Assembly: GCA_016188075.1 (NCBI GenBank)
Contig: JACPIO010000025.1
Span: 3,579-67,578, forward strand
DNA length: 64,000 nt
Source of the DNA: Candidatus Wolfebacteria bacterium
GTDB lineage: Bacteria; Patescibacteriota; Minisyncoccia; UBA6257; UBA9933
Direction of reading: 5' to 3'
Shown: piece by piece, positions 1 through 64,000 of the stretch
How the letters are laid out: each line of letters starts with the position of its first letter
Numbering within the stretch: the first letter of the stretch is position 1
Translations under genes and position numbers: made by a program
Notes under the pieces: generated by a model
Databases searched by the model: none
Told to the model about the DNA's origin: nothing
The model's input: the letters and a program-made list of their open reading frames with translations, nothing else

Positions 1-73
1 TTTTATCAATACCCCGATTGTAAACGTGGTAAATCTCTCCTTCGGTAAATTGAATGTTTCTCATATTCTCTAT

Positions 74-96
74 CTTACGAGGCTTAACCTCGTAAA
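74..96. repeat. palindromic element copy 1 (cttacgagg-cttaa-cctcgtaaa)
   Basis: hairpin-forming inverted repeat; near-identical copies at 207-233 and 23093-23121. Confidence 0.7.
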
Positions 97-206
97 ATCA
101 AGGCTGAGTTATCCACAACCCTTTAATTGTTTACTTTTGGAAAACAAAGTAAAATCTTATTAGGAATCGAAAAAGAATAAGCAGATCAGCAATGGGTTAA
201 TTTCCC

Positions 207-233
207 AATCTTACGAGGCTTAGCCTCGTAAAG
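207..233. repeat. palindromic element copy 2 (aatcttacgaggc-tta-gcctcgtaaag)
   Basis: same sequence as 74-96 and 23093-23121; just upstream of the giant surface-protein gene. Confidence 0.7.
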
Positions 234-244
234 TTAATGATTCG

Positions 245-3200
245 ATGATTGGCAAGACAAAAAAGCATTACCAAAAATTTTTAGCCACAACGATTGCGAT
301 CGCCACGATCGTTTCGTTGGTTTTTTATTCCGTCCCGCAACCTGCGGAAGCGGCCACCTATACATTCCAGCAAACCAATTGGGCTGGGGGAGCGTCGACT
401 TCCACGGCCACGCATCCGGGGGATCAGACCAGTTGGAATAAATATGCTTCGGGCGGCGCCACCAATGGCTTGGTTGGGTATTGGCCATTAGAAGAAGGCA
501 GTGGCACAAGCACGGCTGATTTAAGCGGTAATGGAAATACAGGGACGTTAGCGGCCAGCCCTGCAACTCCCACTTGGACCACGGCTGGAAAAATCGGCAA
601 TGCGTTGAGTTTTGATGGGAGTGATGATTACGTAAACGTTCCAGATAACAGTTCATTGAAACCTACTTCAGCGATTACTTATGCCATGTGGGTCTATCCG
701 AGACTTGCCAGCACTTTCGGAGTGTTCTTTGAAAAGGGAGATTCTACTACCGCGGGATATGGGGCATTTGTTACTTCTGACAACAAGTTCTGTTTTATAG
801 TTAAGACAACCACGGGAACGTATGCGGTTGGTAATTCAACTGCCCTTTATCAAGTGAATCAATGGCAGCACGTTGCAGTTACTTACGATTCTTCGGGAGC
901 CAAAAATATATATGTTAATGGAGTCAACCAAACTTTAACCTCAAGTGCGAATTGTGCTTTAACCAATGGAAGCGGTGACATTAGCCAAAGTACCGCTGCT
1001 CTCATTTTTGGTGCGCGGACGGCTAATCAATATTTCTTCAACGGCTCAATTGACGAAGTCCGCGTCTACAACCGCGCGCTGGCTGCTACGGAGGTTGCGG
1101 AACTTTATGGGGGTATCTCCGCCATCAACTCCGGGGCGGATTTGAGGATTGCGACTTCCACGGCTTCTTCGACCACCCAGACTGATGACGGAACAACGAA
1201 TACGGGATTTAATTTGGCTGGGAATTCGAAATCAAGCACTTATGTCCAAGGCACGAGCACTGCGGCCAATGTTCAGCTTTCGACAACAACGATTGGGTGG
1301 TATACGACAACGTTGGATTCGACCGGAGATGTTGGCTATACACCAGTTTTGGCAATAGGTTCAGACGGTTTTGCGAGGATTGCTTATGGCGATGCCACAA
1401 ATACAACGCTTAAATTTATTCAATGCACAAATGCCAGCTGTTCTACTATGAATGTTTCAACCATAGATAGCGGTGTTTCTTTGGGTGTTATCAATCACCA
1501 GATAGCCCTTGTTTTAGGTAATGATGGATTTGGCAGAATTGTTTATGGTTCTCCAACTATAAAGTTTGCTCAGTGCGGCAATGCCAGTTGCTCGACTGCT
1601 ACAACAACGGTAATTCATACTGCGCCTGCCAACGATTGGGCTTCATTCGCGATTGCTTTAGGGTCAGATGGTTTTGCGAGATTCACCTTTTCTGATCCTG
1701 GCGGTCAAAATAACCCTCTTATATTTTATCAGTGCACAAATGACAGTTGTTCAACCAAGGCAAGCAGTACCATTGCTAATTCCGTTGGGCGTGATTCTGC
1801 TATTGCGATGGCGTCCGATGGCTTTGCAAGGATACTTAATAGTTATTGGTATCAATGTAATAATGCGAATTGTTCTAGTGTAACCACAAGTACCATTCCT
1901 TCTACTGCTCTATATTCTTCGCCTCTTTATCACGCATTGGTTTTGGGATCAGATGATTTTGGGAGAGTTACATTTTATAATGCTGGTGATGGAAACAGTT
2001 ATTTTTTCCAATGCACTAATGCCAGCTGTTCGACAACAACCAGCGCAAAAAGAATTGATTTAGCGTATCCGCAAAATAGTAGCTATCTGTCTTTTGCTTT
2101 GGACTCCGCCGGATTTGGTAGAATTAGTTATTATGCCACAAGCACCACTAGAGTGCTTAAATTCGCTCAATGCGCCGATGCCAGCTGTTCTTCGTATGCT
2201 TCCACGACTGTTGATTCAAGTTCGGCGGAGACTGGTTTGTACACCTCAATTAAACTCGGCACTGGCGCGAATCTGGATTTAGCTCGGATTGCTTACTACG
2301 ATAAGACCAACGGCAATCTCAAATACGCCTATCAAGCCTTGAATTATCCTTCGACTGGCACCTTTACCTCGGGCCCTATCAATGTCGGGAATTCAGCGGG
2401 TCTTTGGGGAAATTTATCTTGGAGCGCCACAACAACTGCCCAGACTTCTGTAACTATCAAAGCCAGATCAGCTACTAATTCTTCGATGACCGGAGCCACG
2501 GATTGGGCTTCTTGCTCCAATATCACGAATGGCGCCGCTTTATCAACCGGCGGCTGTGTTACCAATGGCAACAACCATCAATACATCCAGTATCAAGCGA
2601 CTTTATCCACCACTGACGCCACTCAAACCCCTTCTCTAAATGATATCACAATCAATTATCAATTTTATGGAACTTCCGGCGTCTTAACTTCTTCAGCTTA
2701 CGACTCCAATGACGCCGCTAACCTTATTGGCACTTTGGCTTGGGACGAAGATACGACTTCACCATCAAATACCACCAGCACCTTGTCTTTGCGCACTGCT
2801 TCTTCGTCATCTAATTTAGCCTTAATGTCCTGGACTGATTTTACTGTCAACACCTCTGGTTGTTCCAAGGCTTCTGGCACTGTAACCTGCGGTTCATCTG
2901 CCATTCCCAGCTCAATGAAAACCGGAGCAGATGACCAATGGTTTCAGTACAAAATAACTCTGGCCTCTTCCAATACCGGCAACACTCCCACCATCGCCGA
3001 AGTCCGGGTTCAATACGTTGTTAATGCCCCGCCTCAATTCAATCCTTCCTATGGCACTGGCGGCGTTTCTGTTGCCCAAAATTCTTCTTCAACTGACAGT
3101 AACTGGGGTAAAGTCCAGATTACCTATCAGGTTTTGGATCCTGACACCACTTCCGGCACTGCCACGCCCAACAATGTTTCTTCTTCCTTTGAATACAATA

Positions 3201-6200
3201 TCGGCGGCAGTTGGACAGCTGTTTCCCCGACCAATTTAGCCGCAGGCGATACAAACAATAAAACCGTAAGTCCAGACACCTATACTCAATATACCGCCAC
3301 TTGGGACGCTAAAACCCAAATTCCCAATACCTATTATGCTACAGCTCAAGTAAGACAAACCGTGAATGACCACGAAGCTGCTAATAATACCGCGATTGCC
3401 ACGAGTTCCGCTTTTATCCTGGACACTAAAAATCCCTCCTCCACAATGACTCTAAACGGCGCCTCTTCCACTTTTACTTATACTCTAACAGATGATTCGA
3501 ATATCAGCTTTACGCTCTCGAACAACAGCAACCTGTCAGCTGACGGGTTGAACGCTTCGTCGGGAATTTTGCAAACTCTTTCTGTCACCTCAACTTCAGC
3601 CACTGTAAACTGGACTCTGGCCACTTCAAGCTATCCCACGGTTTATTTGAATGTGCGAGATATCTATGGCAACAATGTAACTGGCACCGCAGTGGCTCCC
3701 ACTCTTCCTTCTTCAATGGACATCAAAGACGTTTCCAATGTTACGACTAATTCATATTCCAACTTTATCTCCTGGGGAGTCTACAGCTCTGGAGCCAACG
3801 CCACTTTTTCCAATTATCGGGTGTTTCGGTCAACAAATGGCGGAAGCACTTATTCTCTTTTGACCACGATCACTGACGTGAACACCAATTATTACAGGGA
3901 CGCCTCTTTATCCTCTTCCACCACTTATTACTACAAAACCACGATTACGGATACGGACAACGACGTCTCCAGTTTTTCCTCGTCGGTCAATCACCAGCCC
4001 GTTGGTTCTGGCGGCACTGACCTTACTCCTCCAGCCATCACCAATGTTACGGTAACCTCAACTCAAGCCACCTGGGCCAGAATCACCTGGACCACGGATG
4101 AGTTGGCCACTCCGGAAATCAATTATTCGGCTTCTTCCACTGCTTACAATTTGACCGCGTCTACCACATCTTATTTAACTTCTCACGATATTACTCTTTC
4201 GGGTTTAACTCCCAATACGGTTTATTATTTCCGAGTGAGATCAACGGATATTGAAGGAAACCGAGGCACGAATGACAATGGGGGCTCCGGCTTTACCTTT
4301 ACCACCACAGGCGGCCCCATTATCTCGGATGTGACCACGGAATCTGTGACTGACAATTCCGCCACCATTATCTGGAATACCAATGTGGCGGCAAACTCCG
4401 CAGTTGTTTACGCTCAAAACATAACTGCTCTAAGAACCGGCGCTGGCATCTCGGAAGTTTCAAGCTCCAGCCCTGTGACCGGACCTCCGTATCAGCACCG
4501 AATCACGATTACTGGTTTAACTTCCAGAACCACCTATTACTACTATCCCAAAGTAACCGCTTCTTCGGATACCACGACCGACTCCAATTCCGGCAACTAT
4601 TATTCTTTCCGCACGGCTTACGACACCAAACCACCGGTGATCACCAATGTCACAACCACTGTTGTTACCAAAAACTCGGCTGTGATTACCTGGGTAACTG
4701 ACGAGTTATCTTCGAGTCAAGCTGACTATGGTTTAGCTGCCGGCTCCTATACCAATGCCACGACCATTGATTCCTTATTATCCATTACCCATTCCGCAAC
4801 TATTATTGGTCTTGCCCGAACCACCACTTATTATTTCCGAGTGAGATCAATTGACGCGGCTAACAATGAAGCCATCTCTCCGGAAGCTAATTTCCGCACC
4901 ACTGAAGCTGACACCATTATTATCTCAACAGGAGGCGCTGGCGGCGCTCCGCCTCCACCGCCCAGAGACACCACCCCGCCCAAGATCTCGGATATTCAAG
5001 CCGTAGATATTTCGGCTTTCGGAGCCACGGTGAAATTCGAAACAAACGAGTCGGCTCTCGCCATTATGGATTACGGCGAAACCAATATCTACGGCTTCGC
5101 GGCCGCGAGTCGCGACTTTCTGACCGGTCACGCCATTAAGCTCTCCGGCTTAAAACTCGGCACCGATTATCACTTTAAGATAAAGGCGATTGACAAAGAT
5201 AATAATTCGGCGACATCAGAAGATAATACTTTTCGGACGAAATTTTTCGCTGAATCCGTGGCCGAATTAAAAACAGTGGAGAACGCGTATCAGTTTCAGC
5301 AGGAAGTCGAAGAATCAATTGAATCAATCTTGCCGAGCATCATCCCGCCCTTTATCGAGAAGCCGAGAGTGGTTGACATTGCCGAAAATTCGGCGACCGT
5401 GCTTTGGAAAACTAATGTAAAAGCTTTCTCGGTCGTTGCTTACGCGCCGGAAGATGAATACGAAAAAGATCCGGTGAAACCCTACACCGCCGAGGCGGCT
5501 AATATCGAACGCAAAGTTCAAGAACATGAAGTGAAGCTCGCTGGTCTCAAGTCCAACACCCTTTATCACTATCAGGCTAAAGCTTTTAGTCTGCCTCAAG
5601 CTCTAAGCAAAACACCGGATTCGACTTTCCTTACGAAAACAGCCAAGACCCAGCCGCGAGTAGCTGATGTTGATAAAGACGCGATTCGAATCGTCTGGCG
5701 AACAGACGAGACGGCCAGTTCCATTGTGGAATACAAAAATTTGCGGACCGGGGAAATTAATCGGAAGATTAACGAAGAGAAAGTGAGCGATCACGACGCG
5801 CGGATTGAAAATTTATCTCCGGATACCACGTATCAAATCAGCGTTTCCGGCTATAATGTTAAAGATAATTTAATTGAAGGCGGCGAGCCCATTACTGTTA
5901 AAACCTCGAAGGACGTAACGCCGCCGGTGATCTCCTCGATTAAAATTGACAACGCCTTAGTGCCGGGCCGCACCGATCGCGTGCAAACCGTGGTCGGTTG
6001 GAAGACCAACGAGCCGGCGACATCCGTTGTTTTCTACGAAGAAGGAACCTCCGGGAAAAAGGGAACTGCCTTGGCGAATAAAATTGAAATTCCCAATCAG
6101 TTAGTGACGGACCACAATGTTATTTTAACCGAACTCCGGCCCGGAATACTTTACCGCGTTCAGTTGACATCCGTGGACGAAGCCGGCAATAAAATAACCT

Positions 6201-6304
6201 CGCCGGTCAGAACAATCATCACTCCCCAGCAAGCGCAATCAATTGTTGACGTTATTGTCAAAAATTTCGAAGACACCTTTAAATTTTTGAAAGAGATTAG
6301 GTAG
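245..6304 (+). CDS. giant secreted/cell-surface protein (2019 aa): N-terminal TM/signal, LamG/concanavalin-like domain, ~6 tandem ~50-aa Cys repeats (F-x-QCTNASCST), multiple FN3-like modules, Pro-rich linker
   Basis: single uninterrupted ORF; hydrophobic N-terminus; LamG-like block (FDGSDDYVNVPD...WQHVAVTYD...DEVRVYNRAL); repeated TWTTDE...YYFRVRS FN3-like signatures. Confidence 0.8.
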   Translation: MIGKTKKHYQKFLATTIAIATIVSLVFYSVPQPAEAATYTFQQTNWAGGASTSTATHPGDQTSWNKYASGGATNGLVGYWPLEEGSGTSTADLSGNGNTGTLAASPATPTWTTAGKIGNALSFDGSDDYVNVPDNSSLKPTSAITYAMWVYPRLASTFGVFFEKGDSTTAGYGAFVTSDNKFCFIVKTTTGTYAVGNSTALYQVNQWQHVAVTYDSSGAKNIYVNGVNQTLTSSANCALTNGSGDISQSTAALIFGARTANQYFFNGSIDEVRVYNRALAATEVAELYGGISAINSGADLRIATSTASSTTQTDDGTTNTGFNLAGNSKSSTYVQGTSTAANVQLSTTTIGWYTTTLDSTGDVGYTPVLAIGSDGFARIAYGDATNTTLKFIQCTNASCSTMNVSTIDSGVSLGVINHQIALVLGNDGFGRIVYGSPTIKFAQCGNASCSTATTTVIHTAPANDWASFAIALGSDGFARFTFSDPGGQNNPLIFYQCTNDSCSTKASSTIANSVGRDSAIAMASDGFARILNSYWYQCNNANCSSVTTSTIPSTALYSSPLYHALVLGSDDFGRVTFYNAGDGNSYFFQCTNASCSTTTSAKRIDLAYPQNSSYLSFALDSAGFGRISYYATSTTRVLKFAQCADASCSSYASTTVDSSSAETGLYTSIKLGTGANLDLARIAYYDKTNGNLKYAYQALNYPSTGTFTSGPINVGNSAGLWGNLSWSATTTAQTSVTIKARSATNSSMTGATDWASCSNITNGAALSTGGCVTNGNNHQYIQYQATLSTTDATQTPSLNDITINYQFYGTSGVLTSSAYDSNDAANLIGTLAWDEDTTSPSNTTSTLSLRTASSSSNLALMSWTDFTVNTSGCSKASGTVTCGSSAIPSSMKTGADDQWFQYKITLASSNTGNTPTIAEVRVQYVVNAPPQFNPSYGTGGVSVAQNSSSTDSNWGKVQITYQVLDPDTTSGTATPNNVSSSFEYNIGGSWTAVSPTNLAAGDTNNKTVSPDTYTQYTATWDAKTQIPNTYYATAQVRQTVNDHEAANNTAIATSSAFILDTKNPSSTMTLNGASSTFTYTLTDDSNISFTLSNNSNLSADGLNASSGILQTLSVTSTSATVNWTLATSSYPTVYLNVRDIYGNNVTGTAVAPTLPSSMDIKDVSNVTTNSYSNFISWGVYSSGANATFSNYRVFRSTNGGSTYSLLTTITDVNTNYYRDASLSSSTTYYYKTTITDTDNDVSSFSSSVNHQPVGSGGTDLTPPAITNVTVTSTQATWARITWTTDELATPEINYSASSTAYNLTASTTSYLTSHDITLSGLTPNTVYYFRVRSTDIEGNRGTNDNGGSGFTFTTTGGPIISDVTTESVTDNSATIIWNTNVAANSAVVYAQNITALRTGAGISEVSSSSPVTGPPYQHRITITGLTSRTTYYYYPKVTASSDTTTDSNSGNYYSFRTAYDTKPPVITNVTTTVVTKNSAVITWVTDELSSSQADYGLAAGSYTNATTIDSLLSITHSATIIGLARTTTYYFRVRSIDAANNEAISPEANFRTTEADTIIISTGGAGGAPPPPPRDTTPPKISDIQAVDISAFGATVKFETNESALAIMDYGETNIYGFAAASRDFLTGHAIKLSGLKLGTDYHFKIKAIDKDNNSATSEDNTFRTKFFAESVAELKTVENAYQFQQEVEESIESILPSIIPPFIEKPRVVDIAENSATVLWKTNVKAFSVVAYAPEDEYEKDPVKPYTAEAANIERKVQEHEVKLAGLKSNTLYHYQAKAFSLPQALSKTPDSTFLTKTAKTQPRVADVDKDAIRIVWRTDETASSIVEYKNLRTGEINRKINEEKVSDHDARIENLSPDTTYQISVSGYNVKDNLIEGGEPITVKTSKDVTPPVISSIKIDNALVPGRTDRVQTVVGWKTNEPATSVVFYEEGTSGKKGTALANKIEIPNQLVTDHNVILTELRPGILYRVQLTSVDEAGNKITSPVRTIITPQQAQSIVDVIVKNFEDTFKFLKEIR

Positions 6305-6323
6305 GGGACGGATACCTGCCTTA

Positions 6324-6351
6324 TTGACAAACCCGTTGGGCTGATTATAAT
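6324..6351 (+). promoter_or_regulatory. sigma70-like promoter (TTGACA-16-TATAAT) for the TA operon
   Basis: ttgaca at 6324-6329, tataat at 6346-6351, about 25 nt upstream of ATG 6375. Confidence 0.55.
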
Positions 6352-6374
6352 AATATTATAATAGCAAAAAAGAT

Positions 6375-6608
6375 ATGACGCAAAAAGTTTTAAAGGTAGG
6401 GTCTTCCGCCGCCGTCACGATTCCCAAAAAATCGCTTAAAGAACTCGGTTTGAAAATTGGCGATTGGGTGTCTGTTGTTGTTGGCGCAAGGTCGGTGGTT
6501 ATTAGGCCGCACAGCAACTTTTCAAAAAGCGAAAATAAAATAGCGGAGTTAACGCTTAATTTTGTGAACCGTTATCGCAAAGATTTGGAAAATTTGTCCA
6601 AAAAGTAA
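6375..6608 (+). CDS. AbrB/MazE/SpoVT-type antitoxin
   Basis: 77 aa; swapped-hairpin motif VGSSAAVTIPKKSLKELGLKIGDWVSV; immediately upstream of the Doc gene with a 1-nt gap. Confidence 0.7.
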   Translation: MTQKVLKVGSSAAVTIPKKSLKELGLKIGDWVSVVVGARSVVIRPHSNFSKSENKIAELTLNFVNRYRKDLENLSKK

Positions 6609-6609
6609 A

Positions 6610-6993
6610 GTGGAATATCTAACCAGAAAAGACGTTTTATTGATTCATTCGATAATAATTGATGAAACGGGCGGGAGTCATGGCGTGAGAGATCATCACG
6701 CCATTTTAGTATTAGAAGATTTGCCGCGTCAGGCGGTTTTTGGGAAAGAGTTATATCCGACGATATATTTAAAAGCAGCGCTTTACGCGAGGAATATCAT
6801 CATGAGCCACCCGTTCATTGATGGGAATAAAAGGACCGGAGCGACCGCCGCATCGGTATTTTTAGAGAATAACGGCCATAAAATAACCGCTCAAAAAGGA
6901 GAGATTGAAAAATTCACCTTGAGAATCGTAAAGCAAAAACTGGATTTGGAAGAAATCGCTGATTGGTTTAAAAAACATTCGCGCAAGATTTAA
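6610..6993 (+). CDS. doc: Doc (death-on-curing) / Fic-family toxin
   Basis: 127 aa; Fic/Doc motif HPFIDGNKRTG. Confidence 0.8.
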   Translation: MEYLTRKDVLLIHSIIIDETGGSHGVRDHHAILVLEDLPRQAVFGKELYPTIYLKAALYARNIIMSHPFIDGNKRTGATAASVFLENNGHKITAQKGEIEKFTLRIVKQKLDLEEIADWFKKHSRKI

Positions 6994-7021
6994 TGAAAGC
7001 GGAATTAGATTGTTTGGCGTG

Positions 7022-7050
7022 AAAAATCGCCGCATTATGCGGCGATTTTT
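7022..7050 (+). terminator. intrinsic terminator after doc
   Basis: perfect 10-bp stem atcgccgcat/atgcggcgat followed by TTTTT. Confidence 0.75.
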
Positions 7051-7243
7051 GATTTGGGGATAAATTGTGCATAATTTTGCAGGTACATTAAAAATTTGGC
7101 TTAAATACTTGTTTTGTGATTTATGTTTCATGATATATGAAATAGTTGACTTTGTGGGGTTGGATGCCGCATTATTAATGCTAAGTGGGGAATTGTGGAT
7201 AACTCTGGGGATAAGTAGGCAAAGCGGGGGATAAGTCGAGGTC

Positions 7244-7444
7244 GCCACATCTCCCTTCTCACTAAATTTCAGTCGCCAATAAATAAAACTTGTTTCGCTC
7301 AATTTTCCTACAAAAATTCGGTTCCCGTTCCTCCTTCGTTTCTCTCAGGATTTTCCGACCAAATTTTTGTGATTAGGAAAATTTTCACTAAACTTCGTTA
7401 ATTTATTATGGCGACTTCAAAAAGCGTTCGAAGGGAGATGTGGC
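7244..7444. mobile_element. ~200-bp MITE-like element with 15-bp terminal inverted repeats (gccacatctcccttc / gaagggagatgtggc) and nested sub-terminal IRs
   Basis: perfect 15-bp TIRs at 7244-7258 and 7430-7444; non-coding; related TIRs at 15141-15252. Confidence 0.5.
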
Positions 7445-7496
7445 TCCCGGTAAAGGGTATTATTTAAAGTAAATTTCTGGCGAAAGTATTTCGATT

Positions 7497-7536
7497 TCTA
7501 AATTCATAATTCTTAATTCATTATTCATAATTCATG
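7497..7536. repeat. 8-bp periodic array (ttcataattc units) abutting the mraZ start
   Basis: same family as the arrays at 19166-19206 and 51442-51473. Confidence 0.6.
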
Positions 7537-7971
7537 AACGCCTTTATCGGTGAATACTCGCACAATTTAGATCAGAAGGGCCGAATGGCGATTCCGGCGA
7601 AATTTAGAGAGAAGATGGTGGGCGGCGCGATTGTAACGCGCGGATTAGACCACTGCCTTTTTGTTTTTACCAATAAAGAATGGGAAGCGTTGGCGCAAAA
7701 GTTGGTAAGTTTGCCTTTGGCGCAATCAAATTCTCGGGCGTTTGTCCGTTTGATGCTCGCCGGAGCAATGGATGTGGAATTGGATAAGCAAGGCAGAATT
7801 TTAATTCCGGACTATCTAAGGGATTACGCTTGTTTGAAAAAACAGGTGGTGGTGGCTGGAATTTATAATCGTTTTGAAATTTGGGACAGCGAGGCGTGGA
7901 AGCAGTATAAAAATAAAACCGAAAGTCAGTCGGATGAGATAGCGGAGAAACTTTCGGAGTTAGGGATTTAG
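7534..7971 (+). CDS. mraZ: transcriptional regulator MraZ
   Basis: 145 aa; N-terminal IGEYSHNLDQKGRMAIP and second DKQGRILIP repeat typical of MraZ. Confidence 0.85.
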   Translation: MNAFIGEYSHNLDQKGRMAIPAKFREKMVGGAIVTRGLDHCLFVFTNKEWEALAQKLVSLPLAQSNSRAFVRLMLAGAMDVELDKQGRILIPDYLRDYACLKKQVVVAGIYNRFEIWDSEAWKQYKNKTESQSDEIAEKLSELGI

Positions 7972-7982
7972 CTTATTAGCTT
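7971..7982. repeat. left 12-bp inverted repeat (gcttattagctt) of the IVS-protein cassette
   Basis: perfect reverse complement of 8365-8376. Confidence 0.6.
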
Positions 7983-8005
7983 CATTAGCTTTTCAGGGAT
8001 TAGTC

Positions 8006-8371
8006 ATGATGGTCCATTCATACAAAGATTTAATAGTTTGGCAGAGGTCAGTTGAGCTAGTGGTCGCTGTTTATGAACTAACAGAAAAATTTCCAAAAGA
8101 AGAGATTTATGGATTGGTTTCACAAATGAGGAGAGCGGCGGTTTCAATTCCGTCGAACATCGCGGAAGGAAGATTAAGAGGAACAAGAAAAGATTTCTCG
8201 CAGTATTTAAGAATCGCGTACAGTTCGGGGGCTGAGTTGGAAACGCAAGTAGTAATAGCCAAAGCGCTTCCCAAGATGAAAAATCTCAATTATTTAAAAG
8301 TTGATTCATTATTGGAAGAAACAATGAAAATGCTGAACGTAATGATAAGGGGGTTAAATCCTAAAAGCTAA
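8006..8371 (+). CDS. four-helix-bundle protein, 23S rRNA intervening-sequence protein family
   Basis: 121 aa; motif FPKEE...QMRRAAVSIPSNIAEG...FLRIAYSSGAELETQ; inserted between mraZ and rsmH; flanked by 12-bp inverted repeats. Confidence 0.8.
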   Translation: MMVHSYKDLIVWQRSVELVVAVYELTEKFPKEEIYGLVSQMRRAAVSIPSNIAEGRLRGTRKDFSQYLRIAYSSGAELETQVVIAKALPKMKNLNYLKVDSLLEETMKMLNVMIRGLNPKS

Positions 8372-8376
8372 TAAGC
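8365..8376. repeat. right 12-bp inverted repeat (aagctaataagc) of the IVS-protein cassette
   Basis: perfect reverse complement of 7971-7982. Confidence 0.6.
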
Positions 8377-8394
8377 TATAGAAGCTAAAGGGCT

Positions 8395-9405
8395 ATGCAC
8401 CAACCGGTTCTTTTAAAAGAAACAATAGCTTTACTGGATCCGAAGCCCGGAGAATTCATTATTGATGGAACAATTGGTTCGGGCGGCCACGCAGCTAAAA
8501 TTTTTGAGAAAATTTTACCTCAAGGTAAATTGATTGGTATAGATTTAGATAAAGATAATCTTAAAAAAACAGAATCAAAAATTTTAGCTGAAATCAAAAA
8601 TGAAAAAGACCCGCCGGGGAGCGCAGCAGTAAAGATTAAAAATAATTTAATTCTGATTCAGGGAAATTACGCGGACTTACCGGAAATTCTTCAAAGCGCG
8701 GAACTACGCGGACTAAACGCAGACAAACGCGGAAAAAGAAAAGTTGATGGGTTATTACTCGATTTGGGGATGTCGTCGGAGCAGATAGAGCGGTCGGGAA
8801 GGGGGTTCAGTTTTTTGAGAAACGAGAAGTTAGACATGAGATATAACCATGAAGCAGGAAGCATGAATCATGAAGCATGGGCGACGGCAGGGGAAGTAAT
8901 AAATCGATTAAGTGAGAAGGAGTTGGCGGAGATTTTTTGGAAATACGGGGAGGAAAGATATTCGCGGCGGATCGCTAAGGGAATAGTAGAAAGTAGAAAG
9001 AGAATGGCGATTAAAACAACATTTGATCTGGTTCGCATCATAAGAAAATCAGCGCCAAAAAGTTATGAGAAGGGGCGTATACATCCGGCCACCAGAATTT
9101 TTCAGGCGCTTCGAATATATATAAACGACGAGTTGGGAAACTTAGAAAGATTGTTGAAAAATGCGCCTAATATTTTAAAAAGTGGCGGCCGGGCAGTAAT
9201 AATTTCTTTTCATTCGCTCGAGGATCGGTTAGTGAAAAATTATTTTAGAGAGATGAAAAAAGAAGGAAAAGCGGAGATTTTGACAAAAAAACCCATTATG
9301 GCTACGAGAGAAGAGGTGAAATTGAATCCTCGGTCTCGCTCCGCCAAACTTAGGGCAATAAAATTTAATTATTCTACGAAATTCGTAGACGATCGGCGAC
9401 CATGA
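8395..9405 (+). CDS. rsmH: 16S rRNA m4C1402 methyltransferase RsmH (MraW), with a low-complexity in-frame insert
   Basis: MHQPVLLKE...DGTIGSGGHA SAM-binding motif; ~25 aa longer than typical; insert SAELRGLNADKRGKRK is encoded by the ACGCGGA array at 8665-8738. Confidence 0.85.
   Translation: MHQPVLLKETIALLDPKPGEFIIDGTIGSGGHAAKIFEKILPQGKLIGIDLDKDNLKKTESKILAEIKNEKDPPGSAAVKIKNNLILIQGNYADLPEILQSAELRGLNADKRGKRKVDGLLLDLGMSSEQIERSGRGFSFLRNEKLDMRYNHEAGSMNHEAWATAGEVINRLSEKELAEIFWKYGEERYSRRIAKGIVESRKRMAIKTTFDLVRIIRKSAPKSYEKGRIHPATRIFQALRIYINDELGNLERLLKNAPNILKSGGRAVIISFHSLEDRLVKNYFREMKKEGKAEILTKKPIMATREEVKLNPRSRSAKLRAIKFNYSTKFVDDRRP
8665..8738. repeat. ACGCGGA-type periodic array inside rsmH coding sequence
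   Basis: units attacgcggactta, agcgcggaact, acgcggactaa, acgcagacaa, acgcggaaaa. Confidence 0.6.
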
Positions 9406-9692
9406 CTATCGTTCAACCCAATAAAAATAATTTAACAAAATTGAATCTAACCATCGGCGGTATGGCGCTTGTTTTGGTTTCCATTATTTTCGGAGGAGTA
9501 TTCGCTTATAACGACGTTGTTGATTTCCGGCACGAATTGAGTCGTGTGAAGACGGAGCTCGGCCGCGTCGAAGTGCAAAACGCGGAATTAAAAAATAGTT
9601 TTTATAAAATCGTGGATGCCGGAAAACTGGAAAAGCTGGCTCTAAGCGGCGGGCTGATTTTGGATAAGAATCCCCAGTATTTCGGGCGCTAA
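9402..9692 (+). CDS. FtsL-like cell-division protein (TM + coiled coil)
   Basis: 96 aa; single TM then coiled coil; positioned between rsmH and ftsI as in dcw clusters. Confidence 0.5.
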   Translation: MTIVQPNKNNLTKLNLTIGGMALVLVSIIFGGVFAYNDVVDFRHELSRVKTELGRVEVQNAELKNSFYKIVDAGKLEKLALSGGLILDKNPQYFGR

Positions 9693-9709
9693 AAAACGAA
9701 TAAAAAATT

Positions 9710-11395
9710 ATGACAGGGAATTGGAGAGTGGCGAGTTTAATTATCATCTTTAGCCTTATCTATTCTTTTTTAATTTTTAATATTTACAATCTCCAGTTCG
9801 AAAAGAGAGTTTACTATTTGAGTTTGGCGGAAGCGCGGGATGAAGCCGGCGGAGTCTTGAAAGCCGAGCGGGGAAATATTTATTTTACCGATAAAAACGG
9901 CACTGCCATTCAGGCGGTTTTGAACAAAGAATATCCGATAATTTACGCCGTCCCCGCTGAAGTTCAGAGAAACGCCGATCAACGCGGATTCGGAACGCGG
10001 ATTTACGCGGAGCAATTAGAAACGATATTGGGTATCTCTGCTTCCGAATTAGAAAAAAAATTAGTTAAACCGAATGACGAATATGAACTTCTTGTCGAGA
10101 AAGCAACCGCCGAGCAGGTGGCGGCGATGAAGAGGTTGGATATTAAGGGTATCTATGTCAAAAATGAATTGCTTCGATTTTATCCCTTTGGCGATTTGGC
10201 GGCGCATCTTTTGGGTTTTGTTTCGCCGGCGAGCGACAAAGAAGACTCGCCTTCCGGGGAGGCGGAGTTTGGTCGGTACGGAGTCGAACTTTATTTTAAT
10301 AAGTTTTTAGCCGGACAGAACGGAACGCTTAAGGACGATAAACTGATTGAATCCGAAAAAGGAAAAGATTTGTTTTTGACGATTGATCGGAGTATCCAAT
10401 CCGAAGCCGAAGAAATTCTGAAAAATTTGGTTCAAGAAAAAGAAGCGGAGGCAGGGACGGTCATCGTCGAAGAGCCGAAAACCGGGAAAATTTTGGCCAT
10501 GGCTAATTTTCCCAATTTTGATCCAAATAATTATTCCGGATTTGGGGTGGGTAAATTTTTAAATCCGGCCACGGAGGCGGTTTACGAACCGGGTTCGATT
10601 TTTAAGATATTCACGATGGCCGCCGGCATTGACAGCGGGAAAATTACGCCGGAGACGGAATACACGGATACCGGCAGCGTTACTTTTAACGGGAAAACAA
10701 TAAAAAACTGGGATTTGAAAGCGCACGGCAGGCAAACCATGACCGGCGTGATTGAGCAATCCATAAACACCGGCGCGGTTTTTGCCGAAAGAAAAACCGG
10801 TCATGATATTTTTTATACTTACTTGAATAAATTCGGGTTAAGCGAGCCGACTAAAATTCAGTTGCCCGGAGAAGTGTCGGGCAATCTTAAGAATCTAAAA
10901 AACGGCCGCGACATTGATTTTGCAACGGCCTCTTTTGGCCAGGGAGTTGCCGTTACGCCGATTGAATTGGTGAACGCCGCCTCCGTCGTAGCCAATGGAG
11001 GGCTTCTTATGAGACCTTACATCTTGAAAAATGAAGAGCCGAAAGTAGTGCGCCGAGTTTTAAAAGAAGAGACCAGTCGAGCTGTTCGAGAAATGATGAC
11101 TTCGGCAGTTGTAAAAAACAAATTGGCGGCCATTCCCAATTATAACGTGGCTGGGAAAACCGGAACCGCTTTTGTGCCGGATTTCAAACGCGGCGGATAT
11201 ACCGATGAAGTTATAAACACCTACATTGGTTTTGCTCCGGCTTCGGATCCCCGTTTTATAATTTCCGTAAAGTTGGAAAAGCCGGCCGGTAGTCCTTTGG
11301 CTGGCCAGACCGTGGTGCCGGCTTTCCGGGCGCTCGCCGAATTTATTTTGAATTACTACAATATACCGCCGGATAAATTAGACCAACATCAATGA
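9710..11395 (+). CDS. ftsI: peptidoglycan transpeptidase FtsI / PBP
   Basis: 561 aa; SxxK (GSIFKIF), SxN (SINTGAV) and KTG(T) motifs. Confidence 0.85.
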   Translation: MTGNWRVASLIIIFSLIYSFLIFNIYNLQFEKRVYYLSLAEARDEAGGVLKAERGNIYFTDKNGTAIQAVLNKEYPIIYAVPAEVQRNADQRGFGTRIYAEQLETILGISASELEKKLVKPNDEYELLVEKATAEQVAAMKRLDIKGIYVKNELLRFYPFGDLAAHLLGFVSPASDKEDSPSGEAEFGRYGVELYFNKFLAGQNGTLKDDKLIESEKGKDLFLTIDRSIQSEAEEILKNLVQEKEAEAGTVIVEEPKTGKILAMANFPNFDPNNYSGFGVGKFLNPATEAVYEPGSIFKIFTMAAGIDSGKITPETEYTDTGSVTFNGKTIKNWDLKAHGRQTMTGVIEQSINTGAVFAERKTGHDIFYTYLNKFGLSEPTKIQLPGEVSGNLKNLKNGRDIDFATASFGQGVAVTPIELVNAASVVANGGLLMRPYILKNEEPKVVRRVLKEETSRAVREMMTSAVVKNKLAAIPNYNVAGKTGTAFVPDFKRGGYTDEVINTYIGFAPASDPRFIISVKLEKPAGSPLAGQTVVPAFRALAEFILNYYNIPPDKLDQHQ

Positions 11396-12637
11396 ACTGG
11401 TTTTTGAATAAATTGGCAAGGATTACGGTTTGGCGTTTTGAGCCGAAGATTATTGCTGTTACCGGAAGTGTCGGCAAAACCGCGACCGTGGAGAAGATCG
11501 AAGCGGTTTTGAAGCACCCGGTTTTTTTGTCAGAGAGAGATAATCGCGGTGCCACTCGCGCTCTTGGGCGATTGGCGCGATGAAGATTTAGGGCTCTTAA
11601 CTTTTAACGACTTGCCCGTCTCCCAAAAAATTAAAAAAATATTTTTTTGGACTAAGGTGATTTTAACGCCAATCATTAAATTGTTTTTTCGGCTTCGAAA
11701 AAAACATCAAGAGATTTTGATTCTCGAATACGGACTTCAGAAAAACTTGAAGATAAGAGATTTTTTGGAAATGGCCAAACCCGATATCGGAGTAGTGACG
11801 GCTGTTGGCGATATTCCGGCGCATGTCGAATTTTGGAGCGGCCCTTGGGCAGTCGCCCGAGAAAAGTCAAAAGTGGTTGAATGCCTCGACTCCGATGGTT
11901 TTGCCGTGTTGAATTTTGATGACGAGGCGGTTTTGGAGATGAAAAAGCGAACAAGGGCTAGAATCATTACTTTTGGTTTTGGCCCAGGGGCGGATGTAAG
12001 AATTATGAATTTTGAAAATCAATTCGAGAATCCCGAGTCCTACGGAATCAATTTTAAGATTGGCTACGGCGGGAGCGTGGTGCCGGTCAAGCTTCGTAAT
12101 GTTTTCGGCAAGGCCGAAGCGTATGCCGCCTCCGCGGCAGTTTGCATTGGTTTGATTTTTGATTTGAACTTGGTTGAAATTGCCGAAGCCTTGCAAAGTT
12201 CGCATTCCCTTTATTCCGGCAAGAGGATTTTAAAAGGAGTCAAAGAAACGGTGATTATTGAAGATTTGAGCGATGTTTCGCCTTTGTCAATGGATGAAGC
12301 CATTCATGTTTTGGGAGAATTTAGAGACCGAAGGAAAATCGCGGTTTTGGGAGATATGCTTGATTTGGGTAAGTGGAGCATTGAAGCTCACGAAGCCATC
12401 GGCCGGCTCACGTCCACGACCGTTGATCTTTTGTTTACGGTCGGGCCCCGGGGAAAATTAATAGCCGAGGGAGCCCGAGAAGGGGGTCTATTCAAAAATA
12501 AAATTTTAAGCTACGATACTTCGGTCGAGGCTGGAAGAAAACTTCAAGATTTATTAAAGAAAGGGGACGCGGTTTTGATAACCGGAGCCAGAGAGTTGAG
12601 AATGGGAGAGGTGGTGGAAGAAGTAAAAAGTAATTAG
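11392..12637 (+). CDS. murF: Mur ligase, MurF-like, interrupted by a frameshift at a T7 homopolymer (11522-11528)
   Basis: ORF 11392-11583 carries the P-loop TGSVGKTAT; reading continues in another frame from about 11511 (…EIIAVPLALL… then Mur middle/C-terminal domains, LGDMLDLG); the two frames overlap across the T7 run. Confidence 0.65.
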
Positions 12638-12660
12638 TAATTGGTAATTAGGATTAATTA
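12631..12660. repeat. 8-bp periodic AT-rich array (taattagtaattggtaattaggattaatta)
   Basis: related arrays at 59908-59970 and, reverse-complemented, at 23831-23855. Confidence 0.5.
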
Positions 12661-12712
12661 CTATGGCGCTTTCGTCTAGTGGTCAAGTCCCGATGTAGTC
12701 AAAAATTTATGC

Positions 12713-12785
12713 GCCGCCATCGTCTAGTGGCCTAGGACACTAGGTTCTCATCCTAGAAACCGGGGTTCGATTCCCCGTGGCGGTA
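12713..12785 (+). tRNA. tRNA-Glu (anticodon CUC)
   Basis: cloverleaf: acceptor gccgcca/tggcggt, D-arm tcgtctagtggcctaggac, anticodon loop ttCTCat, T-arm cgggg-ttcgatt-ccccg; matches bacterial tRNA-Glu. Confidence 0.85.
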
Positions 12786-12845
12786 CATAAATTTTTGATA
12801 CTACATCGAGGATCCTCGATACGACATCAAAATTAAAATTTTGGT

Positions 12846-12905
12846 CGTATCGGGAGACATCACGTTCTCAACGTGGGGACCCGGGTTCAAATCCCGGTGA
12901 GAGCA
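12846..12905 (+). other. 5'-truncated tRNA-like sequence (D-arm onward, anticodon loop ttCTCaa, good T-arm and 3' acceptor tgagagc-a) lacking a matching 5' acceptor strand
   Basis: well-formed anticodon and T arms but nothing adjacent pairs with the 3' acceptor; a separate tRNA 5'-fragment-like sequence (gcgctttcgtctagtggtcaag) lies at 12665-12690. Confidence 0.4.
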
Positions 12906-13002
12906 CAAATTTTTATTACAGTTGATTTCCGTTTTTTATTTTGCTACTTTTAGGCAGGCGGTTTTGGCCGGATTTTTTAGTTTTTAATTTTGTGTTTCCA
13001 AT

Positions 13003-13170
13003 AGCGTCGCTTGCTCGCCGAGCCCCCATCCCGTGCGGCAACTCGTGGACCCAGCCGGAGCTCGGTCTCGCCGAAGGCGAGTCCGGCTGGGGAGCGGTAG
13101 GGACGGCGAGCCGCTGGAGCGAGCCGAGCCCGGTGCCGTCAGGGATGCGGGGCTCGGCGCCAGGCCCACT
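13003..13170 (+). ncRNA. GC-rich, highly structured ~170-nt element upstream of atpB (candidate small RNA or cis-regulatory leader)
   Basis: GC island in an AT-leaning region; long-range closing helix cgccgagcccccatccc / gggatgcggggctcggcg plus internal hairpins; ORFs here overlap on both strands and read as nonsense. Confidence 0.45.
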
Positions 13171-13191
13171 TAGTCAAACATTACATTAGCT

Positions 13192-13935
13192 ATGTCCGAA
13201 ATTTCCATTAAAGCCGAAGAAATTTTTCAAATCAGCGGTTGGCCAGTAACTAACGCGGTGCTTTTATCGGCGCTTGCCGTTTTGGTTATTCTCGGCGCCT
13301 CCCTTCTTTTGCGGGGGAAGCTGTCGCTTTTACCCGGAAAGTTTCAGCTGATTTTCGAATTTTTGATTGAAGAAATTTTAAAGCTAATGGATGCGGTTTT
13401 GGGTTCGCGCCGGCTTTCCTTAAAATATCTGCCGTTTGTTGCCACGATCTTTTTATTTATTTTGACATCCAACTGGCTTGGACTTTTGCCGGTGATCGGG
13501 CCAGTTGGAATTAAGACCGCGCATTCGAATCCCGGCCTTGTGCCGCTTTTCCGATCGCCGGCGAGCGATTTGAATTTTACCATTGCTTTGGCTGTGATCT
13601 CGGTTTTGTCCGTGAACTTTTTGGCGATCACTGCCTTGGGTTTTAAAAAACATTTTTCCAAATTTTTTACTTTTAGGGATCCCATTCTCTCTTTCACCGG
13701 CCTACTTGAATTTATTTCCGAGTTTGTTAAGATTATATCGTTCTCTTTTCGATTATTCGGAAATGTTTTTGCCGGGGAGGTGCTCCTCGTCATTGTCGGA
13801 TTTTTAGTGCCTTATTTCCTGCCCCTGCCTTTTATTTTTCTGGAAATCTTTGTCGGGTTTATCCAGGCGTTCATTTTTTCGATGTTGACACTGGTTTTCA
13901 TTGGAATGGCGACCAACGAAGAACCGGCTCACTAA
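13192..13935 (+). CDS. atpB: F0F1 ATP synthase subunit a
   Basis: 247 aa polytopic membrane protein at the head of the atp operon. Confidence 0.85.
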   Translation: MSEISIKAEEIFQISGWPVTNAVLLSALAVLVILGASLLLRGKLSLLPGKFQLIFEFLIEEILKLMDAVLGSRRLSLKYLPFVATIFLFILTSNWLGLLPVIGPVGIKTAHSNPGLVPLFRSPASDLNFTIALAVISVLSVNFLAITALGFKKHFSKFFTFRDPILSFTGLLEFISEFVKIISFSFRLFGNVFAGEVLLVIVGFLVPYFLPLPFIFLEIFVGFIQAFIFSMLTLVFIGMATNEEPAH

Positions 13936-13965
13936 AGGTCAAAATAGTAAAATTAAATAATATAA

Positions 13966-14205
<240 letters not shown>

Positions 14206-14222
14206 GGAGTAATCGTTAATAT

Positions 14223-14729
14223 ATGAAGGGAATTTTGGATCAGTTGGGGGTCAATTGGCGGCTCCTTTTAACGCAAGGAGTCAATTTTTTTATTTTGCTC
14301 GCGGTTCTTACTTTTTTGGCGTATCGGCCTCTTATTCGAATAATGGAAGAGCGCCGAAAAAAAATTGAGCTTGGATTAAAAGCCGGGGAAGAAGGGGAAA
14401 AACGGTTAAAACACATCGAAGAATTGAAAGCCGAAAAACTGGCCCAAGCCGAAAGATCCAGCTTGAGCCTTATTTCCCGGGCCGAAGAAAAAGCCAAAAA
14501 AGAAGCCGGGGTGATTGTCAAAAATTCCGAAGCCAAAGCCAAGACGATTCTGGAAGAGGCTGTGGATTTAGCCCAAAGAAAAAAAATGGAAGAATTGGAA
14601 AATTTGACTGCCGAGGCCAAAAATATTATAAAGTCGGCCATCGTGAAAACTGTCCAGCTTGATCCGCGTTTGATTGACGAAGCGCTAATTAGTCGGGCAG
14701 TGGAGACGATTAAAAAAGAACGAGTATGA
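14223..14729 (+). CDS. atpF: F0F1 ATP synthase subunit b
   Basis: 168 aa; N-terminal TM then charged coiled coil. Confidence 0.8.
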   Translation: MKGILDQLGVNWRLLLTQGVNFFILLAVLTFLAYRPLIRIMEERRKKIELGLKAGEEGEKRLKHIEELKAEKLAQAERSSLSLISRAEEKAKKEAGVIVKNSEAKAKTILEEAVDLAQRKKMEELENLTAEAKNIIKSAIVKTVQLDPRLIDEALISRAVETIKKERV

Positions 14730-15118
14730 AATACCGCTCCGATTTTTACGCAAAAGCCCTTTTTGCGGCAACGGAAAAAAATCCGGAAGAAACGGAAAAT
14801 ATCATTCGGCGATTTTTCCGTCTACTTAAGAAAACCGGAGATATCAGTCAGTCTCGAAAAATTTTAGAATCGGTGGAAAAATTGGCAGTTAAAAAATCGG
14901 GTGACCGATGGGTAAAAATTGAATACAGCCGGTCAATGGATAAAAGGATGGAATCGAACATCAATAATTATTTTGGCAGCGGTTATCACGTTGAAAATGT
15001 TATCAATCCTTTGCTTATCGCCGGAGTTCGGATCACGATTGATGACGAAGAAGAATTGGATATTTCGCTTGCGAAAAAATTAAGGAAAATGTTTTCCACC
15101 GCTATCCACGAGTATTAA
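14726..15118 (+). CDS. atpH: F0F1 ATP synthase subunit delta (short form)
   Basis: 130 aa; C-terminal OSCP-like motif INPLLIAGVRITIDD; operon position. Confidence 0.65.
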   Translation: MKYRSDFYAKALFAATEKNPEETENIIRRFFRLLKKTGDISQSRKILESVEKLAVKKSGDRWVKIEYSRSMDKRMESNINNYFGSGYHVENVINPLLIAGVRITIDDEEELDISLAKKLRKMFSTAIHEY

Positions 15119-15140
15119 CGAGTGGCTATAGCGGTGAGAA

Positions 15141-15252
15141 CCCAGCACATATCTCACCCTAAGACGTGGTTATACCACCTAAGGAAGGCGATAGCCGACT
15201 TCGTCTACCAGAAGAGGTAATACCCCAAGCAGTGATCGAGATATGTGCTGGG
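15141..15252. mobile_element. ~110-bp element with perfect 15-bp terminal inverted repeats (cccagcacatatctc / gagatatgtgctggg) between atpH and atpA
   Basis: TIRs at 15141-15155 and 15238-15252; TIR sequence related to the 7244-7444 element (shared cacat(a)tctc core). Confidence 0.5.
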
Positions 15253-15315
15253 TGCTCAAATTTATAATTAAATTTATTTAAGGTAAAAAAATATAGAAAT
15301 TTAAATAAATTTGGC

Positions 15316-16851
15316 ATGGCTTTCGAAATTGTCGAAAAACTGAAAAGGGAAATTGAATCTTTTCGGGATGAATCAAAGTGGGAAAGAGTTGGAGAAGTGA
15401 CCGAGGCAGGCGATGGCATTGTTAAGATTTCCGGCCTTCGGAATGCTTTAAGTCAGGAAATCCTTTTGATTGAAACAGCGAAGGGCGAGGCAATCGCCTT
15501 GGCCGTGAACCTCGAGGAAAATTTTATCGGCGCCATTATTTTGGGAGAAGGAGAATCGGTTAAAGTTGGTGATCGGGTTCGCCAGACTGGCCGAGTACTT
15601 TCAATTAAAGCAGGAGATGAACTGATTGGAAGAGTCGTTAATCCTTTGGGCGAACCGCTTGACGGCAAGGGCGTAATTTTTAGAGATAGTCAAAAAGTCA
15701 AAGAATATCCGCTGGAAAAAACCGCGCCGAACGTTCTTCAAAGAGAACCGGTAAAAACGCCGCTCCATACCGGTGTTAAATCTATTGACGCGATGATTCC
15801 GATCGGCCGGGGTCAGCGCGAGCTTTTAATCGGCGATCGGCAAACCGGAAAAACCGCTCTGGCCATTGATACGATTTTAAATCAAAAACAGGATTCGGCC
15901 CGGCATCAGGTAATCTGTATTTACGTGGCCATCGGACAGAAAAATTCCAAAATCGCGAAAATCCTGAAATTACTGGAAGAGTCAGAAGCTTTGAGATATT
16001 CCATCGTTGTTTCGGCCCCGGCTTCTTCTCCGGCCAGCCTCCAGTATCTCGCGCCTTTCGCCGGCTGCGCCATCGGAGAATATTTTATGGATCAGGGGAA
16101 AGACGCTTTGGTTATCTATGACGATCTTGTGAAACACGCCGATGCCTATCGCGAGTTATCTTTGCTTTTGCGCCGGCCGCCGGGACGCGAGGCTTATCCC
16201 GGTGATATTTTTTATCTTCATTCGCGCTTGCTCGAACGCGCCGCCAAGCTGAATAAAGATTACGGCGGCGGCTCGCTCACGGCTATTCCCATAATCGAAA
16301 CCAAACTCGGCGATGTTTCAGCCTATATTCCCACAAACGTTATCTCTATTACTGACGGCCAGATTTATTTGGAATCAAGTCTTTTTTACCAAGGTATTCG
16401 TCCGGCGGTGAACGTCGGTTTATCGGTTTCTCGAGTGGGTTCTTCGGCTCAGACCAAAGCAATGAAAAAAGTGGCGAGCCGTTTGCGGCTCGAACTCGCC
16501 CAATTTCGGGAACTCGCGGCTTTTGTGCAATTTGCTTCGGATTTGGACGAAGCGACTCGTCAAAAAATTCGGCGCGGCGAACTTTTGACGGAAATTTTAA
16601 AGCAAGGCGACGGCGAACCGATTCCTTTCGAAAAACAAGTCGCGATACTTTACGCGGCCCTTAACGGTTTTTTAGACGACGTTGAATTGCAGAAAATGAA
16701 AGAATTTGAAAATAAATTCATTGATTATTTGGAAAAACGTCACGATGAAGATATTTTGGAGTCAATCCGCGAAAGCGGAGAACTCTTGAAAGAAGTCGAA
16801 GACAATCTAAAATCAGCCATATTGGCGTTCAAGAACGCATTTACCCTATAA
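15316..16851 (+). CDS. atpA: F0F1 ATP synthase subunit alpha
   Basis: 511 aa; Walker A GDRQTGKT. Confidence 0.9.
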
Positions 16852-16852
16852 A

Positions 16853-17764
16853 ATGGAATCTCTGCAGTCGTTAAAATCCCGTCTTCGGGCGGTAAAAAAT
16901 ATCGGGCAGATTACGAAAGCAATGGAAGTGGTCTCTGCCACCAAAATGCGGAGAGCGCAGGAGGCGGCGCTAAATTCCCGGCCGTATGCCTTTGAGGCCC
17001 TGCGTCTTTTGGATAAAGTGAGTCGAGTTTTTAAGAATGGGGCAATCGTCCCGCTTGGTGAGAGCCGTCCCGTTAAGGCAACGCTTGTTATCGTTGTTTC
17101 TTCGGATCGCGGATTGGCCGGCTCCTTTAATACGCAGATTTTCCGAATAATAGATAATTTTACGGCAGCGGATTTTTTTATAACTGTCGGTAAAAAAGCC
17201 GACCGATTTTGTTCCGGAAGGGGATTTAAAGTGATCGAGAGATTTTCCGGTTGGGGCGATTATGCCGAACCGCGTGAATGCGATCCGTTGGCTTCCGCGG
17301 TCATTGACGGTTTTTTGCGAAAGAAATGGGACAGGGCGATCGCGATATCAACGCATTTTCGCACAACCCTGAAGCAGGAAGTTTTGGTTCGCCAGATTTT
17401 ACCGGTTGATTTCGAAAAAATCCGGGAAACCGCGAGGGAGCTAGTTCCGGAAAGCGGTCGCTGGGCGGAGTTGAGAAAAAATATGGCTGACGACGCTAAC
17501 CATGACAATGACTATATTTTTGAACCGTCGCCATCCGAAGCGTTAAGCGCGCTTGTGCCGCATTTGGTTAGAATGCAAATTTATCATTTAATTTTAGAAG
17601 CTAACGCTTCGGAGCATTCGGCCCGGATGGTGGCGATGAAAAGCGCTTCGGATAACGCCGAAGAACTTTCCGGGGAAATCACTCTTGATTACAACAAGGC
17701 GCGGCAAGCGGGCATCACCAAAGAAATAATCGAAATAGTCGGAACGCAGACTGCGATGACATAA
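16853..17764 (+). CDS. atpG: F0F1 ATP synthase subunit gamma
   Basis: 303 aa; operon position; conserved C-terminal helix. Confidence 0.85.
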   Translation: MESLQSLKSRLRAVKNIGQITKAMEVVSATKMRRAQEAALNSRPYAFEALRLLDKVSRVFKNGAIVPLGESRPVKATLVIVVSSDRGLAGSFNTQIFRIIDNFTAADFFITVGKKADRFCSGRGFKVIERFSGWGDYAEPRECDPLASAVIDGFLRKKWDRAIAISTHFRTTLKQEVLVRQILPVDFEKIRETARELVPESGRWAELRKNMADDANHDNDYIFEPSPSEALSALVPHLVRMQIYHLILEANASEHSARMVAMKSASDNAEELSGEITLDYNKARQAGITKEIIEIVGTQTAMT

Positions 17765-17787
17765 ATTAACCAACAACCAACAACTAA

Positions 17788-19206
<1,419 letters not shown>

Positions 19207-19214
19207 CGTGAAAT

Positions 19215-19454
19215 ATGAATCTAAAAATTATTTCTCTAAAGGGAGCGCAATTTGAAGGCGAGGTGGTCGGTTTCAATGTTAAAACCGCGGCTGGGGAAAT
19301 TACGATTTTGGATCATCATCGGCCGATTATTTCCTCCCTGATTTTGGGCGCGGCGGTCATCATCGGGAAAGACGAGAATCGTCAAGCAATGCCCATTAAG
19401 TCCGGTTTTTTAGAGATGGACAAAAAAAATAATTTAACCGTCCTTATTGATTGA
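19215..19454 (+). CDS. atpC: F0F1 ATP synthase subunit epsilon (N-terminal beta-sandwich domain only)
   Basis: 79 aa; operon position. Confidence 0.7.
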   Translation: MNLKIISLKGAQFEGEVVGFNVKTAAGEITILDHHRPIISSLILGAAVIIGKDENRQAMPIKSGFLEMDKKNNLTVLID

Positions 19455-19532
19455 AGCAATAAAACCCCACGCCTCATTAGTTTATAATGCCTGTATGTTC
19501 TATGCGCGTCTTCTTCAAAGTTGAAAAGATTG

Positions 19533-19555
19533 GGTGGTAGCTTTAAAGCTACCAC
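19533..19555. repeat. palindrome ggtggtagctttaaagctaccac (second copy at 43817-43834)
   Basis: the 18-bp core ggtagctttaaagctacc recurs at a distant locus. Confidence 0.6.
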
Positions 19556-19644
19556 TGAAATTAAGAGCCGACGCTTTAAATCAACAAAAGAGAAGAATTT
19601 CCAAAAGTCTCCATGTCGATTGTCAATAAAGTGTTATATTTTAA

Positions 19645-20097
19645 ATGGAGAGGATGATTGCGAAGATAATAAGCAGAGATCACTACCGAGCTGATGCTTG
19701 CGTTGTTTGGTGTTTTGACGATCGGTTTGCTGGCTTGCTTGAGGATTTTATAAAAGCGAAAAACTTTAGGCGTGTGGATTTGATAAAAGTCGCGGGCGGA
19801 GCAAAAGATCTTGTTGGTTTTTCGGATACTATCACATGTGATAGTAAGCAGAGTTATCTTTTAGATCAGATTGCGAAGTCTATAAAATTACATCAAACGC
19901 CTTTAGTGATTTTAATGGTGCATGCGGATTGCGGGGCGTATGGGAAAAAATTCGAGACCGTTCTCGAAGAACAGGAATTTTATAGAGGAGAGTTAAATAA
20001 AGCAGAGGCGGTGGTTAGAAAATTTTTGGCGGAAAATCATTTAGAGGCGCGAATCGAAAAATATTTCGCGGATTTTGAAGGATTAAATAAAGTTTAA
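19645..20097 (+). CDS. hypothetical protein with beta-carbonic-anhydrase-like CxDxR / HxxC motifs
   Basis: 150 aa; CFDDR ... HADCG. Confidence 0.35.
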   Translation: MERMIAKIISRDHYRADACVVWCFDDRFAGLLEDFIKAKNFRRVDLIKVAGGAKDLVGFSDTITCDSKQSYLLDQIAKSIKLHQTPLVILMVHADCGAYGKKFETVLEEQEFYRGELNKAEAVVRKFLAENHLEARIEKYFADFEGLNKV

Positions 20098-20100
20098 TCT

Positions 20101-20445
20101 ATGATTCCCAGAAACGTTATCAAAGATTTAAAACTGCTCGCTTCATTCGGCGCCGCCATTTTCGCCTTATTTTTAGGATTCGTTTTCGTTTACATTCATT
20201 TCGCCGACTTTAATGGTTTGGTGATCATTCATTTCGATTCACGCGAAGGCATTGATTTTCTGGGGAGCGTGAAAGACGTGTTCGGCATTTTGGCTTCGGC
20301 TTTTATTATGATTGTTGTCAATCTTTTTTTATCCAATTTTCTTTACTACCGCGAGCGGTTTTTGGCCTATGTTTTTGCTTTTGTTAGCTTGGCGCTCGCT
20401 ATCTTGATTTTAATCGCGATATCGGTTATTGTGTCAATTAATTGA
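20101..20445 (+). CDS. hypothetical membrane protein
   Basis: 114 aa; 3-4 predicted TM helices. Confidence 0.5.
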   Translation: MIPRNVIKDLKLLASFGAAIFALFLGFVFVYIHFADFNGLVIIHFDSREGIDFLGSVKDVFGILASAFIMIVVNLFLSNFLYYRERFLAYVFAFVSLALAILILIAISVIVSIN

Positions 20446-20525
20446 TAAGCAGTTAGAATCTAGAATTTAGTATTTAGGGGGCGGGGATTAGATTCCTAAC
20501 TCCTAAATACTAACTCCTAACTACT

Positions 20526-20843
20526 ATGGGTTTTGCAATCATTCAAACTGGCGGGAAGCAATATAAAGTATCTCCGGGGCAAAAAATTAGAATAGAAAAA
20601 GTTGAACCTAACGAAGAGGGGAATTTTGTCTTTGATAAAGTTCTTTTGGTTGCGGAGCAAGACGGAGAGGTTAAAATCGGCACGCCGTATGTTTCGGGCG
20701 CGAAGGTCGAGGGAAAAGTTTTAAAACAGGGGAGAGATAAAAAGAAAATTATTTTCCGCTATCATTCGAAAACGCGCTATCGAAAAAAGAAAGGGCATAG
20801 GCAGCCGTTTACGGAAGTCCTGGTTGACAAAATTAAGGGTTAA
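20526..20843 (+). CDS. rplU: 50S ribosomal protein L21
   Basis: MGFAIIQTGGKQYKVSPGQKIRIEK. Confidence 0.9.
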   Translation: MGFAIIQTGGKQYKVSPGQKIRIEKVEPNEEGNFVFDKVLLVAEQDGEVKIGTPYVSGAKVEGKVLKQGRDKKKIIFRYHSKTRYRKKKGHRQPFTEVLVDKIKG

Positions 20844-20924
20844 AAGTAGAATTCCGGAAATAAGTTCGGAGGGTTTATTGGTTATCGAAGATCGAGAAAA
20901 GAATAGAATAATCTATCTTTTTCT

Positions 20925-21580
20925 TGCTCCTTGAGTAAGTTGTAAAGAGTGTGCCGCAAACATGCACCATAGGGGATCGCGCTGGCACGTCAGTCGCGAG
21001 AGGTTCGAATCCTCATGCATGGGGTTTGCTGTCTCGGTGTGGTGATCGTGGAAGGAGCCCATGCGTAAGGCGCTTTCGAAGGGGAAAGGTCTTTTTCCCT
21101 CGCTAGAGCCGGATTGGGTCTTTAAACCACGAAGTCTCACATCGTCCGTTCCCTCCGCTGTCCCAGGAAACTGGGGAGATTAGAGGGGTAATAAGACAGT
21201 AGGCCTGCGGCACGCTACTAAAATATCCGGCGCAATCAATGTGCCGAGAGAAGTCCGCGCCGAGGTGGGTCGGCCGCTCGCGATGCCAGCAGGAAGTAGT
21301 AGCGGCAGTCGCTGCGGTTGCGGCGCCCGATCGAGAGCTTCGCGCTCTCCGAGGCGTCGATACGGTCCCGCGCGCGGGCACGCAGGAGTGGACCACCTTG
21401 CCTTCCAAAAAGGTGAGGTGCCTGCAGGGGACTAGATACCCCCACCGGCCAACGACGACGGCCGTACCGCCACAAGGGCGGGTCGGGCTGGCGTCCGGGC
21501 TTCTTCCGGCGCCTCCCATGCGTCTCACAGCACACCAAGGCCTGATGGTAGTTCACCCATCAGGCCCACCTTTTTTAACA
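20925..21580 (+). ncRNA. ~650-nt GC-rich highly structured RNA of unknown class, ending in tandem intrinsic terminators
   Basis: sharp GC island; overlapping Arg/Ala-rich nonsense ORFs on both strands; T-loop-like GGTTCGAATCC at 21002-21012 followed by helix atgcatggg/cccatgcgt and TTTCGAAGGGG (permuted-tmRNA-like layout but no G3:U70); terminators at 21538-21576 and 21589-21612. Confidence 0.45.
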
Positions 21581-21781
21581 GTTGATTTGCCCCTCACGGG
21601 CGTTTTTTATTTTCGTTTAGATTTCGAGGTTGATTTTTCGATATCGTACCCCCACACCAAATGTGGATAATAATTTGGCGTTGGGCAGACTGGATTCAAA
21701 CTTTCTCAATTTAATGGGTTTATCAGGCAAATTTTAAATTTCTACTAAACCAATCCACATTTGGTGTGGGGGTAAAAGATT

Positions 21782-22375
21782 TTAAGAGCGGCGTTCGAGG
21801 GATTGGCTTAAGGTTTCCGGATCGGCGAACTCGATTTCGCCGCCGGTTGGTATCCCGCGGCCCAAGCGGCTGATTTTTTTCGCAAAACCCTGTAATTCTT
21901 TCACGACAATCGAGGCATTCAAGTCTCCGTAGGTCGTTGGATTAAAAGCCAAAATTATTTCTTCGACTTGGCCCTCTTTTTTAATCAAATGTTTTAAGTG
22001 ATTCAAGCGCAGTTTTTTGCCGCTGTCCAAATCTCCGCTTTTCGACAAATCTCCCAAAATCAAATAGAGGCCATTGAATTTTTTCGTCTTTTCTATCGAA
22101 ATTAAATTAGTTTCCTTCTCGACAATCATAATTAAGTTTTTATTCCGTTTGGGATCCCGGCAAATATCGCATATATTATCTTTGTTCTGATGCACAAAAA
22201 AGCACTGGGAGCAGGTTTTTAGATAGCGCAAATCCGAAACTGCCTGAGTGATTTCTTCTATTCTATTTCGGCCTTCGCCAATAAGTTTAAAAGCCAGTCG
22301 CGTTGCTTGGCGCACTCCGATTCCCGGCAGAGCCGAGAAAATCTCAATAAATTTTTTGATGGGCTGCGTTAGCAT
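21782..22375 (-). CDS. recR: recombination protein RecR
   Basis: 197 aa; C4 zinc finger CSQCFFV...CDIC; Toprim domain. Confidence 0.85.
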   Translation of the reverse strand: MLTQPIKKFIEIFSALPGIGVRQATRLAFKLIGEGRNRIEEITQAVSDLRYLKTCSQCFFVHQNKDNICDICRDPKRNKNLIMIVEKETNLISIEKTKKFNGLYLILGDLSKSGDLDSGKKLRLNHLKHLIKKEGQVEEIILAFNPTTYGDLNASIVVKELQGFAKKISRLGRGIPTGGEIEFADPETLSQSLERRS

Positions 22376-22415
22376 TTTGTTGTATTATATCCCAAATCTG
22401 ATAAAATTGAAATTG

Positions 22416-22676
22416 ATGCGCCTTGCGATTGTTCTATTTTTAGCTTTAGTTTTAGCCGCGGTCTCTACGCAGGGTTATTTTATTTTAAGAGAGAGGAATC
22501 AGCTTAAGGCCGAAGTTCCCAATTTGAATAGCCGGCTGTCGTCGCTTAATAAGGAGAATGAAAATTTGAAAGCAGACATAGAATATTTTTCCCGTCCGGA
22601 AAATTTAGAGAAGGAATTGCGGGCGAAATTTAATTATAAAAAGCCGGACGAGAAATTGATGATCGTGGTGCCATAA
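22416..22676 (+). CDS. FtsB/DivIC-like septum formation initiator
   Basis: N-terminal TM then coiled coil; ATG at 22416 inside longer ORF 22248. Confidence 0.55.
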   Translation: MRLAIVLFLALVLAAVSTQGYFILRERNQLKAEVPNLNSRLSSLNKENENLKADIEYFSRPENLEKELRAKFNYKKPDEKLMIVVP

Positions 22677-22691
22677 GGTGGTAGTATATTT

Positions 22692-22762
22692 GCGGGCGTA
22701 GTATAGTGGCAATACGCGACCTTCCCAAGGTTGAAGCGGGAGTTCGATTCTCCTCGCCCGCT
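22692..22762 (+). tRNA. tRNA-Gly (anticodon CCC)
   Basis: acceptor gcgggcg/cgcccgc, anticodon loop ttCCCaa, T-arm gggag-ttcgatt-ctcct. Confidence 0.8.
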
Positions 22763-22771
22763 CAAATTATC

Positions 22772-23965
22772 ATGAAATTTTTAAATTCGTTGGAGAAAAA
22801 AAGTCTTGCTGGCGAGATTTGTCTTTTGCGGATGGATTTGGATATTGAAAACACGGACTTACGCGGACTTAACGCTGACTCACACAGACAATTGCCATTC
22901 AGATTAGAAGCGGCTTTGCCGACAATTAAATTTTTGCTCGAAAGAAAAACCAAGGTGGTAATCTTGTCTCATCGCGGTAGGCCGCGGTCTGGGATATACG
23001 CGGATAGACGCAGAAAAGAATTCTCCCTGAAGCCGTTTGTGAAGATTTTAGCGTCCTTATTGAAACGCCCCATCTATTTTATCGATTTTAAAAATCTTAC
23101 GAGGCTTAGCCTCGTAAGATTGAAAAATGTTGTTAGAGACTCCGCCCCGGGCGCTATTTTTCTTTTGGAAAATTTAAGATTTTTGAAGGGTGAAATGGAA
23201 AACGACAAAAAATTCGCGAAACAATTGGCGTCGCTGGGAAGTTTTTACGTAAACGATGCTTTCGGCGTCAGTCATCGGGCGAACGCTTCAGTCGAAGCCA
23301 TTACTCATTTTTTGCCTTCATACGCCGGTTTGCACATGGAAAAAGAATTAGAAAAACTGAATGGGTTGACGAAAAAAGCGAAACGGCCATTCGTGATTAT
23401 TCTCGGCGGTTCGAAAACTCACGATAAACTGCCGCTTATAAAAAATTTATGGAATAAAGCGGATTATTTTCTTTTGGGCGGCGGGGTTGCCAATACTTTT
23501 TTCGCGGCTCAAGGATTGCTGATCGGAGATTCCTTGCGTGGAGACAGCGCGGAACTGCGCGGAATACTGCGCGGAATTACGCGGAAAGAATTATCACGAA
23601 AAGTTATCTTGCCAGTTGATGTTGCGATTAAGGATAGAAAAATTTTGGATATCGGACCGAAAACAGTTAAAAGATTCGGCGAAATTATAAAGAAAGCGAA
23701 AACGATTATTTGGAACGGGCCAATGGGATTGATTGAGGATCCGCGATTTGCCAAGGGTTCGGCGGAGGTGGCACGATTTATTTCTCAAAGCCGCGCTTTC
23801 TCTGTTGTTGGTGGAGGAGAAACTACCTCTCTAATTACCAATTACCAATTACCAATTACCAAAAGAAATATTTTTCTTTCTACCGGCGGCGGCGCGATGC
23901 TCGAATATCTGGCGGGCAAGAAATTACCGGGCATAGAGGTGTTGAAAAAGTCTACTGTCGACTGA
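22772..23965 (+). CDS. pgk: phosphoglycerate kinase carrying in-frame repeat-derived segments
   Basis: ILSHRGRP, FYVNDAFGVSHRANAS, GGGVANTF and STGGGAMLEY motifs; ATG at 22772 (the track ORF from 22706 overlaps tRNA-Gly); 10-aa insert NLTRLSLVRL from the 29-bp palindrome. Confidence 0.85.
   Translation: MKFLNSLEKKSLAGEICLLRMDLDIENTDLRGLNADSHRQLPFRLEAALPTIKFLLERKTKVVILSHRGRPRSGIYADRRRKEFSLKPFVKILASLLKRPIYFIDFKNLTRLSLVRLKNVVRDSAPGAIFLLENLRFLKGEMENDKKFAKQLASLGSFYVNDAFGVSHRANASVEAITHFLPSYAGLHMEKELEKLNGLTKKAKRPFVIILGGSKTHDKLPLIKNLWNKADYFLLGGGVANTFFAAQGLLIGDSLRGDSAELRGILRGITRKELSRKVILPVDVAIKDRKILDIGPKTVKRFGEIIKKAKTIIWNGPMGLIEDPRFAKGSAEVARFISQSRAFSVVGGGETTSLITNYQLPITKRNIFLSTGGGAMLEYLAGKKLPGIEVLKKSTVD
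22851..22885. repeat. ACGCGGA-type array inside pgk (encodes TDLRGLNADSH)
   Basis: units acacggactt, acgcggactta, acgctgactc. Confidence 0.5.
23093..23121. repeat. palindromic element copy 3 (aatcttacgaggc-tta-gcctcgtaagatt) in-frame inside pgk
   Basis: 13-bp arms; about 10 extra residues relative to E. coli Pgk at this position. Confidence 0.75.
23545..23590. repeat. ACGCGGA-type array inside pgk (encodes SAELRGILRGITRKE)
   Basis: gcgcggaact, gcgcggaatact, gcgcggaattac, gcggaaag. Confidence 0.6.
23831..23855. repeat. ccaattac x3 tandem repeat inside pgk (encodes ITNYQLPIT)
   Basis: reverse complement of the taattggtaatt family at 12631-12660. Confidence 0.5.
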
Positions 23966-24036
23966 CTACAGATTACAGCAAACACAACTTGCCGAAACTT
24001 GCCGTAGACCGTAGTCTGTAGACTGTAGTCAATTTT

Positions 24037-24921
24037 ATGAAATCCATCGTCGTTTTTTATCACAAAAATTGTCTTGATGGTTTTACCGCTGCGTGGGCGG
24101 CTTGGAGAAAATTTGGCAAGAACGCCGTTTATATCGGCATCGAAGCCAAAAGCGAGCCGGTAAAAAATCTTCGAAATAAAGAGATTTACTTTTTGGATGC
24201 TTGTTTTGAAGAAAAGCCGCTTCGCCGGATGGTGAAAAATAATAAAAAGGTTGTGGTTATTGATCATCATTTAAGCCGAAAAGATTTTGTCCATATCGCA
24301 ACCGAAGCAGTGTTTGATCTTAAGCGTTCTGGTTCGGCTTTGGCCTGGAATTATTTTCATTCCGAGAGGCTAATGCCGAAACTGGTTTCTTACGTGGAAG
24401 ATAACGATCTTTGGCGGTTTAGGTTGCCTTACGCAAGAGAGTTAAATAATTCTTTAGAAACCTATCCAATGACTTTTGAGGGATGGAGCAAGCTAGCCGC
24501 CGACTTTCAGTTTTCTGGCAAAAGAAAAAAATATATTGAGGAAGGGAGGGCGATTATCAAATATAAAAAGAAAATAGCCCAGGAGCTGGCGAAAGCAGGA
24601 GATGAAGTTTTTTTCGAGAATCATCGTGCTATCGCCGTTAACTCGTCGATTTTGAAGTCGGAGATCGGAGAATTTGTTTTACAAAATAAGATGGCGCCAC
24701 TTTTCATCCTTTGGCATTACGAGGCGAAACCAAAACCAAAAATTTATTTTAGTTTGCGCTCAAACGGAAAAATTAACGTTGCGGAGTTGGCTAAAAAATT
24801 CGGCGGCGGCGGGCACAGGGCTGCCGGCGGTTTTAACTTTGAACTTAAAAAAAATTTTCCCGGAATTTGTTTCGGGGAAAAATTGCCGTGGCAAAGAAAG
24901 AGTGGTAGAACGGAAAAATGA
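24037..24921 (+). CDS. DHH/DHHA1 phosphoesterase (NrnA-like oligoribonuclease/pAp phosphatase)
   Basis: DHH motif VIDHH; DHHA1 GGGGH. Confidence 0.75.
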   Translation: MKSIVVFYHKNCLDGFTAAWAAWRKFGKNAVYIGIEAKSEPVKNLRNKEIYFLDACFEEKPLRRMVKNNKKVVVIDHHLSRKDFVHIATEAVFDLKRSGSALAWNYFHSERLMPKLVSYVEDNDLWRFRLPYARELNNSLETYPMTFEGWSKLAADFQFSGKRKKYIEEGRAIIKYKKKIAQELAKAGDEVFFENHRAIAVNSSILKSEIGEFVLQNKMAPLFILWHYEAKPKPKIYFSLRSNGKINVAELAKKFGGGGHRAAGGFNFELKKNFPGICFGEKLPWQRKSGRTEK

Positions 24922-25469
24922 TGAAGATGAATAGTCTAAACTTTAAAGATTTGGATTTGGCTTTTGTGGATACCGAGACTACCGGCAGAGGATTGGAACA
25001 CGAGCTTATTGAAATCGCGGTGATTCGGGCAAGCGGATATAATTTTTCGATTTTAGACGAATGGGAAGCAAAAATTCAACCCAAAAAAATCGAGTTGGCC
25101 GAGGAAGGAGCTTTAAAGGTCAATCATTACAGTGGAGAAGCTTGGAAAGACGCTATCCCGTTAGAGGAGGCGATGAAAAAGTTTTTGGAAAAAACAGAAA
25201 AGACGATTCTCACGGCGCACAATTTAAATTTTGATTGGTACTATATTATGAAGGCGCTAGAAGAATGCGGTCTAAAAGCGACTTTTTGGTTTAAGGGATT
25301 GGACACTATTTCTTTGGCGTGGATGAAGTTAAGGCAGGATCCGCGAATTAAATTTTTGAGCGTTAAAGAACTTTGTCGGTATTTTGACATTAACCAGGAA
25401 AAACCGCATTCGGCATTGGATGACGCCCGAGTGACTTATCAGATGTTTAAAAAAATTTTGGAGATTTAG
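24918..25469 (+). CDS. DEDDh 3'-5' exonuclease (DnaQ/epsilon-like)
   Basis: Exo I FVDTETTG, Exo II HNLNFDWYY, Exo III HSALDDARVT. Confidence 0.8.
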   Translation: MMKMNSLNFKDLDLAFVDTETTGRGLEHELIEIAVIRASGYNFSILDEWEAKIQPKKIELAEEGALKVNHYSGEAWKDAIPLEEAMKKFLEKTEKTILTAHNLNFDWYYIMKALEECGLKATFWFKGLDTISLAWMKLRQDPRIKFLSVKELCRYFDINQEKPHSALDDARVTYQMFKKILEI

Positions 25470-25482
25470 CGAAGAATGGGAT

Positions 25483-25899
25483 ATGTCTAAAATTATTGTT
25501 TATATTGATGGCGGGGCAAGGGATAATCCCGGGCCAGCGGCGATTGGCGTAACGATAGGAGAAAGAGAATATTCTAAATATCTTGGTAGAGCGACCAATA
25601 ACGAGGCCGAATACGCGGCCGCGATTTTTGCCTTAAAGAAAATAAAGCAGCTTATTGGAAAGGAAAAGGCGAAAGATGCCGAGGTTCACATAAGATCCGA
25701 TAGCGAACTTTTAGTGAATCAGTTGAATGGCCAGTTTAAAATCAAAGAAAAAGATTTAATTCCGCTTTTTATTGAAATTTGGAACTTGAAACAGGATTTT
25801 GGAAAGATTGAGTTTGTTCAAATGATGAGAAGCGAAAATAAACGCGCTGATCAATTGGTTAACCAAGAGTTGAATAGCCAGAGAGGTTTATTTGGTTAG
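25483..25899 (+). CDS. rnhA: ribonuclease HI
   Basis: DGGARDNPGP ... TNNEAEYAA ... SDSELLVNQ ... NKRADQLV. Confidence 0.85.
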   Translation: MSKIIVYIDGGARDNPGPAAIGVTIGEREYSKYLGRATNNEAEYAAAIFALKKIKQLIGKEKAKDAEVHIRSDSELLVNQLNGQFKIKEKDLIPLFIEIWNLKQDFGKIEFVQMMRSENKRADQLVNQELNSQRGLFG

Positions 25900-25905
25900 G
25901 CCAAA

Positions 25906-26394
25906 ATGGATATTTTTTCTCACGCCCTTTTAGGAGCAGCGGTTGTCAATAACAAAGAACTGCTTTTGCCGGCGTTTTTATTCGGTGCCGGGCCGGATTT
26001 AATTAGCGGTATTCCGGTATGGACAGCCACGATTTATAGATTACGAAAAGAAAAGAAATCCTGGAGAGAAATTAGAAGATTTTTTTGTGATCCCCACAAC
26101 TGGCAGAGCGCGCCGGCCTGGACGCATACGTTTTATATCTATTTGCACAGCCTGCTTTTCGCTATTTTACTTTCTTGGTTTATTTATTATTTTTACCCGC
26201 CGTGGCTGATTTTAATGCGGGCTTGGTTTCTGCATATAATTCTGGATATTCCGACACACAAGGACTGGTTTGCTCACAAGCCGTTTTATCCGTTTAGCAA
26301 TCGAAATTTTGGTTTATTTAATTGGTTCGAAACGCCGCTTCTTTATCTGGGCGTTTTGATTTCGGCTGTAATTTTCGGGTTAGTGTATTTTTAG
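25906..26394 (+). CDS. hypothetical membrane protein
   Basis: 162 aa; several TM helices. Confidence 0.5.
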   Translation: MDIFSHALLGAAVVNNKELLLPAFLFGAGPDLISGIPVWTATIYRLRKEKKSWREIRRFFCDPHNWQSAPAWTHTFYIYLHSLLFAILLSWFIYYFYPPWLILMRAWFLHIILDIPTHKDWFAHKPFYPFSNRNFGLFNWFETPLLYLGVLISAVIFGLVYF

Positions 26395-26491
26395 CTTTTA
26401 TCATTGACTTTTTAATTTTTTTCTTATACCCTGTATTTAATCGGCAAGTCAGGCGATTACTGTCGTGCCTCACTATCGTTCGGCGCAAAAA

Positions 26492-26572
26492 AATACGAAT
26501 TTAACACGAAAAATACGAATGCCACGAATAAATTGATTCGTATCATTCGTGTAATTTCGTAGATTCGTATTA
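26492..26572. repeat. palindromic TACGAA/TTCGTA periodic array inserted in the P3 stem-loop of RNase P RNA
   Basis: lies between P3 strands gtcgtgcctc (26463-26472) and gaggcacga (26593-26601), making P3 about 135 nt. Confidence 0.6.
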
Positions 26573-26816
26573 TGTAAGTGGCGAGCGGCAGCGAGGCACG
26601 ATGGAGGAAAGTCCGGACACTCTCCCGATGAAAATCGGGATAAACAAGTAGCGGCTAACAGCCGTCGTCCAGCTTAGCGGGATAGAGGTGCGAGCAGTGA
26701 CGTCCCGAGACGAAAGTCGAGGGAGAGCCCGATCCCAAGCTTGACGGCTTAACTCTGCGATAGGGATAAGAAAGCAGAGGTGAAACGGCTAAATCCTTAC
26801 TGGGTGCAAGGTTGTG

Positions 26817-26844
26817 CCGAGCACATAACGCTTTATGTGCTCGG
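26817..26844. repeat. palindrome ccgagcacataacgc-tttatgtgctcgg inside rnpB (second copy at 56353-56380)
   Basis: near-identical 28-bp hairpin upstream of rpmA. Confidence 0.6.
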
Positions 26845-27009
26845 AATACCGCTAGAGCCTAAGAGTAATCGACGGCCCAGATAAATTATCGCCACCCCCC
26901 ACCACTTTTGAAAAAAAGTGGTGGGGGGACAGAATCCGGCTTATGACTTGCCGATTTTTTGTTTGTTAAACTAATTAGTGATTTTCGCCCATTGCGCTAT
27001 AATTTAAAA

Positions 27010-27840
27010 ATGGGTAGGAGGAATATCACAATTAAAGCTAACCAGCTTCGGGATTTGTATTTACGAAAAGAGTTCACGGCTGCCCAAATTGCAAACGTCC
27101 TTCAATGTACTGACGTTACTGTATTAAACAAACTTCATTATTATGGAATCAAAGTTAACCGGCCAGGTAGAAGAAATTTTAAATATAAAAAATTCCCATT
27201 TGACGGTAACTTATTAGAAAAATCCTACATGATGGGATTTCGTATGGGAGATTTAAATGTTTATCGACCAAAAAATAAGTTATCACGGATCTTTGTTGTT
27301 CGATGCCATACTACTTCTAAAGATCAATTAGGTGTTTTCCAAAAAATTTTCTTTAGGTATGGACATTCAACCGTTTCGGTTTCCCCTGATAATTCTTACC
27401 ACGTAAATTGCTATTTAGACCATTCCTTCATTTTTCTACTGGATAAAAGTAAAATTCCACAATGGATTGGGGAGGCTCCAAATCTCGGTTGGTCGTTTAT
27501 GGCGGGATACTGCGACGCCGAGGGTTCTTTTGGAATAGATCAAGGACGAGGAAGATTTAAAATTGATAGCTACGATTATTTTATTTTGAGGTGGATTAAA
27601 AAATTTTTAGATAAGAACCAAATAAAAAGTAAATTTAGATGTATATATAAACAAGGTAGTTTGCGTAAAGATGGGACGTTGTGGAATAATAATTTGTGGC
27701 GACTCAATATAAATACTGCATTATCGTTGGAGACATTCGTAAGATCTATTTTGCCTTTCTCGTTGCATAAAAAAAGAGTTAAAGATGCTAATAAAGTTTT
27801 AAGAAATATTAAAGTAAGAAGAGAAAATGGAACAATTTGA
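27010..27840 (+). CDS. LAGLIDADG-family homing-endonuclease-like protein with N-terminal HTH; AT-rich
   Basis: FMAGYCDAEGSFG (LAGxxDxEG) plus degenerate first motif MMGFRMGDLNV; ATG 27010 preceded by tataat (track ORF starts at TTG 26959); overlaps the lepA start. Confidence 0.5.
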   Translation: MGRRNITIKANQLRDLYLRKEFTAAQIANVLQCTDVTVLNKLHYYGIKVNRPGRRNFKYKKFPFDGNLLEKSYMMGFRMGDLNVYRPKNKLSRIFVVRCHTTSKDQLGVFQKIFFRYGHSTVSVSPDNSYHVNCYLDHSFIFLLDKSKIPQWIGEAPNLGWSFMAGYCDAEGSFGIDQGRGRFKIDSYDYFILRWIKKFLDKNQIKSKFRCIYKQGSLRKDGTLWNNNLWRLNINTALSLETFVRSILPFSLHKKRVKDANKVLRNIKVRRENGTI

Positions 27841-36583: not shown

Positions 36584-38293
36584 ATGCATCTAACCAAGGA
36601 AAATCTTAAAAAAATAATTTCCGAATCGGGCTTGGTAAGCGATGAGGATCTGCGGGTTGCCGAAAACGAGTCTTTTCGGTCGGGACAGACCTTAACAGAT
36701 GTTTTAATAGGCCGGGGCGCGCTCTCCGAACAGCTTTTGGTTGAATCTCTTTCGGATTTTTTTAAGGTTCCGATTGTTCAGCTCGAAAAACGTCGTATCG
36801 ATCGGGCCGTTCTGGAGCTCGTTCCCGAATCTTACGCGAAAAGCAAAGAGGTTGTCCTTTTTGAAATTGATGAAAATTTGAGAGAAGGCTCTTTGGCGAT
36901 GGCCGATCCCAATAATTTCGAAGTCATAAATCATCTCTCTTTAATGCTCGACCTCCGCCGGTTCAACGTTTATTTGACTACGGCATCCAGTCTTAAATTC
37001 GCCCTGAAATTTTACAAGCAGGAAATCAGCGAAGAATTTTCCAAAATCATTGAAGAGAATATTCAGGCTACGAGGGGTTTCGGCGGCACGGCGAGCGTCG
37101 GTAAATTAGCGGAATCGATTCCGATTATCAAAATTTTAGACAGCGTGATCGAGCATGCTGCCTCGCTGGGCGCCTCGGACATCCACTTTGAACCTTTCGA
37201 AGACAAACTTCTCGTGCGGTATCGTCTGGACGGCATTCTCGAGGAAATACTTTCTCTTTCCAAAGAGATAGCTCCGATACTGGTTGCCCGCATCAAAGTA
37301 ATCGCCAATCTTCAAATTGACGTTCATAACGCGCCGCAGGACGGCAGATTTCGTCACTCGCTGGAGAATCAGTTTATTGATATTCGCGTCTCGGTTGTTC
37401 CGACCTTCCACGGAGAAAAGGCGGAAATGCGGTTGCTCAAGGGATCGCTTCGGCCTCTTTCTTTGTCGGAGCTGGGATTATCCCACTCTGATTTGGAGAA
37501 ATTGACCCAAGCCATCAAAAAGCCGCATGGCTTAATTTTGGTTACCGGTCCCACTGGTTCCGGAAAAACCACGACTTTGTACGCCATTTTAGAAATTTTA
37601 AACACTCCTCGAGTTAACATTACCACCATTGAAGATCCGGTGGAGTACGAAATTCCTCGAGTGAATCAGATTCAGGTGAACGTGAAAACCGGTCTTACTT
37701 TCGCAAGCGGTCTGCGGACGATTGTCAGGCAAAATCCGGATATCGTGATGATTGGCGAAATCCGCGATCCGGAAAGCGCCGATATCGCCATTAACGCCGC
37801 CCTAACCGGCCACCTTCTGCTCTCGACGCTTCACACCAATGATGCTCCGGGCGCCGTGAGTCGACTCATAGATCTTAATGTCCAGCCGTTCCTTTTAGCC
37901 TCAACTCTCAATATGGTAATTGCCCAACGGCTCGTGAGGAGGCTGTGCAAGATTTGCGTTTCCAGTCGAACTCTTGATCCAAAAGACCAAAATACTTTGG
38001 AAAAGCAAGTGAAAGAACTGGGTTTAAATAGCGAAATTATTCCTAAGATGGTTTATGCCGCCAAGGGCTGTTCAGCATGTAGCTTCGCCGGCTATCAAGG
38101 TCAGGTCGGGATATTTGAAATTTTTAATCTAAGCGATGCCATAAGGGATCTTATAATGGAAAATGCCTCGACTCAAGCAATTAGGAAAAAAGCCCGAGAA
38201 GAAGGGATGCGAACGCTTTTTGAAAACGGAATGGAAAAGGTGACAGCTGGTTTTACTTCGCTAGAGGAAGTACTGCGGGTGGCAAGCGAATAG
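36584..38293 (+). CDS. pilB: type IV pilus assembly ATPase PilB/GspE
   Basis: Walker A GPTGSGKTTT; GspE N-domain; Asp/His boxes; ATG 36584 (track TTG start 36557 lies inside the cassette's right IR). Confidence 0.85.
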   Translation: MHLTKENLKKIISESGLVSDEDLRVAENESFRSGQTLTDVLIGRGALSEQLLVESLSDFFKVPIVQLEKRRIDRAVLELVPESYAKSKEVVLFEIDENLREGSLAMADPNNFEVINHLSLMLDLRRFNVYLTTASSLKFALKFYKQEISEEFSKIIEENIQATRGFGGTASVGKLAESIPIIKILDSVIEHAASLGASDIHFEPFEDKLLVRYRLDGILEEILSLSKEIAPILVARIKVIANLQIDVHNAPQDGRFRHSLENQFIDIRVSVVPTFHGEKAEMRLLKGSLRPLSLSELGLSHSDLEKLTQAIKKPHGLILVTGPTGSGKTTTLYAILEILNTPRVNITTIEDPVEYEIPRVNQIQVNVKTGLTFASGLRTIVRQNPDIVMIGEIRDPESADIAINAALTGHLLLSTLHTNDAPGAVSRLIDLNVQPFLLASTLNMVIAQRLVRRLCKICVSSRTLDPKDQNTLEKQVKELGLNSEIIPKMVYAAKGCSACSFAGYQGQVGIFEIFNLSDAIRDLIMENASTQAIRKKAREEGMRTLFENGMEKVTAGFTSLEEVLRVASE

Positions 38294-38968
38294 TTAGAAG
38301 TCGCTGCCGCTGCCCAAAATAGTGAGCTTGGTTCCTGCTTCGTAGAGAAGGCTATTATTGCCGCCGTCTTTCGCGGCTTTGGCGCCAATCGACAAACTTT
38401 CTAATTTGGAGTTTAGCTCAAATGTGCTGTCGCCTTTATCACAGGCGAAGCGATAAACTAAGGCAGTGCTCGAAACGTTGGCGGCGGTGCTTACTCCGGC
38501 AGTGATGTCATTGGTCGGATCAACCGGCATATCCGAAATGGGCGAGCCGCCAACCAAACTGCCTGATAGGTTGGTTTTAATCCAGCCATTGCCGTCAGTC
38601 AAGGTATAGTTGGCAGCCGTGGCTTGAGAAGAAGTGGTGAAAACGCCGCCGTCTAATATGATGTCGGTAATAGGGACGCTATCTGGGGTGCTATAAAATA
38701 GTCTGTTGCCGCCGGTCCCGTTTCGACAGTAGTTGTTGCTATTGCCGTCGAAAGCGATGGTCGAGGTGGTTTTCGTTACGTAGAGGGCCAAGGCAGTTTT
38801 TAAAGTTGCCAAATCAGCTACTCGTTGGGTGTCCCTCGCCTCTCGCAGGGTCTCGGCCGGATTCAGAACAAAAATAGCCACTGCCGCCAAAACAGAAATA
38901 ATGGCAATGACTATCAAAAGCTCGAGAAGCGTAAACCCTTTCTTTTTTGATTGCGTATTTTCTTGCAT
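38294..38968 (-). CDS. pilA: type IV major pilin (PilA-like)
   Basis: KKGFTLLELLIVIAIISVLAAVAI prepilin leader and methylation site. Confidence 0.8.
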   Translation of the reverse strand: MQENTQSKKKGFTLLELLIVIAIISVLAAVAIFVLNPAETLREARDTQRVADLATLKTALALYVTKTTSTIAFDGNSNNYCRNGTGGNRLFYSTPDSVPITDIILDGGVFTTSSQATAANYTLTDGNGWIKTNLSGSLVGGSPISDMPVDPTNDITAGVSTAANVSSTALVYRFACDKGDSTFELNSKLESLSIGAKAAKDGGNNSLLYEAGTKLTILGSGSDF

Positions 38969-39053
38969 GTTTTTTTATGATAAAACCCGACCTTTAGTAA
39001 TTTAATTATAAACAAACCACCTTTAAGGATAAAGAAAGAATCTGTGGATAACT

Positions 39054-39443
39054 TTACTTTAAATAACCGCTGATTCGTTTGATTAACTCTTCCAATTTAA
39101 CATCTGTTTTCACGAGATAAGCGTCCACTTTCATGGCTTTTATTTTCTCGATATCCATTGCTTGGCCCAGATTGGAAAGGACGATAACCGGTATTTTTTC
39201 CCAATCCCTGGTTTTTCTCAAAGTTTCGAGGATTTCAAAGCCGGAGACGTGGGGAAGCATTAAGTCCAGCAGAACCAAAGATGGTTTGGGCTCGGCGTTA
39301 TCTTTTATAAACTCCAGCGCTTCCTTGCCGTCCAAGAGGGGTTTAATGGTCACTCCTTCTTTTTGGGCTTTAATTTGGAGCGCCCTCGATAAAAGAACAT
39401 CATCTTCTATAAGGAGGATGTATTTTTTATTTGCCGAGCTCAT
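39054..39443 (-). CDS. single-domain CheY-like response regulator (PilG/PilH-like)
   Basis: 129 aa REC domain: ILLIEDD, VLLDLMLP, KP. Confidence 0.75.
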   Translation of the reverse strand: MSSANKKYILLIEDDVLLSRALQIKAQKEGVTIKPLLDGKEALEFIKDNAEPKPSLVLLDLMLPHVSGFEILETLRKTRDWEKIPVIVLSNLGQAMDIEKIKAMKVDAYLVKTDVKLEELIKRISGYLK

Positions 39444-39828
39444 TTTTAATCATTTCCACCAGCTTATTGATACTCGTAGTGGCTTTGAGGATATAAAAGC
39501 TGGCGCCCATATCTTTTACGGTTCGATCGTATTCTTCGCTTAGGTTGGTAAAAACAATGATTTTTTGCTTTTTCCCGCCGGGGTCGCTTTTCACCGCCCG
39601 CAAGAAATCAAAACCGCTCTTCTTGGGCAGGAGTAAATCGAGCAAGACAAGATCGTATTTTGTTTTTTTAATTTTTTCCAGGGCGTCTTCGCCGTTGGGC
39701 GACTGGTCCGCTGGAATATTATTTTGGCGCAATTTAAAGCTGATGGCTTCAAGCGTTCCTCTGTCGTCTTCAACCACCAAAACCTTTTTGTTTTCAGTTT
39801 TTATTAGATGGACAGGCGTTTTTTTCAT
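39427..39828 (-). CDS. single-domain CheY-like response regulator
   Basis: 133 aa REC domain: VLVVEDD, LVLLDLLLP. Confidence 0.75.
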   Translation of the reverse strand: MKKTPVHLIKTENKKVLVVEDDRGTLEAISFKLRQNNIPADQSPNGEDALEKIKKTKYDLVLLDLLLPKKSGFDFLRAVKSDPGGKKQKIIVFTNLSEEYDRTVKDMGASFYILKATTSINKLVEMIKNELGK

Positions 39829-40925
39829 GATTTTTTTGGAATGCTAAAAAAGAACGTCGACCCTTTATTTTCTCGTGATTCAAAATTAATGCGCCCGCCC
39901 CCCAGTTCTACCAGTTTTTTCGCCAAAGACAAGCCCAATCCGTCGCCGTCCGGAGATTTCACGATGGCGTTATCGGCTCGGAAGAATTTTTCGAAAATGC
40001 GATTTTGCTGATGGCTGGGAACTCCGATTCCGTTGTCGGTTACGGAGTAGGTTATTTCCTGGGGTTTAGATTCAATTTTTATTTCAATGCTTCCGCGCTC
40101 GTGGGAATAACGTATCGCATTCGTAAGAAGGTTGGTAATAGTCAGGCGGAGCATCGAGGCGTCAGTCGCTATTTCTTCTTTGGGCGCCGATTTAATCTCT
40201 ATTTTTACTTTTTTCTCGGAGATAGACGGTTCTAATTCATTTAATATGTCGTCAGTAAGTTTTTTCAAGTCCACGATATCATTCTGCATTTTTATCTGAC
40301 CGGCTTCAACGCGGGTGAGGGCTAAAACGAGATCAATGGTATTTATTAATCTAAGAGTCGCTTTGTAAACTTGATTGAGGAATGATTTTTGATCATTATT
40401 CAAAACCCCGGCGTCTCCGGATGAGAGTATTTCCGTATACCATCGGATCGAAGTAAGCGGCGTCCGAAGCTGATGCGCGGCGATTGACAAAAAATGAGAT
40501 TTCGCTTCATCTAAGCTTTTTTCCCGCGTAACATCGCGAAAAACGACCACGGCGCCAATGATTCGACCTTCATCTATAAAAGGAGTGGTCACTGACGCAA
40601 TCGGAAATTTTTTTCCGGATGTCGATTGATAGTAAAAATTATCTTCGAGATTGATTGTGACCGGCTTCTGATCTTGGTACACTTTTAAGAGCGGTCCTTC
40701 GTTTTCCGCCAGGTAGTCGTCTCCGCGGAATATCCGAATAGCGGTTCTTAAATCGCGGCCCAGGACATCGGCCGGGGCCACGCCGAGCAGTTCTCCGGCT
40801 TTGGGGTTCAAAAGCACAATTTTGTAGGATTTATCAACGAGTAAAAGTCCTTCTCCAATCGAAGAAATAATGGCCCCCAGCTGTTCTCGTTTGAGAAAAG
40901 AGTGTTCTTTGTCTGTATTGTCCAT
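39825..40925 (-). CDS. PAS-domain sensor histidine kinase
   Basis: H-box HQLRTPLTSI; HATPase G-boxes DNGIGV and GLGLSLAKKLVELGGG. Confidence 0.8.
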   Translation of the reverse strand: MDNTDKEHSFLKREQLGAIISSIGEGLLLVDKSYKIVLLNPKAGELLGVAPADVLGRDLRTAIRIFRGDDYLAENEGPLLKVYQDQKPVTINLEDNFYYQSTSGKKFPIASVTTPFIDEGRIIGAVVVFRDVTREKSLDEAKSHFLSIAAHQLRTPLTSIRWYTEILSSGDAGVLNNDQKSFLNQVYKATLRLINTIDLVLALTRVEAGQIKMQNDIVDLKKLTDDILNELEPSISEKKVKIEIKSAPKEEIATDASMLRLTITNLLTNAIRYSHERGSIEIKIESKPQEITYSVTDNGIGVPSHQQNRIFEKFFRADNAIVKSPDGDGLGLSLAKKLVELGGGRINFESRENKGSTFFFSIPKKS

Positions 40926-40957
40926 AGAGCGTTTTTCGTGTAGTATTATTTAAAAAG

Positions 40958-41010
40958 ATTCCGCGACTTTCCGCGTTAAGTCCGCGAGATTCCGCGATTA
41001 ATGCGAGAGC
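40958..41010. repeat. TCCGCG-type periodic array in the kinase / pilC intergenic region
   Basis: attccgcgact, ttccgcgttaag, tccgcgagat, tccgcgattaa. Confidence 0.55.
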
Positions 41011-41063
41011 ATTAATATAAGTATAATAGTGATTGGGCGCAAGTACAACTTTTGATTCTTTAA

Positions 41064-42302
41064 ATGGATACTTACCGGTATAAGGCGATAAATAAAGATG
41101 GGAATTCGCTGGAAGGAGAGGTGAGGGGAAATTCCCGAGAATCGGTCCTCGAGGACTTGAAGAAAGATGGTTTTTTGGTCGTTAAGCTGGAGAATAAAAA
41201 CAAGCGGAGTCAGTTTCCTTTTGCGGACAGACTGCGAATGTCGCTCTCTGCGGGGGGCGGAGTCGGCACACTCGACAAAATTCTTCTTGTTCGACATCTT
41301 TCCGTTGCTCTTAAAGCGGGTATCGGACTTCAAAAAGCGATGACTATAGTCTTGGATGACGTAAAAAAACCAGCAATGAAGAAAATGCTCCATGGCGCCA
41401 AAGAGGCGATCGAGAGGGGAGAAGCCCTGTCGTCTTTTTTTGAAAATTATCCTCGTTATTTTTCTCCGGTTTTCATCGGACTCCTTAAAGCCGGGGAGAC
41501 TTCGGGGACTCTCGAGGCCGCTTTGGAGAATCTCTACGATCAGCTTTTTCGCGATTATGATTTGTTAAAAAAGGTAAGGATGGCAATGGCGTACCCGGCG
41601 ATTCTCTTGGTCGGCAGCGCGGGGATTATTGTTCTGATGCTGGTTTTTGTGCTCCCCAGAATCGCCAAGGCTTTCCATGGGTTTGTCAAAGACCTGCCTT
41701 TCTTAACCAGATTTTTTATCGGCGCGAGCGCTTACGTCGGCGCCAGACCCTTTTCCACATTGGCAGTTTTAATTTTGATTATCGGTTTCGCTCTTTACGT
41801 CATTCGTTCTTCGCGAGGCAGGATTTTTATTTACGGAATTCTCCAAAGGCTTCCCGTGTCTTCGGAGTTGATAAAGAAATTGGCTCTGGCGCGATTCTCG
41901 AGAACTTTTAAAAATCTTTTGTCGAGCGGCGTCTCGGCCATAGAGGCCATTCGGATATCTTCTGGAACAGTGGCTAACCCGACCTACAAGCTATCGTTAA
42001 AATCAATCGGGGAGAGACTTGTGAAAGGGGGTGGCTTGGCGGATTCTTTTAGATCGCGTCCGGATCTCTACCCTTCAATGTTTTCCAGTCTTATTTCGAT
42101 TGGCGAAGAAACCGGTACGCTCGAAAAATCGCTTTCCACTCTAAGCGTTTTCTACGACGAAGAGGTGGATCGCCTCCTAAAGAATTTAGTATCGCTCGTG
42201 GAGCCGATTCTGATTTTTATAATGGGTATTGTGGTGGCTTTAATCGCTTTGTCCGTGCTTTTGCCGATCTTCCGGCTTATCCGGACTTTTCAGCAGTTTT
42301 GA
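41064..42302 (+). CDS. pilC: type IV pilus inner-membrane platform protein PilC/GspF
   Basis: 412 aa; duplicated GspF domains; three TM segments. Confidence 0.8.
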   Translation: MDTYRYKAINKDGNSLEGEVRGNSRESVLEDLKKDGFLVVKLENKNKRSQFPFADRLRMSLSAGGGVGTLDKILLVRHLSVALKAGIGLQKAMTIVLDDVKKPAMKKMLHGAKEAIERGEALSSFFENYPRYFSPVFIGLLKAGETSGTLEAALENLYDQLFRDYDLLKKVRMAMAYPAILLVGSAGIIVLMLVFVLPRIAKAFHGFVKDLPFLTRFFIGASAYVGARPFSTLAVLILIIGFALYVIRSSRGRIFIYGILQRLPVSSELIKKLALARFSRTFKNLLSSGVSAIEAIRISSGTVANPTYKLSLKSIGERLVKGGGLADSFRSRPDLYPSMFSSLISIGEETGTLEKSLSTLSVFYDEEVDRLLKNLVSLVEPILIFIMGIVVALIALSVLLPIFRLIRTFQQF

Positions 42303-42308
42303 TTTTTT

Positions 42309-42782
42309 CTAACGGGTGGTTACTCGGCCGTTAGGCGCCACGATAATGGATGAAGTTTGATTTAGATTTAGCGTTTGGAGGGTGATGGTTGTGGTGGTGC
42401 CAGCCGCAAGGTTGCCGGCCCGCTTTATAAATATGGTGTCCGTGGCATTGCCGGCTTGGGGTATCTGGAAAATTACTGATTCCGGAAGGTAGGCGCGGTC
42501 AGTCGTGGTGCCCAGAGAATAACTTGTTCCCCAAAAGACATCGTAAAAAGGGGATGAGCTTTGGCTGTTGTCAAAATGAATTCCCCAACTTGAGCCCTGT
42601 TCTCCGGTCATAGCTTTGTTTTGGGCGGCGCGGAGAGAATCCACGATCTTTATTCTTTCTTCTTCAAGGTCAGTCTGGGTTTTTTGTCCAAAAAGAAAAA
42701 TTGACCCGGCGACAGCCGCGGTTGTCATAATGGCGATGACAAGCAAAATTTCAATCAGCGAATAAGCCTTCGTTGCCTTCAT
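42309..42782 (-). CDS. pseudopilin (prepilin-type N-terminus)
   Basis: KAYSLIEILLVIAIMTTAAVAG. Confidence 0.65.
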   Translation of the reverse strand: MKATKAYSLIEILLVIAIMTTAAVAGSIFLFGQKTQTDLEEERIKIVDSLRAAQNKAMTGEQGSSWGIHFDNSQSSSPFYDVFWGTSYSLGTTTDRAYLPESVIFQIPQAGNATDTIFIKRAGNLAAGTTTTITLQTLNLNQTSSIIVAPNGRVTTR

Positions 42783-42833
42783 TGGGTTTATTGCATTTTA
42801 CCATATAAACTCGTTAAAACGAAAAACCGCCTT

Positions 42834-43622
42834 TTAGGCGGTCTTTCGTTCTGTTTCTGGAAATTCTACTGGAACCAAGGGTTGCGGTTTTACCATCTGC
42901 GTTACTCTTGGGACATTTCGTTTCTTTCTCCTCATTCCGTAGAAAGCCGCGATTGCGAGAATTATTCCGATGCCCACTGCCACTTGCGCCCAGATTCTTT
43001 TTCCTCCAATGGTGGAAGCGGTTTGGGCCAGCTCTTTTGAGTCTTCTTTCACTGCTGGAGTTTCCTCTATTGCTGAACTTTCGGCAACCAACGGATTCTC
43101 GCTTTCTACTTCTGCCATTGCTATTTCTTCTTGGATTGGTGCTATCGGTGCTCGCGAAACACTTGCCGGCGCTTTTGCCAATACGCTGCCCAAAGTATTT
43201 ATTTCAGCTGCCATTTGTGGCAACGAGGCGTTGATCGCAAGCAGCCTGCTTTTCATATTCGAAAGACCGGTAGCCAGAACTTCTTTGTTTTGAGCCAACC
43301 AGACAGGATTTTGAGCGTTTAATTCCGCCTGAAGAAGAGCGAGTTTCAACGTCTTGAGGCTTAGCTCTAACGTGAGCAAATCCTCCACGGTCATGGGAGC
43401 TCGCGGCGCTTCCGGCGCTTGAACTGCTTGAGGCGCGGTCACTTGGGCCTGTTGGGCTTTGAGCTGATTTACAACCTCTTTTAGCTGATTCAGTTTATCC
43501 TGAAGCGCTTGCGCCACTATTGGATCGATGTCAGACTCGGTTTGAGCTTGAACAGAATTTGTTCCCCAGCCGATCAAAACGATTCCCAGAAATACGGCTA
43601 AAATTAAGCTTGCTTTTTTCAT
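42834..43622 (-). CDS. secreted coiled-coil protein with C-terminal membrane anchor
   Basis: signal peptide MKKASLILAVFLGIV...; Gln/Ala-rich coiled coil; C-terminal TM + RRKKR; start taken at ATG 43622. Confidence 0.45.
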   Translation of the reverse strand: MKKASLILAVFLGIVLIGWGTNSVQAQTESDIDPIVAQALQDKLNQLKEVVNQLKAQQAQVTAPQAVQAPEAPRAPMTVEDLLTLELSLKTLKLALLQAELNAQNPVWLAQNKEVLATGLSNMKSRLLAINASLPQMAAEINTLGSVLAKAPASVSRAPIAPIQEEIAMAEVESENPLVAESSAIEETPAVKEDSKELAQTASTIGGKRIWAQVAVGIGIILAIAAFYGMRRKKRNVPRVTQMVKPQPLVPVEFPETERKTA

Positions 43623-43729
43623 TGCAGTTTTAATTAAAAAATTCGAACCTTTAAGCGATGCTATCAAAAACAAAGAGCAAAGCGTTGTCAAACTGCTAAA
43701 GGTAATTATATATTGGAAATAAATTTAAC

Positions 43730-43769
43730 GCAAGCCCCGTCACTCAATTAATTGAGTGACGGGGCTTGC
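43730..43769. repeat. perfect 18-bp-stem palindrome gcaagccccgtcactcaa-ttaa-ttgagtgacggggcttgc (likely terminator)
   Basis: exact inverted repeat; followed at 43817-43834 by the ggtagctttaaagctacc palindrome also seen at 19533. Confidence 0.6.
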
Positions 43770-43912
43770 GAAGCAATCTGCCTCGCGGTTTGCTGCGGGG
43801 CAGTTAATTTTGACATGGTAGCTTTAAAGCTACCGCTGGTCAGGGCGGGGAGGCAGGTGAAGCAGCTGATTTGGGACGAGGCGGTTGGTTTGAACCAACC
43901 GCTAATCGGAAA

Positions 43913-44566
43913 TTAAACCAAGGCAAAATTGATTAACTCACGCAAATAATTCTTAATTGAATCATCCGTGATGTCGAAAGGTTGAATTTTGCTATTTTTA
44001 AAAATTTGTTCTTCAAGCTGTTTTAAATCTCGCGATCGGATTTCAAACCATGTAGAGGCTATTGATTTATCTTTGCGGTCTTTGTATCGCTCTCTGCCTT
44101 CTTTGAGCCTCTCTTCTACTGATAAGATACTAAAAGGCCCGACACGTTGATCCGCGTAGCAGCAAATCTTTTTTTCAAAACTTTTTTCCGAGAGATTCTG
44201 GGTTGTTTTGGAAAATCCAATGGCACTAAGATAGGATATTGTTTTTTTCGAAACTCCTATTTCTTTCGCGATAAGAAGAGTGGCGCGGTGTTCCTCTTTC
44301 CCGTACTTTTTCTCAAATTCTTGTTTGACCGCGTTCCAATATTTTAAACCTTGGGGTTCAAGAAATTGCGGGAAATAATTAAGATCAAACTTGATAATAT
44401 TGCCCATATCGTGAATAAGGCAGGCTGACACGACCTCGGCTATATTTAATTTCTCTTCCCGTGATTTACAAATTTGTTGAGCTACGGCGGCAACCTTCAT
44501 TTGGTGCTCCCGCAAGCTAAGCATTATTTTATAGTGTTCGTATATCTCTAAGCTTTTTTTGGTCAT
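43913..44566 (-). CDS. HD-domain phosphohydrolase
   Basis: H...HD motif LIHDMGNI. Confidence 0.6.
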   Translation of the reverse strand: MTKKSLEIYEHYKIMLSLREHQMKVAAVAQQICKSREEKLNIAEVVSACLIHDMGNIIKFDLNYFPQFLEPQGLKYWNAVKQEFEKKYGKEEHRATLLIAKEIGVSKKTISYLSAIGFSKTTQNLSEKSFEKKICCYADQRVGPFSILSVEERLKEGRERYKDRKDKSIASTWFEIRSRDLKQLEEQIFKNSKIQPFDITDDSIKNYLRELINFALV

Positions 44567-44664
44567 GTATTTTTACTAAAGTCATTCTCACGGCCGTGAG
44601 TATTACTTTAGTGTTGCTGGTGCAGTTAACTGCACCGCTTCGGATTTAAGATTGACCGGAGACC

Positions 44665-45276
44665 TTATTTAGTGTTTATGTCCAATCGATTAAATTCCTC
44701 AATCAAAGATTCTGGCGACTGAAACCTAATTGTCTGCATACCCAGTCGTGAAGCGGAAGCTAAATTTTTTGGAGAATCATCCACGAACAAACATTCTTCC
44801 GGTTTAGATTTTAATTTCTCCAGTATGAGTTCATAGGCCTTCTTGTCTGGTTTGCATACGGCAACCTCGAAAGAATACAGGACTGAATCGAATAATTTAT
44901 GGTAATCAAACTCTCTTTCACAATGATCAATCCATTCTTTCGCATGAACCGAAAGCAGGCCGAGTTGATACCCATTCTTCTTTAGTTTCTCGATGATTTT
45001 ACGAACGCCTTTAATTTCCCTGAAATTGCTGCGGACAATTTCTTTGAGCTCGTTAATATTTATATTCCACCGGTATTTCCGCACTGCTGCCTTCCAGTAG
45101 TCCTCCTCGGCAATTTTTCCTTCAAAGAGACTTTGCATCTCAGGAATTTCTAAGTCGAGAGCTTCAACGTTTATGCCGAGCTTTTTTGATAATATCTCAT
45201 GAGTTCCCAACAGTCCGCGTAGATATACTTCAGATAAATCAAAAATAATTGTCTTTATCATAGAAAGTTTAGTCAC
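44665..45276 (-). CDS. HAD-superfamily hydrolase
   Basis: motif I IIFDLSEV; motif IV LFVDDSPKNLASA. Confidence 0.6.
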   Translation of the reverse strand: MTKLSMIKTIIFDLSEVYLRGLLGTHEILSKKLGINVEALDLEIPEMQSLFEGKIAEEDYWKAAVRKYRWNININELKEIVRSNFREIKGVRKIIEKLKKNGYQLGLLSVHAKEWIDHCEREFDYHKLFDSVLYSFEVAVCKPDKKAYELILEKLKSKPEECLFVDDSPKNLASASRLGMQTIRFQSPESLIEEFNRLDINTK

Positions 45277-45523
45277 AATTTTTTAGACACGTTGCCCCGC
45301 TTGCCCTGAACGTAGTTGAAGGGTTTCGATCAGAGTTATTTTTCGGTCATCAGCGGCGTTTTATATTCGTATGAACGTTTGTCAACTTCGATCGGGTCAT
45401 AAACGCGAATTCCTTCTGGAGAGTAAAAAATGTATTCCTTTAAATGTATTATAATTTATCGTAGTCTTTCGTGGTACTGCGTTGACTGGTGTCGCCGGAG
45501 AAGATTATCGGCGATGTTCTTGG

Positions 45524-48349
45524 TTAGAATTCCTGCAAAAGTTTTAGAAGTTTCTCTTTTATCGCGTTTAAGGCTTGAGAAATAGCCGCGAGGTTCCTGG
45601 CGCGAACATCAAAGGAGGAAGTACTAGTGGAAAAATTAAAGATGCTTGTCCCGAAAAGACTGCGGTCATCGCCGTATGAGAATGTCACTACCAAGCGGTG
45701 CGGATTGTCGTTTGGACTTAACGCTTGTCCGGTGTAGGTGAAATTCGTTGACGGCGCTGGCCAGGCCGACCATGCCACGTCACCCGTTGTCCTCTTATAA
45801 AGCGTCATGCTGTATGACGGACTGGTCACGCTTGGATCTCCCGAAACAGTGATTGAGAACGGGGAAGAAACCGTTGAACCATCCGCTGGACTAGCGATGA
45901 CTGGAGGGGCATACAGCTTGAACGATTTGGTTTGGCTCGGACTGCTTTCAACACCACTCGTATCAACGGCCGTCACATAAAATTTGTATTCTCCTTGCAA
46001 AGCATCCGGAGCAAGGCCGGTAAGAGTAGTCCACCACTGCCATCCATTCACATCCCGATGATAAAGATTGGATTCACCGCTTGCCGGAAGCGGAAGAATT
46101 GACGGATTAACCGGCGTTTGCGCGCTATAAGTGTATTTCACAAATGAAGCGTCGGTCGGTCTTTTTCGATACACGTTAAAGGATTGAGTTGTTGATTGGA
46201 GGGTGTAATTAAAAACCACCTCATACCACATCTCGGGAGGTTGTGATTGGCTGCCGGCAGTGGTCACCGCCTGGATATTTGTCGGTGCTGGCGGTCCTGC
46301 TGGTAAAGTTGCCGTTGATACGGGAGCGGATTGCGCCGAAACATTCCCGGCCGCATCGTACGCGGCAACCGTGTAGCTATATGAGATTCCGGCCGAGAGT
46401 CCGGCGTCGGAGTATGAAGTCCCGTTAACTACGGTGGTAATTTGAGTAGCGCTCCGATAAATCCGGTAGCCAGTAACGCCCACATTATCTGTCGAAGCGA
46501 CCCAAGAGAGATTGATAATTTGCGAGGAAGAAACGGCTGTGGTAAGCCCGGTGGGCACCGAGGGTGCTTGGGTATCCGTAGATGGATTTGTAGCTGACCC
46601 AGTTACAGTCTCCGCCCAATTATACAAAACTTCACTACGACTCAACGCATAATTATAAATTCTCAAATTATCAAAATCGGTGTCCACCGCCGTGTCCCCG
46701 ATAATAATATCCACCGCAGGTGTTTTAGCTTGAGCCGAATCCGTATTGCGATATATGGATACTCCATCCAAATAGTATTCGGAGCCGCTTGGATCTTTTG
46801 TGTACACAACATGATGCCATTGGTTATGAGCAAGCTGGTTAGAATTTGTAACACCTACATAATATCCGGTACTGCGGTTTACGTAAGATGCTTGGATCGG
46901 CCCAAAATTGTACTCATTCCATAGTTGTCTCCAGATCCAAAAATTTACATTCCCACTAGGATAATAGTCGCGGGAACCTTTAGAAATTAAATCCTGTCTA
47001 AAGCTTTGATTGGAACGTTGGCGAAACCAAAATTCAATCGTAAAATTATCAGGCAAATCAAACATGCTATTGTAAGGAATTTTTGCAGAATCAGTTCCGG
47101 TTGGAATATATAAATACCCGCCGAATTTACCGCCGCTTGATTTAAAGAGGGCATTGCTCACTGTTATCGCGTTCGGACTCCCCGCGATTTCATTACTGCC
47201 GCTGCCGTCAAACTTCCAATAACCAATCGGCGCAGCGCTCGGCGCGGTTACCGGAACAATAATACTGAAAACGTTATTGCTCTCATCAAAATTGTTAGAG
47301 TATGCATTATTATAAACACGAATTTTGTAATCGTTTCCAGAAGCAATGGTAGCAGGAACTATCCAGTTAACACTCCCATTATTAGAAACATTGGATGCTA
47401 TCGAAATGTTATAACTTCCTGATTTGTAAAGATCGATGCTTGCGGTTGAAACGCTCGTGCCCGTTGATGTCCATGTTATAGTGTATGTATTCCCCGCGGT
47501 CCACTGTTCCCCGCCATTCGGAGAAGTAATCGCAAAAACCGGAGGCGCGACAGTGATGGTAGTCGTCGCAGTACTGCTCGCGGTGGTCGTAGTGGTTGAT
47601 GTCGATACAACGGGTGTTGTCGGAGTAGTAACGGTTCCGGCTCCGGATGCGGGAACAGTGGAAGTCGCGGAAACGGCTGGTACTGTCGGAATTATTCCTG
47701 AAAGAGTGGTTGTTGCGGTGGCTGGCGTCGTGGTTGCCATTGATGACATTGGGGTGGCTGAAACTTCTATTTTTTTCCCGCCAGGGGCGAGGCTCGCCCC
47801 AATGGGCGGCTGAATACCCGGAGCCATTAAGAGTCCGGGAGGAATAACTCCGGAAGCTCTGCCAAGTTCTTGGAATTTGGCGATGCTTTTTGGTCCGATG
47901 ATGCCTACTGATTCAATACCGTGTTTTTCCTGCCACTTTTTTACGGCGGTTTCGGTTTTAGGACCAAAAACACCCGTGATCAAAGCATCCGGATAAATTT
48001 CTTTATCTTTAGCAAGAAATGCTTGGAGTTTACGGACATCATCGCCAGAGGAGCCGCGCGATAAGTATCGGGTAAATTCAGGTAGAGCGGTTTCGGTTTT
48101 GGTGGTTGTTATCTCTGGTGTTGTCGTCACGGTTGGCGTCTCTATTTCTGGAGGCGTTGCGGCTTCCGGCGATCTACCAAGTTCTATCTGCAGTGTAGTC
48201 ACTTGTTGCTGGAGCGACTGAATTAGTTTCAAGAGATCCTGAATTTGTTTTTGAAGATCAGCGATGGAAGCTGGTTGGCTAAAAACTTGGGCGAAAACTA
48301 AAGAAGGAAGGAAGATTATGAAAAATAATAAGACAAGGAGTTTTTTCAT
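45524..48349 (-). CDS. giant secreted protein (941 aa): signal peptide, peptidoglycan-binding domain, Thr-rich linker, FN3-like modules, LamG/concanavalin-like domain
   Basis: PG_binding-like DDVRKLQAFLAKDK...GVFGPKTETAVKKWQEKHG; LamG block shares signatures with the N-terminus of the 245-6304 protein. Confidence 0.7.
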   Translation of the reverse strand: MKKLLVLLFFIIFLPSLVFAQVFSQPASIADLQKQIQDLLKLIQSLQQQVTTLQIELGRSPEAATPPEIETPTVTTTPEITTTKTETALPEFTRYLSRGSSGDDVRKLQAFLAKDKEIYPDALITGVFGPKTETAVKKWQEKHGIESVGIIGPKSIAKFQELGRASGVIPPGLLMAPGIQPPIGASLAPGGKKIEVSATPMSSMATTTPATATTTLSGIIPTVPAVSATSTVPASGAGTVTTPTTPVVSTSTTTTTASSTATTTITVAPPVFAITSPNGGEQWTAGNTYTITWTSTGTSVSTASIDLYKSGSYNISIASNVSNNGSVNWIVPATIASGNDYKIRVYNNAYSNNFDESNNVFSIIVPVTAPSAAPIGYWKFDGSGSNEIAGSPNAITVSNALFKSSGGKFGGYLYIPTGTDSAKIPYNSMFDLPDNFTIEFWFRQRSNQSFRQDLISKGSRDYYPSGNVNFWIWRQLWNEYNFGPIQASYVNRSTGYYVGVTNSNQLAHNQWHHVVYTKDPSGSEYYLDGVSIYRNTDSAQAKTPAVDIIIGDTAVDTDFDNLRIYNYALSRSEVLYNWAETVTGSATNPSTDTQAPSVPTGLTTAVSSSQIINLSWVASTDNVGVTGYRIYRSATQITTVVNGTSYSDAGLSAGISYSYTVAAYDAAGNVSAQSAPVSTATLPAGPPAPTNIQAVTTAGSQSQPPEMWYEVVFNYTLQSTTQSFNVYRKRPTDASFVKYTYSAQTPVNPSILPLPASGESNLYHRDVNGWQWWTTLTGLAPDALQGEYKFYVTAVDTSGVESSPSQTKSFKLYAPPVIASPADGSTVSSPFSITVSGDPSVTSPSYSMTLYKRTTGDVAWSAWPAPSTNFTYTGQALSPNDNPHRLVVTFSYGDDRSLFGTSIFNFSTSTSSFDVRARNLAAISQALNAIKEKLLKLLQEF

Positions 48350-48474
48350 GTTTTAATCCAAGCGCCAGCAATTCCTCGCCGCTTGCGGCGCAGACGGGTT
48401 CACTATTTTTTTATCTTCTTACATAATAGCACTGTCAAGGATGGCAAAACAAGAAACAGTTATCCACAAAGGAG

Positions 48475-48981
48475 TTATGCGAAGTTTTTATGGGCTGATT
48501 CTAATTCTTGTAAAGCGGCTGTTTTGTCTCTGAAACCTTTAATCTCCACAGTCTTGTTCTTTTGAGCTCCTAATTCTCGGAAAAATTCTTCAAAAATGGT
48601 TTTGTAGTCAAAAGGCAGATCATCCAACTTCTCATATTTTTGAGATGCGGGATCGGCAATCGGCGCTGCTAAAATTTTATTATCCTTTTCGCCTCGATCA
48701 AGAAGTTCAATCATACCAATGGCGCGGCATTCGACAATGGTTCCTAAGGCGACAGAGCGCGAGCCCAATACAAACGCGTCGAGGTGGTCTCCGTCTCCAC
48801 CGCGCGTTTCCGGTATATACCCGTAATCAAACGGAAAATTGAATCCGTTCGTAAAAATCCAATCCAGCTTTATCGCATCCAGGTCTTCGTCGTATTCGTA
48901 CTTTACCTCGCTGCCTTTGGGAATTTCAACCACCGCATTGAATTTTTCCGGCGCTCCAAATGGTATATTTTTATAGCTCAT
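48475..48981 (-). CDS. ppa: inorganic pyrophosphatase
   Basis: GGDGDHLDAFVL and KYEYDEDLD motifs. Confidence 0.85.
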   Translation of the reverse strand: MSYKNIPFGAPEKFNAVVEIPKGSEVKYEYDEDLDAIKLDWIFTNGFNFPFDYGYIPETRGGDGDHLDAFVLGSRSVALGTIVECRAIGMIELLDRGEKDNKILAAPIADPASQKYEKLDDLPFDYKTIFEEFFRELGAQKNKTVEIKGFRDKTAALQELESAHKNFA

Positions 48982-49319
48982 TTTAATTTATCGCCAATCT
49001 TAACGGATTTTTTCGCTGGGGTGACCAAAACCCAGCCAATGCCGTCGGTATTCGGGAAACCCAAAGTAAGCACTTCAGAAAGGAATTTGCCAATTCGTTT
49101 TGCCGGGAAATTTACAACGCATATCACAAGCATTCCTAAAAGCTCCTCTTTGGTATGCGGCCCGACGGCTTGAACGCTTGAGGTCTTAATTCCGATCTCT
49201 GGACCAAAATCAATTTTCAGTTTAAATGAGGGATTCCGCGCCTCGGGGAAATCCAAAACCTCGGCTATTTTCCCTAACCGGATATCCACTTTTTCAAAAT
49301 CTTCAAAAGTGATGGTCAT
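48978..49319 (-). CDS. CsaA/Trbp111-like tRNA-binding domain protein
   Basis: FEKVDIRLGKIAEV ... (EMAP/tRNA-binding OB fold); track ORF extends to 49394. Confidence 0.6.
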   Translation of the reverse strand: MTITFEDFEKVDIRLGKIAEVLDFPEARNPSFKLKIDFGPEIGIKTSSVQAVGPHTKEELLGMLVICVVNFPAKRIGKFLSEVLTLGFPNTDGIGWVLVTPAKKSVKIGDKLK

Positions 49320-49350
49320 AGATTTTTGAGGGGGGATGGGGGAGTCGAAT

Positions 49351-49878
49351 TTAAATAGGAAGCCATTTCGCTTCCCAAAGAATCTCTTCCGCAACAGCCT
49401 TTATTGATTTATTTTCAGTATCTACGACAAAATCCTCAATTCGATCCCGTTCCAATTGTTTTTCAAGTTCGACGGCTCGTTCCAAGTGCCAGTTTAACGA
49501 AATTCCTGTTTCCCGATTTTTGAGCCGTTCGTGAAGGATCGCAACCGGAGTTTTAAGTCGTACGATTTGAATATCAGCTTCTGGTATCGCGGCGGCTATG
49601 CTGTCTCGATCGCTCCGTTCTTCGATTACGCTCGGAATTATCACGTGGGTAACACCGACTTCTTTATAATTTTGCCACACCGAAGCGAGATTTTTGTATC
49701 CCAAAGCCATGTGATGTGGATCGTCCGCGGGCCGAGGAAAAGAACTTCTCAAATTATCAAGATCAATAACCGCATTCGGAATCGATTGTTCCGAGAGAAT
49801 TTCAGATATTGCGTTCGCGGCACTAGTCTTCCCAGCGCCGACCGCACCGCTTATAACGAGTACACTTAACTTTCTCAT
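49351..49878 (-). CDS. P-loop kinase-like protein (zeta-toxin / AAA_33-like)
   Basis: Walker A ISGAVGAGKTSA; Walker-B-like VIDLDNL. Confidence 0.5.
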   Translation of the reverse strand: MRKLSVLVISGAVGAGKTSAANAISEILSEQSIPNAVIDLDNLRSSFPRPADDPHHMALGYKNLASVWQNYKEVGVTHVIIPSVIEERSDRDSIAAAIPEADIQIVRLKTPVAILHERLKNRETGISLNWHLERAVELEKQLERDRIEDFVVDTENKSIKAVAEEILWEAKWLPI

Positions 49879-49988
49879 AATAGGAGTTAAATTCCTATGG
49901 TTGTCCAGTTCGGTTTAGCTAGTGATAGGATGCATCAACAATTATAAGCCTTCTTTCTGGGTCAAAATAGGGGAGTAACTAACCCGTC

Positions 49989-50834
49989 TCAGTCAATGAT
50001 ATATTTATTGATTAAAGTTTCCAAGCTAATCCAGTTTGTTATTTCAGACTGAAGTTTTTTTATAAAATTATCGCAATCAATACCTCCTATTAGATGGTTA
50101 TTCTTTATAAATTTACAAATCCAAAAGAATCGACCCTCATGAGAGGTGTCTATTTGCATCCATCGAAACATTATACCTAATGTTTTATCGTTGCTCTTAA
50201 AAAATGAATTTGTGGCGTTTATAATTACACTTTCTATGCTGGAATTTTCTACCCATATCTCTGAAATTTTTATGAAAAGTAGCGATGGTTCGCCGCCTGG
50301 AACCTGCGTTTTCGCTTGGTTCAATGTATCTAGCAAAGTAGCTTCACTCAATTTAGTACTATCTATTTTATGTTTTACTTCACAATTTACCTCTATCTCG
50401 TCCTTAATTTTTATATCGAAATCTGAACCTTTTAGACCATGAGGTTTTACAAAATCAAATGCAATGCGCCTGCCGTATAAATGCTTCGCCGCTTCAAGTT
50501 CGGCGTAGCGTGAAGTTAAATTCCCTTGCTTTATATCACGTATAATTCTTGATATGCCAGTTACGTTTTGTAAATTATATACTCTCTCGGCTAATTTAAA
50601 GATTAACTCTTGCCATTGATATCCATGGTCATAAGATTTTAAATATCCCCTAGCTTCTTCTGTTTTTGTTGGTTTATTTGGATGTTGATAATGGATTGCT
50701 TGATTTGTCCACTCAAGACCGAAAAAAAATATTAGTATTTCTCGAGCCAGTGCCAACTTGTGGAACTCACAACTATGTTGCGGATATTTTGATTTTAGAA
50801 TATTGCAAATATATTCAATCTTGTTTTCTGTCAT
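49989..50834 (-). CDS. hypothetical protein, strongly AT-rich, with possible PD-(D/E)XK signature (DFDIKIKDEIEVNCEVK)
   Basis: 281 aa; about 30% GC versus about 48% for neighbours; adjacent to tRNA-Gln. Confidence 0.4.
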   Translation of the reverse strand: MTENKIEYICNILKSKYPQHSCEFHKLALAREILIFFFGLEWTNQAIHYQHPNKPTKTEEARGYLKSYDHGYQWQELIFKLAERVYNLQNVTGISRIIRDIKQGNLTSRYAELEAAKHLYGRRIAFDFVKPHGLKGSDFDIKIKDEIEVNCEVKHKIDSTKLSEATLLDTLNQAKTQVPGGEPSLLFIKISEIWVENSSIESVIINATNSFFKSNDKTLGIMFRWMQIDTSHEGRFFWICKFIKNNHLIGGIDCDNFIKKLQSEITNWISLETLINKYIID

Positions 50835-50877
50835 AACATTCTTCCAGGCGAATGAAATACATTCGCAGCGCCTTAGC

Positions 50878-50951
50878 TGGCTGCGGGGCTAGGAATCGGA
50901 CCTAGATTCCATGGTTCAGAGCCATGTTGCCTACCATTAGCAGACCCCGCA
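50878..50951 (-). tRNA. tRNA-Gln (anticodon CUG), CCA encoded
   Basis: minus-strand reading: tgcgggg-tc-tgc-taatggtag-gca-a-catgg-ctCTGaa-ccatg-gaat-ctagg-tccgatt-cctag-ccccgca-g-cca; the T-loop deviates slightly (TCCGATT). Confidence 0.7.
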
Positions 50952-50998
50952 AATAATATAACCAATAACTAACAACATACAACCTACAACAAGTTAAA

Positions 50999-52144
50999 TC
51001 ACATTTCAACGGGTTTCCCGCCTTCAATCTGAATTTTTTTCAATTTCAACACCGACGCGCGAGTCGGTGCTCCGACTCCTTCGGGACGTCGGAGTTTTCC
51101 GTTAATTAATTCCGCCTCCAAAATTTTTATTCTTTGAGGTCCACCCTTCGACGGGCTCAGGGTAAATACTCCTGGTTCGGGATTTAAAGCCCGAATTTTC
51201 CGCTCTATTTGAATCGCGATTTCTCCGCCCTCGCTCCGCGCGTTTTCTAAATCCGCTGGTTCAATAAAAGCATCTTCAGTTTTGAATTTTTTGGTATAGG
51301 TGGCTCGCGATTCGTCTTGGGGTGTGAGGTTCAATCTCCCAAATATTGACTCTAATTCATGAGGAGATTGAACCTCCCGAAATTGATTCAAAAATTCCAC
51401 CAGTAAATCGCCGCCCAATTCCGCCAATTTCCGCATTAGCGATTCATAATTCATAATTCCTAATTCATAATTCTCAAGCGCTTTTTGCGCGAGAACTGGT
51501 CCGTGATCCACTTTTTCATCCATTAAAAAAAGCGTTACGCCGGTTTCTTTTTCGCCGTTCAAAATCGCGGACTGAATAGGGGAGGGGCCGCGGTATTTTG
51601 GCAAGAGCGACGGATGAATTCCGATTGAGCCGAGCCGCGGAATCTCCAAAATTTCTTTGGGAAGAATTTTCGCGTAAGCGGCAACTACAAAGAAATCATA
51701 TTCCCGATATAATAAATTTGCCGTGGGTCCGGAATGGTTCGGGTTCGGGATTGACACCCGAGACCCCGGGGCTCGATTCCCCGCGGATCCACGGTCTTCT
51801 GATTTATCCACAAGGGGGCTTGACAACTGGTCATCGTTTAATATACTAATGTTAGGTGTCAATCCCGGATTTCTCGAATCATTCGAGGTTTCGGCAAAAG
51901 CCCCGTTTAAAGCGGGGTTTTTGGTTTTTAAATTTTCTGGTTGCCAAACCGGGATATCGTATTTTTGAGCAATAATTTTGGTAGGGGGTGATGTCAGTAT
52001 CTTTTTTCTTCCCACTGGCCGGTCGGGATTGCAAACAACCACTCCCGGCGCGAAACCGGCTTTAATCAATCTCTCCAAAATAATGGCGGCGAACTCAGGA
52101 GTACCGAAGAATACGAAATTTGGATTACGAAAATACGAAATCAT
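50999..52144 (-). CDS. fmt: methionyl-tRNA formyltransferase carrying two in-frame inserts
   Basis: FGTPEFA, HPSLLPKYRG, C-terminal domain; 381 aa versus about 315; about 65-aa GC-rich insert between the VWQP and VVAAYAKIL blocks (DNA 51721-51925); ENYELGIMNYES encoded by the 8-bp array. Confidence 0.85.
   Translation of the reverse strand: MISYFRNPNFVFFGTPEFAAIILERLIKAGFAPGVVVCNPDRPVGRKKILTSPPTKIIAQKYDIPVWQPENLKTKNPALNGAFAETSNDSRNPGLTPNISILNDDQLSSPLVDKSEDRGSAGNRAPGSRVSIPNPNHSGPTANLLYREYDFFVVAAYAKILPKEILEIPRLGSIGIHPSLLPKYRGPSPIQSAILNGEKETGVTLFLMDEKVDHGPVLAQKALENYELGIMNYESLMRKLAELGGDLLVEFLNQFREVQSPHELESIFGRLNLTPQDESRATYTKKFKTEDAFIEPADLENARSEGGEIAIQIERKIRALNPEPGVFTLSPSKGGPQRIKILEAELINGKLRRPEGVGAPTRASVLKLKKIQIEGGKPVEM
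51442..51473. repeat. 8-bp periodic array (attcataattcataattcctaattcataattc) in-frame in fmt
   Basis: same family as 19166-19206. Confidence 0.6.
51721..51925. mobile_element. ~200-bp GC-rich MITE-like element inserted in-frame in fmt, containing a plus-strand tRNA-like fold and 12-bp inverted repeats
   Basis: IR gggattgacacc (51747-51758) / ggtgtcaatccc (51855-51866); tRNA-like at 51725-51791 (acceptor gggtccg/cggatcc, anticodon arm tcggg-attgaca-cccga, T-arm cgggg-ctcgatt-ccccg, no D-arm); hairpin + T-run ccccgtttaaagcggggttttt at 51901-51922. Confidence 0.55.
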
Positions 52145-52160
52145 ACGAAAAATACGAAAT
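52110..52160. repeat. TACGAA periodic array at one end of the GxxExxY unit (overlaps the fmt N-terminus)
   Basis: atacgaaat, ttacgaaaa, tacgaaatca, tacgaaaaa, tacgaaatt. Confidence 0.6.
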
Positions 52161-52570
52161 TATTTTATATTGACTACTCTTTTAAATTTTACTCCTGATT
52201 TTGTAAATCTAGCTAGTATTCCTAATTTTAAATTCGTTGATTTTAAATAATTATAAATTTGCTCTATGTCTTTTTTACTAAAAACATTTCCTTGTTTAAT
52301 TTCTAAAACTATCTTTCCTTCAATTAAAAAATCTAAATAAATTGTTGTAATAAAATTATTTCTATAATTTATTCTAATTGGTAGTTCTTTTTCGTAATTA
52401 ATATTGGATTTTTTAAAGGCAATTTCTATGGCTTTTTGATATTGATTTTCTTTATAGCCAAAACCCAATTCTAAAAATACATCAAAAAGAACACCAATTA
52501 TCTGATAACTAAGTTCAGGATATAGTAAATCGGGGTTGTAAACTTTATTGTTTTTCGTACTTTCGTACAT
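52160..52570 (-). CDS. free-standing GxxExxY / PD-(D/E)XK nuclease-like protein
   Basis: LSYQIIGVLFDVFLELGFGYKENQYQKAIEIAF ... DFLIEGKIVLEIK; inserted between def and fmt. Confidence 0.7.
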   Translation of the reverse strand: MYESTKNNKVYNPDLLYPELSYQIIGVLFDVFLELGFGYKENQYQKAIEIAFKKSNINYEKELPIRINYRNNFITTIYLDFLIEGKIVLEIKQGNVFSKKDIEQIYNYLKSTNLKLGILARFTKSGVKFKRVVNIK

Positions 52571-53099
52571 TTTCGTACTTTCGTAAGTTCTTACATTTAT
52601 CGATGTACAAAATTCCATTTAGGTGGTCTACTTCATGTTGAAAAACTTTAGCCAAAAGTCCCCAGGCTTTGATTTTGATTTTTTTAGCGTTTTTATCCTG
52701 GCCGACAAGAGTAATTTTTTCCGGGCGTTCCACGTCGCCGTAATATCCTCCGGGCACGCTTAAGCAACCTTCTTCCATTAAGGTTTTTTTATCGGAGGTT
52801 TTTATTATTTTCGGATTAAAAATAGCGTAAAACTTCTGGTCTTCCGAGGTCACTGAATTAGCGCTTCGTCGCGAGGTGGCCCTTACTTGCGCCACAAATA
52901 CTCGCATATCAAGGCCGATTTGATTGGCAGCTAATCCGATCCCATCCGCCTCAATCATTTTCTCTTTCATTTCTTTTACCATCGCATTAATTTCTTTCTT
53001 GCTATATTTAGTAAAATCAAAATTCGCCGTCTGCCTGCGCAAAAATTTTTCTTCTGCCTTGTTATCTCTTGTTAAAATTTTTAAATTTTGATTTGGCAT
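52545..53099 (-). CDS. def: peptide deformylase
   Basis: GIGLAANQIG, EGCLSVPG, HEVDHLNG; start taken at MPNQ (53099); the track ORF extends to 53177 through a repeat-rich region. Confidence 0.85.
   Translation of the reverse strand: MPNQNLKILTRDNKAEEKFLRRQTANFDFTKYSKKEINAMVKEMKEKMIEADGIGLAANQIGLDMRVFVAQVRATSRRSANSVTSEDQKFYAIFNPKIIKTSDKKTLMEEGCLSVPGGYYGDVERPEKITLVGQDKNAKKIKIKAWGLLAKVFQHEVDHLNGILYIDKCKNLRKYENVRKYEKQ
52553..52590. repeat. TTCGTA periodic array at the other end of the GxxExxY unit (inverted orientation)
   Basis: ttcgtactttcgtacattttcgtactttcgtaag. Confidence 0.6.
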
Positions 53100-53436
53100 T
53101 TTTTCGTACTTTCGCCCGCCTCGCCGACTCGACCTCCGTAGCCACTTCGGCGAAGGAAGCAGCCTTCGGCGTAGCACGGGTATATTTTCGCACTTTCGTA
53201 AGTAGTGTCATGAAGTACGCTCCTTTATTGCTCACATTTTTTCTGTCGGAAACATCTCGCGCCAATTCCAATAGTTTTTGCTGGTCTTTTTCTTTGGCTA
53301 ATTTGATATAGAGCGATTTATGTTTTTCGTCGTTCAAAAGTTGGCTAATCAAAAGTCCGGTTAATTGATATTTCCGATAAACCCGACTCTTCTTGGCGCG
53401 CTCTTTAAGGGTTTCGATGTAACCTGTTTTTTCCAT
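53062..53436 (-). CDS. hypothetical basic protein
   Basis: 124 aa; overlaps the def start; contains a GC-rich segment flanked by TTCGTA units. Confidence 0.35.
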   Translation of the reverse strand: MEKTGYIETLKERAKKSRVYRKYQLTGLLISQLLNDEKHKSLYIKLAKEKDQQKLLELARDVSDRKNVSNKGAYFMTLLTKVRKYTRATPKAASFAEVATEVESARRAKVRKNAKSKFKNFNKR

Positions 53437-53521
53437 TTCAATTTAATTTATTTCCGATTTGACTTATTTTCTAAAGAAATTTAGCATAAAAGAGACGTCT
53501 GGGCAATTAGGGAGAATTTTT

Positions 53522-54106
53522 ATGAATCCTGAAAAAATCGTAAATTTTTTCTTCGAGGTGGCGAGTTTGCGGCGACTCACCCGTTCTCATCGCCAATTTA
53601 TCGGCGAAGTCAGCGATAACATTTCCGACCATAGTTTCCGAACGGCAATCATCGGTATGATTTTAGCCGAATTGGAAAAAGCGGATGTGAATAAGGTGAT
53701 AAAGATGTGTTTGTTCCACGATTTGGCCGAGGCGCGAACCGGCGATGTTCACGCAACAAATAAATTTTACGTTGACGTTAAAGAAGCAGAAGCGGAAAAA
53801 GATCAGCTGGAAGGATTGCCGATATTTGAAGAAATTTTTTCTCTGCTGGAAGAATATAAAAGAAAGGAAACCAAGGAATCAATCGTGGCAAAAGACGCCG
53901 ATTTAATAGACCAAATGCTATTACAGCAAGAATATTTTTATAAAGACCCAGACGGTGAAAATCATAAATTATGGCAGGATTTTTCAGCTAAAGGATTAAA
54001 AACCCAATCAGCAAAAGATCTCGCGGAAAAAATCAGAAACACTAATCCTCTTGAATGGCATTACGAGGTGTACGAAAAAAAATCAGGGAAGAAATTGGAG
54101 CGATAA
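53522..54106 (+). CDS. HD-domain hydrolase (YfbR-like 5'-deoxynucleotidase family)
   Basis: HSFRTAIIGMILA ... CLFHDLAEARTGDV. Confidence 0.65.
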   Translation: MNPEKIVNFFFEVASLRRLTRSHRQFIGEVSDNISDHSFRTAIIGMILAELEKADVNKVIKMCLFHDLAEARTGDVHATNKFYVDVKEAEAEKDQLEGLPIFEEIFSLLEEYKRKETKESIVAKDADLIDQMLLQQEYFYKDPDGENHKLWQDFSAKGLKTQSAKDLAEKIRNTNPLEWHYEVYEKKSGKKLER

Positions 54107-54118
54107 GGCGTTGATCAA

Positions 54119-54295
54119 TGAAGAAGCGGCTTTTTGTCGCGATCAATCTGCCTCAAGATACGAAAGAAGAAATTGAAAAGATTCTTCCAATATATCGAGG
54201 TTCAACCTCGATAGGTTCAACCTCGATATATTGCAACCTCGATATATTGCAGTATCAAGTCATCGCAAGCTCGACATTTGGCAATAAATAAAATA
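54119..54295 (+). pseudogene. possible 5' remnant of a 2'-5' RNA ligase (ThpR/LigT-like) gene, disrupted by tandem repeats
   Basis: MKKRLFVAINLPQDTKEEIEKILP then three tandem caacctcgatat-type units (54192-54252) and a stop. Confidence 0.3.
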
Positions 54296-54323
54296 TATTA
54301 AGCAGATATTCTTCGTCATTGCA

Positions 54324-55559
54324 ATGGAAAAATTTACCAAGAAAAAAATTATCCTGATTGGATTTTCGATCGTCTTAGTTGTCGGGTTCGTCGTCGGTTC
54401 TTTTTATTTCGGCTACGAAACCGGCAGAAAAAAACCTTATCGGATTGAGGTTCAGGGAGTGTCTAATTTGGAAAAAGGAAAAGCCCAGGATGTGGATTTC
54501 GGACTTTTTTGGGAAGTCTGGAAAAGATTGAAAGAAAAATACGTTGACCCTGCGAAGACCGGCAGTAATCAGGATTTGGTTTATGGCGCCATCTCCGGGC
54601 TTTTGGGATCGCTTAAGGATCCCAATACGGTTTTTTTCCCGCCGTCGGACGCGAAAAAATTCGGCGAAGATATCAGCGGCCAGTTTTCCGGTATTGGCGC
54701 CGAGATAGGAATGCGGAACGACCAGCTGGTTATTATCGCGCCCCTTAAAGACACGCCAGCCGAACGGGCCGGCCTGCGCTCCGGCGACAAAATTTTGAAA
54801 ATCGACGAAACTCAGACCGGGGGCATAACCGTTGACGAAGCGGTAAAATTGATAAGAGGCAAGGAAAGCACGGTTGTCGCTTTGACGATTTTGCGCAACG
54901 GCTGGGATAAGTCCAAAGAAATAAAAATAACCAGAGGAGTGATTCAGGTGCCGACTCTGGATTTTGAAATGAAAACCGACGGCATTGCCTATATCCATTT
55001 ATATAATTTCTACGAAAAATCCGTTCCGCTTTTTTACGAGGCTGTTTTTAAGATGGCCAAAGAGAATCCGCGGGGCTTGATTCTTGATTTGCGCGATAAT
55101 CCCGGCGGCTATCTTCAGGCGGCGGTTGATTTGGCCGGCTGGTTTTTGGAATCCGGAGAGGTGGTCGTGAAAGAAGAATTCCGTTCTGATCCGGAACAAG
55201 TTTTTAAGGCCCAACGTTCCGGAATTTTCAAAAATCTGCCGATGGTTATTTTGGTCAATCAAGGGTCGGCTTCGGCTTCGGAAATTTTAGCCGGCGCCCT
55301 TCACGACAATCGCGCCATAAAACTTATCGGTAAAAAAACTTTCGGCAAAGGGACGGTGCAGGAACTCGAAGAGCTGCCGGATAATTCTTTGCTTAAAATA
55401 ACCATTGCTCACTGGCGGCTTCCCGGCGGCCAGCTTATCGAAAAAAATGGCATTGCGCCGGATTATGAAGTTGATTTGAGTGACGAAGATGTAAAGAATA
55501 AAAAGGATCCGCAATTGGAGAAAGCGATGGAAATTTTGAAATCAGAGATTTCAAAATAA
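54324..55559 (+). CDS. ctpA: C-terminal processing (S41) peptidase with PDZ domain
   Basis: PDZ GLRSGDKILKID; S41 motifs LILDLRDNPGG and GSASASEILAGAL. Confidence 0.85.
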   Translation: MEKFTKKKIILIGFSIVLVVGFVVGSFYFGYETGRKKPYRIEVQGVSNLEKGKAQDVDFGLFWEVWKRLKEKYVDPAKTGSNQDLVYGAISGLLGSLKDPNTVFFPPSDAKKFGEDISGQFSGIGAEIGMRNDQLVIIAPLKDTPAERAGLRSGDKILKIDETQTGGITVDEAVKLIRGKESTVVALTILRNGWDKSKEIKITRGVIQVPTLDFEMKTDGIAYIHLYNFYEKSVPLFYEAVFKMAKENPRGLILDLRDNPGGYLQAAVDLAGWFLESGEVVVKEEFRSDPEQVFKAQRSGIFKNLPMVILVNQGSASASEILAGALHDNRAIKLIGKKTFGKGTVQELEELPDNSLLKITIAHWRLPGGQLIEKNGIAPDYEVDLSDEDVKNKKDPQLEKAMEILKSEISK

Positions 55560-55564
55560 ATCTT

Positions 55565-56011
55565 ATGAGGTTGATTCTCCGCGAAGACATAAAAGGGTTG
55601 GGTAGAAAATTTGACGTCAAAGAAGTGAAAGACGGTTACGCCAGGAATTTTTTGATCCCGCGAGGCTTGGTCGAGTTTGCCACTGATTCCAAAATTGAGG
55701 CAATGCGAGCTAAGATATTGGAACAGGAGAAAGAAGAAGAAAAATTAAAAGAAAAGCTTGGCGAGTGGGTCAAGGCGCTCGCGGCTCAAGAACTGGAGTT
55801 TTATGTTAAAACCGGCAGAAAGGGAGAAATTTTTGGTTCGGTAACAAAAGAAGATATCGAGGCACGAATTCGCGCGGATTTCGACTCCGAGAATTTAAAA
55901 ATTCATTTGGAGAAGCCGATTAAAACCATCGGCGATCACGTTGTTCAAATCGAGCTGGGCAAGGGAATTAAAACAAAAATTACAATCCGTCTTTCCGAAG
56001 AAAAATCTTGA
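55565..56011 (+). CDS. rplI: 50S ribosomal protein L9
   Basis: MRLILREDIKGLGRKFDVKEVKDGYARNFLIP. Confidence 0.9.
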   Translation: MRLILREDIKGLGRKFDVKEVKDGYARNFLIPRGLVEFATDSKIEAMRAKILEQEKEEEKLKEKLGEWVKALAAQELEFYVKTGRKGEIFGSVTKEDIEARIRADFDSENLKIHLEKPIKTIGDHVVQIELGKGIKTKITIRLSEEKS

Positions 56012-56018
56012 GGTTTTT

Positions 56019-56291
56019 TTAGAGGACGGAAATAGAAGTGGCGTGACGGTGGTTGCCGTCGAATCGAATCTTTTTCTTGCTGGAAAATTTTACCACTCCT
56101 TGTTTTAAGGCGTAGAGAGTGTCGTCTCGGCCGCGCCCCACGTTTAATCCTTGAAGATATTTTGTTCCTCTTTGGCGGATTAAAACCTCGCCGGCCAAAA
56201 CTTTTTGTCCTTCCTGTCTTTTTACTCCCAGTCGTTTTGAAGCCGACTCTCTGCCTAATTTAGTTGAACCACCGGATTTAGTATGGGCCAT
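56019..56291 (-). CDS. rpmA: 50S ribosomal protein L27
   Basis: [24 protein letters not shown]. Confidence 0.9.
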
Positions 56292-56352
56292 GCCAATTAT
56301 ATCTAAATTTTCGAGCCATCGGGCGAAGAAAATTTAGTATTAGAATTGAGCA

Positions 56353-56380
56353 CCGAGCACATAATGCGTTATGTGCTCGG
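56353..56380. repeat. palindrome ccgagcacataatgc-gttatgtgctcgg (copy of the element inside rnpB)
   Basis: near-identical to 26817-26844; followed by a T-run. Confidence 0.6.
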
Positions 56381-56429
56381 TAGTTTTTCGCTATTTATTT
56401 TATTACTATATTAATGTAAGCTTAAAACT

Positions 56430-57143
56430 ATGTCAACTCCAAAGTTAATTTTCGACATTGAAACAATCGGCGCGGATTTTGATTCTTTGGATAAAACAAC
56501 CCAAGACGTTTTAACGAGGTGGATTAAAAAGGAATCGGAAGACGGGGCGGATTACGAAGAGTCGCTAAAAAATTTAAAGGAAGGTTTGGGATTTTCTCCT
56601 TTAACCGGGGAAATTATTGTTATCGGCACTTTGGATTATGAAAAGAATCAGGGCGGAATTTATTTCCAGGCGCCCGGAAAAGAAATCGAAGATTTTACCG
56701 AGGATGGGATCAAATTTAAACAGATGACGGAAAAAGAAATGCTCTCGCGGTTTTGGCAGATAGCTAATCAATACGGCGAGTTTGTTTCTTTTAACGGCAG
56801 GGGTTTTGATGGGCCGTTTTTGATGATCCGATCAGCGGTGCACGGCATTGCGCCCACGAAAAATTTATCGGAATCAAGATATTTGTATCAGCAAAGGACT
56901 TGCGTTCATATTGATTTGATTGACCAGCTTACGTTTTACGGCAATATGCGAAAAAAGGGAGGATTGCATCTTTGGTCTAATTTATTCGGAATCGAGAGTC
57001 CGAAAGCCGAAGGCGTGAGCGGGGATGATGTCTCTCAACTATTCAAATCCGGAAAATTTTTGGAAATCGCGAAGTATAACGCGAGAGATCTCAAAGCCAC
57101 GAAGGAATTGTATGAAAAATGGAAAACCTATTTAAATTTCTAA
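56430..57143 (+). CDS. RNase-H-fold 3'-5' exonuclease (PolB-exonuclease-domain-like)
   Basis: LIFDIETIG ... FNGRGFDGPFL ... YNARDLKATKELY. Confidence 0.6.
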   Translation: MSTPKLIFDIETIGADFDSLDKTTQDVLTRWIKKESEDGADYEESLKNLKEGLGFSPLTGEIIVIGTLDYEKNQGGIYFQAPGKEIEDFTEDGIKFKQMTEKEMLSRFWQIANQYGEFVSFNGRGFDGPFLMIRSAVHGIAPTKNLSESRYLYQQRTCVHIDLIDQLTFYGNMRKKGGLHLWSNLFGIESPKAEGVSGDDVSQLFKSGKFLEIAKYNARDLKATKELYEKWKTYLNF

Positions 57144-57498
57144 TTTCTAATTAACCTAATTGACCTAAAAAATGACCAATTTGCAAAATCCCAAGAAATA
57201 CGATTTAGAAGAAAGAACTGCTAAATTTTATGGAGAATATTAAAGCTTGGCTATCAGAACATCGCAGGGACATCATTCTCTTTCTTTTGGTATTTTTAAT
57301 TAGTTCTTTAAGTTTCGGCTTGGGTTATTTGGTTAACCGCGAATTTAACCACGCCCCGATTGTGATAACCCAATGCGAATCTACGAATTGATGCGAATCC
57401 CTTGTGTTTCTTATAACGATTTGTTATTTTGAAATCAGCGAGGAAATGCGCTCGCGGCGTTTTTCCCTTGACTTGGGAATAAGGAGAAAGGAGGCAGT

Positions 57499-57867
57499 AT
57501 GTCGGTTCCGATCGCGACCCGACGGAAGTGGTCGAAGCAAATTAGAAAGGTGTTCCCGGGGTATGTGCCTCAATGGAATGATGGACGTTTCCTCTCGGTA
57601 ACGGCTTCATTGAGTCCGGAGGGGCTCGAAGAAAGGAGCGGATTGATGGGACGTGTTCGGGGCGACGAGTGGCGGGATGACGTGCCGTCGAAGAATTTCC
57701 GCGGGAAGCCGGTGAAGGCTCAATCGGCTCCCAAGGCGAAGACGGAATCAACCCCGCCACGGCAGGCCGAAGAACAGGCCGTCGCGGAGGTCGCGGAGGT
57801 TCTGGTCTCCGAGATCAGCCGCGGCGATCCGCGGCTACGTCCCCTCGCCAGTCTTCTCAAGCGTTGA
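57499..57867 (+). CDS. hypothetical basic protein on a GC-rich island
   Basis: strong RBS aggagaaaggagg 6 nt upstream; about 60% GC versus 45-50% locally; no recognisable domain. Confidence 0.4.
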   Translation: MSVPIATRRKWSKQIRKVFPGYVPQWNDGRFLSVTASLSPEGLEERSGLMGRVRGDEWRDDVPSKNFRGKPVKAQSAPKAKTESTPPRQAEEQAVAEVAEVLVSEISRGDPRLRPLASLLKR

Positions 57868-58065
57868 GTCGCATCCCGGGCGCCAAGGAGGTGATAAACC
57901 GCGCGCCCGCATTTTACCGGCCCTCGGCAAGAAGTCTTTGTCGAGGGTCGCTTCATTAACAAGAGATTTATTTTAAAACTTATCCACTTTTGGTTTTTGA
58001 CAAAGTAAATATATTCCTTTTTAATTAATGATAATAAAAAGTCGAGTAATTTTTTTAAAAAACCT

Positions 58066-58887
58066 ATGATTAAATATTTATTTTATTTTTTCGTTTTTCT
58101 TCTGGTCGCTTCCGGGGTAAAGGCGCAGGTGTCGCCAACTCCGAGGCAGGATGTTCGTAAAGAAGTGCGGGATATTAGACAAGATACCCGCAAAGAGGCG
58201 CAAGATTTGAGGCAAAATACCAGACAAGAAGTAAAAGATGTTCGGCAAAATATGAGACAGGAAACGGGTCAGATGAAACGAGAGGCTGTAGAGGCAGTGA
58301 GGGTTAAGAGGCAGGAAACCCAGCAGCTTATCCAGGTAAAAAGAGAAGAGTTTCGTAAAAAGGTAGATGAGAAAAAAGTAGAGCTGCGTCAAAAGGTGGA
58401 AGTAAAGAGGCAGGAGTTGAAAGATCGTCTGGTTAAAATTAAGGATGAAAAAAAGAAGCAAGCTGTCTTAAGAATCGATCAGGGACTAGACGCCTTAAAC
58501 GAGAAACAGCTTAATCACTTTTCTCAAGTTTTAGAAAAGCTTGAGACCGTGCTTACCAATATCAGTTCTCGAGCGGATAAGGCCGAGGCGAACGGGATTA
58601 ATGTGGCGCCGGTTCGACTCGCGCTCGAACAAGCTCGCAATCAAATTTCGCTTAGCCGTTCCGCCATCGAGGCGCAAAGCGGTAAAACTTACGCTATGGC
58701 CGTGACCACCGAGGAAAATTTAAAAACAGACGTTAAAAGAGCGCGCCAGGCCCTTCACGATGATCTGAATAAAGTGAAAGTTGCCGTAAAAACGGCTCAT
58801 GAGGCAGTAAGAAAGGCGGCTGTCACCTTGGCTCAAATTCCCCGGGTCGATACTCTGGAAGTGGAAGAGTCTAGTCCAAATCAATAA
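58066..58887 (+). CDS. secreted repetitive coiled-coil protein
   Basis: signal peptide; degenerate repeats (D/E)VR(K/Q)(E/N)xRQE. Confidence 0.5.
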   Translation: MIKYLFYFFVFLLVASGVKAQVSPTPRQDVRKEVRDIRQDTRKEAQDLRQNTRQEVKDVRQNMRQETGQMKREAVEAVRVKRQETQQLIQVKREEFRKKVDEKKVELRQKVEVKRQELKDRLVKIKDEKKKQAVLRIDQGLDALNEKQLNHFSQVLEKLETVLTNISSRADKAEANGINVAPVRLALEQARNQISLSRSAIEAQSGKTYAMAVTTEENLKTDVKRARQALHDDLNKVKVAVKTAHEAVRKAAVTLAQIPRVDTLEVEESSPNQ

Positions 58888-58905
58888 ACAGATTATTGAA
58901 AAAAC

Positions 58906-59163
58906 ATGAATAAAGTTATAATTATCATTATCGCGCTGGTTTTGCTCTTGGGCGCTGGAGTTTGGTTTTGGCGGTCACAGGCGCCTTCGTCTGCTCCATT
59001 GGGGACTTCTACCCCTGCCGGAACTTCGGGAGAGGAATCAAGAGCGTTAGCTCCATTGCCCGAAGATACGACCGCTAACATCCAAAAAGATTTGGACGAT
59101 GTTCGTCTTTTGGATGTTGATCAAGAGTTTAAAGATATCGATAAAGATTTAGAAAGCCTTTAG
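58906..59163 (+). CDS. small membrane-anchored protein
   Basis: 85 aa; N-terminal TM. Confidence 0.4.
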   Translation: MNKVIIIIIALVLLLGAGVWFWRSQAPSSAPLGTSTPAGTSGEESRALAPLPEDTTANIQKDLDDVRLLDVDQEFKDIDKDLESL

Positions 59164-59172
59164 GGTTTAACC

Positions 59173-59910
59173 GTGGGAAGTATGGAAGGTGAAGAGATGG
59201 TCGCTGCCAAAAAAGATTATCTTTTGCCGGCCAGTATTGTGGTGGCCGCCCTTTTAGTTGCCGGCGCCTGGGTTTATACCGCCGGATTAAAAAATGTAAA
59301 TCCGAACGGCGCCGTAAATCAACCCATTGCCCAGCCGACGCCCGAAAATGATTCCGGAATAAACATTTTGCCAATATCCGCGAATGATCACCTTCTGGGT
59401 AATCCGAACGCGCCGGTTAAAATTGTCGAATTTTCCGATTTGGAATGCCCGTTTTGCAAAAGTTTTCATCCAACTATGAAGCAAATCTTGGCCGATTACG
59501 GCGGCAAAGTGGCTTGGGTTTACCGGCATTTCCCTTTGGACCAGCTTCATCCGAAAGCGAGAAAAGAAGCTGAAGCGTCCGAATGCGCCAATGAGCTTGG
59601 CGGCAATGAAAAATTCTGGGCTTATATTGACCGGGTATTTGAAGTGACGCCGTCCAATAATGGTCTTGATCTGGCCCAGTTGCCGAAAATCGCCGAAGAC
59701 ATCGGCTTAAATAAAGTTCAGTTTCAAGCTTGTTTAGAAAGCGGAAAGTATAAAAACGCGGTCCAGGCAAACGTGGATGACGCGGTGTCCGCTGGCGGCC
59801 GCGGCACTCCGTATAGTGTGGTTCTTACTCCGAACAACAAAAAAATTCCGTTAAACGGCGCTCTGCCTTTGGCTCAAGTGAGATTAATAATTGATGAGGC
59901 GTTGCGATAA
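59173..59910 (+). CDS. DsbA-family thiol:disulfide oxidoreductase (membrane-anchored)
   Basis: CPFC active site; thioredoxin fold; N-terminal TM. Confidence 0.75.
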   Translation: MGSMEGEEMVAAKKDYLLPASIVVAALLVAGAWVYTAGLKNVNPNGAVNQPIAQPTPENDSGINILPISANDHLLGNPNAPVKIVEFSDLECPFCKSFHPTMKQILADYGGKVAWVYRHFPLDQLHPKARKEAEASECANELGGNEKFWAYIDRVFEVTPSNNGLDLAQLPKIAEDIGLNKVQFQACLESGKYKNAVQANVDDAVSAGGRGTPYSVVLTPNNKKIPLNGALPLAQVRLIIDEALR

Positions 59911-59970
59911 TTCGTAATTAGTAACTGGTAATTAGTAATTGGAATTAGTTTTTCTAATTATAATTTTTTT
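59908..59970. repeat. 8-bp periodic AT-rich array (taattcgtaattagtaactggtaattagtaattggaattag...)
   Basis: same family as 12631-12660. Confidence 0.5.
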
Positions 59971-60988
59971 GGTTTTGGCGGCCGGTCTAACCGGAATTTT
60001 TTGGTTAATCAAAAAGAGATTAGGCGAATCCAAAGGAGATGACCAATCTTTTGTACTGCTTCAGAATCAAATGAATGAAATCACGCGGACGCTGGATTTA
60101 AAACTCGGGGAGTCAACGCGGTTTTTAGAACGGCAGTTCGGCGAGAGCGCGAGGATTATCAAGGAAATCACGCAAGAATTGACCAAAGTCGGCGAAGGTC
60201 AAAAACAAGTGGTGGATGTGGCCCGACAGCTTGAAAATCTTCAGGATATTTTGAAAAATCCCAAACAAAGAGGCGTTTTGGGCGAGTATTATTTGAAAAC
60301 GGTTTTGGAAAATGTTCTGCCGCCCGGGACTTTTAAACTGCAGTATGAGTTTCAGAATGGCGAAGCGGTGGACGCGGCGATTTTCGTAAAAGATAAAATT
60401 ATTCCAATTGATTCCAAATTCAGTTTGGAAAATTACAATCGGATTCTTGAAGCCAAGGAAGAGGCCGAGCGGGCTCGTTACGAGTCCGCTTTTCGCGATG
60501 ATTTAAAAATCCGCATTGATGAAACTTCTAAATATATTCGGCCGTCAGAGGGCACGATGGAGTTCGCGTTTATGTTTATTCCGTCCGAGGCGGTGTATTA
60601 CGATTTATTGATAAATAAAATCGGCGCCGTGAAATCGAACACCCGAGATCTTATTCAATACGCCGCCGGCGAAAAAAAAGTGATGATAGTTTCGCCCACG
60701 ACTTTTCTGGCGTATCTCCAAACCGTGCTTCAGGGATTAAAAGCGCTTCAAATTGAAGAATCAGCCAAAGAAATCAGAAAAAGAGTTGATGAGTTGGGAC
60801 GGCATATCGGGAGCTACGAAAATTATATGAAGAAATTGGGAACGCATTTGGGCACCACGGTTAATATGTACAACTCGGCCTATAAAGAACTGGCGAAAAT
60901 TGATAAGGATGTTTTGAAAATCAGCGGCCGGGCTGCCGAGATTGAGCCAATGACTTTGGAGCGGCCGCAAGAGGAAATAGAGGAATAA
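59939..60988 (+). CDS. rmuC: DNA recombination protein RmuC-like
   Basis: N-terminal TM, long coiled coil, C-terminal RmuC-like nuclease region; TTG start. Confidence 0.55.
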   Translation: MELVFLIIIFLVLAAGLTGIFWLIKKRLGESKGDDQSFVLLQNQMNEITRTLDLKLGESTRFLERQFGESARIIKEITQELTKVGEGQKQVVDVARQLENLQDILKNPKQRGVLGEYYLKTVLENVLPPGTFKLQYEFQNGEAVDAAIFVKDKIIPIDSKFSLENYNRILEAKEEAERARYESAFRDDLKIRIDETSKYIRPSEGTMEFAFMFIPSEAVYYDLLINKIGAVKSNTRDLIQYAAGEKKVMIVSPTTFLAYLQTVLQGLKALQIEESAKEIRKRVDELGRHIGSYENYMKKLGTHLGTTVNMYNSAYKELAKIDKDVLKISGRAAEIEPMTLERPQEEIEE

Positions 60989-61011
60989 GAGGGGTTGACA
61001 GGTTTCTTTTT

Positions 61012-61042
61012 CCGTGCTAATAAATAAGCACGGCTGATTTTT
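61012..61042 (+). terminator. intrinsic terminator after rmuC
   Basis: ccgtgct-aataaat-aagcacgg followed by T-run. Confidence 0.6.
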
Positions 61043-61140
61043 AGCCGGGTGCACTTTGACTCTTCAGAGTCAACCCTGAGGAAGCTCGAATGGGTTGAAT
61101 TTTAGTCTCCGGATTACCGGAGATCAGGGGAGGGGGAAGC

Positions 61141-61335
61141 ATGGAGAAGTGGCTGGAGTGGATCTGGTTTTTCCTGGATCCGCTGGTCGCGACCGTGACG
61201 ATCTTTGGCCTTTTGATTGCGGTTATCCTTGGCTTCGGGTTTTTCCTTCTGCGGAAAAAGCCCGAAACCCTAAATCGGCTTCTCGGCATCGAGAAGCCAA
61301 AAGGAGGAGACGATGAGGTTTCTAGTGGCAGATGA
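61141..61335 (+). CDS. small membrane protein
   Basis: 64 aa; two TM helices; SD ggggaggggg upstream. Confidence 0.4.
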   Translation: MEKWLEWIWFFLDPLVATVTIFGLLIAVILGFGFFLLRKKPETLNRLLGIEKPKGGDDEVSSGR

Positions 61336-61669
61336 AGACGGAGGGATTCGCGAGACCGTCGAGGCGGGATTAAAGAAAATGGATCACGAGGCGGAAACAG
61401 TCAGTAATGGATTTCACGCCTCGACGCTGATCCAAAGCTTCGTTTTTAACATCGTTATCCTTGACACGAAACTGCTCGGCGTCAGCTGGTATGAGCTCGC
61501 CTACGATGCAAAGGATCTGAAAAATCCCCCCTCTGTGATTGTAATGGAGAGAGAGGGAGAGATACCGATTCACTGGCGGCAATTTGTTGATGGTTTTCTT
61601 CCTAAACCATTCGGCGTTCCCGAACTGGCGGCAGCGATCGCAGCGGTAACGAAGAACGCCGTCGCCTAA
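61313..61669 (+). CDS. stand-alone receiver (REC) domain protein
   Basis: LVADED acidic pair, ILDTKL phospho-acceptor Asp, KP motif; terminator hairpin cccccacacc...ggtgtggggg follows. Confidence 0.55.
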   Translation: MRFLVADEDGGIRETVEAGLKKMDHEAETVSNGFHASTLIQSFVFNIVILDTKLLGVSWYELAYDAKDLKNPPSVIVMEREGEIPIHWRQFVDGFLPKPFGVPELAAAIAAVTKNAVA

Positions 61670-61794
61670 CCCTCCTTTTTTGCCCCCACACCAAACGAGA
61701 AGACACGCTTTCTCGTTATGGTGTGGGGGCTTGACAAATTTTTCAAGCTTCGTATAGAATAGGCTGTCGATAAAGAAAGGTCAAAGTTAAAGTA

Positions 61795-61880
61795 TCGATG
61801 CGAATATACGAATTATACTAATGATACGAATTTTATTCGTATAATTCGTACATTTGTATATTGGTATCGATACGCGCGAA
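61795..61880. promoter_or_regulatory. palindromic TACGAA/TTCGTA array upstream of groES (candidate operator; no CIRCE present)
   Basis: perfect IR tacgaattatac (61807-61818) / gtataattcgta (61839-61850) plus flanking gtatcgat repeats. Confidence 0.45.
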
Positions 61881-61885
61881 GCGAT

Positions 61886-62176
61886 ATGAATTTTAAACCG
61901 CTTTCTAATCATATTTTTCTCGAGCCGGTGGAGGAGGAAAAAACCACTAAATCCGGCATTGTGCTTCCGGAGACCGCCGAGAAAGAAAAACCCATTAAGG
62001 GCAGGGTCATCGCGGTTGGTCCGGGAAAGTTGAACGAAAAAGGCGAACGCATGCAGATGTCCGTCAAGGTCGGCGATATGGTTTTATTCAAAAAATACGG
62101 ACCCGACGAAATCGAAATTGAAGCAAAGAAATATTTAGTCGGAGACGAAGAAGATATACTTGCGATAATCGAGTAA
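61886..62176 (+). CDS. groES: co-chaperonin GroES
   Basis: 96 aa; GIVLPE, mobile loop, KVGD. Confidence 0.9.
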   Translation: MNFKPLSNHIFLEPVEEEKTTKSGIVLPETAEKEKPIKGRVIAVGPGKLNEKGERMQMSVKVGDMVLFKKYGPDEIEIEAKKYLVGDEEDILAIIE

Positions 62177-62180
62177 TCGC

Positions 62181-62260
62181 TCATACGAAAATACGAAAAC
62201 ATACGAAATTTCGAAAAATAAATTTTAATTTCGTACATTCGTAAAATTTCGTACTTTCGT
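62181..62260. repeat. palindromic TACGAA array in the groES-groEL spacer
   Basis: tacgaaaatacgaaaacatacgaaatttcgaaaa ... tttcgtacattcgtaaaatttcgtactttcgtaag. Confidence 0.6.
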
Positions 62261-62280
62261 AAGAGTGAGCGACAGCGAAC

Positions 62281-63948
62281 ATGGCTAAGCAAATTATTTT
62301 TAACGAGGAAGCGCGAACGGCGCTCAAAAAAGGAATAGATAAATTGGCGGACGCGGTGCGGATGACTTTGGGTCCGAGAGGTCGGGCGGTCGTGATCGAA
62401 AAAGGCTACGGCGCGCCGCAGGTGACTTTTGACGGCGTCACCGTTGCCAAAGAAATCGAACTCGAAGGCAAATACGAAAATCTCGGAGCGGATTTTATCA
62501 AGCAAGCCGCCGAGAAAACCAATGATAACGTGGGCGACGGAACAACCACGGCCGTAGTTTTGGCGCACGCGATGATGGACGAAGGAGAGCGTTTGATCCG
62601 GGAAAAAGGCTTTAACGTCATCCAGCTGGCCGAGGAGCTGAAAAAGGCGAGCGATGTCATTGTGAAGAGTTTGGAAGCCCAGCGAGAGCTTATTAATGAA
62701 GTGAAGAAAATCAAAGAAGTGGCCACGCTCTCGGCTAAAGACGAGGCGATCGGAGAGCTGATTGCGAGTGTGATGGAAAAAGTGGACAAAGAAGGCGTGG
62801 TTACGGTTGAGGATTCAAACACCATTGGCAATTCTTACGAAATCGTGGAAGGATTGCAGTTTGATCGAGGCTACATTTCTCCGTATATGATGACCAATGC
62901 CGAGCGGATGGAGTCGGCGCTGGACGAGCCGTATATACTAGTTACCGACAAAAAAATTTCCGCTATCAACGAACTTTTGCCGCTTTTGGAAAAATTGGTT
63001 CAGGCCGGCAAAAAGGAATTGATGATTTTGGGCGAAGACGTTGAAGGCGAAGCCTTGGCCACATTAGTCGTCAATAAATTGCGGGGGATTTTTAATGTCT
63101 TGGCGGTCAAAGCGCCGGGGTTCGGCGATCGGAAAAAAGAAATGCTTGAGGATATTGCCATCGTGACCGGCGCGAAATTTATCTCCGAAGATTTGGGGAA
63201 AAAACTGGAAAATGTCGATTTGGGTGATTTGGGTCAGGCGCATCGGGTGGTGGCGAACAAAGACGCGACCACGATCGTTGGGGGAAAGGGGGATAAGCAG
63301 AAAATCGAGTCCCGCGTCCTGCAAATTCGGGCTCAAATAAAAGAAACCGATTCGGAATTCGATAAAGAAAAATTACAGGAGCGATTGGGAAAATTATCCG
63401 GCGGAGTGGCGGTTATCAAGGTCGGCGCGCCGACCGAGTCAGCTCAAAAAGAGTTGAAACAGCGGGTTGAGGATGCGGTGGCCGCGACTCGCGCCGCGAT
63501 GGAAGAAGGAATTGTGCCCGGTGGCGGCATCGCGCTTTTCAATGTCATTTCCGGAATTGACGCGCGTGAAAATTCTTCGAGCGATTCTCCGGTAAAGATT
63601 GCCACTCTCTCAATTTTGCGAAGAGCGTTGGGCGCGCCGCTTTCCGCCATTGTTTTAAACAGCGGCGAATCATCGAGCGCCGTCAGCAAAGATTTAACGG
63701 CCAAGAAAGAAGAACTCAAGGATATCTGGCTCGGTTTTAACGCGGTGACGAATAAAATCGTCAATCTCAAAGAAGCGGGCATTGTCGATCCTTTGAAAGT
63801 GGTAAGAAGCGCTTTTGTGAACGCGATTTCGGTGGCTGCCAATTATTTGACAGTCGGCGCGGCTATCACAGATTTGCCGGAGAAAAAAGAAAAGATGGGC
63901 GGCGGTATGCCGGGCATGGGCGGAATGGGAGGAGGAATGGACTACTAA
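62281..63948 (+). CDS. groEL: chaperonin GroEL
   Basis: 555 aa; AKQIIFNEEAR..., GDGTTTA, C-terminal GGM repeats. Confidence 0.95.
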   Translation: MAKQIIFNEEARTALKKGIDKLADAVRMTLGPRGRAVVIEKGYGAPQVTFDGVTVAKEIELEGKYENLGADFIKQAAEKTNDNVGDGTTTAVVLAHAMMDEGERLIREKGFNVIQLAEELKKASDVIVKSLEAQRELINEVKKIKEVATLSAKDEAIGELIASVMEKVDKEGVVTVEDSNTIGNSYEIVEGLQFDRGYISPYMMTNAERMESALDEPYILVTDKKISAINELLPLLEKLVQAGKKELMILGEDVEGEALATLVVNKLRGIFNVLAVKAPGFGDRKKEMLEDIAIVTGAKFISEDLGKKLENVDLGDLGQAHRVVANKDATTIVGGKGDKQKIESRVLQIRAQIKETDSEFDKEKLQERLGKLSGGVAVIKVGAPTESAQKELKQRVEDAVAATRAAMEEGIVPGGGIALFNVISGIDARENSSSDSPVKIATLSILRRALGAPLSAIVLNSGESSSAVSKDLTAKKEELKDIWLGFNAVTNKIVNLKEAGIVDPLKVVRSAFVNAISVAANYLTVGAAITDLPEKKEKMGGGMPGMGGMGGGMDY

Positions 63949-64000
63949 AGTTAGATTTCCCGCCTCTGGCGGAAAGAAGCAAGATTTAAGTCAAAAAACT

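What the first reader, a model, noticed from the sequence alone, without database searches (positions are those of the whole stretch)
13003..13170. Compact GC-rich structured element immediately upstream of the ATP synthase operon
This approximately 170-nt GC island directly precedes atpB. It has a long-range closing helix (cgccgagcccccatccc / gggatgcggggctcggcg) and at least two internal GC hairpins (cccagccgga...tccggctggg; gagcgg...ccgctg). The ORFs called here overlap on both strands and look spurious. It is a candidate cis-regulatory leader for the atp operon or an independent small RNA of about 6S size.
Basis: seen in the sequence. Interest (0 to 1): 0.5.

Follow-up and report, generated by a model that had tools for sequence, protein, structure and literature searches.

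The report
Orphan GC-rich stem-loop upstream of atpB
A real, very stable, GC-rich folded element lies just before the ATP synthase genes of this candidate-phyla-radiation bacterium, but it is a one-off insertion at a genome rearrangement junction, not a conserved regulatory RNA or a 6S-type RNA.

Summary
Window 13009-13165 is a sharply bounded 157-nt island of 75.8% GC, between flanks of 32% and 35% GC. It folds into a 28-bp closing helix around a three-way junction (-103.8 kcal/mol, z = -3.9). It folds equally well on the minus strand.

No Rfam family matches, including 6S. No second copy exists in the window. The element is absent upstream of atpB in 21 related Parcubacteria loci, where the four closest have 37-120-nt intergenic regions. 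It is also absent downstream of tRNA-Glu in four murF-syntenic relatives. The only other copies are the same strain in two independent assemblies, so covariation cannot be tested.

Synteny shows that the atp operon plus one ORF (about 7.2 kb) was translocated between tRNA-Glu and ORF114-rplU in this lineage. The element sits at the left junction. It occupies the place of the -35 and spacer of the atpB promoter seen in the closest relatives, and a degenerate -10 remnant survives just after it.

Best reading: a lineage-specific palindromic junction insert, probably read through into atp mRNA. Any role in RNA processing or stability is inferred, not shown. Interest is low to moderate.

The parts
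13009..13165 (+). The whole element: a 157-nt, 75.8% GC nested palindrome that folds as an autonomous domain.
   Evidence: The same fold is kept inside the 335-nt context 12906-13240.
13009..13040 (+). 5' strand of closing helix P1. Segments are 13009-13, 13016-26, 13027-32 and 13035-40.
   Evidence: 5+11+6+6 bp, pairing probabilities 0.91-1.0.
13134..13165 (+). 3' strand of closing helix P1. It covers the position (13151-13156, GGCTCG) where relatives have the atpB -35 hexamer.
13044..13096 (+). Arm P2. It has a 3-bp base (13044-46 / 13094-96), a 10-bp helix (13050-59 / 13082-91), a 7-nt internal loop GCUCGGU (13060-66), and an apical 6-bp hairpin with a GAA loop (13067-81).
   Evidence: SNP T13046C turns a G.U pair into G-C, and SNP A13075G lies in the apical loop.
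13100..13131 (+). Arm P3, an irregular GC hairpin.
13017..13158 (.). Four copies of a 7-mer in alternating orientation: GCCGAGC at 13017 and 13123, and GCTCGG[CT] at 13060 and 13152.
   Evidence: 4 observed, p = 2e-4 in 20,000 shuffles of the element. The copy at 13060-66 is unpaired in the minimum-energy fold and is complementary to 13123-29, which allows a tertiary or alternative pairing (inference).
13171..13179 (+). TAGTCAAAC, a remnant of the ancestral atpB -10 region. The hexamer is TCAAAC where relatives have TAAACT.
   Evidence: L003, L022 and L024 have TTGAAA-17-TAGTAAACT-12 nt-start. The window has TAGT in the same register (-21 to -18) but has lost the A2 and T6 positions of the hexamer.
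12922..12950 (+). Weak promoter-like site TTGATT-17-TACTTT in the AT-rich spacer upstream of the element.
   Evidence: Read from the sequence. It is below the threshold of the consensus scan, so it is inferred only.
12575..12603 (+). Promoter-like site TTGATA-17-GAGAAT upstream of the tRNA-Glu locus. It is a candidate source of read-through transcription into the element and the atp genes.
   Evidence: the only plus-strand site in 12400-13400 that passes the scan (9 of 12 matches).
12664..12905 (+). Rearranged tRNA-Glu(CTC) locus immediately upstream. An intact tRNA (12713-12786) sits on a roughly 24-bp leader/trailer stalk between a 5' tRNA fragment and a 3' near-complete tRNA fragment.
13192..19454 (+). 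atpBEFHAGDC operon, the translocated block whose left junction the element occupies. ORF150 (19645-20097) belongs to the same block.
   Evidence: For synteny.

Best explanation
The element is a single-copy, lineage-specific, GC-rich nested palindrome. It lies at the left junction of a roughly 7.2-kb rearrangement that placed the atp operon downstream of tRNA-Glu in this Wolfebacteria-like CPR genome. It occupies the place of the upstream half (-35 and spacer) of the ancestral atpB promoter. What follows is inferred. The atp genes are probably now transcribed through it from upstream, either from the tRNA promoter or from a weak site at 12922-12950. In that RNA the element folds on its own into a roughly -100 kcal/mol three-way junction closed by a 28-bp helix. 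It then sits between the tRNA precursor and the atp message. If it has an effect, the most likely one is as a processing or stability determinant. The long duplex could be an RNase III-type cleavage stalk, or a structural block protecting the 5' end of the atp mRNA that tRNA processing leaves behind. It is unlikely to be a ligand- or protein-sensing regulator. It may also be a neutral relic of foreign or mobile DNA. Shown: the element is real, has sharp boundaries, is single-copy in the window, is absent from all sampled relatives, sits at a junction, and occupies the -35 position. Inferred: co-transcription with atp and any role in processing or stability.
For: There is a sharp composition step of 32% / 75.8% / 34.6% GC. 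The fold is an autonomous domain with z = -3.9. No other copy exists in the window. The element is absent from 21 atp loci of relatives, where the four closest have 37-120-nt intergenic regions upstream of atpB. It is also absent from 4 murF-tRNA-Glu loci. Relatives have the order murF-tRNA-Glu-ORF114-rplU-recR. The window has murF-tRNA-Glu-[element]-atp operon-ORF150-ORF114-rplU. None of 17 related atp loci has a tRNA directly upstream. The three loci sharing this promoter (L003, L022, L024; 70-76% AtpB identity) have TTGAAA-17-TAAACT-12 nt-start. The window keeps TAGT in register, has a degenerate hexamer, and has the P1 3' arm where the -35 should be. No plus-strand terminator is predicted between the tRNA promoter and atpB. 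Two of the 3 SNPs found in 2555 nt between strains fall inside the 157-nt element, and in the window strain both are A/T where the other two assemblies have G/C. This is compatible with weak sequence constraint.
Against: High GC and near-perfect pairing in a genome whose intergenic regions average 40% GC would not survive long without selection or a recent origin. A selected function therefore cannot be dismissed. Both SNPs are structure-compatible: one is a G.U to G-C change and one lies in a loop. No donor sequence, transposase, convincing target-site duplication or second copy was found, so the origin of the insert is unknown. The flanking repeat candidates CCAATAGCGTC (12998-13008) and CCACTTAGTC (13166-13175) match only with gaps. 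The nearest relatives are distant (AtpB 76% or less, MurF 57% or less), so the timing of the insertion is poorly bounded. The transcription start is not known.
Confidence: 0.5

Rival explanations
1. A new, lineage-restricted functional structured RNA. It would be either a cis-acting atp leader (protein-, ligand- or temperature-responsive) or a small RNA processed from the tRNA-atp transcript, kept GC-rich by selection for its fold.
For: It is an extreme GC island in an AT-rich intergenic context. This is the signature used by GC-IGR searches for structured RNAs (PMC6429828, PMC11109978, PMC8723152). It is a three-way junction with a 7-nt internal loop complementary to P3. Both strain SNPs keep the structure. 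It lies immediately upstream of an essential operon that has lost its -35.
Against: There is no homologue anywhere that could be searched, so there is no covariation. It is absent from every related atp and tRNA-Glu locus. It has no expression platform: no terminator, and the AU-rich start region forms only weak pairings and is not held in a stable helix. The fold is as good on the minus strand. SNP density is higher inside than outside. By the GC-IGR criteria it would be 'unnamed' or a low-ranking candidate.
Confidence: 0.25
2. One copy of a multi-copy miniature mobile element (MITE-, REPIN- or BIME-like), with other copies elsewhere in the genome outside the window.
For: It has terminal inverted repeats of about 25 nt and discrete boundaries. 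A 7-mer occurs four times in alternating orientation. It lies next to a rearranged tRNA locus. A second solitary palindrome with perfect 22-bp arms lies at 21647-21774.
Against: It is single-copy in 64 kb. There is no clear target-site duplication, and no transposase or RAYT-like gene was noticed nearby. Its GC content is foreign to the host genome. The REP-like family found with its arm sequence in metagenomes is unrelated beyond the 11-mer used in the search.
Confidence: 0.13
3. The element is not part of the atp mRNA. A promoter downstream of 13165 (remnant TCAAAC at 13174-79, or TACATT at 13182-87) drives a near-leaderless atpB. The palindrome then acts only at the DNA level or on upstream transcripts, for example as a barrier to read-through from the tRNA genes.
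For: Relatives have very short atpB 5' UTRs, with the -10 hexamer 9-12 nt before the start codon. The TAGT register is conserved.
Against: The remnant hexamer lacks the two most conserved -10 positions, and no -35-like hexamer lies at 16-18 nt spacing. The element has no U-tract on either strand.
Confidence: 0.08
4. It is the 6S RNA, or another known housekeeping RNA such as SRP, RNase P or tmRNA, of this organism.
For: Its size of about 160 nt and its long closing stem.
Against: No Rfam hit even at E <= 10 in a 700-nt search. The topology is a three-way junction with no central bubble. ARAGORN finds no tmRNA. It is not conserved in relatives.
Confidence: 0.02
5. It encodes a small protein, from one of the overlapping ORFs.
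For: An 82-codon ORF (12941-13189) ends 2 nt before the atpB ATG.
Against: There are no Pfam hits. No homologues were found, and the ORF itself was not called in public annotations. The minus-strand ORF matches only low-complexity repeats. Open frames are expected at this GC content. One of the two SNPs is non-synonymous (W to R) in that frame.
Confidence: 0.02

Closest known systems
Unnamed or low-ranking candidates from GC-IGR searches for structured RNAs (Breaker laboratory pipeline; PMC6429828, PMC11109978, PMC8723152)
   Same: It is a long intergenic region that is unusually GC-rich for an AT-rich genome, with a strong predicted fold and no annotation.
   Different: Those searches promote a motif only when several unique representatives show a consensus and covariation. 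Here there is one representative plus a same-strain copy, so it cannot be promoted.
RNase III processing stalks between co-transcribed RNAs (rRNA leader-trailer helices, phage T7 intercistronic R sites; my own knowledge)
   Same: It is a long, nearly perfect duplex (28 bp) between a stable-RNA gene cluster and downstream genes on one transcript. It is not followed by a U-tract.
   Different: No cleavage data exist. It is much more GC-rich and more branched than the T7 sites. It is not conserved in relatives, whereas rRNA stalks are.
5'-UTR stabiliser stem-loops (E. coli ompA leader, B. subtilis aprE and ermC leaders; my own knowledge)
   Same: It is a stable structure upstream of a highly expressed operon. 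It could protect an mRNA 5' end from 5'-end-dependent decay.
   Different: Known stabilisers are short hairpins at the extreme 5' end. Here the 5' end is unknown, and the element is a 157-nt three-way junction.
REP / BIME / REPIN and MITE-type palindromic repeats
   Same: It has terminal inverted repeats, short motifs in alternating orientation, an intergenic location and discrete boundaries.
   Different: It is single-copy in the 64 kb examined. It has no clear target-site duplication and no associated transposase, and its composition is foreign to the genome.
6S RNA (Rfam RF00013 and related families)
   Same: Its size and its long closing helix.
   Different: There is no covariance-model match, no central bubble, no conservation, and no own terminator.

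Membership tests
6S RNA | Match to the Rfam 6S covariance models | tested here: not met
   No hit at gathering score, and none at E <= 10 in a 701-nt search.
6S RNA | Rod-like fold with a large central bubble flanked by a closing stem and a terminal stem | tested here: not met
   The minimum-energy and centroid folds are a three-way junction: P1, P2 and P3.
6S RNA | Binding to sigma-70 RNA polymerase holoenzyme and pRNA synthesis | not testable with these tools
   This is a biochemical property.
Riboswitch / conserved cis-regulatory leader | Conserved upstream of orthologous genes in related genomes | tested here: not met
   It is absent from 21 related atpB loci. The four closest relatives have intergenic regions of 37-120 nt. 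No GC island, BLAST hit or covariance-model hit was found.
Riboswitch / conserved cis-regulatory leader | Covarying base pairs that support the fold | tested here: inconclusive
   Only same-strain copies exist. They differ by 2 SNPs, one a one-sided G.U to G-C change and one in a loop. There are no compensatory changes to count.
Riboswitch / conserved cis-regulatory leader | Expression platform: a terminator, or a helix that sequesters the start site | tested here: not met
   No terminator-like site lies on the plus strand in 12400-13400. The start region is AU-rich and only weakly paired.
REP / REPIN / MITE-type repeat | Multiple copies per genome | tested here: inconclusive
   It is single-copy in the 64-kb window. 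The rest of the genome was not available.
REP / REPIN / MITE-type repeat | Terminal inverted repeats | tested here: met
   P1 arms 13009-13040 and 13134-13165.
REP / REPIN / MITE-type repeat | Target-site duplication flanking the repeats | tested here: inconclusive
   CCAATAGCGTC (12998-13008) and CCACTTAGTC (13166-13175) abut the helix, but they match at 8 positions only after adding gaps.
REP-like family GGGAACGCCGAGCCCCAGCTCGGC (metagenome hits) | Shares the 19-24-nt hairpin unit beyond the 11-mer used as bait | tested here: not met
   No BLAST similarity at E < 0.01. Covariance-model hits of 30 bits or less rest on generic GC helices. For the units and flanks.
Intrinsic terminator | GC hairpin followed by a U-tract | tested here: not met
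   No T-run follows the helix on either strand.
Protein-coding gene (for example atpI/atpZ) | ORF with homologues or a domain match | tested here: not met

The most novel reading that the evidence does not exclude
After the atp operon was moved behind a tRNA gene and lost its own -35, this lineage acquired or evolved a dedicated GC-rich three-way-junction RNA. The RNA uncouples the atp message from the tRNA precursor, by RNase III-type cleavage or by acting as an exonuclease roadblock, and so sets ATP synthase expression. That would be a de novo, species-specific structured RNA module fixing the consequences of an operon translocation in a reduced CPR genome.
Probability: 0.15. Interest if true: 0.5.

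Novelty: new member of a known kind. Interest (0 to 1): 0.25.

Why it matters
If the ordinary reading is right, the finding should not be catalogued as an atp riboswitch, atp leader or 6S RNA. It then serves mainly as a marker of a lineage-specific operon translocation, and of promoter loss, in an uncultivated Parcubacteria genome. If the element is functional, it would be a rare example of a very young, species-restricted structured RNA tied to expression of an essential operon in a minimal genome. It would also show that GC-island screens pick up rearrangement junction inserts as well as conserved RNAs.

Tried and rejected
1. Known RNA families. The Rfam gathering scan of the whole window and E <= 10 scans of 12600-13300 gave only tRNAs and noise.

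2. A second copy in the window. This was tested by repeats, blastn and a covariance model; none was found.

3. Conservation upstream of atpB. One genome-contig scan gave 19 loci, and four closer relatives were fetched by exact-protein look-up. None has a GC island, a BLAST hit or a model hit.

4. Conservation on the tRNA side. Four murF-tRNA-Glu loci lack the element.

5. Pattern scans with the P1 arms and the P2 arms. The viral collection gave nothing related. The metagenome scan gave 82 hits. All are chance matches in high-GC DNA, or belong to an unrelated REP-like family.

6. Phage and plasmid collections. These gave no match, or a 46-nt chance match.

7. The spurious-ORF trick, used to find homologous DNA through called proteins. 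It gave nothing, or only low-complexity noise.

8. Coding potential. Pfam found nothing.

9. A shared upstream module. I tested whether the spacer before the element (12910-13008) is homologous to the sequence after the second GC island (21572-21646). Two short motifs are shared exactly, but the local alignment and nhmmer are not significant. The idea was dropped.

10. An alternative fold with two local hairpins. My constraint indexing was off, and the result (-46.6 kcal/mol) is not usable.

11. L025 has an unrelated 14-bp hairpin at the same distance from atpB (z = -2.3). This is an analogy only, with no homology.

Full report
**Observation**

- Window 13009-13165 (157 nt) is 75.8% GC. The 103 nt before it are 32% GC and the 26 nt after it are 34.6% GC.
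- It holds the most GC-rich 100-nt stretch of the 64-kb window, 0.78 against a mean of 0.444.
- Its intergenic region is the most GC-rich of 32.
- The quoted closing helix and the CCCAGCCGGA/UCCGGCUGGG hairpin are present.
- The minimum-energy fold is a 28-bp closing helix, P1, with segments 13009-13 / 13161-65, 13016-32 / 13142-59 and 13035-40 / 13134-39. It encloses a three-way junction with arms P2 (13044-13096) and P3 (13100-13131), and most pairing probabilities are near 1.
- Energy is -103.8 kcal/mol against -86.1 +/- 4.6 for dinucleotide shuffles (z = -3.87).
- The reverse strand folds almost as well (z = -3.81), and G.U pairs are few on both strands (3 and 2). The signal is therefore a nested palindrome that does not say which strand matters.
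- The fold survives in a 335-nt context.
- Two independent assemblies of the same strain carry the element with both junctions, so it is not a chimeric assembly.

**It is not a known RNA and not a gene**

Rfam 15 gives only tRNAs at gathering thresholds for the whole window. At E <= 10 in a 701-nt search there is nothing beyond noise, and no 6S, SRP, RNase P, tmRNA, riboswitch or ribozyme family appears. The three overlapping ORFs have no Pfam match. The plus-strand ORF has no homologue and was not even called in public annotations. The minus-strand ORF matches only long low-complexity proteins. At this base composition only 0.73 stop codons are expected in 52 codons, so open frames on both strands mean nothing.

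**Organism and relatives**

AtpB is identical to MBI2515205.1 from a 'Candidatus Wolfebacteria bacterium' MAG. The next closest AtpB is 76% identical and the next closest MurF is 57% identical, so no near relative is available.

I collected 19 atp loci from species-representative genomes, of which 17 include sequence upstream of a recognisable atpB start, and four more from the closest proteins.
- None has a GC island upstream of atpB.
- None matches the element by blastn or by a covariance model built from it (R1).
- The four closest have intergenic regions of only 37-120 nt.
- None of 17 loci has a tRNA next to atpB.

Pattern scans of the viral and metagenome collections with the helix arms returned chance matches in high-GC DNA. 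They also returned an unrelated REP-like family, GGGAACGCCGAGCCCCAGCTCGGC, often in tandem or inverted arrays. Neither has extended similarity to the element. The phage and plasmid collections gave nothing.

Covariation analysis is therefore impossible. The only variation is two SNPs between strains. T13046C changes G.U to G-C in the base of P2, and A13075G lies in the apical GAA loop. Both are compatible with the fold, but roughly half of all random changes would be. Two of the three SNPs in 2555 aligned bases lie within the 157 nt, and the third is synonymous in atpE. This argues against strong sequence constraint.

**The context explains the position**

Relatives found through MurF have the order mraZ-rsmH-ftsL-PBP-murF-tRNA-Glu(CTC)-ORF114-rplU-recR-divIC-...-tRNA-Gly(CCC). 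The window has the same frame, but with an extra block:
- murF (to 12637)
- the tRNA-Glu locus (12664-12905)
- the element (13009-13165)
- atpBEFHAGDC (13192-19454)
- ORF150 (19645-20097)
- ORF114 (20101-20445)
- rplU
- recR
- a divIC-like gene
- tRNA-Gly

So about 7.2 kb carrying the atp operon sits between tRNA-Glu and ORF114 only in this lineage, and the element is exactly at its left edge.

Three loci that share one promoter (L003, L022, L024; 70-76% AtpB identity) have a hydrolase gene followed by a clear promoter: TTGAAA, 17 nt, TAGTAAACT, 12 nt, start codon. The window keeps TAGT in the same register (13171-13174, positions -21 to -18). Its hexamer reads TCAAAC instead of TAAACT. The position of the -35 (13151-13156) is GGCTCG, inside the 3' arm of P1. 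The element thus occupies the place of the upstream half of the ancestral promoter.

The tRNA-Glu locus beside it is itself rearranged (see 'Noticed in passing'). This shows that the spot has a history of DNA insertion.

**How it most likely works**

- Shown: it is a discrete, single-copy, lineage-specific insert at a rearrangement junction, occupying the -35 position.
- Inferred: no plus-strand terminator is predicted between the tRNA promoter-like site (12575-12603) and atpB. No acceptable -35 lies in front of the remnant -10. The atp genes are therefore probably expressed by read-through from upstream, or from the weak TTGATT-17-TACTTT site at 12922-12950. The element would then be part of that RNA.
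- Inferred: in the RNA it forms a very stable, branched duplex between the tRNA precursor and the AU-rich, Shine-Dalgarno-less atpB start.
- Plausible effects are cleavage of the 28-bp duplex by an RNase III-type enzyme, or protection of the atp mRNA 5' end that tRNA processing leaves behind.
- A neutral relic of foreign DNA is equally compatible with the data.
- The four-fold, alternating 7-mer GCCGAGC / GCTCGG[CT] (13017, 13060, 13123, 13152; p = 2e-4) is unexplained. The copy at 13060-66 is the unpaired internal loop of P2 and could pair with 13123-29. It could equally reflect the repeat structure of a mobile element.

**Rivals**

- A young functional RNA remains possible (0.25). Such high GC and near-perfect pairing should decay in a genome whose intergenic DNA is 40% GC.
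- A multi-copy mobile element (0.13) cannot be excluded without the rest of the genome.
- A downstream promoter that leaves the element outside the mRNA (0.08) is possible, because relatives have near-leaderless atpB.
- 6S or another housekeeping RNA, and a coding function, are effectively excluded.

**Comparison with known systems**

By the published GC-IGR criteria (PMC11109978) this is an 'unnamed' or low-ranking candidate: one representative and no consensus. In function it most resembles intercistronic processing stalks or 5' stabiliser structures. In form it resembles solitary REP- or MITE-like palindromes. It meets the defining tests of none of these families (see the membership table).

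**Verdict**

The structure is real, the explanation is ordinary, and the function is unknown. It is not a conserved atp leader and not a 6S-like RNA. Interest is 0.25.

Noticed in passing
window 12664-12905: The tRNA-Glu locus is rearranged. An intact tRNA-Glu(CTC) (12713-12786, anticodon loop TTCTCAT) sits on a roughly 24-bp leader/trailer stalk (CGATGTAGTCAAAAATTTAT / ATAAATTTTTGATACTACATCG). On its 5' side is a tRNA 5' fragment (about 12664-12690). On its 3' side is a near-complete tRNA fragment (12842-12904, Rfam 31.8 bits, anticodon loop TTCTCAA as in relatives' tRNA-Glu). In the centroid fold, GCUUUC(G) at 12668-74 pairs with (U)GAGAGC at 12898-12904 like an acceptor stem, which makes it look like a tRNA nested inside a disrupted tRNA. 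The whole region folds with z = -8.7. Relatives have a single plain tRNA-Glu here.
   Followed up: partly
window 21100-21576 (+): A second GC island (up to 0.73 GC, about 470 nt) lies between rplU and recR. It has no credible ORF and folds with z = -3.5. It ends in a canonical intrinsic terminator (GGCCUGAUGG...CCAUCAGGCC followed by a U-run). It has no Rfam hit even at E <= 10. The rplU-recR gap is 25-36 nt in relatives against 938 nt here, so this too is lineage-specific. It is a candidate large unknown ncRNA. It contains GAGAGAAGUCCG, which is reminiscent of the RNase P CR-I motif, but no model match supports that.
   Followed up: partly
window 21647-21774: A solitary 128-nt palindromic element with perfect 22-bp arms (TACCCCCACACCAAATGTGGAT / ATCCACATTTGGTGTGGGGGTA) and an AT-rich 84-nt centre. 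TA could be either part of the arms or a TA duplication. It looks MITE-like. Rfam matches only generic miRNA-precursor hairpins.
   Followed up: partly
window 12918-12942 and 21578-21613: The exact motifs ACAGTTGATTT and CGTTTTTTATTTT occur in the same order just after both structured-RNA regions (the tRNA locus and the second GC island). The wider similarity is not significant by local alignment or nhmmer. They may be a shared terminator or promoter-type signal.
   Followed up: yes
window 11392-12637: MurF appears to be split or N-terminally shortened. A 63-codon ORF (11392-11583) overlaps the 362-codon ORF (11549-12637), whereas relatives encode a single protein of 407-474 residues. This could be a frameshift or a sequencing error.
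   Followed up: no
loci L031-L112 (metagenome contigs), e.g. L036 197-594, L044, L061: A widespread REP-like repeat, CC(Y)GGGA(R)CGCCGAGCCCCAGCTCGGC, occurs in genomes of 53-67% GC. It appears as inverted doublets about 100-150 nt apart and as tandem arrays (65-nt period in L036 and L108). It was found by accident with the P1-arm pattern and is unrelated to the window element.
   Followed up: partly
window 13171, 13945, 12696 and others: The octamer TAGTMAAA is about two-fold enriched (11 against 4.9 expected). It sits 17-30 nt upstream of tRNA-Glu, atpB and atpE. Relatives have TAGTAAACT as the atpB -10 region, so it is possibly an extended -10-type promoter element of this clade. Start codons here lack Shine-Dalgarno sequences.
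   Followed up: partly
L025 2166-2223: A relative with 73% AtpB identity has an unrelated 14-bp long-range hairpin that ends 29 nt before its atpB start, with the -35 (TTGCTA) inside the 3' arm. It is in an analogous position to the window element, but there is no sequence similarity.
   Followed up: partly

What the first reader, a model, noticed from the sequence alone, without database searches (positions are those of the whole stretch)
20925..21580. Large (~650 nt) GC-rich structured RNA of unknown class downstream of rplU
This is a sharp GC island with no credible ORF; the ORFs present overlap on both strands and are Arg/Ala-rich. It ends in two tandem intrinsic terminators on the plus strand. 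Near its 5' end it contains a T-loop-like GGTTCGAATCC (21002-21012). That is followed by a 7-bp helix (atgcatggg ... cccatgcgt) enclosing about 35 nt, and then TTTCGAAGGGG. This layout resembles a circularly permuted tmRNA, with T-arm, acceptor 3' strand, loop, acceptor 5' strand and a UUCGACGGG-like element in that order. However, the acceptor helix lacks the G3:U70 pair expected for alanylation, and I could not find a convincing tag ORF. It could be a divergent or permuted tmRNA, an intron-like RNA, or an undescribed large ncRNA.
Basis: partly seen in the sequence, partly recalled or inferred. Interest (0 to 1): 0.6.

Follow-up and report, generated by a model that had tools for sequence, protein, structure and literature searches.

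The report
Unclassified structured RNA downstream of rplU

Summary
There is a 61% GC island (peak 70%) in a 44% GC window, with no credible gene, a near-consensus promoter and two plus-strand terminators.

The tmRNA reading fails.
- Rfam 15, which includes tmRNA_permuted, gives no match even at E<=10, and ARAGORN gives none.
- The proposed acceptor helix has C3:G70 and no CCA.
- It has about zero ensemble probability, and one of its arms belongs to a different, covarying helix.
- The T-loop is replaced by a GAGA tetraloop in the closest homologue.

About 100 relatives have rplU and recR abutting (gap 2-115 nt in most); here the gap is 938 nt. The element is not a singleton. Four CPR lineages share a 17-bp hairpin just after rplU, followed by a GC-rich stretch (55-61% GC against 41-44% flanks) of about 200-640 nt. 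Window and L173 share an architecture: 21 of 21 checked pairs form in both, and 4 are compensatory.

The 5' 276 nt fold far better than background (z -5.3 to -5.9). The 3' 300 nt do not.

Most likely this is a lineage-restricted structured RNA, co-transcribed with rplU or self-promoted. Its function is unknown and the sample is small.

The parts
20824..20852 (+). Sigma-70-type promoter-like site, TTGACA-17-TAGAAT, overlapping the last codons of rplU. The inferred transcription start is near 20859-20860.
   Evidence: It matches 11 of 12 consensus positions. It is one of only four sites with >=11/12 on both strands of the 64-kb window, and two of the other three lie in intergenic regions upstream of genes. 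It is not conserved in the homologous loci (my reading of the sequences), so its function is inferred.
20885..20934 (+). H0: a conserved 17-bp hairpin (arms 20885-20901 and 20918-20934). The family is recognised by this hairpin. An AU-rich linker follows at 20935-20945.
   Evidence: It aligns in four lineages (window, L173, L002, L169). 94% of pair cells are paired, against 46-66% in slid registers, with one compensatory pair. Covariance model R1 scores these four at 64-74 bits; the next best plus-strand hit in 0.83 Mb of related loci scores 20 bits, and the best hit of any kind outside the four lineages 23 bits, on the minus strand. nhmmer profiles cross-hit only these lineages.
20946..21219 (+). 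Domain 1, a multi-branched fold.
- P1, closing helix: 20946-20957 / 21207-21219.
- P2: 20961-20966 / 21016-21021.
- Hairpin 20977-20999.
- T-loop hairpin 21000-21014 (GGTTCGAATCC at 21002-21012).
- Long branched arm 21022-21206, including a GAAA-tetraloop hairpin at 21158-21178.
   Evidence: MFE is -125 kcal/mol with z -5.9; the minus strand gives -98 and z -3.7. This is beyond the 1st percentile of the window background. P1 pairs have probability 0.97-1.0 and the T stem 0.95. L173 has the same layout: P1, a 61-nt two-hairpin branch and a long arm. P1 has 2 compensatory pairs and P2 has 2.
21226..21262 (+). Hairpin P5 (21226-21234 / 21240-21249) followed by a conserved purine-rich block, GCCGAGAGAAGUCCGCG.
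   Evidence: CCGGCGCAA is identical in window and L173, and P5 pairs in both. The block reads GCCGAGAGAAGUCCGC in the window and GCCGAUAAAGUUCCGC in L173.
21250..21535 (+). Domain 2, the most GC-rich part (67-70% GC). It is predicted to be a string of GC-rich hairpins.
   Evidence: Composition. The fold is only z -2.9 on the plus strand and -1.5 on the minus strand, which is within the background range. Homology with L173 is partly alignable, but the L173 contig ends inside the element.
21539..21576 (+). Intrinsic terminator 1: a 10-bp stem (7 GC pairs) followed by CACCTTTTTT.
21588..21612 (+). Intrinsic terminator 2: a 5-bp stem followed by TTTTTTATTT.
   Evidence: The flanking motif ACAGTTGATTT...CGTTTTTTATTTT recurs at about 12919-12942.

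Best explanation
The interval encodes a plus-strand non-coding structured RNA. It is the largest known member of a small, undescribed family found immediately 3' of rplU in a few Wolfebacteria-related (Patescibacteria/CPR) lineages.

Shown:
- The family signature is a conserved 17-bp hairpin (H0) right after the rplU stop, then an AU-rich linker, then a GC-rich body (55-61% GC against 41-44% flanks). Where the 3' end is in hand (window, L002, L169) the body ends in an intrinsic terminator just before the convergent recR.
- In the window and in L173 the body starts with a domain closed by helix P1 that carries a two-hairpin branch (P2) and a long arm, followed by hairpin P5 and a purine-rich block.
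- These helices keep pairing through compensatory substitutions.

Inferred:
- The RNA is made by read-through from rplU. In this genome it is also made from its own promoter at 20824-20852.
- It may be released by cleavage in the AU-rich linker after H0.
- It accumulates as a stable, protein- or ribosome-associated RNA, or as a structured 3' UTR that stabilises the rplU mRNA and blocks collision with convergent recR transcription.

I cannot decide between a trans-acting and a cis-acting role. The T-loop is a lineage-specific loop variant, plausibly a tertiary-contact loop. It is not evidence of tRNA or tmRNA function.
For: 1. Non-coding. No Pfam match, no homologue beyond itself for the two long ORFs searched (+143 aa, -141 aa) or for a 579-aa concatenation of segments from five reading frames, which includes the -106 aa ORF. 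No codon periodicity. The +143 aa ORF reads through the terminators.

2. Transcription-unit anatomy on the plus strand. The promoter matches 11 of 12 positions and is one of four such sites in 128 kb. There are two terminators.

3. Fold.
- Whole region z -6.85 on the plus strand against -4.0 on the minus strand.
- Domain 1 z -5.3 to -5.9 with a 27 kcal/mol strand asymmetry, outside the 1st percentile of 200 background windows.
- P1 pairing probability is about 1.

4. Homologues.
- H0 is shared by four lineages.
- nhmmer profile cross-hits occur only among those four.
- L002 and L169 are homologous across the whole element (E 1e-8 to 1e-9).
- Window and L173 are collinear with z 3.6, and 0 of 200 shuffles reach the observed score.

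5. Covariation. In P1, P2 and P5, 21 of 21 pairs form in both window and L173, and 4 show double (compensatory) changes. Slid registers give 2-10 paired in the window (1-7 in both sequences) and 0-1 compensatory.

6. GC is elevated by 11-18 points over the flanks in all four lineages, although the primary sequence has diverged almost completely. This argues for selection on structure, or for repeated acquisition.

7. The sequence continuity is reproduced by three independent Logan assemblies, which are 100% identical from rplU through the terminators.
Against: - Only four lineages are known, in effect two pairs. Covariation rests on two sequences and on helices I aligned by hand, because MAFFT misaligned them.
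- Single-sequence nhmmer does not link window and L173.
- The long forms (window, L173) and short forms (L002, L169) share only H0 detectably.
- The element is absent from about 100 relatives, including L164-166, the sister of L002/L169, and from the window's nearest rplU relatives. Such a patchy distribution fits an accessory or selfish element as well as a functional RNA.
- The same intergenic spot holds unrelated insertions in other relatives.
- Domain 2 is not more structured than background, and 70% GC exceeds even this genome's tRNAs (56-59% GC).
- The promoter is not conserved in the homologues.
- No expression data were available.
Confidence: 0.55

Rival explanations
1. Non-functional, recently acquired or decaying DNA. 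This would be a foreign GC-rich fragment or a dead non-autonomous mobile element, inserted into an rplU-recR intergenic spot that tolerates insertions. It folds well only because it is GC-rich, and the promoter and terminators are incidental or belong to rplU.
For: - The distribution is patchy, and the element is absent from sister lineages.
- The same site carries unrelated long inverted repeats and small ORFs in other relatives.
- Domain 2 has an ordinary z-score.
- Body size and sequence vary greatly.
- There is strain-level rearrangement immediately 3' of the terminators.
Against: - There are no terminal inverted repeats or target duplications.
- There is no second copy in the 64-kb window.
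- Nothing similar was found in phage, plasmid or viral collections.
- No frame shows protein homology.
- Neutral DNA in a 41-44% GC genome should lose its GC excess, yet all four diverged lineages keep 55-61%.
- Window and L173 show compensatory changes in P1 and P2.
- Domain 1 has a strongly strand-asymmetric, outlier fold.
- CPR genomes are streamlined (my own knowledge), so a neutral 0.9-kb spacer would be unusual.
Confidence: 0.27
2. A divergent or circularly permuted tmRNA. The T-arm and acceptor 3' strand would lie upstream of the acceptor 5' strand and a UUCGACGGG-like element.
For: - A canonical T-loop 11-mer is at 21002-21012.
- There is 9-bp complementarity between 21015-23 and 21058-66.
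- UUUCGAAGGGG is in the window, and UACGACGGG lies at the aligned place in L173.
Against: - No tmRNA-family match at E<=10, although RF04321 tmRNA_permuted is in the library.
- ARAGORN is negative.
- The acceptor has C3:G70 instead of G3:U70, with no CCA and no tag ORF.
- The helix has probability of about 0, and its arm is used by the covarying P2.
- The T-loop is replaced by a GAGA tetraloop in L173, and L173 has no downstream partner for the equivalent strand.
- The short-form relatives lack this domain altogether.
Confidence: 0.02
3. A highly divergent member of another known class that Rfam models miss. Candidates are a CPR-type RNase P RNA with large helix insertions, or an IA-type group I intron.
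For: - CPR RNase P RNAs are often missed at default thresholds and carry large extensions (PMC8172020).
- Some Patescibacteria group I introns escape RF00028 (PMC13011429).
- The conserved block GAGAAGUCCGCG after a hairpin resembles the RNase P P4 5' strand (GGAAAGUCCGG). It can pair with CGGGCUUCUU at 21497-21506. This is my own inspection of the sequence.
Against: - No RNase P, group I or group II match at E<=10 in the window element or in the homologues.
- The near-universal ACAGAA element before the P4 3' strand, and the J11/12 and P15 signatures, are absent (read; the consensus is from my own knowledge).
- The short forms, at about 210 nt, are too small to be RNase P.
- No host gene is interrupted: rplU and recR are both full length.
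- The element is absent from most relatives at this locus.
Confidence: 0.05
4. One of the long ORFs (+143 aa, -141 aa or -106 aa), or the 40-aa ORF at 21061 with an AAGGAG 3 nt upstream, is a real orphan protein gene.
For: - The ORFs exist.
- Gene callers did call the +136 aa and -138 aa versions in public assemblies.
- A Shine-Dalgarno-like AAGGAG precedes the ATG at 21061.
Against: - No homologues beyond self-matches and low-complexity hits, and no Pfam match.
- No codon periodicity.
- Overlapping open frames on both strands are expected in 70% GC DNA.
- The +143 aa ORF crosses both terminators.
- The ORFs are not preserved in L173, L002 or L169, whose bodies differ in length and frame.
Confidence: 0.03

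Closest known systems
Large bacterial ncRNAs found as GC-rich long intergenic regions (OLE, GOLLD, ROOL, raiA, HEARO; the GC-IGR discovery approach, PMC8632094)
   Same: It is a long (>400 nt) non-coding transcript. It is markedly more GC-rich than its AT-rich host genome, multi-branched, and includes GNRA and T-loop type hairpin loops. Its distribution is lineage-restricted.
   Different: No sequence or structure match to any of these families at E<=10. Sequence conservation among members is much poorer and size varies much more (about 210 to 700 nt). Only four lineages are known, and it always sits at one locus.
tmRNA, including two-piece/permuted forms (RF00023, RF01849-51, RF04321)
   Same: It has a T-loop hairpin with the canonical GGUUCGAAUCC sequence, and a UUCGA(A/C)GGG-like string some 60 nt downstream.
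   Different: There is no G3:U70, no CCA, no tag frame, and no CM or ARAGORN match. The T-loop is not conserved in the homologue, and the proposed acceptor helix is contradicted by covariation.
3'-UTR-embedded or 3'-UTR-derived bacterial RNAs and REP/BIME-type structured 3' elements between convergent genes
   Same: It lies directly 3' of a highly expressed gene and between convergent genes. It is GC-rich and hairpin-rich, ends in a terminator, and its presence varies among relatives.
   Different: It is far larger than typical 3'-UTR sRNAs. It is not repetitive: there are no tandem or dispersed copies. It has its own strong promoter in this genome, and a closed multi-branch domain rather than an array of similar palindromes.
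Bacterial RNase P RNA (divergent CPR forms, PMC8172020)
   Same: Comparable size. A GC-rich hairpin is followed by a purine-rich AAGUCCG block that can form a long-range helix.
   Different: There is no CM match, and the conserved ACAGAA / CR-II-III elements are lacking. The short family members are too small.

Membership tests
tmRNA (one-piece or permuted) | Match to tmRNA covariance models or ARAGORN tmRNA detection | tested here: not met
   No tmRNA, alpha/beta/cyano or tmRNA_permuted hit at E<=10. The model is in the library. ARAGORN default gives none, and its low-threshold calls are nonsensical.
tmRNA (one-piece or permuted) | Acceptor stem with a G3:U70 identity pair, discriminator A and 3' CCA | tested here: not met
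   The proposed helix 21058-64 / 21017-23 has C3:G70 and is followed by GUUU. Its pairing probability is about 0.
tmRNA (one-piece or permuted) | tRNA-like domain (T-arm) conserved among homologues | tested here: not met
   The window T-loop hairpin at 21000-21014 aligns with a GAGA-tetraloop hairpin in L173. It is absent from L002 and L169.
tmRNA (one-piece or permuted) | Tag reading frame with a resume codon, ending in a hydrophobic ...AA stop | tested here: not met
   The six-frame translation shows no such frame. The only ARAGORN tags come at 60-70% thresholds and lie partly outside the element.
tmRNA (one-piece or permuted) | SmpB partner and absence of another ssrA in the genome | not testable with these tools
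   Only 64 kb of the genome is available.
tRNA / tRNA pseudogene | Cloverleaf recognised by ARAGORN or RF00005 | tested here: not met
   No RF00005 hit at E<=10. At an 80% threshold ARAGORN uses the T-loop hairpin as an anticodon arm.
RNase P RNA | CM match, plus conserved regions CR-I to CR-V with P4 | tested here: not met
   No RNase P family at E<=10 in the window or the homologues. Only a CR-I-like AAGUCCG block is present. ACAGAA...GGCUUA is absent (read).
Group I / group II intron | CM match to the catalytic core, and interruption of a host gene | tested here: not met
   No Intron_gpI, Intron_gpII or D1D4 hit at E<=10. rplU and recR are intact. Caveat: RF00028 misses some Patescibacteria IA introns (PMC13011429).
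Known large ncRNAs (OLE, GOLLD, ROOL, HEARO, raiA, 6S, SRP) | Match to the Rfam family model | tested here: not met
   None at the gathering threshold or at E<=10.
MITE / REP-type mobile repeat | Multiple copies; terminal inverted repeats or target-site duplication | tested here: inconclusive
   There is no second copy in the 64 kb, no TIR or TSD, and no copies elsewhere in 1.3 Mb of related loci. The rest of the genome could not be searched.
Proposed new family (rplU-3' GC-rich RNA) | H0 hairpin directly after the rplU stop, followed by a GC-rich body (terminator seen wherever the 3' end is in hand) | tested here: met
   Window, L173, L002/L171/L172 and L169 all show it. The L173 contig ends before its terminator.
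Proposed new family (rplU-3' GC-rich RNA) | Conserved secondary structure supported by covariation | tested here: inconclusive
   There are 4 compensatory pairs in P1 and P2 and 21 of 21 pairs kept. This rests on two sequences and a manual alignment. H0 shuffles are not significant.

The most novel reading that the evidence does not exclude
This is the first-seen and largest member of a new class of large, ornate structured RNA specific to a subclade of Wolfebacteria-like CPR bacteria. It is genetically coupled to ribosomal protein L21 (rplU) and has a conserved processing or recognition hairpin and a three-way-junction core. Its function would be in translation or ribosome biology of these reduced symbionts.
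Probability: 0.3. Interest if true: 0.65.

Novelty: categorically new. Interest (0 to 1): 0.45.

Why it matters
New large (>400 nt) bacterial ncRNA classes are rare, and the known ones have turned out to be ribozymes or elaborate ribonucleoprotein scaffolds. CPR bacteria have tiny, streamlined genomes in which 0.9 kb of non-coding DNA is conspicuous, and their RNA biology (divergent RNase P, frequent introns) is already unusual.

If this family is real, it gives a concrete, testable candidate for a CPR-specific RNA function linked to a ribosomal protein gene. It would also add a model to RNA family databases.

If instead it is selfish or junk DNA, it documents a fast-turnover insertion hotspot between rplU and recR.

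In either case the tempting tmRNA annotation should not be made.

Tried and rejected
- **Rfam.** Gathering threshold on the window and E<=10 on the region, on L002 and on L173/L169/L171. Only hairpin-type miRNA noise on the neighbouring inverted repeat.
- **ARAGORN.** Default and relaxed settings, including tmRNA and mitochondrial modes. Only junk calls.
- **Protein homology.** The two long ORFs searched and a 579-aa concatenation of frames found only self-matches and low-complexity hits. No Pfam match.
- **blastn.** Distant mode against phages and plasmids gave only chance fragments.
- **Viral-contig pattern scans.** Four patterns. Three gave nothing.
- **Synteny.**
  - rplU loci from species-representative genomes and recR loci from metagenomes showed that most relatives lack any insert.
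  - Single-sequence BLAST and nhmmer of the window element found nothing.
  - Homologues were found only by walking rplU relatives with the look-up of encoding contigs.
- **Automatic alignment.** MAFFT/RNAalifold alignment of window against L173 misaligned the helices and was discarded.
- **Other hypotheses considered and rejected.**
  - Group IIC intron inserted after a terminator hairpin. GUGUG at 20949 is not conserved in L173, and there is no domain V.
  - Integron or attC-like cassette. Only one hairpin is present.
  - REP/BIME array. There are no repeated units.
  - Y-RNA/Rsr module. No TROVE-domain gene among the ten proteins scanned, which include all the large ORFs except the ATP synthase subunits already assigned, and no YrlA hit.
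  - Coding fragment from a high-GC genome. There is no GC3 periodicity.
- **A 35-nt similarity** between 21066-21100 and 35062-35096 (reverse orientation, E 0.014) is probably chance.
Full report
**Context.** The window is 44% GC. Its rplU protein is identical to one that NCBI names Candidatus Wolfebacteria bacterium (Patescibacteria/CPR); the next closest rplU in 5.8 billion clustered proteins is only 81% identical. rplU (20526-20843, plus strand) and recR (21782-22375, minus strand) are convergent. The 938 nt between them hold the finding, plus a separate perfect inverted repeat at 21647-21774.

**Checking the observation.**
- GC reaches 0.67-0.705 in 200-nt windows between 21200 and 21500.
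- GGTTCGAATCC is at 21002-21012, the complementary arms are at 21011-21023 / 21058-21070, and TTTCGAAGGGG follows.
- Two plus-strand intrinsic terminators lie at 21539-21576 and 21588-21612.
- I also found a near-consensus promoter, TTGACA-17-TAGAAT, at 20824-20852. It is one of only four sites with >=11/12 matches on both strands of the window, and two of the other three sit upstream of genes.

The region is not coding.
- Three long ORFs overlap on both strands, as expected for 70% GC DNA. None has a Pfam match.
- Searches of 5.8 billion clustered proteins and 1.84 billion cluster representatives returned only the same locus and low-complexity hits. A 579-aa concatenation of other reading-frame segments returned nothing.
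- GC by codon phase is flat at 0.71/0.63/0.71.
- The +143 aa ORF runs through both terminators.

**Is the fold more than chance?** The plus strand of 20925-21620 folds at -313.6 kcal/mol (z -6.85). The minus strand folds at -283.8 (z -4.0).

I calibrated this against 200 background 276-nt windows from the same 64 kb, which gave mean z -0.76, sd 1.4 and a 1st percentile of -4.7.
- The 5' part (20945-21220, "domain 1") has z -5.3 to -5.9 and is 27 kcal/mol more stable on the plus strand than on the minus strand. It is a true outlier.
- The most GC-rich part (21221-21535, "domain 2") has z of only -2.7 to -2.9, which is ordinary.

In the ensemble for the inferred transcript 20860-21576:
- the closing helix P1 (20948-57 / 21207-16) has probability 0.97-1.0;
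- the T-loop stem has probability 0.95;
- the MFE instead pairs 21016-21021 with 20961-20966.

**Known families.**
- Rfam 15 gives nothing in the interval at the gathering thresholds or at E<=10. That library includes tmRNA, the alpha/beta/cyano models and RF04321 tmRNA_permuted, which does give a weak hit on an ordinary tRNA T-arm elsewhere in the window.
- ARAGORN finds nothing at default settings. At 80% threshold it calls a "tRNA-Ser" that uses the T-loop hairpin as the anticodon arm, and at 60-70% it calls meaningless permuted tmRNAs.
- The proposed acceptor stem has C3:G70, there is no CCA, and no tag frame appears in the six-frame translation.
- RNase P, group I/II introns, 6S, SRP, OLE, GOLLD, ROOL, HEARO and raiA are all negative.
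- A purine-rich block, GAGAAGUCCGCG, resembles the RNase P P4 strand. The other universal RNase P elements are missing.

**Comparative genomics.** I fetched 80 rplU loci from species-representative genomes and 80 recR loci from metagenomes. The convergent rplU/recR arrangement is conserved in about 100 of them, with a gap of 2-115 nt in most. The window's nearest rplU relatives (80-81% identity) also lack any insert. Other relatives carry unrelated things at this spot, namely long perfect inverted repeats or small ORFs, so it is a permissive site.

BLAST and nhmmer with the window element found no homologue. Phage, plasmid and viral collections gave nothing.

Walking the rplU relatives showed that the element is not a singleton.
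- L002 (identical in L171 and L172), L169 and L173 all have the same hairpin, H0, immediately after the rplU stop. In the window its arms are 20885-20901 and 20918-20934.
- H0 is followed by an AU-rich linker and a GC-rich stretch (55-61% GC against 41-44% flanks). The stretch is about 200 nt in L002 and L169 and at least 370 nt in L173, whose contig ends inside it.
- H0 pairs in 94% of cells across the four lineages, against 46-66% in slid registers, with one compensatory pair.
- A covariance model of H0 scores the four at 64-74 bits. The best hit outside the four lineages in 0.83 Mb of related loci scores 23 bits (minus strand), and 80 viral loci gave nothing significant.
- nhmmer profiles cross-hit only these lineages.
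- L002 and L169 are homologous across the whole element (E 1e-8 to 1e-9). They share a stem, AUCCCGYGUAGG...CCGUAGAUGCGGGA, that encloses a hairpin of variable size.
- L164-166, whose rplU is 88% identical to those of L002 and L169, lack the element.

**Window versus L173.** After H0 the two are weakly but significantly collinear: the semi-global score has z 3.6, and 0 of 200 dinucleotide shuffles reach it. Shared blocks include:
- AAGAGUGUGCCGCAA / AAGAAUCUGUCGCAA;
- UAGGGG;
- GCGAGAG;
- CCGGCGCAA;
- GCCGAGAGAAGUCCGC / GCCGAUAAAGUUCCGC.

Independent MFE folds give the same architecture in both: a closing helix P1, then a 61-nt branch with basal helix P2 and two hairpins, then a long arm, then hairpin P5.

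| Helix | Window | L173 | Outcome |
|---|---|---|---|
| P1 | UGUGCCGCA / UGCGGCACG | UCUGUCGCA / UGCGACAGA | two double substitutions, pairing kept |
| P2 | CAUGCA / UGCAUG | CAAGCU / GGCUUG | two double substitutions, pairing kept |

Over P1, P2 and P5, 21 of 21 pairs form in both sequences, with 4 compensatory. Slid registers give 2-10 paired in the window (1-7 in both sequences) and 0-1 compensatory.

The window's T-loop hairpin corresponds to a GAGA-tetraloop hairpin in L173, so the tRNA-like feature is not conserved. No Rfam family matches the homologues either.

**Limits.**
- The covariation comes from two sequences aligned by hand. MAFFT/RNAalifold misaligned them.
- Long and short forms share only H0 detectably.
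- The distribution is patchy.
- Domain 2 has no fold signal beyond composition.
- The promoter is not conserved in the homologues.
- There are no expression data.

A selfish or decaying insertion therefore remains a serious rival. Several points argue against it: the GC excess has been maintained in four diverged lineages, compensatory changes are present, there are no repeats, TIRs or TSDs, and domain 1's fold is strand-asymmetric.

Assembly error is unlikely. Three Logan assemblies from sibling samples are 100% identical from rplU through the terminators. All three end or diverge from the window exactly at 21647/8, where the inverted repeat starts, and the two that continue share the same alternative 58-nt flank. 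This indicates strain-level variation 3' of the element, not within it.

**Verdict.** The broad reading, a large GC-rich structured RNA of unknown class, is supported and now has homologues. The tmRNA reading is rejected.

The most likely account (confidence about 0.55) is a lineage-restricted structured RNA family encoded at the 3' end of rplU. It would be transcribed by read-through and, in this genome, also from its own promoter, and it ends at tandem terminators. Whether it acts in cis (stabilising the mRNA, insulating it from recR transcription) or in trans is inference. The function is unknown.

Noticed in passing
window 21647-21774 (also 61681-61728): A perfect 22-bp inverted repeat (TACCCCCACACCAAATGTGGAT...) with an 84-nt loop lies between the terminators and the recR stop. 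Three Logan contigs from sibling samples are identical to the window up to 21647/8 and then end or switch to a different shared 58-nt flank. This looks like a strain-variable MITE-like insertion. A shorter palindrome with the same CCCCCACACCA arms lies at 61681-61728.
   Followed up: partly
window 12990-13170: A second GC-rich island (65-68% GC) lies between a tRNA cluster and the atp operon. It forms a long hairpin-like fold (z -4.3 plus strand, -6.4 minus strand) and has no Rfam match even at E<=5.
   Followed up: partly
window 12650-12905: tRNA-Glu(CUC) is flanked by 20-nt inverted repeats. About 55 nt downstream is a partial tRNA-like sequence (RF00005 31.8 bits, model positions 8-63 only) with the same UUCUCA anticodon loop. 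Upstream at about 12662-12690 is a tRNA 5'-half-like stretch. This may be a split, intron-bearing or pseudo-tRNA arrangement of the kind reported for Patescibacteria (PMC13011429).
   Followed up: no
window 27827-30196: The lepA homologue (789 aa) carries a PD-(D/E)XK nuclease domain (PF13366, residues 86-199) inserted inside its GTPase domain.
   Followed up: no
window 57499-57867: A third GC-rich stretch (61% GC) is an ORF of 122 aa with a good ribosome-binding site. It has no Pfam match and may be a horizontally acquired small gene.
   Followed up: no
window 19536-19553, 43818-43835 and 43730-43770: The palindrome GGTAGCTTTAAAGCTACC occurs in two intergenic regions. The 276-nt window starting at 43521 has the strongest fold z-score in the background scan (-6.9 plus strand, -5.5 minus strand), owing to a long perfect hairpin.
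   Followed up: no
window 21578-21613 and 12919-12942: A shared motif, ACAGTTGATTT...CGTTTTTTATTTT, sits at two terminator-like sites. Only the first contains the GC hairpin.
   Followed up: no
window 21066-21100 versus 35062-35096 (reverse strand): There is a 35-nt similarity (80% identity, E 0.014) between the UUUCGAAGGGG hairpin of the element and the 3' end of a PilN-domain gene. The predicted RNA duplex is -43.7 kcal/mol. This is probably chance.
   Followed up: partly
L045, L027, L150, L062, L048, L055, L136, L118, L121, L042 (rplU-recR gaps): In other CPR relatives the same convergent intergenic spot holds unrelated inserts. These are long near-perfect inverted repeats, GC-rich hairpins, or small ORFs such as zinc-ribbon-like or membrane peptides. 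The site behaves as an insertion hotspot.
   Followed up: partly
L087 / L089 about 6060-6190 (minus strand): Two tandem tRNA-like T-arm plus acceptor segments are not called by ARAGORN. They may be intron-containing or degenerate tRNA genes.
   Followed up: no

What the first reader, a model, noticed from the sequence alone, without database searches (positions are those of the whole stretch)
23093..23121. 29-bp palindromic element: two copies upstream of the giant surface-protein gene and one in-frame inside pgk
The hairpin-forming sequence aatcttacgaggc-tta-gcctcgtaagatt occurs at 74-96, at 207-233 and in perfect form at 23093-23121. The third copy lies inside the phosphoglycerate kinase gene. 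There it adds about 10 residues (NLTRLSLVRL) relative to E. coli Pgk, between the conserved LxxP and LENLRF blocks, without breaking the frame. This behaves like a REP- or RPE-like small palindromic element able to colonise coding sequence.
Basis: seen in the sequence. Interest (0 to 1): 0.6.

Follow-up and report, generated by a model that had tools for sequence, protein, structure and literature searches.

The report
REP hairpin repeat with its transposase
The 29-bp palindrome is a small hairpin repeat (REP) that travels with a single-strand-DNA tyrosine transposase across many ultra-small Patescibacteria, and it sits in frame inside pgk and many other housekeeping genes; the kind of element is known, but this variant is not described in the papers I could search.

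Summary
The window holds three copies of a 13+3+13 palindrome: 71-99, 207-235 and a perfect one at 23093-23121 inside pgk. None is expected by chance.

Copy 1 lies 31 nt upstream of its start codon.

In 109 public loci found by the palindrome alone, about 19 carry this ~235-aa transposase. It has a fixed layout: one copy upstream, one in frame inside the gene (SYEVxPRKI), one just after the stop. Its predicted fold is closest to E. coli REP-associated tyrosine transposase bound to a REP hairpin (4ER8).

A variant palindrome (GGAAG arms) has the same layout around related transposases. It occupies the same pgk codons in another lineage.

The same palindrome sits in frame in Mfd, UvrA, UvrC, PolI, DnaG, enolase, TsaD, KsgA and others.

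In the window's Pgk it encodes residues 108-117, a loop plus half a surface helix. The net gain is about 5 residues against Bacillus Pgk and 1-2 against close relatives, not a clean 10-residue insert.

Verdict: a REP/RAYT system, a new variant of a known kind. Mobility is inferred, not shown.

The parts
2..64 (-). First 21 codons (MRNIQFTEGEIYHVYNRGIDK) of a Y1/HUH REP-associated-type transposase gene, cut by the window edge.
   Evidence: One search gives the translation. It carries the family's invariant Y12, H13, R17, G18 and K21 of alignments A2/A3. Compare the L070 protein, MENPQFTTDGFYHIYNRGVEKR.
71..99 (.). REP copy 1, TATCTTACGAGGCTTAACCTCGTAAAATC, 4 mismatches to the perfect form. It is the 'upstream' (U) copy of the transposase gene; its 21-nt core starts 31 nt before the ATG at 64-62.
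   Evidence: model hit 69-101, E about 1e-7. The position matches the -30 to -53 range of U copies in the other transposase loci.
207..235 (.). REP copy 2, AATCTTACGAGGCTTAGCCTCGTAAAGTT. It ends 9 nt before the ATG (245) of the 2019-aa Laminin_G/fn3 surface-type protein gene.
   Evidence: E 1.6e-8. No sigma-70-like promoter or terminator was predicted in the spacer 65-244.
23093..23121 (.). REP copy 3, a perfect 13+3+13 palindrome in frame in pgk. It encodes NLTRLSLVRL (Pgk residues 108-117).
   Evidence: E about 6e-10. In the AlphaFold model, 108-110 is loop and 111-117 is the first half of helix 111-122, following strand 101-104.
22772..23965 (+). pgk (397 aa), the host gene of copy 3.
   Evidence: P0001 is 100% identical, carries PF00162, and comes from Candidatus Wolfebacteria. 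PDB Pgk hits reach E 2.6e-72. The tRNA at 22692-22762 sets the true start.
54189..54250 (.). Intergenic cluster of a related palindrome, ATATATCGAGGTTCAACCTCGATA, followed by two extra right-arm half copies (caacctcgatatatt). It shares the apical CGAGGTTCAACCTCG but has a different lower stem.
   Evidence: E 0.08, so only a weak family member.

Best explanation
The 29-bp palindrome is the REP (repetitive palindrome) of a REP/RAYT system that is widespread in Patescibacteria. As single-stranded DNA it folds into a 13-bp hairpin with a 3-nt loop.

A ~235-aa Y1/HUH tyrosine transposase is encoded next to copies of the same hairpin. It is the likely enzyme that recognises the hairpin and cuts and rejoins DNA at its foot. 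That would spread or replace copies around the genome.

The transposase gene has a fixed layout: one hairpin about 30-50 nt before the start codon, one in frame in a disordered loop of the protein itself, and one 5-23 nt after the stop codon.

Two of the three reading frames of the palindrome are open on either strand. They read SYE-x-x-PRK-I and NLTR-x-x-LVR. Copies that land in tolerant loops, linkers or helix ends of proteins can therefore persist in frame.

The pgk copy is such a case. It encodes a surface loop plus the first half of a helix of the N-domain. It has the same sequence type as the hairpin beside the window's own transposase gene.

Shown here: the repeat family, its hairpin covariation, its physical linkage to the transposase, co-variation of hairpin type with transposase lineage, the fold match, and the in-frame copies. 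Inferred: binding, cleavage and mobility, and how the copy at the pgk site came to match its genome's type.
For: (1) A public-genome scan with the core pattern gave 109 loci, almost all Patescibacteria of many candidate phyla. One MAG (JAZDGD01) has at least 14 copies and another (JACOVJ01) at least 6 among the 80 loci listed.

(2) The conserved unit is exactly 29 bp. The pair next to the loop covaries, U-A in 57 sequences and C-G in 36. The observed covariation score and percentage paired exceed all 500 shuffles.

(3) tblastn found the same transposase in about 19 of those 109 loci. It passes the Pfam Y1_Tnp cut-off, and its best NCBIfam match is 'REP-associated tyrosine transposase'. HUH (NHxH) and YIHxNP are invariant.

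(4) The upstream / internal / downstream layout is seen in most complete loci. The window has the gene start and its upstream copy.

(5) The AlphaFold model of P0121 has 4ER8, E. coli RAYT bound to a REP hairpin, as best PDB match: E 3.4e-5, TM 0.68 on the target. IS608, ISDra2 and IS200 TnpA follow. The REP-coded residues 47-67 are disordered.

(6) A variant hairpin, TCTTAGGAAGNNNNNCTTCCTAAGA, lies beside related transposases in 3 of 6 metagenome hits, with the same three-copy layout. Its internal copy is altered to TCTAAGG, which avoids a TAG stop codon.

(7) In-frame copies occur in Mfd, MiaB-MiaA, UvrC, UvrA, a class I tRNA synthetase, ComEC, PolI, DnaG, CCA enzyme, DinB, enolase, TsaD, KsgA and others. 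18 of 20 long ORFs tested had Pfam domains. Net gains against solved homologues are +2, +4 and +9 residues for enolase, KsgA and TsaD.

(8) Copies are depleted in long open frames: 46% against 76% for random positions.
Against: - No transposition, cleavage or empty-site polymorphism was observed. Mobility is an inference from family membership and from identical copies in unrelated flanks.
- The NCBIfam RAYT model is matched at only 32-39 bits against a cut-off of 80.
- Sequence searches of PDB gave no significant hit.
- The hairpin lacks the GTAG or CGTC tag that defines described REP super-families (PMC3733652).
- Roughly a third of copies lie in ORFs, far more than in classical 'extragenic' REPs.
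- The rest of the window's transposase gene, and the genome-wide copy number, could not be retrieved.
- The pgk copy adds only 1-5 residues net, which a simple 29-30-nt insertion does not explain.
Confidence: 0.8

Rival explanations
1. The unit is an ordinary IS200/IS605-type insertion sequence. On this reading the hairpins are its left- and right-end structures, the whole gene-plus-ends unit is what moves, and solitary hairpins are decayed ends or PATE-like miniature derivatives rather than REPs of a single-copy RAYT.
For: - The protein passes Pfam Y1_Tnp ('Transposase IS200 like').
- IS608, ISDra2 and IS200 TnpA are the next structural hits after 4ER8.
- L109 carries two gene copies within 8 kb, and L050 and L068 show two on one contig.
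- The NCBIfam RAYT cut-off is not reached.
Against: - The upstream, internal and downstream hairpins are the same palindrome, not distinct left and right ends.
- Solitary hairpins far outnumber gene copies: at least 14 hairpins against 2 genes in the JAZDGD01 loci.
- The protein has an ~80-residue C-terminal extension absent from the 125-150-aa TnpA chains listed in the fold search.
- The best fold match is the RAYT structure.
Confidence: 0.1
2. The hairpin inside pgk is a host-selected structure specific to this site. It could be an mRNA pause or stability element, or a DNA structure. It would have been kept since before these lineages split, and its likeness to the dispersed repeat would be secondary.
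For: Palindromes occupy the same codons of pgk in several orthologues that are only 55-60% identical.
- L114 has a perfect 29-mer in the same phase. It differs from the window's by three changes in each arm, each compensated in the other arm.
- L116 has a duplicated copy of that type.
- L115 has an inverted pair.
- L118 has a perfect 26-mer.

Against: - The sequences at the site are those of genome-wide, transposase-linked families.
- Some orthologues have no palindrome (L120) or lack the segment altogether (P0007).
- The same hairpin sits at unrelated places in about 18 other gene families.
- Different REPs at one site of a gene have been reported before, in Xanthomonas recB (PMC3733652).
Confidence: 0.07
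3. The palindrome is a protein-binding operator or a transcription terminator or attenuator, not a mobile repeat.
For: Copy 1 lies 10 nt upstream of the transposase start codon and copy 2 lies 9 nt upstream of the giant gene's start codon. Downstream copies follow stop codons by 5-23 nt.
Against: - No T-run follows the hairpins and no terminator-like site was found.
- Stem positions covary, which is the signature of a folded hairpin and not what conserved operator half-sites would show.
- Many copies lie deep inside ORFs.
- No Rfam family matches.
Confidence: 0.03

Closest known systems
REP/RAYT systems ('REPtrons', REPINs) of Proteobacteria, e.g. E. coli TnpA-REP (PDB 4ER8) and Pseudomonas REPINs (PMC3116915, PMC5581495, PMC3479197)
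   Same: A short palindromic repeat is dispersed in the genome. A Y1/HUH tyrosine transposase gene is flanked by copies of that repeat. Hairpin type co-varies with transposase lineage. The best structural match is the RAYT-REP complex.
   Different: - There is no GTAG tag. The arms are perfect 13-bp stems, and the core is shared across many candidate phyla rather than being species-specific.
- A conserved copy lies in frame inside the transposase ORF.
- The protein is ~235 aa with a C-terminal extension, and it scores below the NCBIfam RAYT cut-off.
- About a third of copies are in ORFs.
- Single units are seen here rather than inverted pairs (REPINs). One pgk orthologue (L115) does carry an inverted pair.
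Intragenic GTAG/CGTC REPs (Di Nocera et al. 2013, PMC3733652)
   Same: REPs lie wholly inside known protein genes and read in frame. Many are in replication and repair genes (uvrA, uvrB, recB there; UvrA, UvrC, Mfd, PolI, DnaG, DinB here). Different REPs occur at about the same site of one gene in related species (Xanthomonas recB there, pgk here).
   Different: The host group, the sequence and the tag all differ. Here the intragenic fraction is much higher, and the transposase's own gene is among the hosts.
Rickettsia palindromic elements (RPE)
   Same: Palindromic repeats inserted in frame in protein-coding genes, tolerated at surface positions (from my own knowledge of Ogata et al. 2000; also cited in PMC3733652).
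   Different: RPE-1-type elements are far longer than this 29-bp unit (about 100-150 bp, from my own knowledge). They are confined to Rickettsia and have no associated transposase. PMC3733652 concludes that CGTC-tagged REPs, the class it assigns RPEs to, apparently lack a dedicated transposase.
IS200/IS605 insertion sequences and their miniature derivatives (PATEs)
   Same: The same transposase superfamily, with single-strand hairpin recognition (PMC6006769).
   Different: In those elements the two ends are different imperfect hairpins and the whole element is repeated. Here one palindrome serves in all positions, and solitary copies dominate.

Membership tests
REP/RAYT system | Short (20-40 bp) palindromic repeat present in many dispersed copies per genome | tested here: met
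   The window has 3 copies in 64 kb. One MAG (JAZDGD01) has at least 14 copies among the fetched loci. The copy number in the window's own genome is unknown.
REP/RAYT system | A Y1/HUH transposase gene flanked by copies of the same repeat | tested here: met
   About 19 of 109 loci chosen by the palindrome alone carry the gene, with copies before the start and after the stop. The window holds the gene start at 2-64 with its upstream copy at 71-99. The variant type shows the same arrangement in 3 of 6 loci.
REP/RAYT system | HUH motif and catalytic tyrosine conserved | tested here: met
   N84, H85, H87 (NHxH) and Y145, I146, H147, N149 (YIHxN) are invariant in alignments A2 and A3.
REP/RAYT system | Fold of the REP-associated tyrosine transposase | tested here: met
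   The top Foldseek PDB hit is 4er8_A, with E 3.4e-5 and TM 0.68 on the target. The model has mean pLDDT 75.9.
REP/RAYT system | Curated sequence model of RAYT (NCBIfam NF047646) matched above its cut-off | tested here: not met
   It is the best family hit, but at 32-39 bits against a cut-off of 80. Pfam Y1_Tnp is passed, at 23.2-36.5 bits against 23.
REP/RAYT system | Conserved GTAG (or CGTC) tetranucleotide at one foot of the hairpin (PMC3733652) | tested here: not met
   The consensus is AATC-TTACGAGG-Y-NNN-R-CCTCGTAA-GATT. No conserved base lies beyond the 29 bp. The only similar motif is GTAA, and it lies inside the stem.
REP/RAYT system | Copies predominantly extragenic | tested here: inconclusive
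   Copies are depleted in long open frames (46% against 76% for random positions). Even so, 54 hit-and-frame combinations, about 48 of the 131 hits, fall inside ORFs of at least 120 aa.
REP/RAYT system | Transposase binds and cleaves the single-stranded hairpin; copies are mobile | not testable with these tools
   This needs biochemistry or population data. No empty site was found.
Rickettsia palindromic elements (RPE) | Element length of about 100-150 bp (length recalled from my own knowledge), in Rickettsia, without a transposase | tested here: not met
   The unit is 29 bp, the host is Patescibacteria, and a transposase is linked to it.
Rickettsia palindromic elements (RPE) | In-frame residence in protein-coding genes | tested here: met
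   pgk in the window, and 18 Pfam-confirmed genes elsewhere.
IS200/IS605 insertion sequence | Two different subterminal hairpins, with the whole element repeated | tested here: not met
   The same palindrome occurs upstream, inside and downstream of the gene. Solitary copies outnumber genes. Complete genomes were not available.
Intrinsic terminator | GC-rich hairpin followed by a T-run | tested here: not met
   No terminator-like site was found in 1-400. The flanks of 131 copies show no T-run.

The most novel reading that the evidence does not exclude
Patescibacteria carry an old, largely vertically inherited REP/RAYT system. In it, hairpins embedded in essential genes, and in the transposase's own ORF, are kept as perfect palindromes. 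They are switched to the genome's current hairpin type at the same codon positions by transposase-driven replacement or gene conversion. That would be concerted evolution of a mobile hairpin acting inside coding sequence, possibly with a host function. Evidence: the window's pgk (CGAGG arms) and the L114 pgk (GGAAG arms) differ by three fully compensated pair changes in the same phase. The transposase's internal copy tracks its flanking copies in the same way.
Probability: 0.2. Interest if true: 0.8.

Novelty: new variant of a known kind. Interest (0 to 1): 0.6.

Why it matters
REP/RAYT systems have been studied almost only in Proteobacteria. How REPs spread, and why they persist, is still argued.

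Here the same hairpin core is shared across many candidate phyla of ultra-small, host-dependent bacteria with tiny genomes. It is linked to one well-conserved transposase family of about 60% identity. It also sits in frame inside that transposase and inside essential genes.

That gives three practical benefits.
1. It offers a compact system in which the matching of hairpin type to enzyme can be tested. Two natural pairs are in hand, with CGAGG and GGAAG arms.
2. It explains many odd short 'insertions' in Patescibacteria proteins, which affect annotation, alignment and structure prediction.
3. It shows that the same protein site can host different hairpin types in different lineages. This bears on whether such repeats are inserted afresh or replaced in place.

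Tried and rejected
- **Rest of the transposase gene left of the window.** I could not fetch it. The giant protein is not on record. Two neighbouring proteins gave only short Logan contigs. An exact 50-mer from positions 15-64 found nothing in JGI metagenomes.
- **PDB sequence searches with the transposase.** The single sequence gave nothing relevant. The profile gave only E 0.3 to ISDra2 TnpA around the HUH motif. The fold search was needed.
- **Viral contigs.** No copy of the palindrome was found.
- **Rfam.** Only four tRNAs were found in the window.
- **Promoter and terminator scan of 1-400.**
- **DNA-uptake-sequence idea.** Rejected. Solitary half sites are barely enriched (2 outside palindromes, against 0.33 nine-mers expected by chance in the whole window), and density is far below one per kb.
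- **Anti-Shine-Dalgarno mimicry by the CCTC arm.** Considered from memory only and not pursued.
- **General extension of the stem beyond 29 bp.** Rejected. Flank complementarity falls to 30-40% just outside the unit. Only some copies sit inside longer palindromes.
- **Literature.** Searches found no paper linking RAYT or REP with Patescibacteria/CPR.

Full report
**The observation**

The window holds three copies of a 29-bp palindrome.
- Copy 3 at 23093-23121 is perfect: AATCTTACGAGGC-TTA-GCCTCGTAAGATT.
- Copy 2 at 207-235 has two mismatches.
- Copy 1 at 71-99 has four mismatches.

Dinucleotide-preserving shuffles give zero matches. All three fold far better than shuffled sequence. A covariance model built only from copies in other genomes recovers exactly these three at E<=1e-7. 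It also finds one weak relative at 54189-54219.

Copy 3 is in frame in pgk. A tRNA at 22692-22762 and the 397-aa database protein P0001 show that pgk starts at ATG 22772. The palindrome therefore encodes residues 108-117, NLTRLSLVRL.

**Source organism**

P0001 is 100% identical to the window's Pgk. It comes from a Candidatus Wolfebacteria MAG contig of 69.5 kb. The next Pgk relatives are only 58-60% identical.

**A dispersed family**

I scanned one genome per species for TCTTACGAGGNNNNNCCTCGTAA. This gave 109 loci, almost all from Patescibacteria: Wolfe-, Niyogi-, Sungii-, Kuenen-, Azam-, Nealson-, Jorgensen-, Yonath-, Portnoy- and Yanofskybacteria, and MAGs labelled Saccharibacteria. A few one-armed hits in unrelated bacteria look like the chance matches one would expect (my rough estimate is about ten for 18 specified bases in 596 Gb).

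Some MAGs have many copies. JAZDGD01 has at least 14 and JACOVJ01 at least 6 among the 80 loci listed.

Conservation vanishes outside it. The pair next to the loop covaries, U-A in 57 sequences and C-G in 36. The covariation score and the percentage paired beat all 500 shuffles and all slid controls. The eight core pairs were fixed by the search pattern, so they carry no information.

**The transposase**

Loci with two or three copies about 530 nt apart contain a ~235-aa ORF between them.
- The ORF passes the Pfam Y1_Tnp cut-off.
- Its best NCBIfam match is 'REP-associated tyrosine transposase', but below that model's cut-off.
- tblastn finds it in about 19 of the 109 loci, although these were chosen by the palindrome alone.

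The layout is regular. One copy starts 30-53 nt before the ATG. One lies in frame at nt +176 to +209 and reads SYEVxPRKI. One lies 5-23 nt after the stop codon.

The family is very large: 7978 of the 8000 candidates scored had E<=0.001. It averages about 60% identity. The invariant residues are YH..RG, NHxH (the HUH motif) and YIHxNP. The palindrome-coded segment lies in the family's most variable loop and is present in most members. Variants such as SYEVEPHK and SYEVQLRK occur, and a few members lack the segment.

An AlphaFold model of P0121 has mean pLDDT 75.9. It places this segment (residues 47-67) in a disordered loop. Its best PDB match is 4ER8, the E. coli REP-associated tyrosine transposase bound to a REP hairpin, with E 3.4e-5. 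IS608, ISDra2 and IS200 transposases follow.

**The window itself**

Read on the minus strand, positions 64-2 encode MRNIQFTEGEIYHVYNRGIDK. This is the N-terminus of that family, carrying its invariant Y, H, R, G and K. Copy 1 starts 31 nt upstream of this ATG, the canonical upstream position.

So the 'two copies upstream of the giant gene' actually lie in a 180-bp divergent spacer between a transposase gene and the 2019-aa Laminin_G/fn3 protein gene. The rest of the transposase gene lies beyond the window and could not be fetched.

**A second hairpin type with its own transposases**

At the same codons of pgk, the orthologue in L114 (P0003) carries AATCTTAGGAAGT-TTG-ACTTCCTAAGATT. It is also a perfect 13+3+13 palindrome in the same phase. 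It differs from the window's by three changes in each arm, every one compensated in the other arm.

A metagenome scan for this GGAAG type found six loci. Three of them have a related transposase with the same upstream / internal / downstream layout. The internal copy there reads TCTAAGG instead of TCTTAGG. This removes a TAG stop codon in that frame at the price of one mismatch.

Hairpin type therefore co-varies with transposase lineage, as in described REP/RAYT pairs.

**Other pgk orthologues**
- L116 has a duplicated GGAAG-type unit.
- L115 has two inverted GGGACATCCGATGTCCC units.
- L118 has a perfect 26-bp palindrome of another sequence.
- L117 and L119 have decayed versions.
- L120 has none.
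- P0007 lacks the segment altogether.

The site is thus either an insertion hot spot or an old insertion that is repeatedly converted to the local type. I cannot tell which.

**Not a clean insertion**

Against Bacillus Pgk (1PHP) the window has 5 extra residues here. Against Patescibacteria relatives it has 1-2 extra.

The AlphaFold model of the window's Pgk has mean pLDDT 84.6, and about 80 locally. It puts 108-110 in a loop and 111-117 in the first half of helix 111-122, after strand 101-104. This is the position of the GDEVKAAVDRL segment of the Bacillus sequence in the alignment.

The same near-replacement is seen elsewhere: enolase +2, KsgA +4 and TsaD +9 residues against solved homologues.

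**Coding copies are common**

Of the 131 hits (128 in the loci plus the window's three), 54 hit-and-frame combinations, about 48 hits, lie well inside ORFs of at least 120 aa. They read in one of the two open frames, SYE..PRK or NLTR..LVR. The third frame always ends in TAA.

Of 20 long ORFs tested, 18 have Pfam domains. They are Mfd, MiaB-MiaA, a PMT glycosyltransferase, UvrC, a class I tRNA synthetase, ComEC, PolI, a glycerate-kinase-like protein, CCA enzyme, DnaG, an EamA/Glyco_hydro_42-domain protein, UvrA, DinB, enolase, TsaD, MiaA, GtrA and KsgA. The hairpin usually lies at a domain boundary.

Copies are still depleted in coding sequence relative to random positions.

**Comparison with what is known**

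REP/RAYT systems are well described (PMC3116915, PMC5581495, PMC3479197). Intragenic REPs have been reported, notably in replication and repair genes, and even at one shared site of recB in two Xanthomonas species (PMC3733652). So neither the class nor in-frame residence is new.

These features are not described in the papers I could search:
- the host group;
- the absence of a GTAG or CGTC tag;
- one core sequence shared across many candidate phyla;
- a conserved in-frame copy inside the transposase's own ORF;
- the high intragenic share.

**Limits**

No activity or mobility was shown. The genome-wide copy number in this MAG is unknown. Taxon labels are those of the deposited MAGs. The transposase model is of moderate confidence.

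Noticed in passing
window 56352-56381; L115 4057-4083 and 4343-4370; L117 2640-2667: A second conserved palindrome, ACCGAGCACATAA-N(1-4)-TTATGTGCTCGGT. It is intergenic in the window and followed by TTTTT. It recurs in two other Patescibacteria pgk neighbourhoods. It could be another repeat family or a shared terminator.
   Followed up: partly
window 54189-54250: An intergenic cluster: ATATATCGAGGTTCAACCTCGATA followed by two further right-arm half copies. Similar ragged half-site duplications flank the main palindrome in many other loci, for example L005, L009, L014, L031, L059 and L079.
   Followed up: partly
window 24713-24745 and 55026-55054: Solitary left arms TTACGAGGC lie inside a DHHA1-domain gene and an S41 peptidase gene. 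In frame they read HYEAKPKPK and FFTRLFLR, which resemble the two REP-coded peptides. They may be decayed in-frame copies or chance.
   Followed up: no
window 43729-43770 and 44575-44612: A 42-bp perfect palindrome (CGCAAGCCCCGTCACTCAATTA/TAATTGAGTGACGGGGCTTGCG) and a 38-bp one at 90% complementarity, both of unrelated sequence.
   Followed up: no
L114 about 3199-3291 (Pgk P0003 residues 67-97); window 29207-29242; window Pgk residues about 27-40: Other repeat-like segments are read in frame in Patescibacteria proteins. Examples are TCAGCGT-type units giving ISADSQRKSALSQRRSA in Pgk, an ACGCGGAT-type imperfect palindrome inside the 27827-30196 gene, and DLRGLNADSHRQ in the window's Pgk. Several unrelated small repeat families seem to write short peptides into these proteomes.
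   Followed up: no
window 22692-22762: A tRNA gene ends 9 nt before the pgk ATG at 22772. The mechanical ORF starting at GTG 22706 overlaps it and is not the true start.
   Followed up: yes
window 8006-8371: A 121-aa protein of the 23S_rRNA_IVP family (PF05635) lies between mraZ and rsmH. The same family appears next to recR in L119.
   Followed up: no
L116 3036-3059: A 24-bp perfect palindrome, TCCCTGCCTGCCGGCAGGCAGGGA, lies within the annotated N-terminal extension of Pgk P0047, where it is read as PCLPAGRD.
   Followed up: no

What the first reader, a model, noticed from the sequence alone, without database searches (positions are those of the whole stretch)
26441..26953. RNase P RNA enlarged by insertion of repeat-family elements into its stem-loops
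rnpB is recognisable from its P4 strands (GGAGGAAAGTCCGGAC / ACAGAATCCGGCTTA) and P1 pairing, but spans about 510 nt. The P3 hairpin (gtcgtgcctc ... gaggcacga) encloses an approximately 80-nt palindromic TACGAA/TTCGTA array (26492-26572). A 28-bp palindrome (ccgagcacataacgctttatgtgctcgg, 26817-26844) has a near-identical copy upstream of rpmA (56353-56380). A further hairpin, ccaccccccaccac-ttttgaaaaaaa-gtggtggggggac (26893-26930), sits just before the P4 3' strand. The same repeat families that invade proteins also sit in tolerated loops of an essential ribozyme.
Basis: partly seen in the sequence, partly recalled or inferred. Interest (0 to 1): 0.55.

Follow-up and report, generated by a model that had tools for sequence, protein, structure and literature searches.

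The report
Repeat-expanded RNase P RNA gene
This is the RNase P RNA gene of a candidate-phyla-radiation (CPR) bacterium, about 170 bases longer than in its closest relatives because hairpin-forming repeat elements, of kinds that elsewhere in the genome flank small nuclease genes, sit at the tips of its outer helices.

Summary
Window 26439-26956 (+) is rnpB, a 518-nt class A-type RNase P RNA of a CPR/Paceibacteria-like genome. Rfam scores it only 64.5 bits (threshold 100) because the model cannot span a 145-nt P3. Relatives with 88% identical cores but short P3 score 102-162 bits. Covariation over 23 relatives supports every core helix.

- **P3** carries a 4+4-unit palindromic (T/C)ACGAA array that the closest relatives lack.
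- **The C-rich hairpin** occupies the optional P19 site.
- **The 28-bp palindrome** is not an extra insert. It is P16/P17 itself.

Even so, the palindrome and the P19 hairpin belong to hairpin families that occupy different helices in different relatives. One of them encloses a GIY-YIG nuclease gene inside P3 of a relative.

In the window, arrays with the P3 unit flank a GxxExxY nuclease gene. A GC-rich version flanks the same domain inserted in-frame in LepA.

CPR RNase P helix extensions (Lui 2021) and repeats in rnpB (cyanobacterial STRR) are already known, so this is a new member of a known kind. The link to nuclease cassettes is new as far as I could find. Whether the insert is retained or excised from the RNA is untested.

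The parts
26439..26956 (+). rnpB, RNase P RNA, class A-derived, 518 nt
   Evidence: RF00010 E = 3e-19 at 64.5 bits. Core is 88% identical to L216, which scores 161.8 bits. Covariation on 23 sequences: 94.5% of cells paired against 32-44% for slid controls.
26439..26451 (+). P1 5' strand; pairs with 26944-26956
   Evidence: 13 bp, 100% complementary (I7). Conserved in relatives, 100% paired (helix 1).
26452..26458 (+). P2 5' strand; pairs with 26887-26893. J2/3 is the single A at 26459
   Evidence: helix 2: 96% paired, 4 pairs change on both sides. A single-nucleotide J2/3 is the bacterial criterion (PMC1874661).
26460..26604 (+). P3, 145 nt: base stem 26460-26471 / 26593-26604 plus a lineage-specific extension 26472-26592
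   Evidence: Single hairpin, -69 kcal/mol, z = -10.2. Base pairs covary (helix 3). P3 is 18-35 nt in 19 of 23 relatives.
26494..26569 (+). Palindromic array inside P3: 4 forward (T/C)ACGAA units and 4 reverse units, 8-11 nt apart
26603..26618 (+). Conserved P4 5' strand; pairs 26609-26611 and 26613-26617 with 26935-26942; U26612 bulged
   Evidence: Invariant in all 23 sequences, 100% paired (helix 4).
26618..26622 (+). P5 5' strand; pairs with 26802-26806
   Evidence: helix 5.
26623..26640 (+). Post-P5 hairpin (P5.1 position), UCCCGAU-GAAA-AUCGGGA, variably present
   Evidence: Fold z = -3.3. Present in 14 of 23 relatives and absent from the closest, L216, L212 and L206.
26647..26682 (+). P7 5' strand (26647-26650, pairs with 26798-26801), P8 hairpin (26651-26665) and P9 hairpin (26668-26682, 5 nt longer than in relatives)
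   Evidence: helices 6-8. The Logan strain's variant 26671 A to C repairs the A.G mismatch in P9.
26686..26797 (+). Specificity-domain core: P10, J11/12 module, P12 (26703-26724), two hairpins (26726-26749 and 26753-26779), GUGAAAC module
   Evidence: helices 9-12 and 14. Sequence motifs are shared by CPR relatives.
26732..26767 (+). Loop-loop pairing AUCCC (26732-26736) with GGGAU (26763-26767) between the two S-domain hairpins
   Evidence: helix 13: 97% paired, and all 5 pairs change on both sides.
26810..26850 (+). P15-P16/P17; the 28-bp 'family A' palindrome 26817-26844 forms P16/P17
   Evidence: Covariance-model placement. 35/35 identical in L216 and L212. Fold z = -6.5.
26857..26876 (+). 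P18 hairpin with GUAA loop
   Evidence: helices 17-18.
26895..26928 (+). P19-site hairpin ('family B'), CCCCCCACCACUUUU / AAAAGUGGUGGGGGG
   Evidence: 15 bp perfect (I2), z = -6.2. A hairpin is present at this site in 13 of 23 relatives. The same arms form P19 in L196, P16/17 in L215 and P3 in L209.
26929..26956 (+). P4 3' strand (26929-26943) and P1 3' strand (26944-26956), followed by a T-run
56353..56380 (.). Second copy of the family A palindrome, 62 nt upstream of rpmA (minus strand)
   Evidence: L27 by Pfam. A promoter-like site at 56436-56408 (minus strand) would put it in the rpmA leader, while on the + strand it looks like a terminator.
52105..52600 (-). GxxExxY / PDDEXK_3 nuclease gene (52160-52618, minus) between def and fmt, bracketed by inverted arrays of the P3 unit (52125-52150 / 52561-52586)
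   Evidence: Pfam 1e-27, TIGR04256 2e-27, inverted repeats 85% complementary.
61799..61860 (.). ORF-less palindromic array of the P3 unit, upstream of groES
   Evidence: (z = -6.2).
62176..62272 (.). ORF-less palindromic array of the P3 unit in the groES-groEL spacer, with outer stem TCGCTCA / TGAGCGA
   Evidence: (z = -6.9).
28029..28480 (+). In-frame GxxExxY / PDDEXK_3 domain in LepA (aa 86-199), bracketed by inverted GC-type arrays 28029-28067 / 28442-28480
   Evidence: Pfam 3e-33, TIGR04256 1e-36, 39-nt inverted repeat 77% complementary.
28838..28909 (+). ORF-less palindromic GC-type array translated in-frame in LepA (TQINADQNADKRGYISVNQRGNPRESA); a second one at 29207-29242
36273..36585 (+). 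GIY-YIG nuclease ORF (36273-36551) bracketed by 22-nt inverted repeats
   Evidence: Pfam 1e-17. Inverted repeats 95% complementary (I22). 45% identical to the ORF inside P3 of L209's rnpB.

Best explanation
**Shown.** Window 26439-26956 is the RNase P RNA gene of a CPR (Paceibacteria-like) bacterium. The conserved catalytic and specificity core is intact. The molecule is about 170 nt longer than its closest relatives (346 nt) because of four extras at the outer ends of peripheral helices:
- a roughly 125-nt extension of P3 built from a 4+4 palindromic array of ~10-nt (T/C)ACGAA units
- an 18-nt hairpin after P5
- 5 nt in P9
- a 34-nt hairpin at the optional P19 site

P16/P17 is occupied by a 28-bp palindrome of normal size. 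The P3 array, the P19 hairpin and the P16/P17 palindrome each belong to families that occur at other genomic sites or in other helices of relatives' rnpB.

**Inferred.**
- These are selfish or semi-selfish palindromic DNA elements. Arrays and hairpins of the same kinds bracket small nuclease genes (GxxExxY PD-(D/E)XK, GIY-YIG), so the P3 insert is most likely an ORF-less copy or relic of such a cassette.
- The inserts are tolerated because each folds back on itself as a stable coaxial extension of a helix that points away from the P4 active site. P1-P2-P3 base pairing and all conserved junctions stay unchanged.
- The enzyme most likely works as an ordinary class A RNase P. Whether the extension stays in the mature RNA or is trimmed is unknown.
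For: **Identity**
- RF00010 matches at E = 3e-19.
- Relatives with 84-88% identical cores pass the Rfam threshold at 102-162 bits. Those with large P3 inserts fall to 60-82 bits, as the window does.
- The hand structure on 23 sequences gives 94.5% paired cells against 32-44% for slid controls. 65 of 101 pairs change on both sides, and the covariation score is 0.43 against about 0.09.
- Every column that is invariant across the 23-sequence alignment, which includes the window, carries the same base here.
- The only strain-level difference (26671 A to C) repairs a mismatch in P9.

**Insertions**
- The P1-to-P4 distance is 165 nt here against 35-60 nt in most of about 100 CPR genes.
- L216 and L212 have a 19-nt P3, no post-P5 hairpin and no P19.

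**Families**
- There are six clusters of the P3 unit in the window.
- TACGAA occurs 36 times against 19 expected.
- Family A and B arms sit in different helices in different relatives.
- 32 pairs of segments from different genes and different helices share an 11-mer, against 0.66 expected from shuffles (maximum 4).
- L208 and L209 are 97% identical in the core, yet P3, the post-P5 hairpin and P16/17 are unrelated.

**Nuclease link**
- A GIY-YIG ORF (1e-18) lies inside the family B P3 hairpin of L209.
- A GxxExxY gene is bracketed by arrays of the P3 unit.
- The same domain sits in-frame in LepA, bracketed by GC-type arrays, at the identical site in 3 of about 15 relatives.
- A GIY-YIG ORF is bracketed by 22-nt inverted repeats at 36273.

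**Real DNA**
- Four independent assemblies carry the insert.
Against: - No expression or activity data exist.
- Only 64 kb of the genome is visible, so a second RNase P (another rnpB or a protein-only enzyme) cannot be excluded.
- The window's rnpB fails Rfam's gathering score.
- The nuclease link is an association seen in four cassettes. No empty-versus-filled site pair with target duplications was found, apart from a possible 7-9 nt duplication in L202.
- The P3 insert itself has no ORF.
- Family A is far more frequent inside rnpB than elsewhere in the DNA sampled. It is 35/35 identical between genes whose cores differ by 12%. Both facts would also fit a functional hairpin.
- The protein-invading arrays use a different unit from the P3 array.
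- Part of the 'covariation' in P3 and P16/17 reflects replacement by another palindrome rather than compensatory substitution.
Confidence: 0.75

Rival explanations
1. Intervening-sequence model. The long P3 duplex, and by analogy the ORF-bearing P3 of L209, is cut out of the primary transcript by RNase III without religation, as for 23S rRNA intervening sequences. The mature RNase P RNA would then be two pieces, a roughly 30-nt 5' piece and a roughly 360-nt 3' piece, held together by P1, P2 and the P3 base. This is compatible with the selfish-element origin and differs only in the fate of the RNA.
For: - The P3 extension is a roughly 55-bp imperfect duplex replacing a terminal loop.
- Its distribution among close relatives is sporadic.
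- A relative has an ORF in the loop, as some rRNA intervening sequences do (PMC4990558 abstract).
- CPR rRNA genes carry many short non-intron insertions at the top or base of stem-loops, some encoding GIY-YIG proteins, which the authors suggest are RNase III-type intervening sequences (PMC11270868).
Against: - No RNA data.
- No RNase III gene lies in the 64-kb window, which is uninformative for the genome.
- The duplex is interrupted by many bulges.
- To my knowledge no natural two-piece bacterial RNase P RNA has been reported.
Confidence: 0.2
2. Functional-module model. The recurrent hairpins, family A above all, are not selfish DNA but binding sites for a lineage-specific protein or structural stabilisers. 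They would have been recruited into RNase P RNA to compensate for tertiary contacts lost in CPR (no P6, altered P13/P14, no GGU in L15). The P3 extension would be a scaffold.
For: - Family A is identical (35/35) in genes whose cores differ by 12%.
- It is much denser in rnpB than in flanking DNA.
- It recurs 62 nt upstream of rpmA in the window and of rplU in L214, with similar spacers.
- In L208 and L209 two hairpins of one gene are near-identical.
Against: - The closest relatives lack the P3 extension, the post-P5 hairpin and P19 altogether.
- Different families occupy the same helix in near-identical genes (L208 and L209).
- Within-gene hairpin similarity is not above the between-gene level overall (1.9% vs 1.25% of pairs).
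- The P3 unit also fills the groES-groEL spacer and brackets a nuclease gene.
Confidence: 0.15
3. In-situ growth model. The arrays are not inserted. They grow where they are, by replication slippage or template switching at hairpin tips, and unit sequences are homogenised genome-wide by mutation bias.
For: - Unit number and spacing vary between arrays.
- Tandem-repeat insertions in cyanobacterial rnpB (Vioque 1997, cited through) are usually seen this way; that reading is from my own knowledge.
Against: - The same unit occurs at six unrelated loci.
- Arrays come as inverted pairs bracketing nuclease genes.
- Whole hairpins are swapped between near-identical genes.
- L202 has a different unit type on the same P3 base stem.
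Confidence: 0.15
4. The gene is a disrupted pseudogene, or the insert is an assembly chimera.
For: The gene scores below Rfam's threshold.
Against: - Four independent assemblies agree.
- All invariant core positions are retained and all helices are intact.
- The single strain variant improves a helix.
- Other relatives carry comparable inserts.
Confidence: 0.03

Closest known systems
Diverged RNase P RNAs of CPR bacteria (Lui et al. 2021, PMC8172020)
   Same: Both are class A-derived RNAs that fall below Rfam cut-offs and need manual refolding. Both show large helix extensions, missing or altered P13/P14/P16/P17, and no UGG/GGU CCA-binding motif. Here J16/15 is AAU and only 1 of 3 tRNA genes encodes CCA.
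   Different: That paper illustrates an extended P15 and missing helices. It does not report what the extensions are made of. Here the extension is in P3 and consists of a genome-wide palindromic repeat. P16/17 and P18 are present.
STRR repeats inside rnpB of heterocyst-forming cyanobacteria (Vioque 1997, Nucleic Acids Res 25:3471; cited, paper not held)
   Same: A genome-wide short-repeat family lies inside the RNase P RNA gene and enlarges a peripheral helix without destroying the enzyme.
   Different: From my own knowledge, STRR are tandem heptamers in P12. Here the units are about 10 nt, arranged as forward plus reverse sets forming a perfect hairpin, in P3, and they are associated with nuclease genes.
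Rickettsia palindromic elements (RPE)
   Same: RPEs are short palindromic repeats that invade non-coding DNA, protein-coding genes in-frame, and RNA genes. R. felis has 728 RPEs, 85 in ORFs and 3 in RNA genes (PMC1166351).
   Different: RPEs are single elements of about 100-150 bp with no known associated nuclease gene (my knowledge). Here the elements are arrays of 10-nt units in two compositional flavours, AT-rich in non-coding DNA and GC-rich in ORFs, and some copies carry GxxExxY or GIY-YIG ORFs.
Intervening sequences and non-intron insertions in rRNA genes, including those of CPR (Tsurumaki et al. 2024, PMC11270868; Coxiella IVS, PMC4990558)
   Same: These are stem-forming insertions at the tips of peripheral helices of an essential structured RNA. 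They are sporadically distributed, some carry an ORF (GIY-YIG in CPR), and many are short and ORF-less.
   Different: They are described for 16S/23S rRNA, and RNase P is not mentioned in that paper (0 occurrences). Excision by RNase III is untested here.
Ssn GIY-YIG single-strand nucleases with their hairpin repeats (NTS/SRM; Chenal et al. 2025, PMC11893778)
   Same: A small single-domain GIY-YIG gene is flanked on both sides by a hairpin-forming repeat that is dispersed in the genome.
   Different: The window has no match to the SRM search pattern. The window's GIY-YIG protein matches UPF0213 (PDB 1zg2, E = 6e-6) rather than a demonstrated Ssn member. No link to RNA genes or in-frame protein insertions is described there.

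Membership tests
Bacterial RNase P RNA, class A (Rfam RF00010) | Score at or above Rfam's gathering threshold (100 bits) | tested here: not met
   64.5 bits, E = 3e-19, and missed in the gathering scan. Homologues with 84-88% identical cores and short P3 score 102-162 bits. The shortfall is caused by the P3 insert, since the model deleted P3 and misplaced P1/P2.
Bacterial RNase P RNA, class A (Rfam RF00010) | Universally conserved P4 pseudoknot strands with the bulged U | tested here: met
   26609-26617 pairs with 26935-26942 and U26612 is bulged. Invariant and 100% paired in 23 sequences.
Bacterial RNase P RNA, class A (Rfam RF00010) | Helices P1, P2, P3, P5, P7-P10, P12, P15 and P18 in class A order, supported by covariation | tested here: met
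   94.5% paired, 65 of 101 pairs change on both sides, slid controls 32-44%. Model placement of P8, P15-17 and P18.
Bacterial RNase P RNA, class A (Rfam RF00010) | Single-nucleotide J2/3 (G, rarely A), the bacterial criterion in PMC1874661 | tested here: met
   J2/3 is A26459. Relatives have G.
Bacterial RNase P RNA, class A (Rfam RF00010) | P6 pseudoknot (J5/7 with L17) and the GGU CCA-binding motif in L15 | tested here: not met
   Read directly from the sequence. L17 is a 4-nt loop (CGCU), and J16/15 is AAU with no GG. This is consistent with Lui et al., who found 23 of 35 CPR RNAs lacking the motif.
Bacterial RNase P RNA, class A (Rfam RF00010) | Pre-tRNA 5' leader cleavage | not testable with these tools
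   Needs an in vitro assay or complementation.
RNase III-excised intervening sequence (IVS) | Stem-forming insertion replacing the terminal loop of a peripheral helix, sporadic among relatives | tested here: met
RNase III-excised intervening sequence (IVS) | Excision from the transcript without religation, giving a fragmented RNA | not testable with these tools
   No RNA data. No rnc gene in the 64-kb window, which says nothing about the rest of the genome.
Dispersed palindromic element (MITE / REP / RPE-like) | Multiple dispersed copies of the same sequence family in one genome | tested here: met
   Six clusters of the AT-type unit and six of the GC-type unit in 64 kb. Family A is present 2-3 times.
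Dispersed palindromic element (MITE / REP / RPE-like) | Presence/absence at orthologous sites among relatives | tested here: met
   Seen for P3, post-P5 and P19, for the LepA insert, and in the swapped hairpins of L208 and L209.
Dispersed palindromic element (MITE / REP / RPE-like) | Target-site duplication or defined insertion boundaries | tested here: inconclusive
   The only hint is L202's P3, where G(U/C)GAGGCAC occurs on both sides of the array. None is visible in the window.
Dispersed palindromic element (MITE / REP / RPE-like) | An autonomous partner encoding the mobilising enzyme | tested here: inconclusive
   GxxExxY and GIY-YIG genes are bracketed by the same arrays or hairpins. No activity or causal link is shown.
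Ssn nuclease / SRM hairpin-repeat system | SRM consensus hairpin repeats in the genome and flanking the gene | tested here: not met
   0 matches to the published search pattern in the window; block shuffles gave a mean of 0.27.
Ssn nuclease / SRM hairpin-repeat system | GIY-YIG protein of subfamily cd10448 | not tested
   No CDD search is available. Pfam gives GIY-YIG only, and the best solved relative is UPF0213 BH0048.
Group I / group II intron | Match to an intron covariance model within the insert | tested here: not met
   A permissive Rfam scan of 26300-27100 at E up to 10 lists no intron family. The insert is a simple 121-nt hairpin.
Cyanobacterial STRR insertion in rnpB | Tandem heptanucleotide repeats in P12 (my knowledge of Vioque 1997) | tested here: not met
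   Units are 8-11 nt apart, arranged 4 forward plus 4 reverse, in P3. P12 is of ordinary size.

The most novel reading that the evidence does not exclude
The P3 array and the P19 and P16/17 hairpins are the terminal inverted repeats, or ORF-less relics, of a so far undescribed class of CPR selfish cassettes. These cassettes carry a small nuclease (GxxExxY PD-(D/E)XK or UPF0213-type GIY-YIG). They settle, without any splicing machinery, wherever a self-folding insert is harmless:
- helix tips of essential RNAs (rnpB here; a full GIY-YIG copy inside P3 in L209)
- operon spacers
- surface loops of essential proteins, in-frame with GC-rich units, as in LepA

A corollary is that the P3 duplex may be removed by RNase III, giving a naturally split bacterial RNase P RNA.
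Probability: 0.3. Interest if true: 0.75.

Novelty: new member of a known kind. Interest (0 to 1): 0.5.

Why it matters
**Practical.** Standard annotation misses this rnpB. It scores 64.5 bits against a threshold of 100, which would make a CPR genome look as if it lacked RNase P. A lineage model that allows inserts in P3, post-P5, P16/17, P18 and P19 would fix this.

**Biological.** The case gives a sequence-level explanation for the 'helix extensions' reported in CPR RNase P RNAs: they are copies of palindromic repeat families. Comparison with relatives shows the outer hairpins of an essential ribozyme being exchanged much faster than its core. L208 and L209 have 97% identical cores and three unrelated hairpins.

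**If the nuclease-cassette link holds.** The same element type would explain three features of CPR genomes at once:
- the odd peptide inserts (INADKRG...RVNPRESA) in CPR housekeeping proteins
- the non-intron insertions in CPR rRNA genes
- these RNase P extensions

It would also provide a natural map of where an RNA enzyme and proteins such as LepA tolerate insertions.

Tried and rejected
- **The model's own 5' end.** The covariance model placed P1/P2 at 26584-26603. I rejected this because the true P1/P2 5' strands at 26439-26458 are conserved in all relatives and pair perfectly.
- **'The palindrome is simply native P16/17, nothing more.'** This was my reading. I revised it when the metagenome relatives showed the same arms in P3, post-P5 and beside P18.
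- **Hairpins within one gene are homogenised.** Tested and not supported overall: 1.9% of within-gene pairs share 9 nt or more, against 1.25% between genes. Only L208 and L209 show it.
- **Other rnpB genes with embedded ORFs.** A scan of all fetched loci found only L209 convincing. The other 'long' candidates rest on weak 10-11 nt P1 matches.
- **Ssn/SRM membership.** No SRM motif in the window.
- **SRP RNA at 15122-15262.** No Rfam match at E up to 0.01.
- **Viral-contig scan with the P4 15-mer.** It returned mostly chance hits and unrelated RNase P RNAs.
- **Consensus sigma-70 promoter for rnpB.** None found by the scanner. TTGACT at 26404-26409 with a weak -10 is only a candidate.
- **Literature.** Searches for GxxExxY mobility, for CPR MITEs and for a fragmented RNase P found nothing directly relevant. 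The library holds open-access papers only, so absence there is weak evidence.
- **Full-length lineage covariance model.** Not attempted, because a model of about 340 positions exceeds the tool's calibration limit.
Full report
**1. What is at the coordinates**

- GGAGGAAAGTCCGGAC lies at 26603-26618 and ACAGAATCCGGCTTA at 26929-26943.
- A perfect 13-bp inverted repeat, 26439-26451 with 26944-26956, closes the molecule (I7). That gives 518 nt.
- The stem 26460-26471 / 26593-26604 encloses four forward (T/C)ACGAA units and four reverse units. The whole 145-nt segment folds as one hairpin at -69 kcal/mol, z = -10.2.
- The 28-bp palindrome 26817-26844 recurs at 56353-56380 with differences only in the loop.
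- The C-rich hairpin is a perfect 15-bp stem at 26895-26928 (I2).
- The insert is real DNA. Four Logan assemblies from different sequencing runs contain the upstream gene and the next 406-415 nt, all of P3 included, with one substitution. All four contigs end just before the 28-bp palindrome.

**2. Is it rnpB, and where do the extras fall?**

Rfam missed the gene at gathering thresholds. On the region alone, RF00010 matched at 64.5 bits (threshold 100, E = 3e-19). It deleted P3 and forced its P1/P2 into the 3' part of the insert.

I collected relatives in two scans.
- The P4-3'/P1-3' 25-mer shared with the best of those hits gave 36 metagenome loci.

Relatives with 84-88% identical cores and ordinary P3 pass Rfam: L216 161.8 bits, L206 135.5, L117 125.7, L210 123.2, L204 119.7, L097 114.1, L196 102.1. 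Relatives with large P3 inserts fall below threshold as the window does: L209 81.6, L214 81.2, L202 60.5.

A 23-sequence alignment with a hand-placed class A structure gives 94.5% paired cells, against 80% for column shuffles and 32-44% for slid partners. 65 of 101 pairs change on both sides. For P3 and P16/17, part of that signal comes from replacement by a different palindrome, not from compensatory point changes.

The one strain-level variant (26671 A to C) converts an A.G mismatch in P9 to C-G. J2/3 is a single A, the bacterial pattern.

The covariance model and the alignment place the features as follows.
- The array lies inside P3.
- The 28-bp palindrome is P16/P17 itself.
- The C-rich hairpin lies between the P2 3' strand and the P4 3' strand, the P19 site.

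**3. What is extra relative to relatives**

The closest relatives (L216 and L212, 346 nt, core 88% identical) have:
- a 19-nt P3
- no hairpin after P5
- a 14-nt P9, against 19 nt here
- four nucleotides where the window has the 35-nt P19 segment
- a P16/17 segment that is 35/35 identical to the window's

Across about 100 CPR genes the distance from the P1 start to P4 is usually 35-60 nt. Here it is 165 nt. In the alignment, 13 of 23 genes have some hairpin at P19 and 14 of 23 have one after P5.

**4. The extras are members of families**

*The P3 unit.* It forms six clusters in the window:
- P3 of rnpB
- an inverted pair at 52112-52159 and 52554-52586
- 57374-57398
- upstream of groES (61799-61881)
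- the groES-groEL spacer (62184-62262)

*Family A (CCGAGCACATAA...TTATGTGCTCGG).* It occupies different positions in different genomes:
- P16/17 in the window, L216, L212, L206, L097, L117, L209 and L218
- P3 in L210, L213 and L204
- the post-P5 hairpin in L218, L209 and L202
- beside P18 in L214
- intergenic sites: window 56353, L189:10214 and L214:12125

*Family B (CCCCCCACCACTTTT...).* It is P19 in the window and L196, P16/17 in L215, and P3 in L209.

*Statistics.* Segments from different helices of different genes share an 11-mer in 32 pairs, against 0.66 expected from shuffles (maximum 4 in 200). L208 and L209, from one metagenome, have cores 97% identical (210/216) and identical P9 and P19. 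Their P3, post-P5 and P16/17 hairpins are unrelated. Peripheral hairpins therefore turn over far faster than the core.

Other CPR species carry their own palindromic short-unit arrays after P5 (L080, L104, L129), in P15-17 (L155, L127, L195) or in P3 (L096, L102, L104, L127).

**5. Link to nuclease genes**

- In L209, the family B P3 stem encloses 262 nt encoding an 84-aa GIY-YIG protein (Pfam 1e-18) on the rnpB strand.
- In the window, the inverted pair of P3-type arrays brackets a GxxExxY / PDDEXK_3 gene wedged between def and fmt.
- LepA carries the same domain in-frame at aa 86-199, bracketed by 39-nt inverted arrays of the GC-rich unit ACGCRGA. The insertion sits at the identical site in L214 and L202 and is absent from L196 and about a dozen others.
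- LepA also contains two ORF-less palindromic GC-type arrays read in-frame, for example four forward plus three reverse units giving TQINADQNADKRGYISVNQRGNPRESA. This is the protein counterpart of the P3 array.
- A GIY-YIG ORF at 36273-36551, 45% identical to L209's, is bracketed by 22-nt inverted repeats.
- All six AT-type clusters are non-coding or at gene ends. All six GC-type clusters are inside ORFs: RsmH, a penicillin-binding protein, and LepA.
- L202 shows that the GC-type can also sit in P3, on the same P3 base stem as the window's.

**6. How it most likely works**

*Shown:* an intact class A-type core with self-folding additions at helix tips.

*Inferred from established RNase P structure (my knowledge: coaxial P2/P3 on the face away from the substrate; P19 a known optional helix):* the additions project into solvent and leave catalysis to the ordinary mechanism.

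*Inferred from the associations above:* the additions originate from palindromic selfish elements whose full-length forms carry a nuclease gene, and the P3 array is an ORF-less copy.

*Not shown:* mobility, the enzyme responsible, and whether the extension is retained or trimmed from the RNA.

**7. Comparison with what is known**

- Lui et al. 2021 reported that 10 of 35 circularised CPR genomes appeared to lack rnpB until thresholds were lowered. Many of the RNAs have large helix extensions or missing helices, and 23 of 35 lack the UGG motif. The window fits this description.
- Repeat families inside rnpB are known from cyanobacteria (Vioque 1997, cited through).
- Rickettsia palindromic elements enter ORFs and RNA genes.
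- CPR rRNA genes carry non-intron insertions at stem-loop tips, some encoding GIY-YIG proteins. RNase P is not mentioned in that paper.
- Small GIY-YIG genes flanked by dispersed hairpin repeats are known as the Ssn/SRM system. The window has no SRM motif, and its GIY-YIG protein matches UPF0213.
- I found no paper describing GxxExxY cassettes with arrays, or these hairpin families. The library is open-access only.

**8. Verdict**

Two corrections apply: the palindrome is P16/17 rather than an added insert, and the P3 unit is the non-coding flavour of the repeat.

The feature in the window is a new member of a known kind. What the comparative work adds is the hairpin exchange among relatives and the nuclease-cassette link. 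Both rest on sequence association only.

Noticed in passing
window 27827-30196 (LepA), insert 28029-28480: LepA is 789 aa because a GxxExxY / PDDEXK_3 nuclease domain is inserted in-frame between switch I (KMAPVRM.Y) and G3 (YILNLIDTPGH). The insert is bracketed by 39-nt inverted ACGCRGA arrays. The same insertion at the same site occurs in L214 and L202 but not in L196 or about 12 other relatives.
   Followed up: partly
window 52160-52618 (minus), arrays 52125-52150 / 52561-52586: A free-standing GxxExxY nuclease gene sits between def and fmt, bracketed by inverted arrays of the same unit as the rnpB P3 insert. The arrays run into the annotated ends of both neighbouring ORFs.
   Followed up: partly
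window 36273-36585: A 92-aa GIY-YIG ORF is bracketed by 22-nt inverted repeats. The 3' repeat overlaps the start of the downstream 578-aa ORF. The protein is 45% identical to the ORF inside P3 of L209's rnpB.
   Followed up: partly
L209:193-845 (metagenome contig Ga0209542_10137260): A relative's rnpB has a GIY-YIG nuclease gene on the same strand inside its P3 hairpin (15-bp stem, 262-nt loop). The primary RNase P transcript would therefore also be an mRNA.
   Followed up: partly
window 26959-27840: A 293-aa ORF with a borderline LAGLIDADG_3 match (22.2 bits, cut-off 22.5) lies between rnpB and lepA and overlaps the lepA start. In L196 and L201 lepA follows rnpB after 37-54 nt. No fetched locus has a homologue of this ORF.
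   Followed up: partly
window 56353-56380 and L214:12125-12219: The family A palindrome lies about 62 nt upstream of rpmA (L27) in the window and about 62 nt upstream of rplU (L21) in L214, with similar spacers. A promoter-like site at 56436-56408 (minus strand) would put it in the rpmA leader. It is unexplained why one hairpin is shared by r-protein upstream regions and RNase P RNA.
   Followed up: partly
window 15122-15262: A 140-nt structured element lies between the ORFs at 14726-15118 and 15316-16851, which look like ATP-synthase delta and alpha subunits by sequence (not Pfam-tested). A 16-bp outer stem, with arms (CCCAGCACATAT...) resembling family A, encloses 88 nt. It folds at -53 kcal/mol, z = -4.9, and has no Rfam match at E up to 0.01.
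   Followed up: partly
window 26732-26736 with 26763-26767: The loops of the two S-domain hairpins pair (AUCCC/GGGAU), and all five pairs covary among relatives, for example AUCUC/GAGAU in L208 and L209. This is a lineage-specific tertiary contact in the region where class A has P13/P14.
   Followed up: yes
window 66-101, 202-237, 23088-23123: Another palindromic family, TCTTACGAGGCTTAGCCTCGTAAGA, has three copies (D6/I3/I4).
   Followed up: no
window 7496-7543, 19158-19221, 51429-51487: A further AT-rich short-unit array family (ATTCATA / TATGAAT units at about 7-nt spacing) occurs at three sites in both orientations (D3/I1/I2).
   Followed up: no
window 8706-8733, 9982-10011, 22849-22878: GC-type ACGCRGA arrays lie inside RsmH (MraW), a penicillin-binding protein, and the phosphoglycerate kinase ORF, where the peptide reads NTDLRGLNADSHR.
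   Followed up: partly
window 12842-12897: There is a partial tRNA-like match (31.8 bits, model positions 8-63) 56 nt after tRNA-Glu. ARAGORN does not call it.
   Followed up: partly
L001-L004 (Logan contigs): All four independent assemblies stop at window 26800-26809, just before the 28-bp palindrome. Perfect palindromes with a second genomic copy probably break short-read assembly graphs, which may contribute to missing or truncated rnpB in CPR bins.
   Followed up: no
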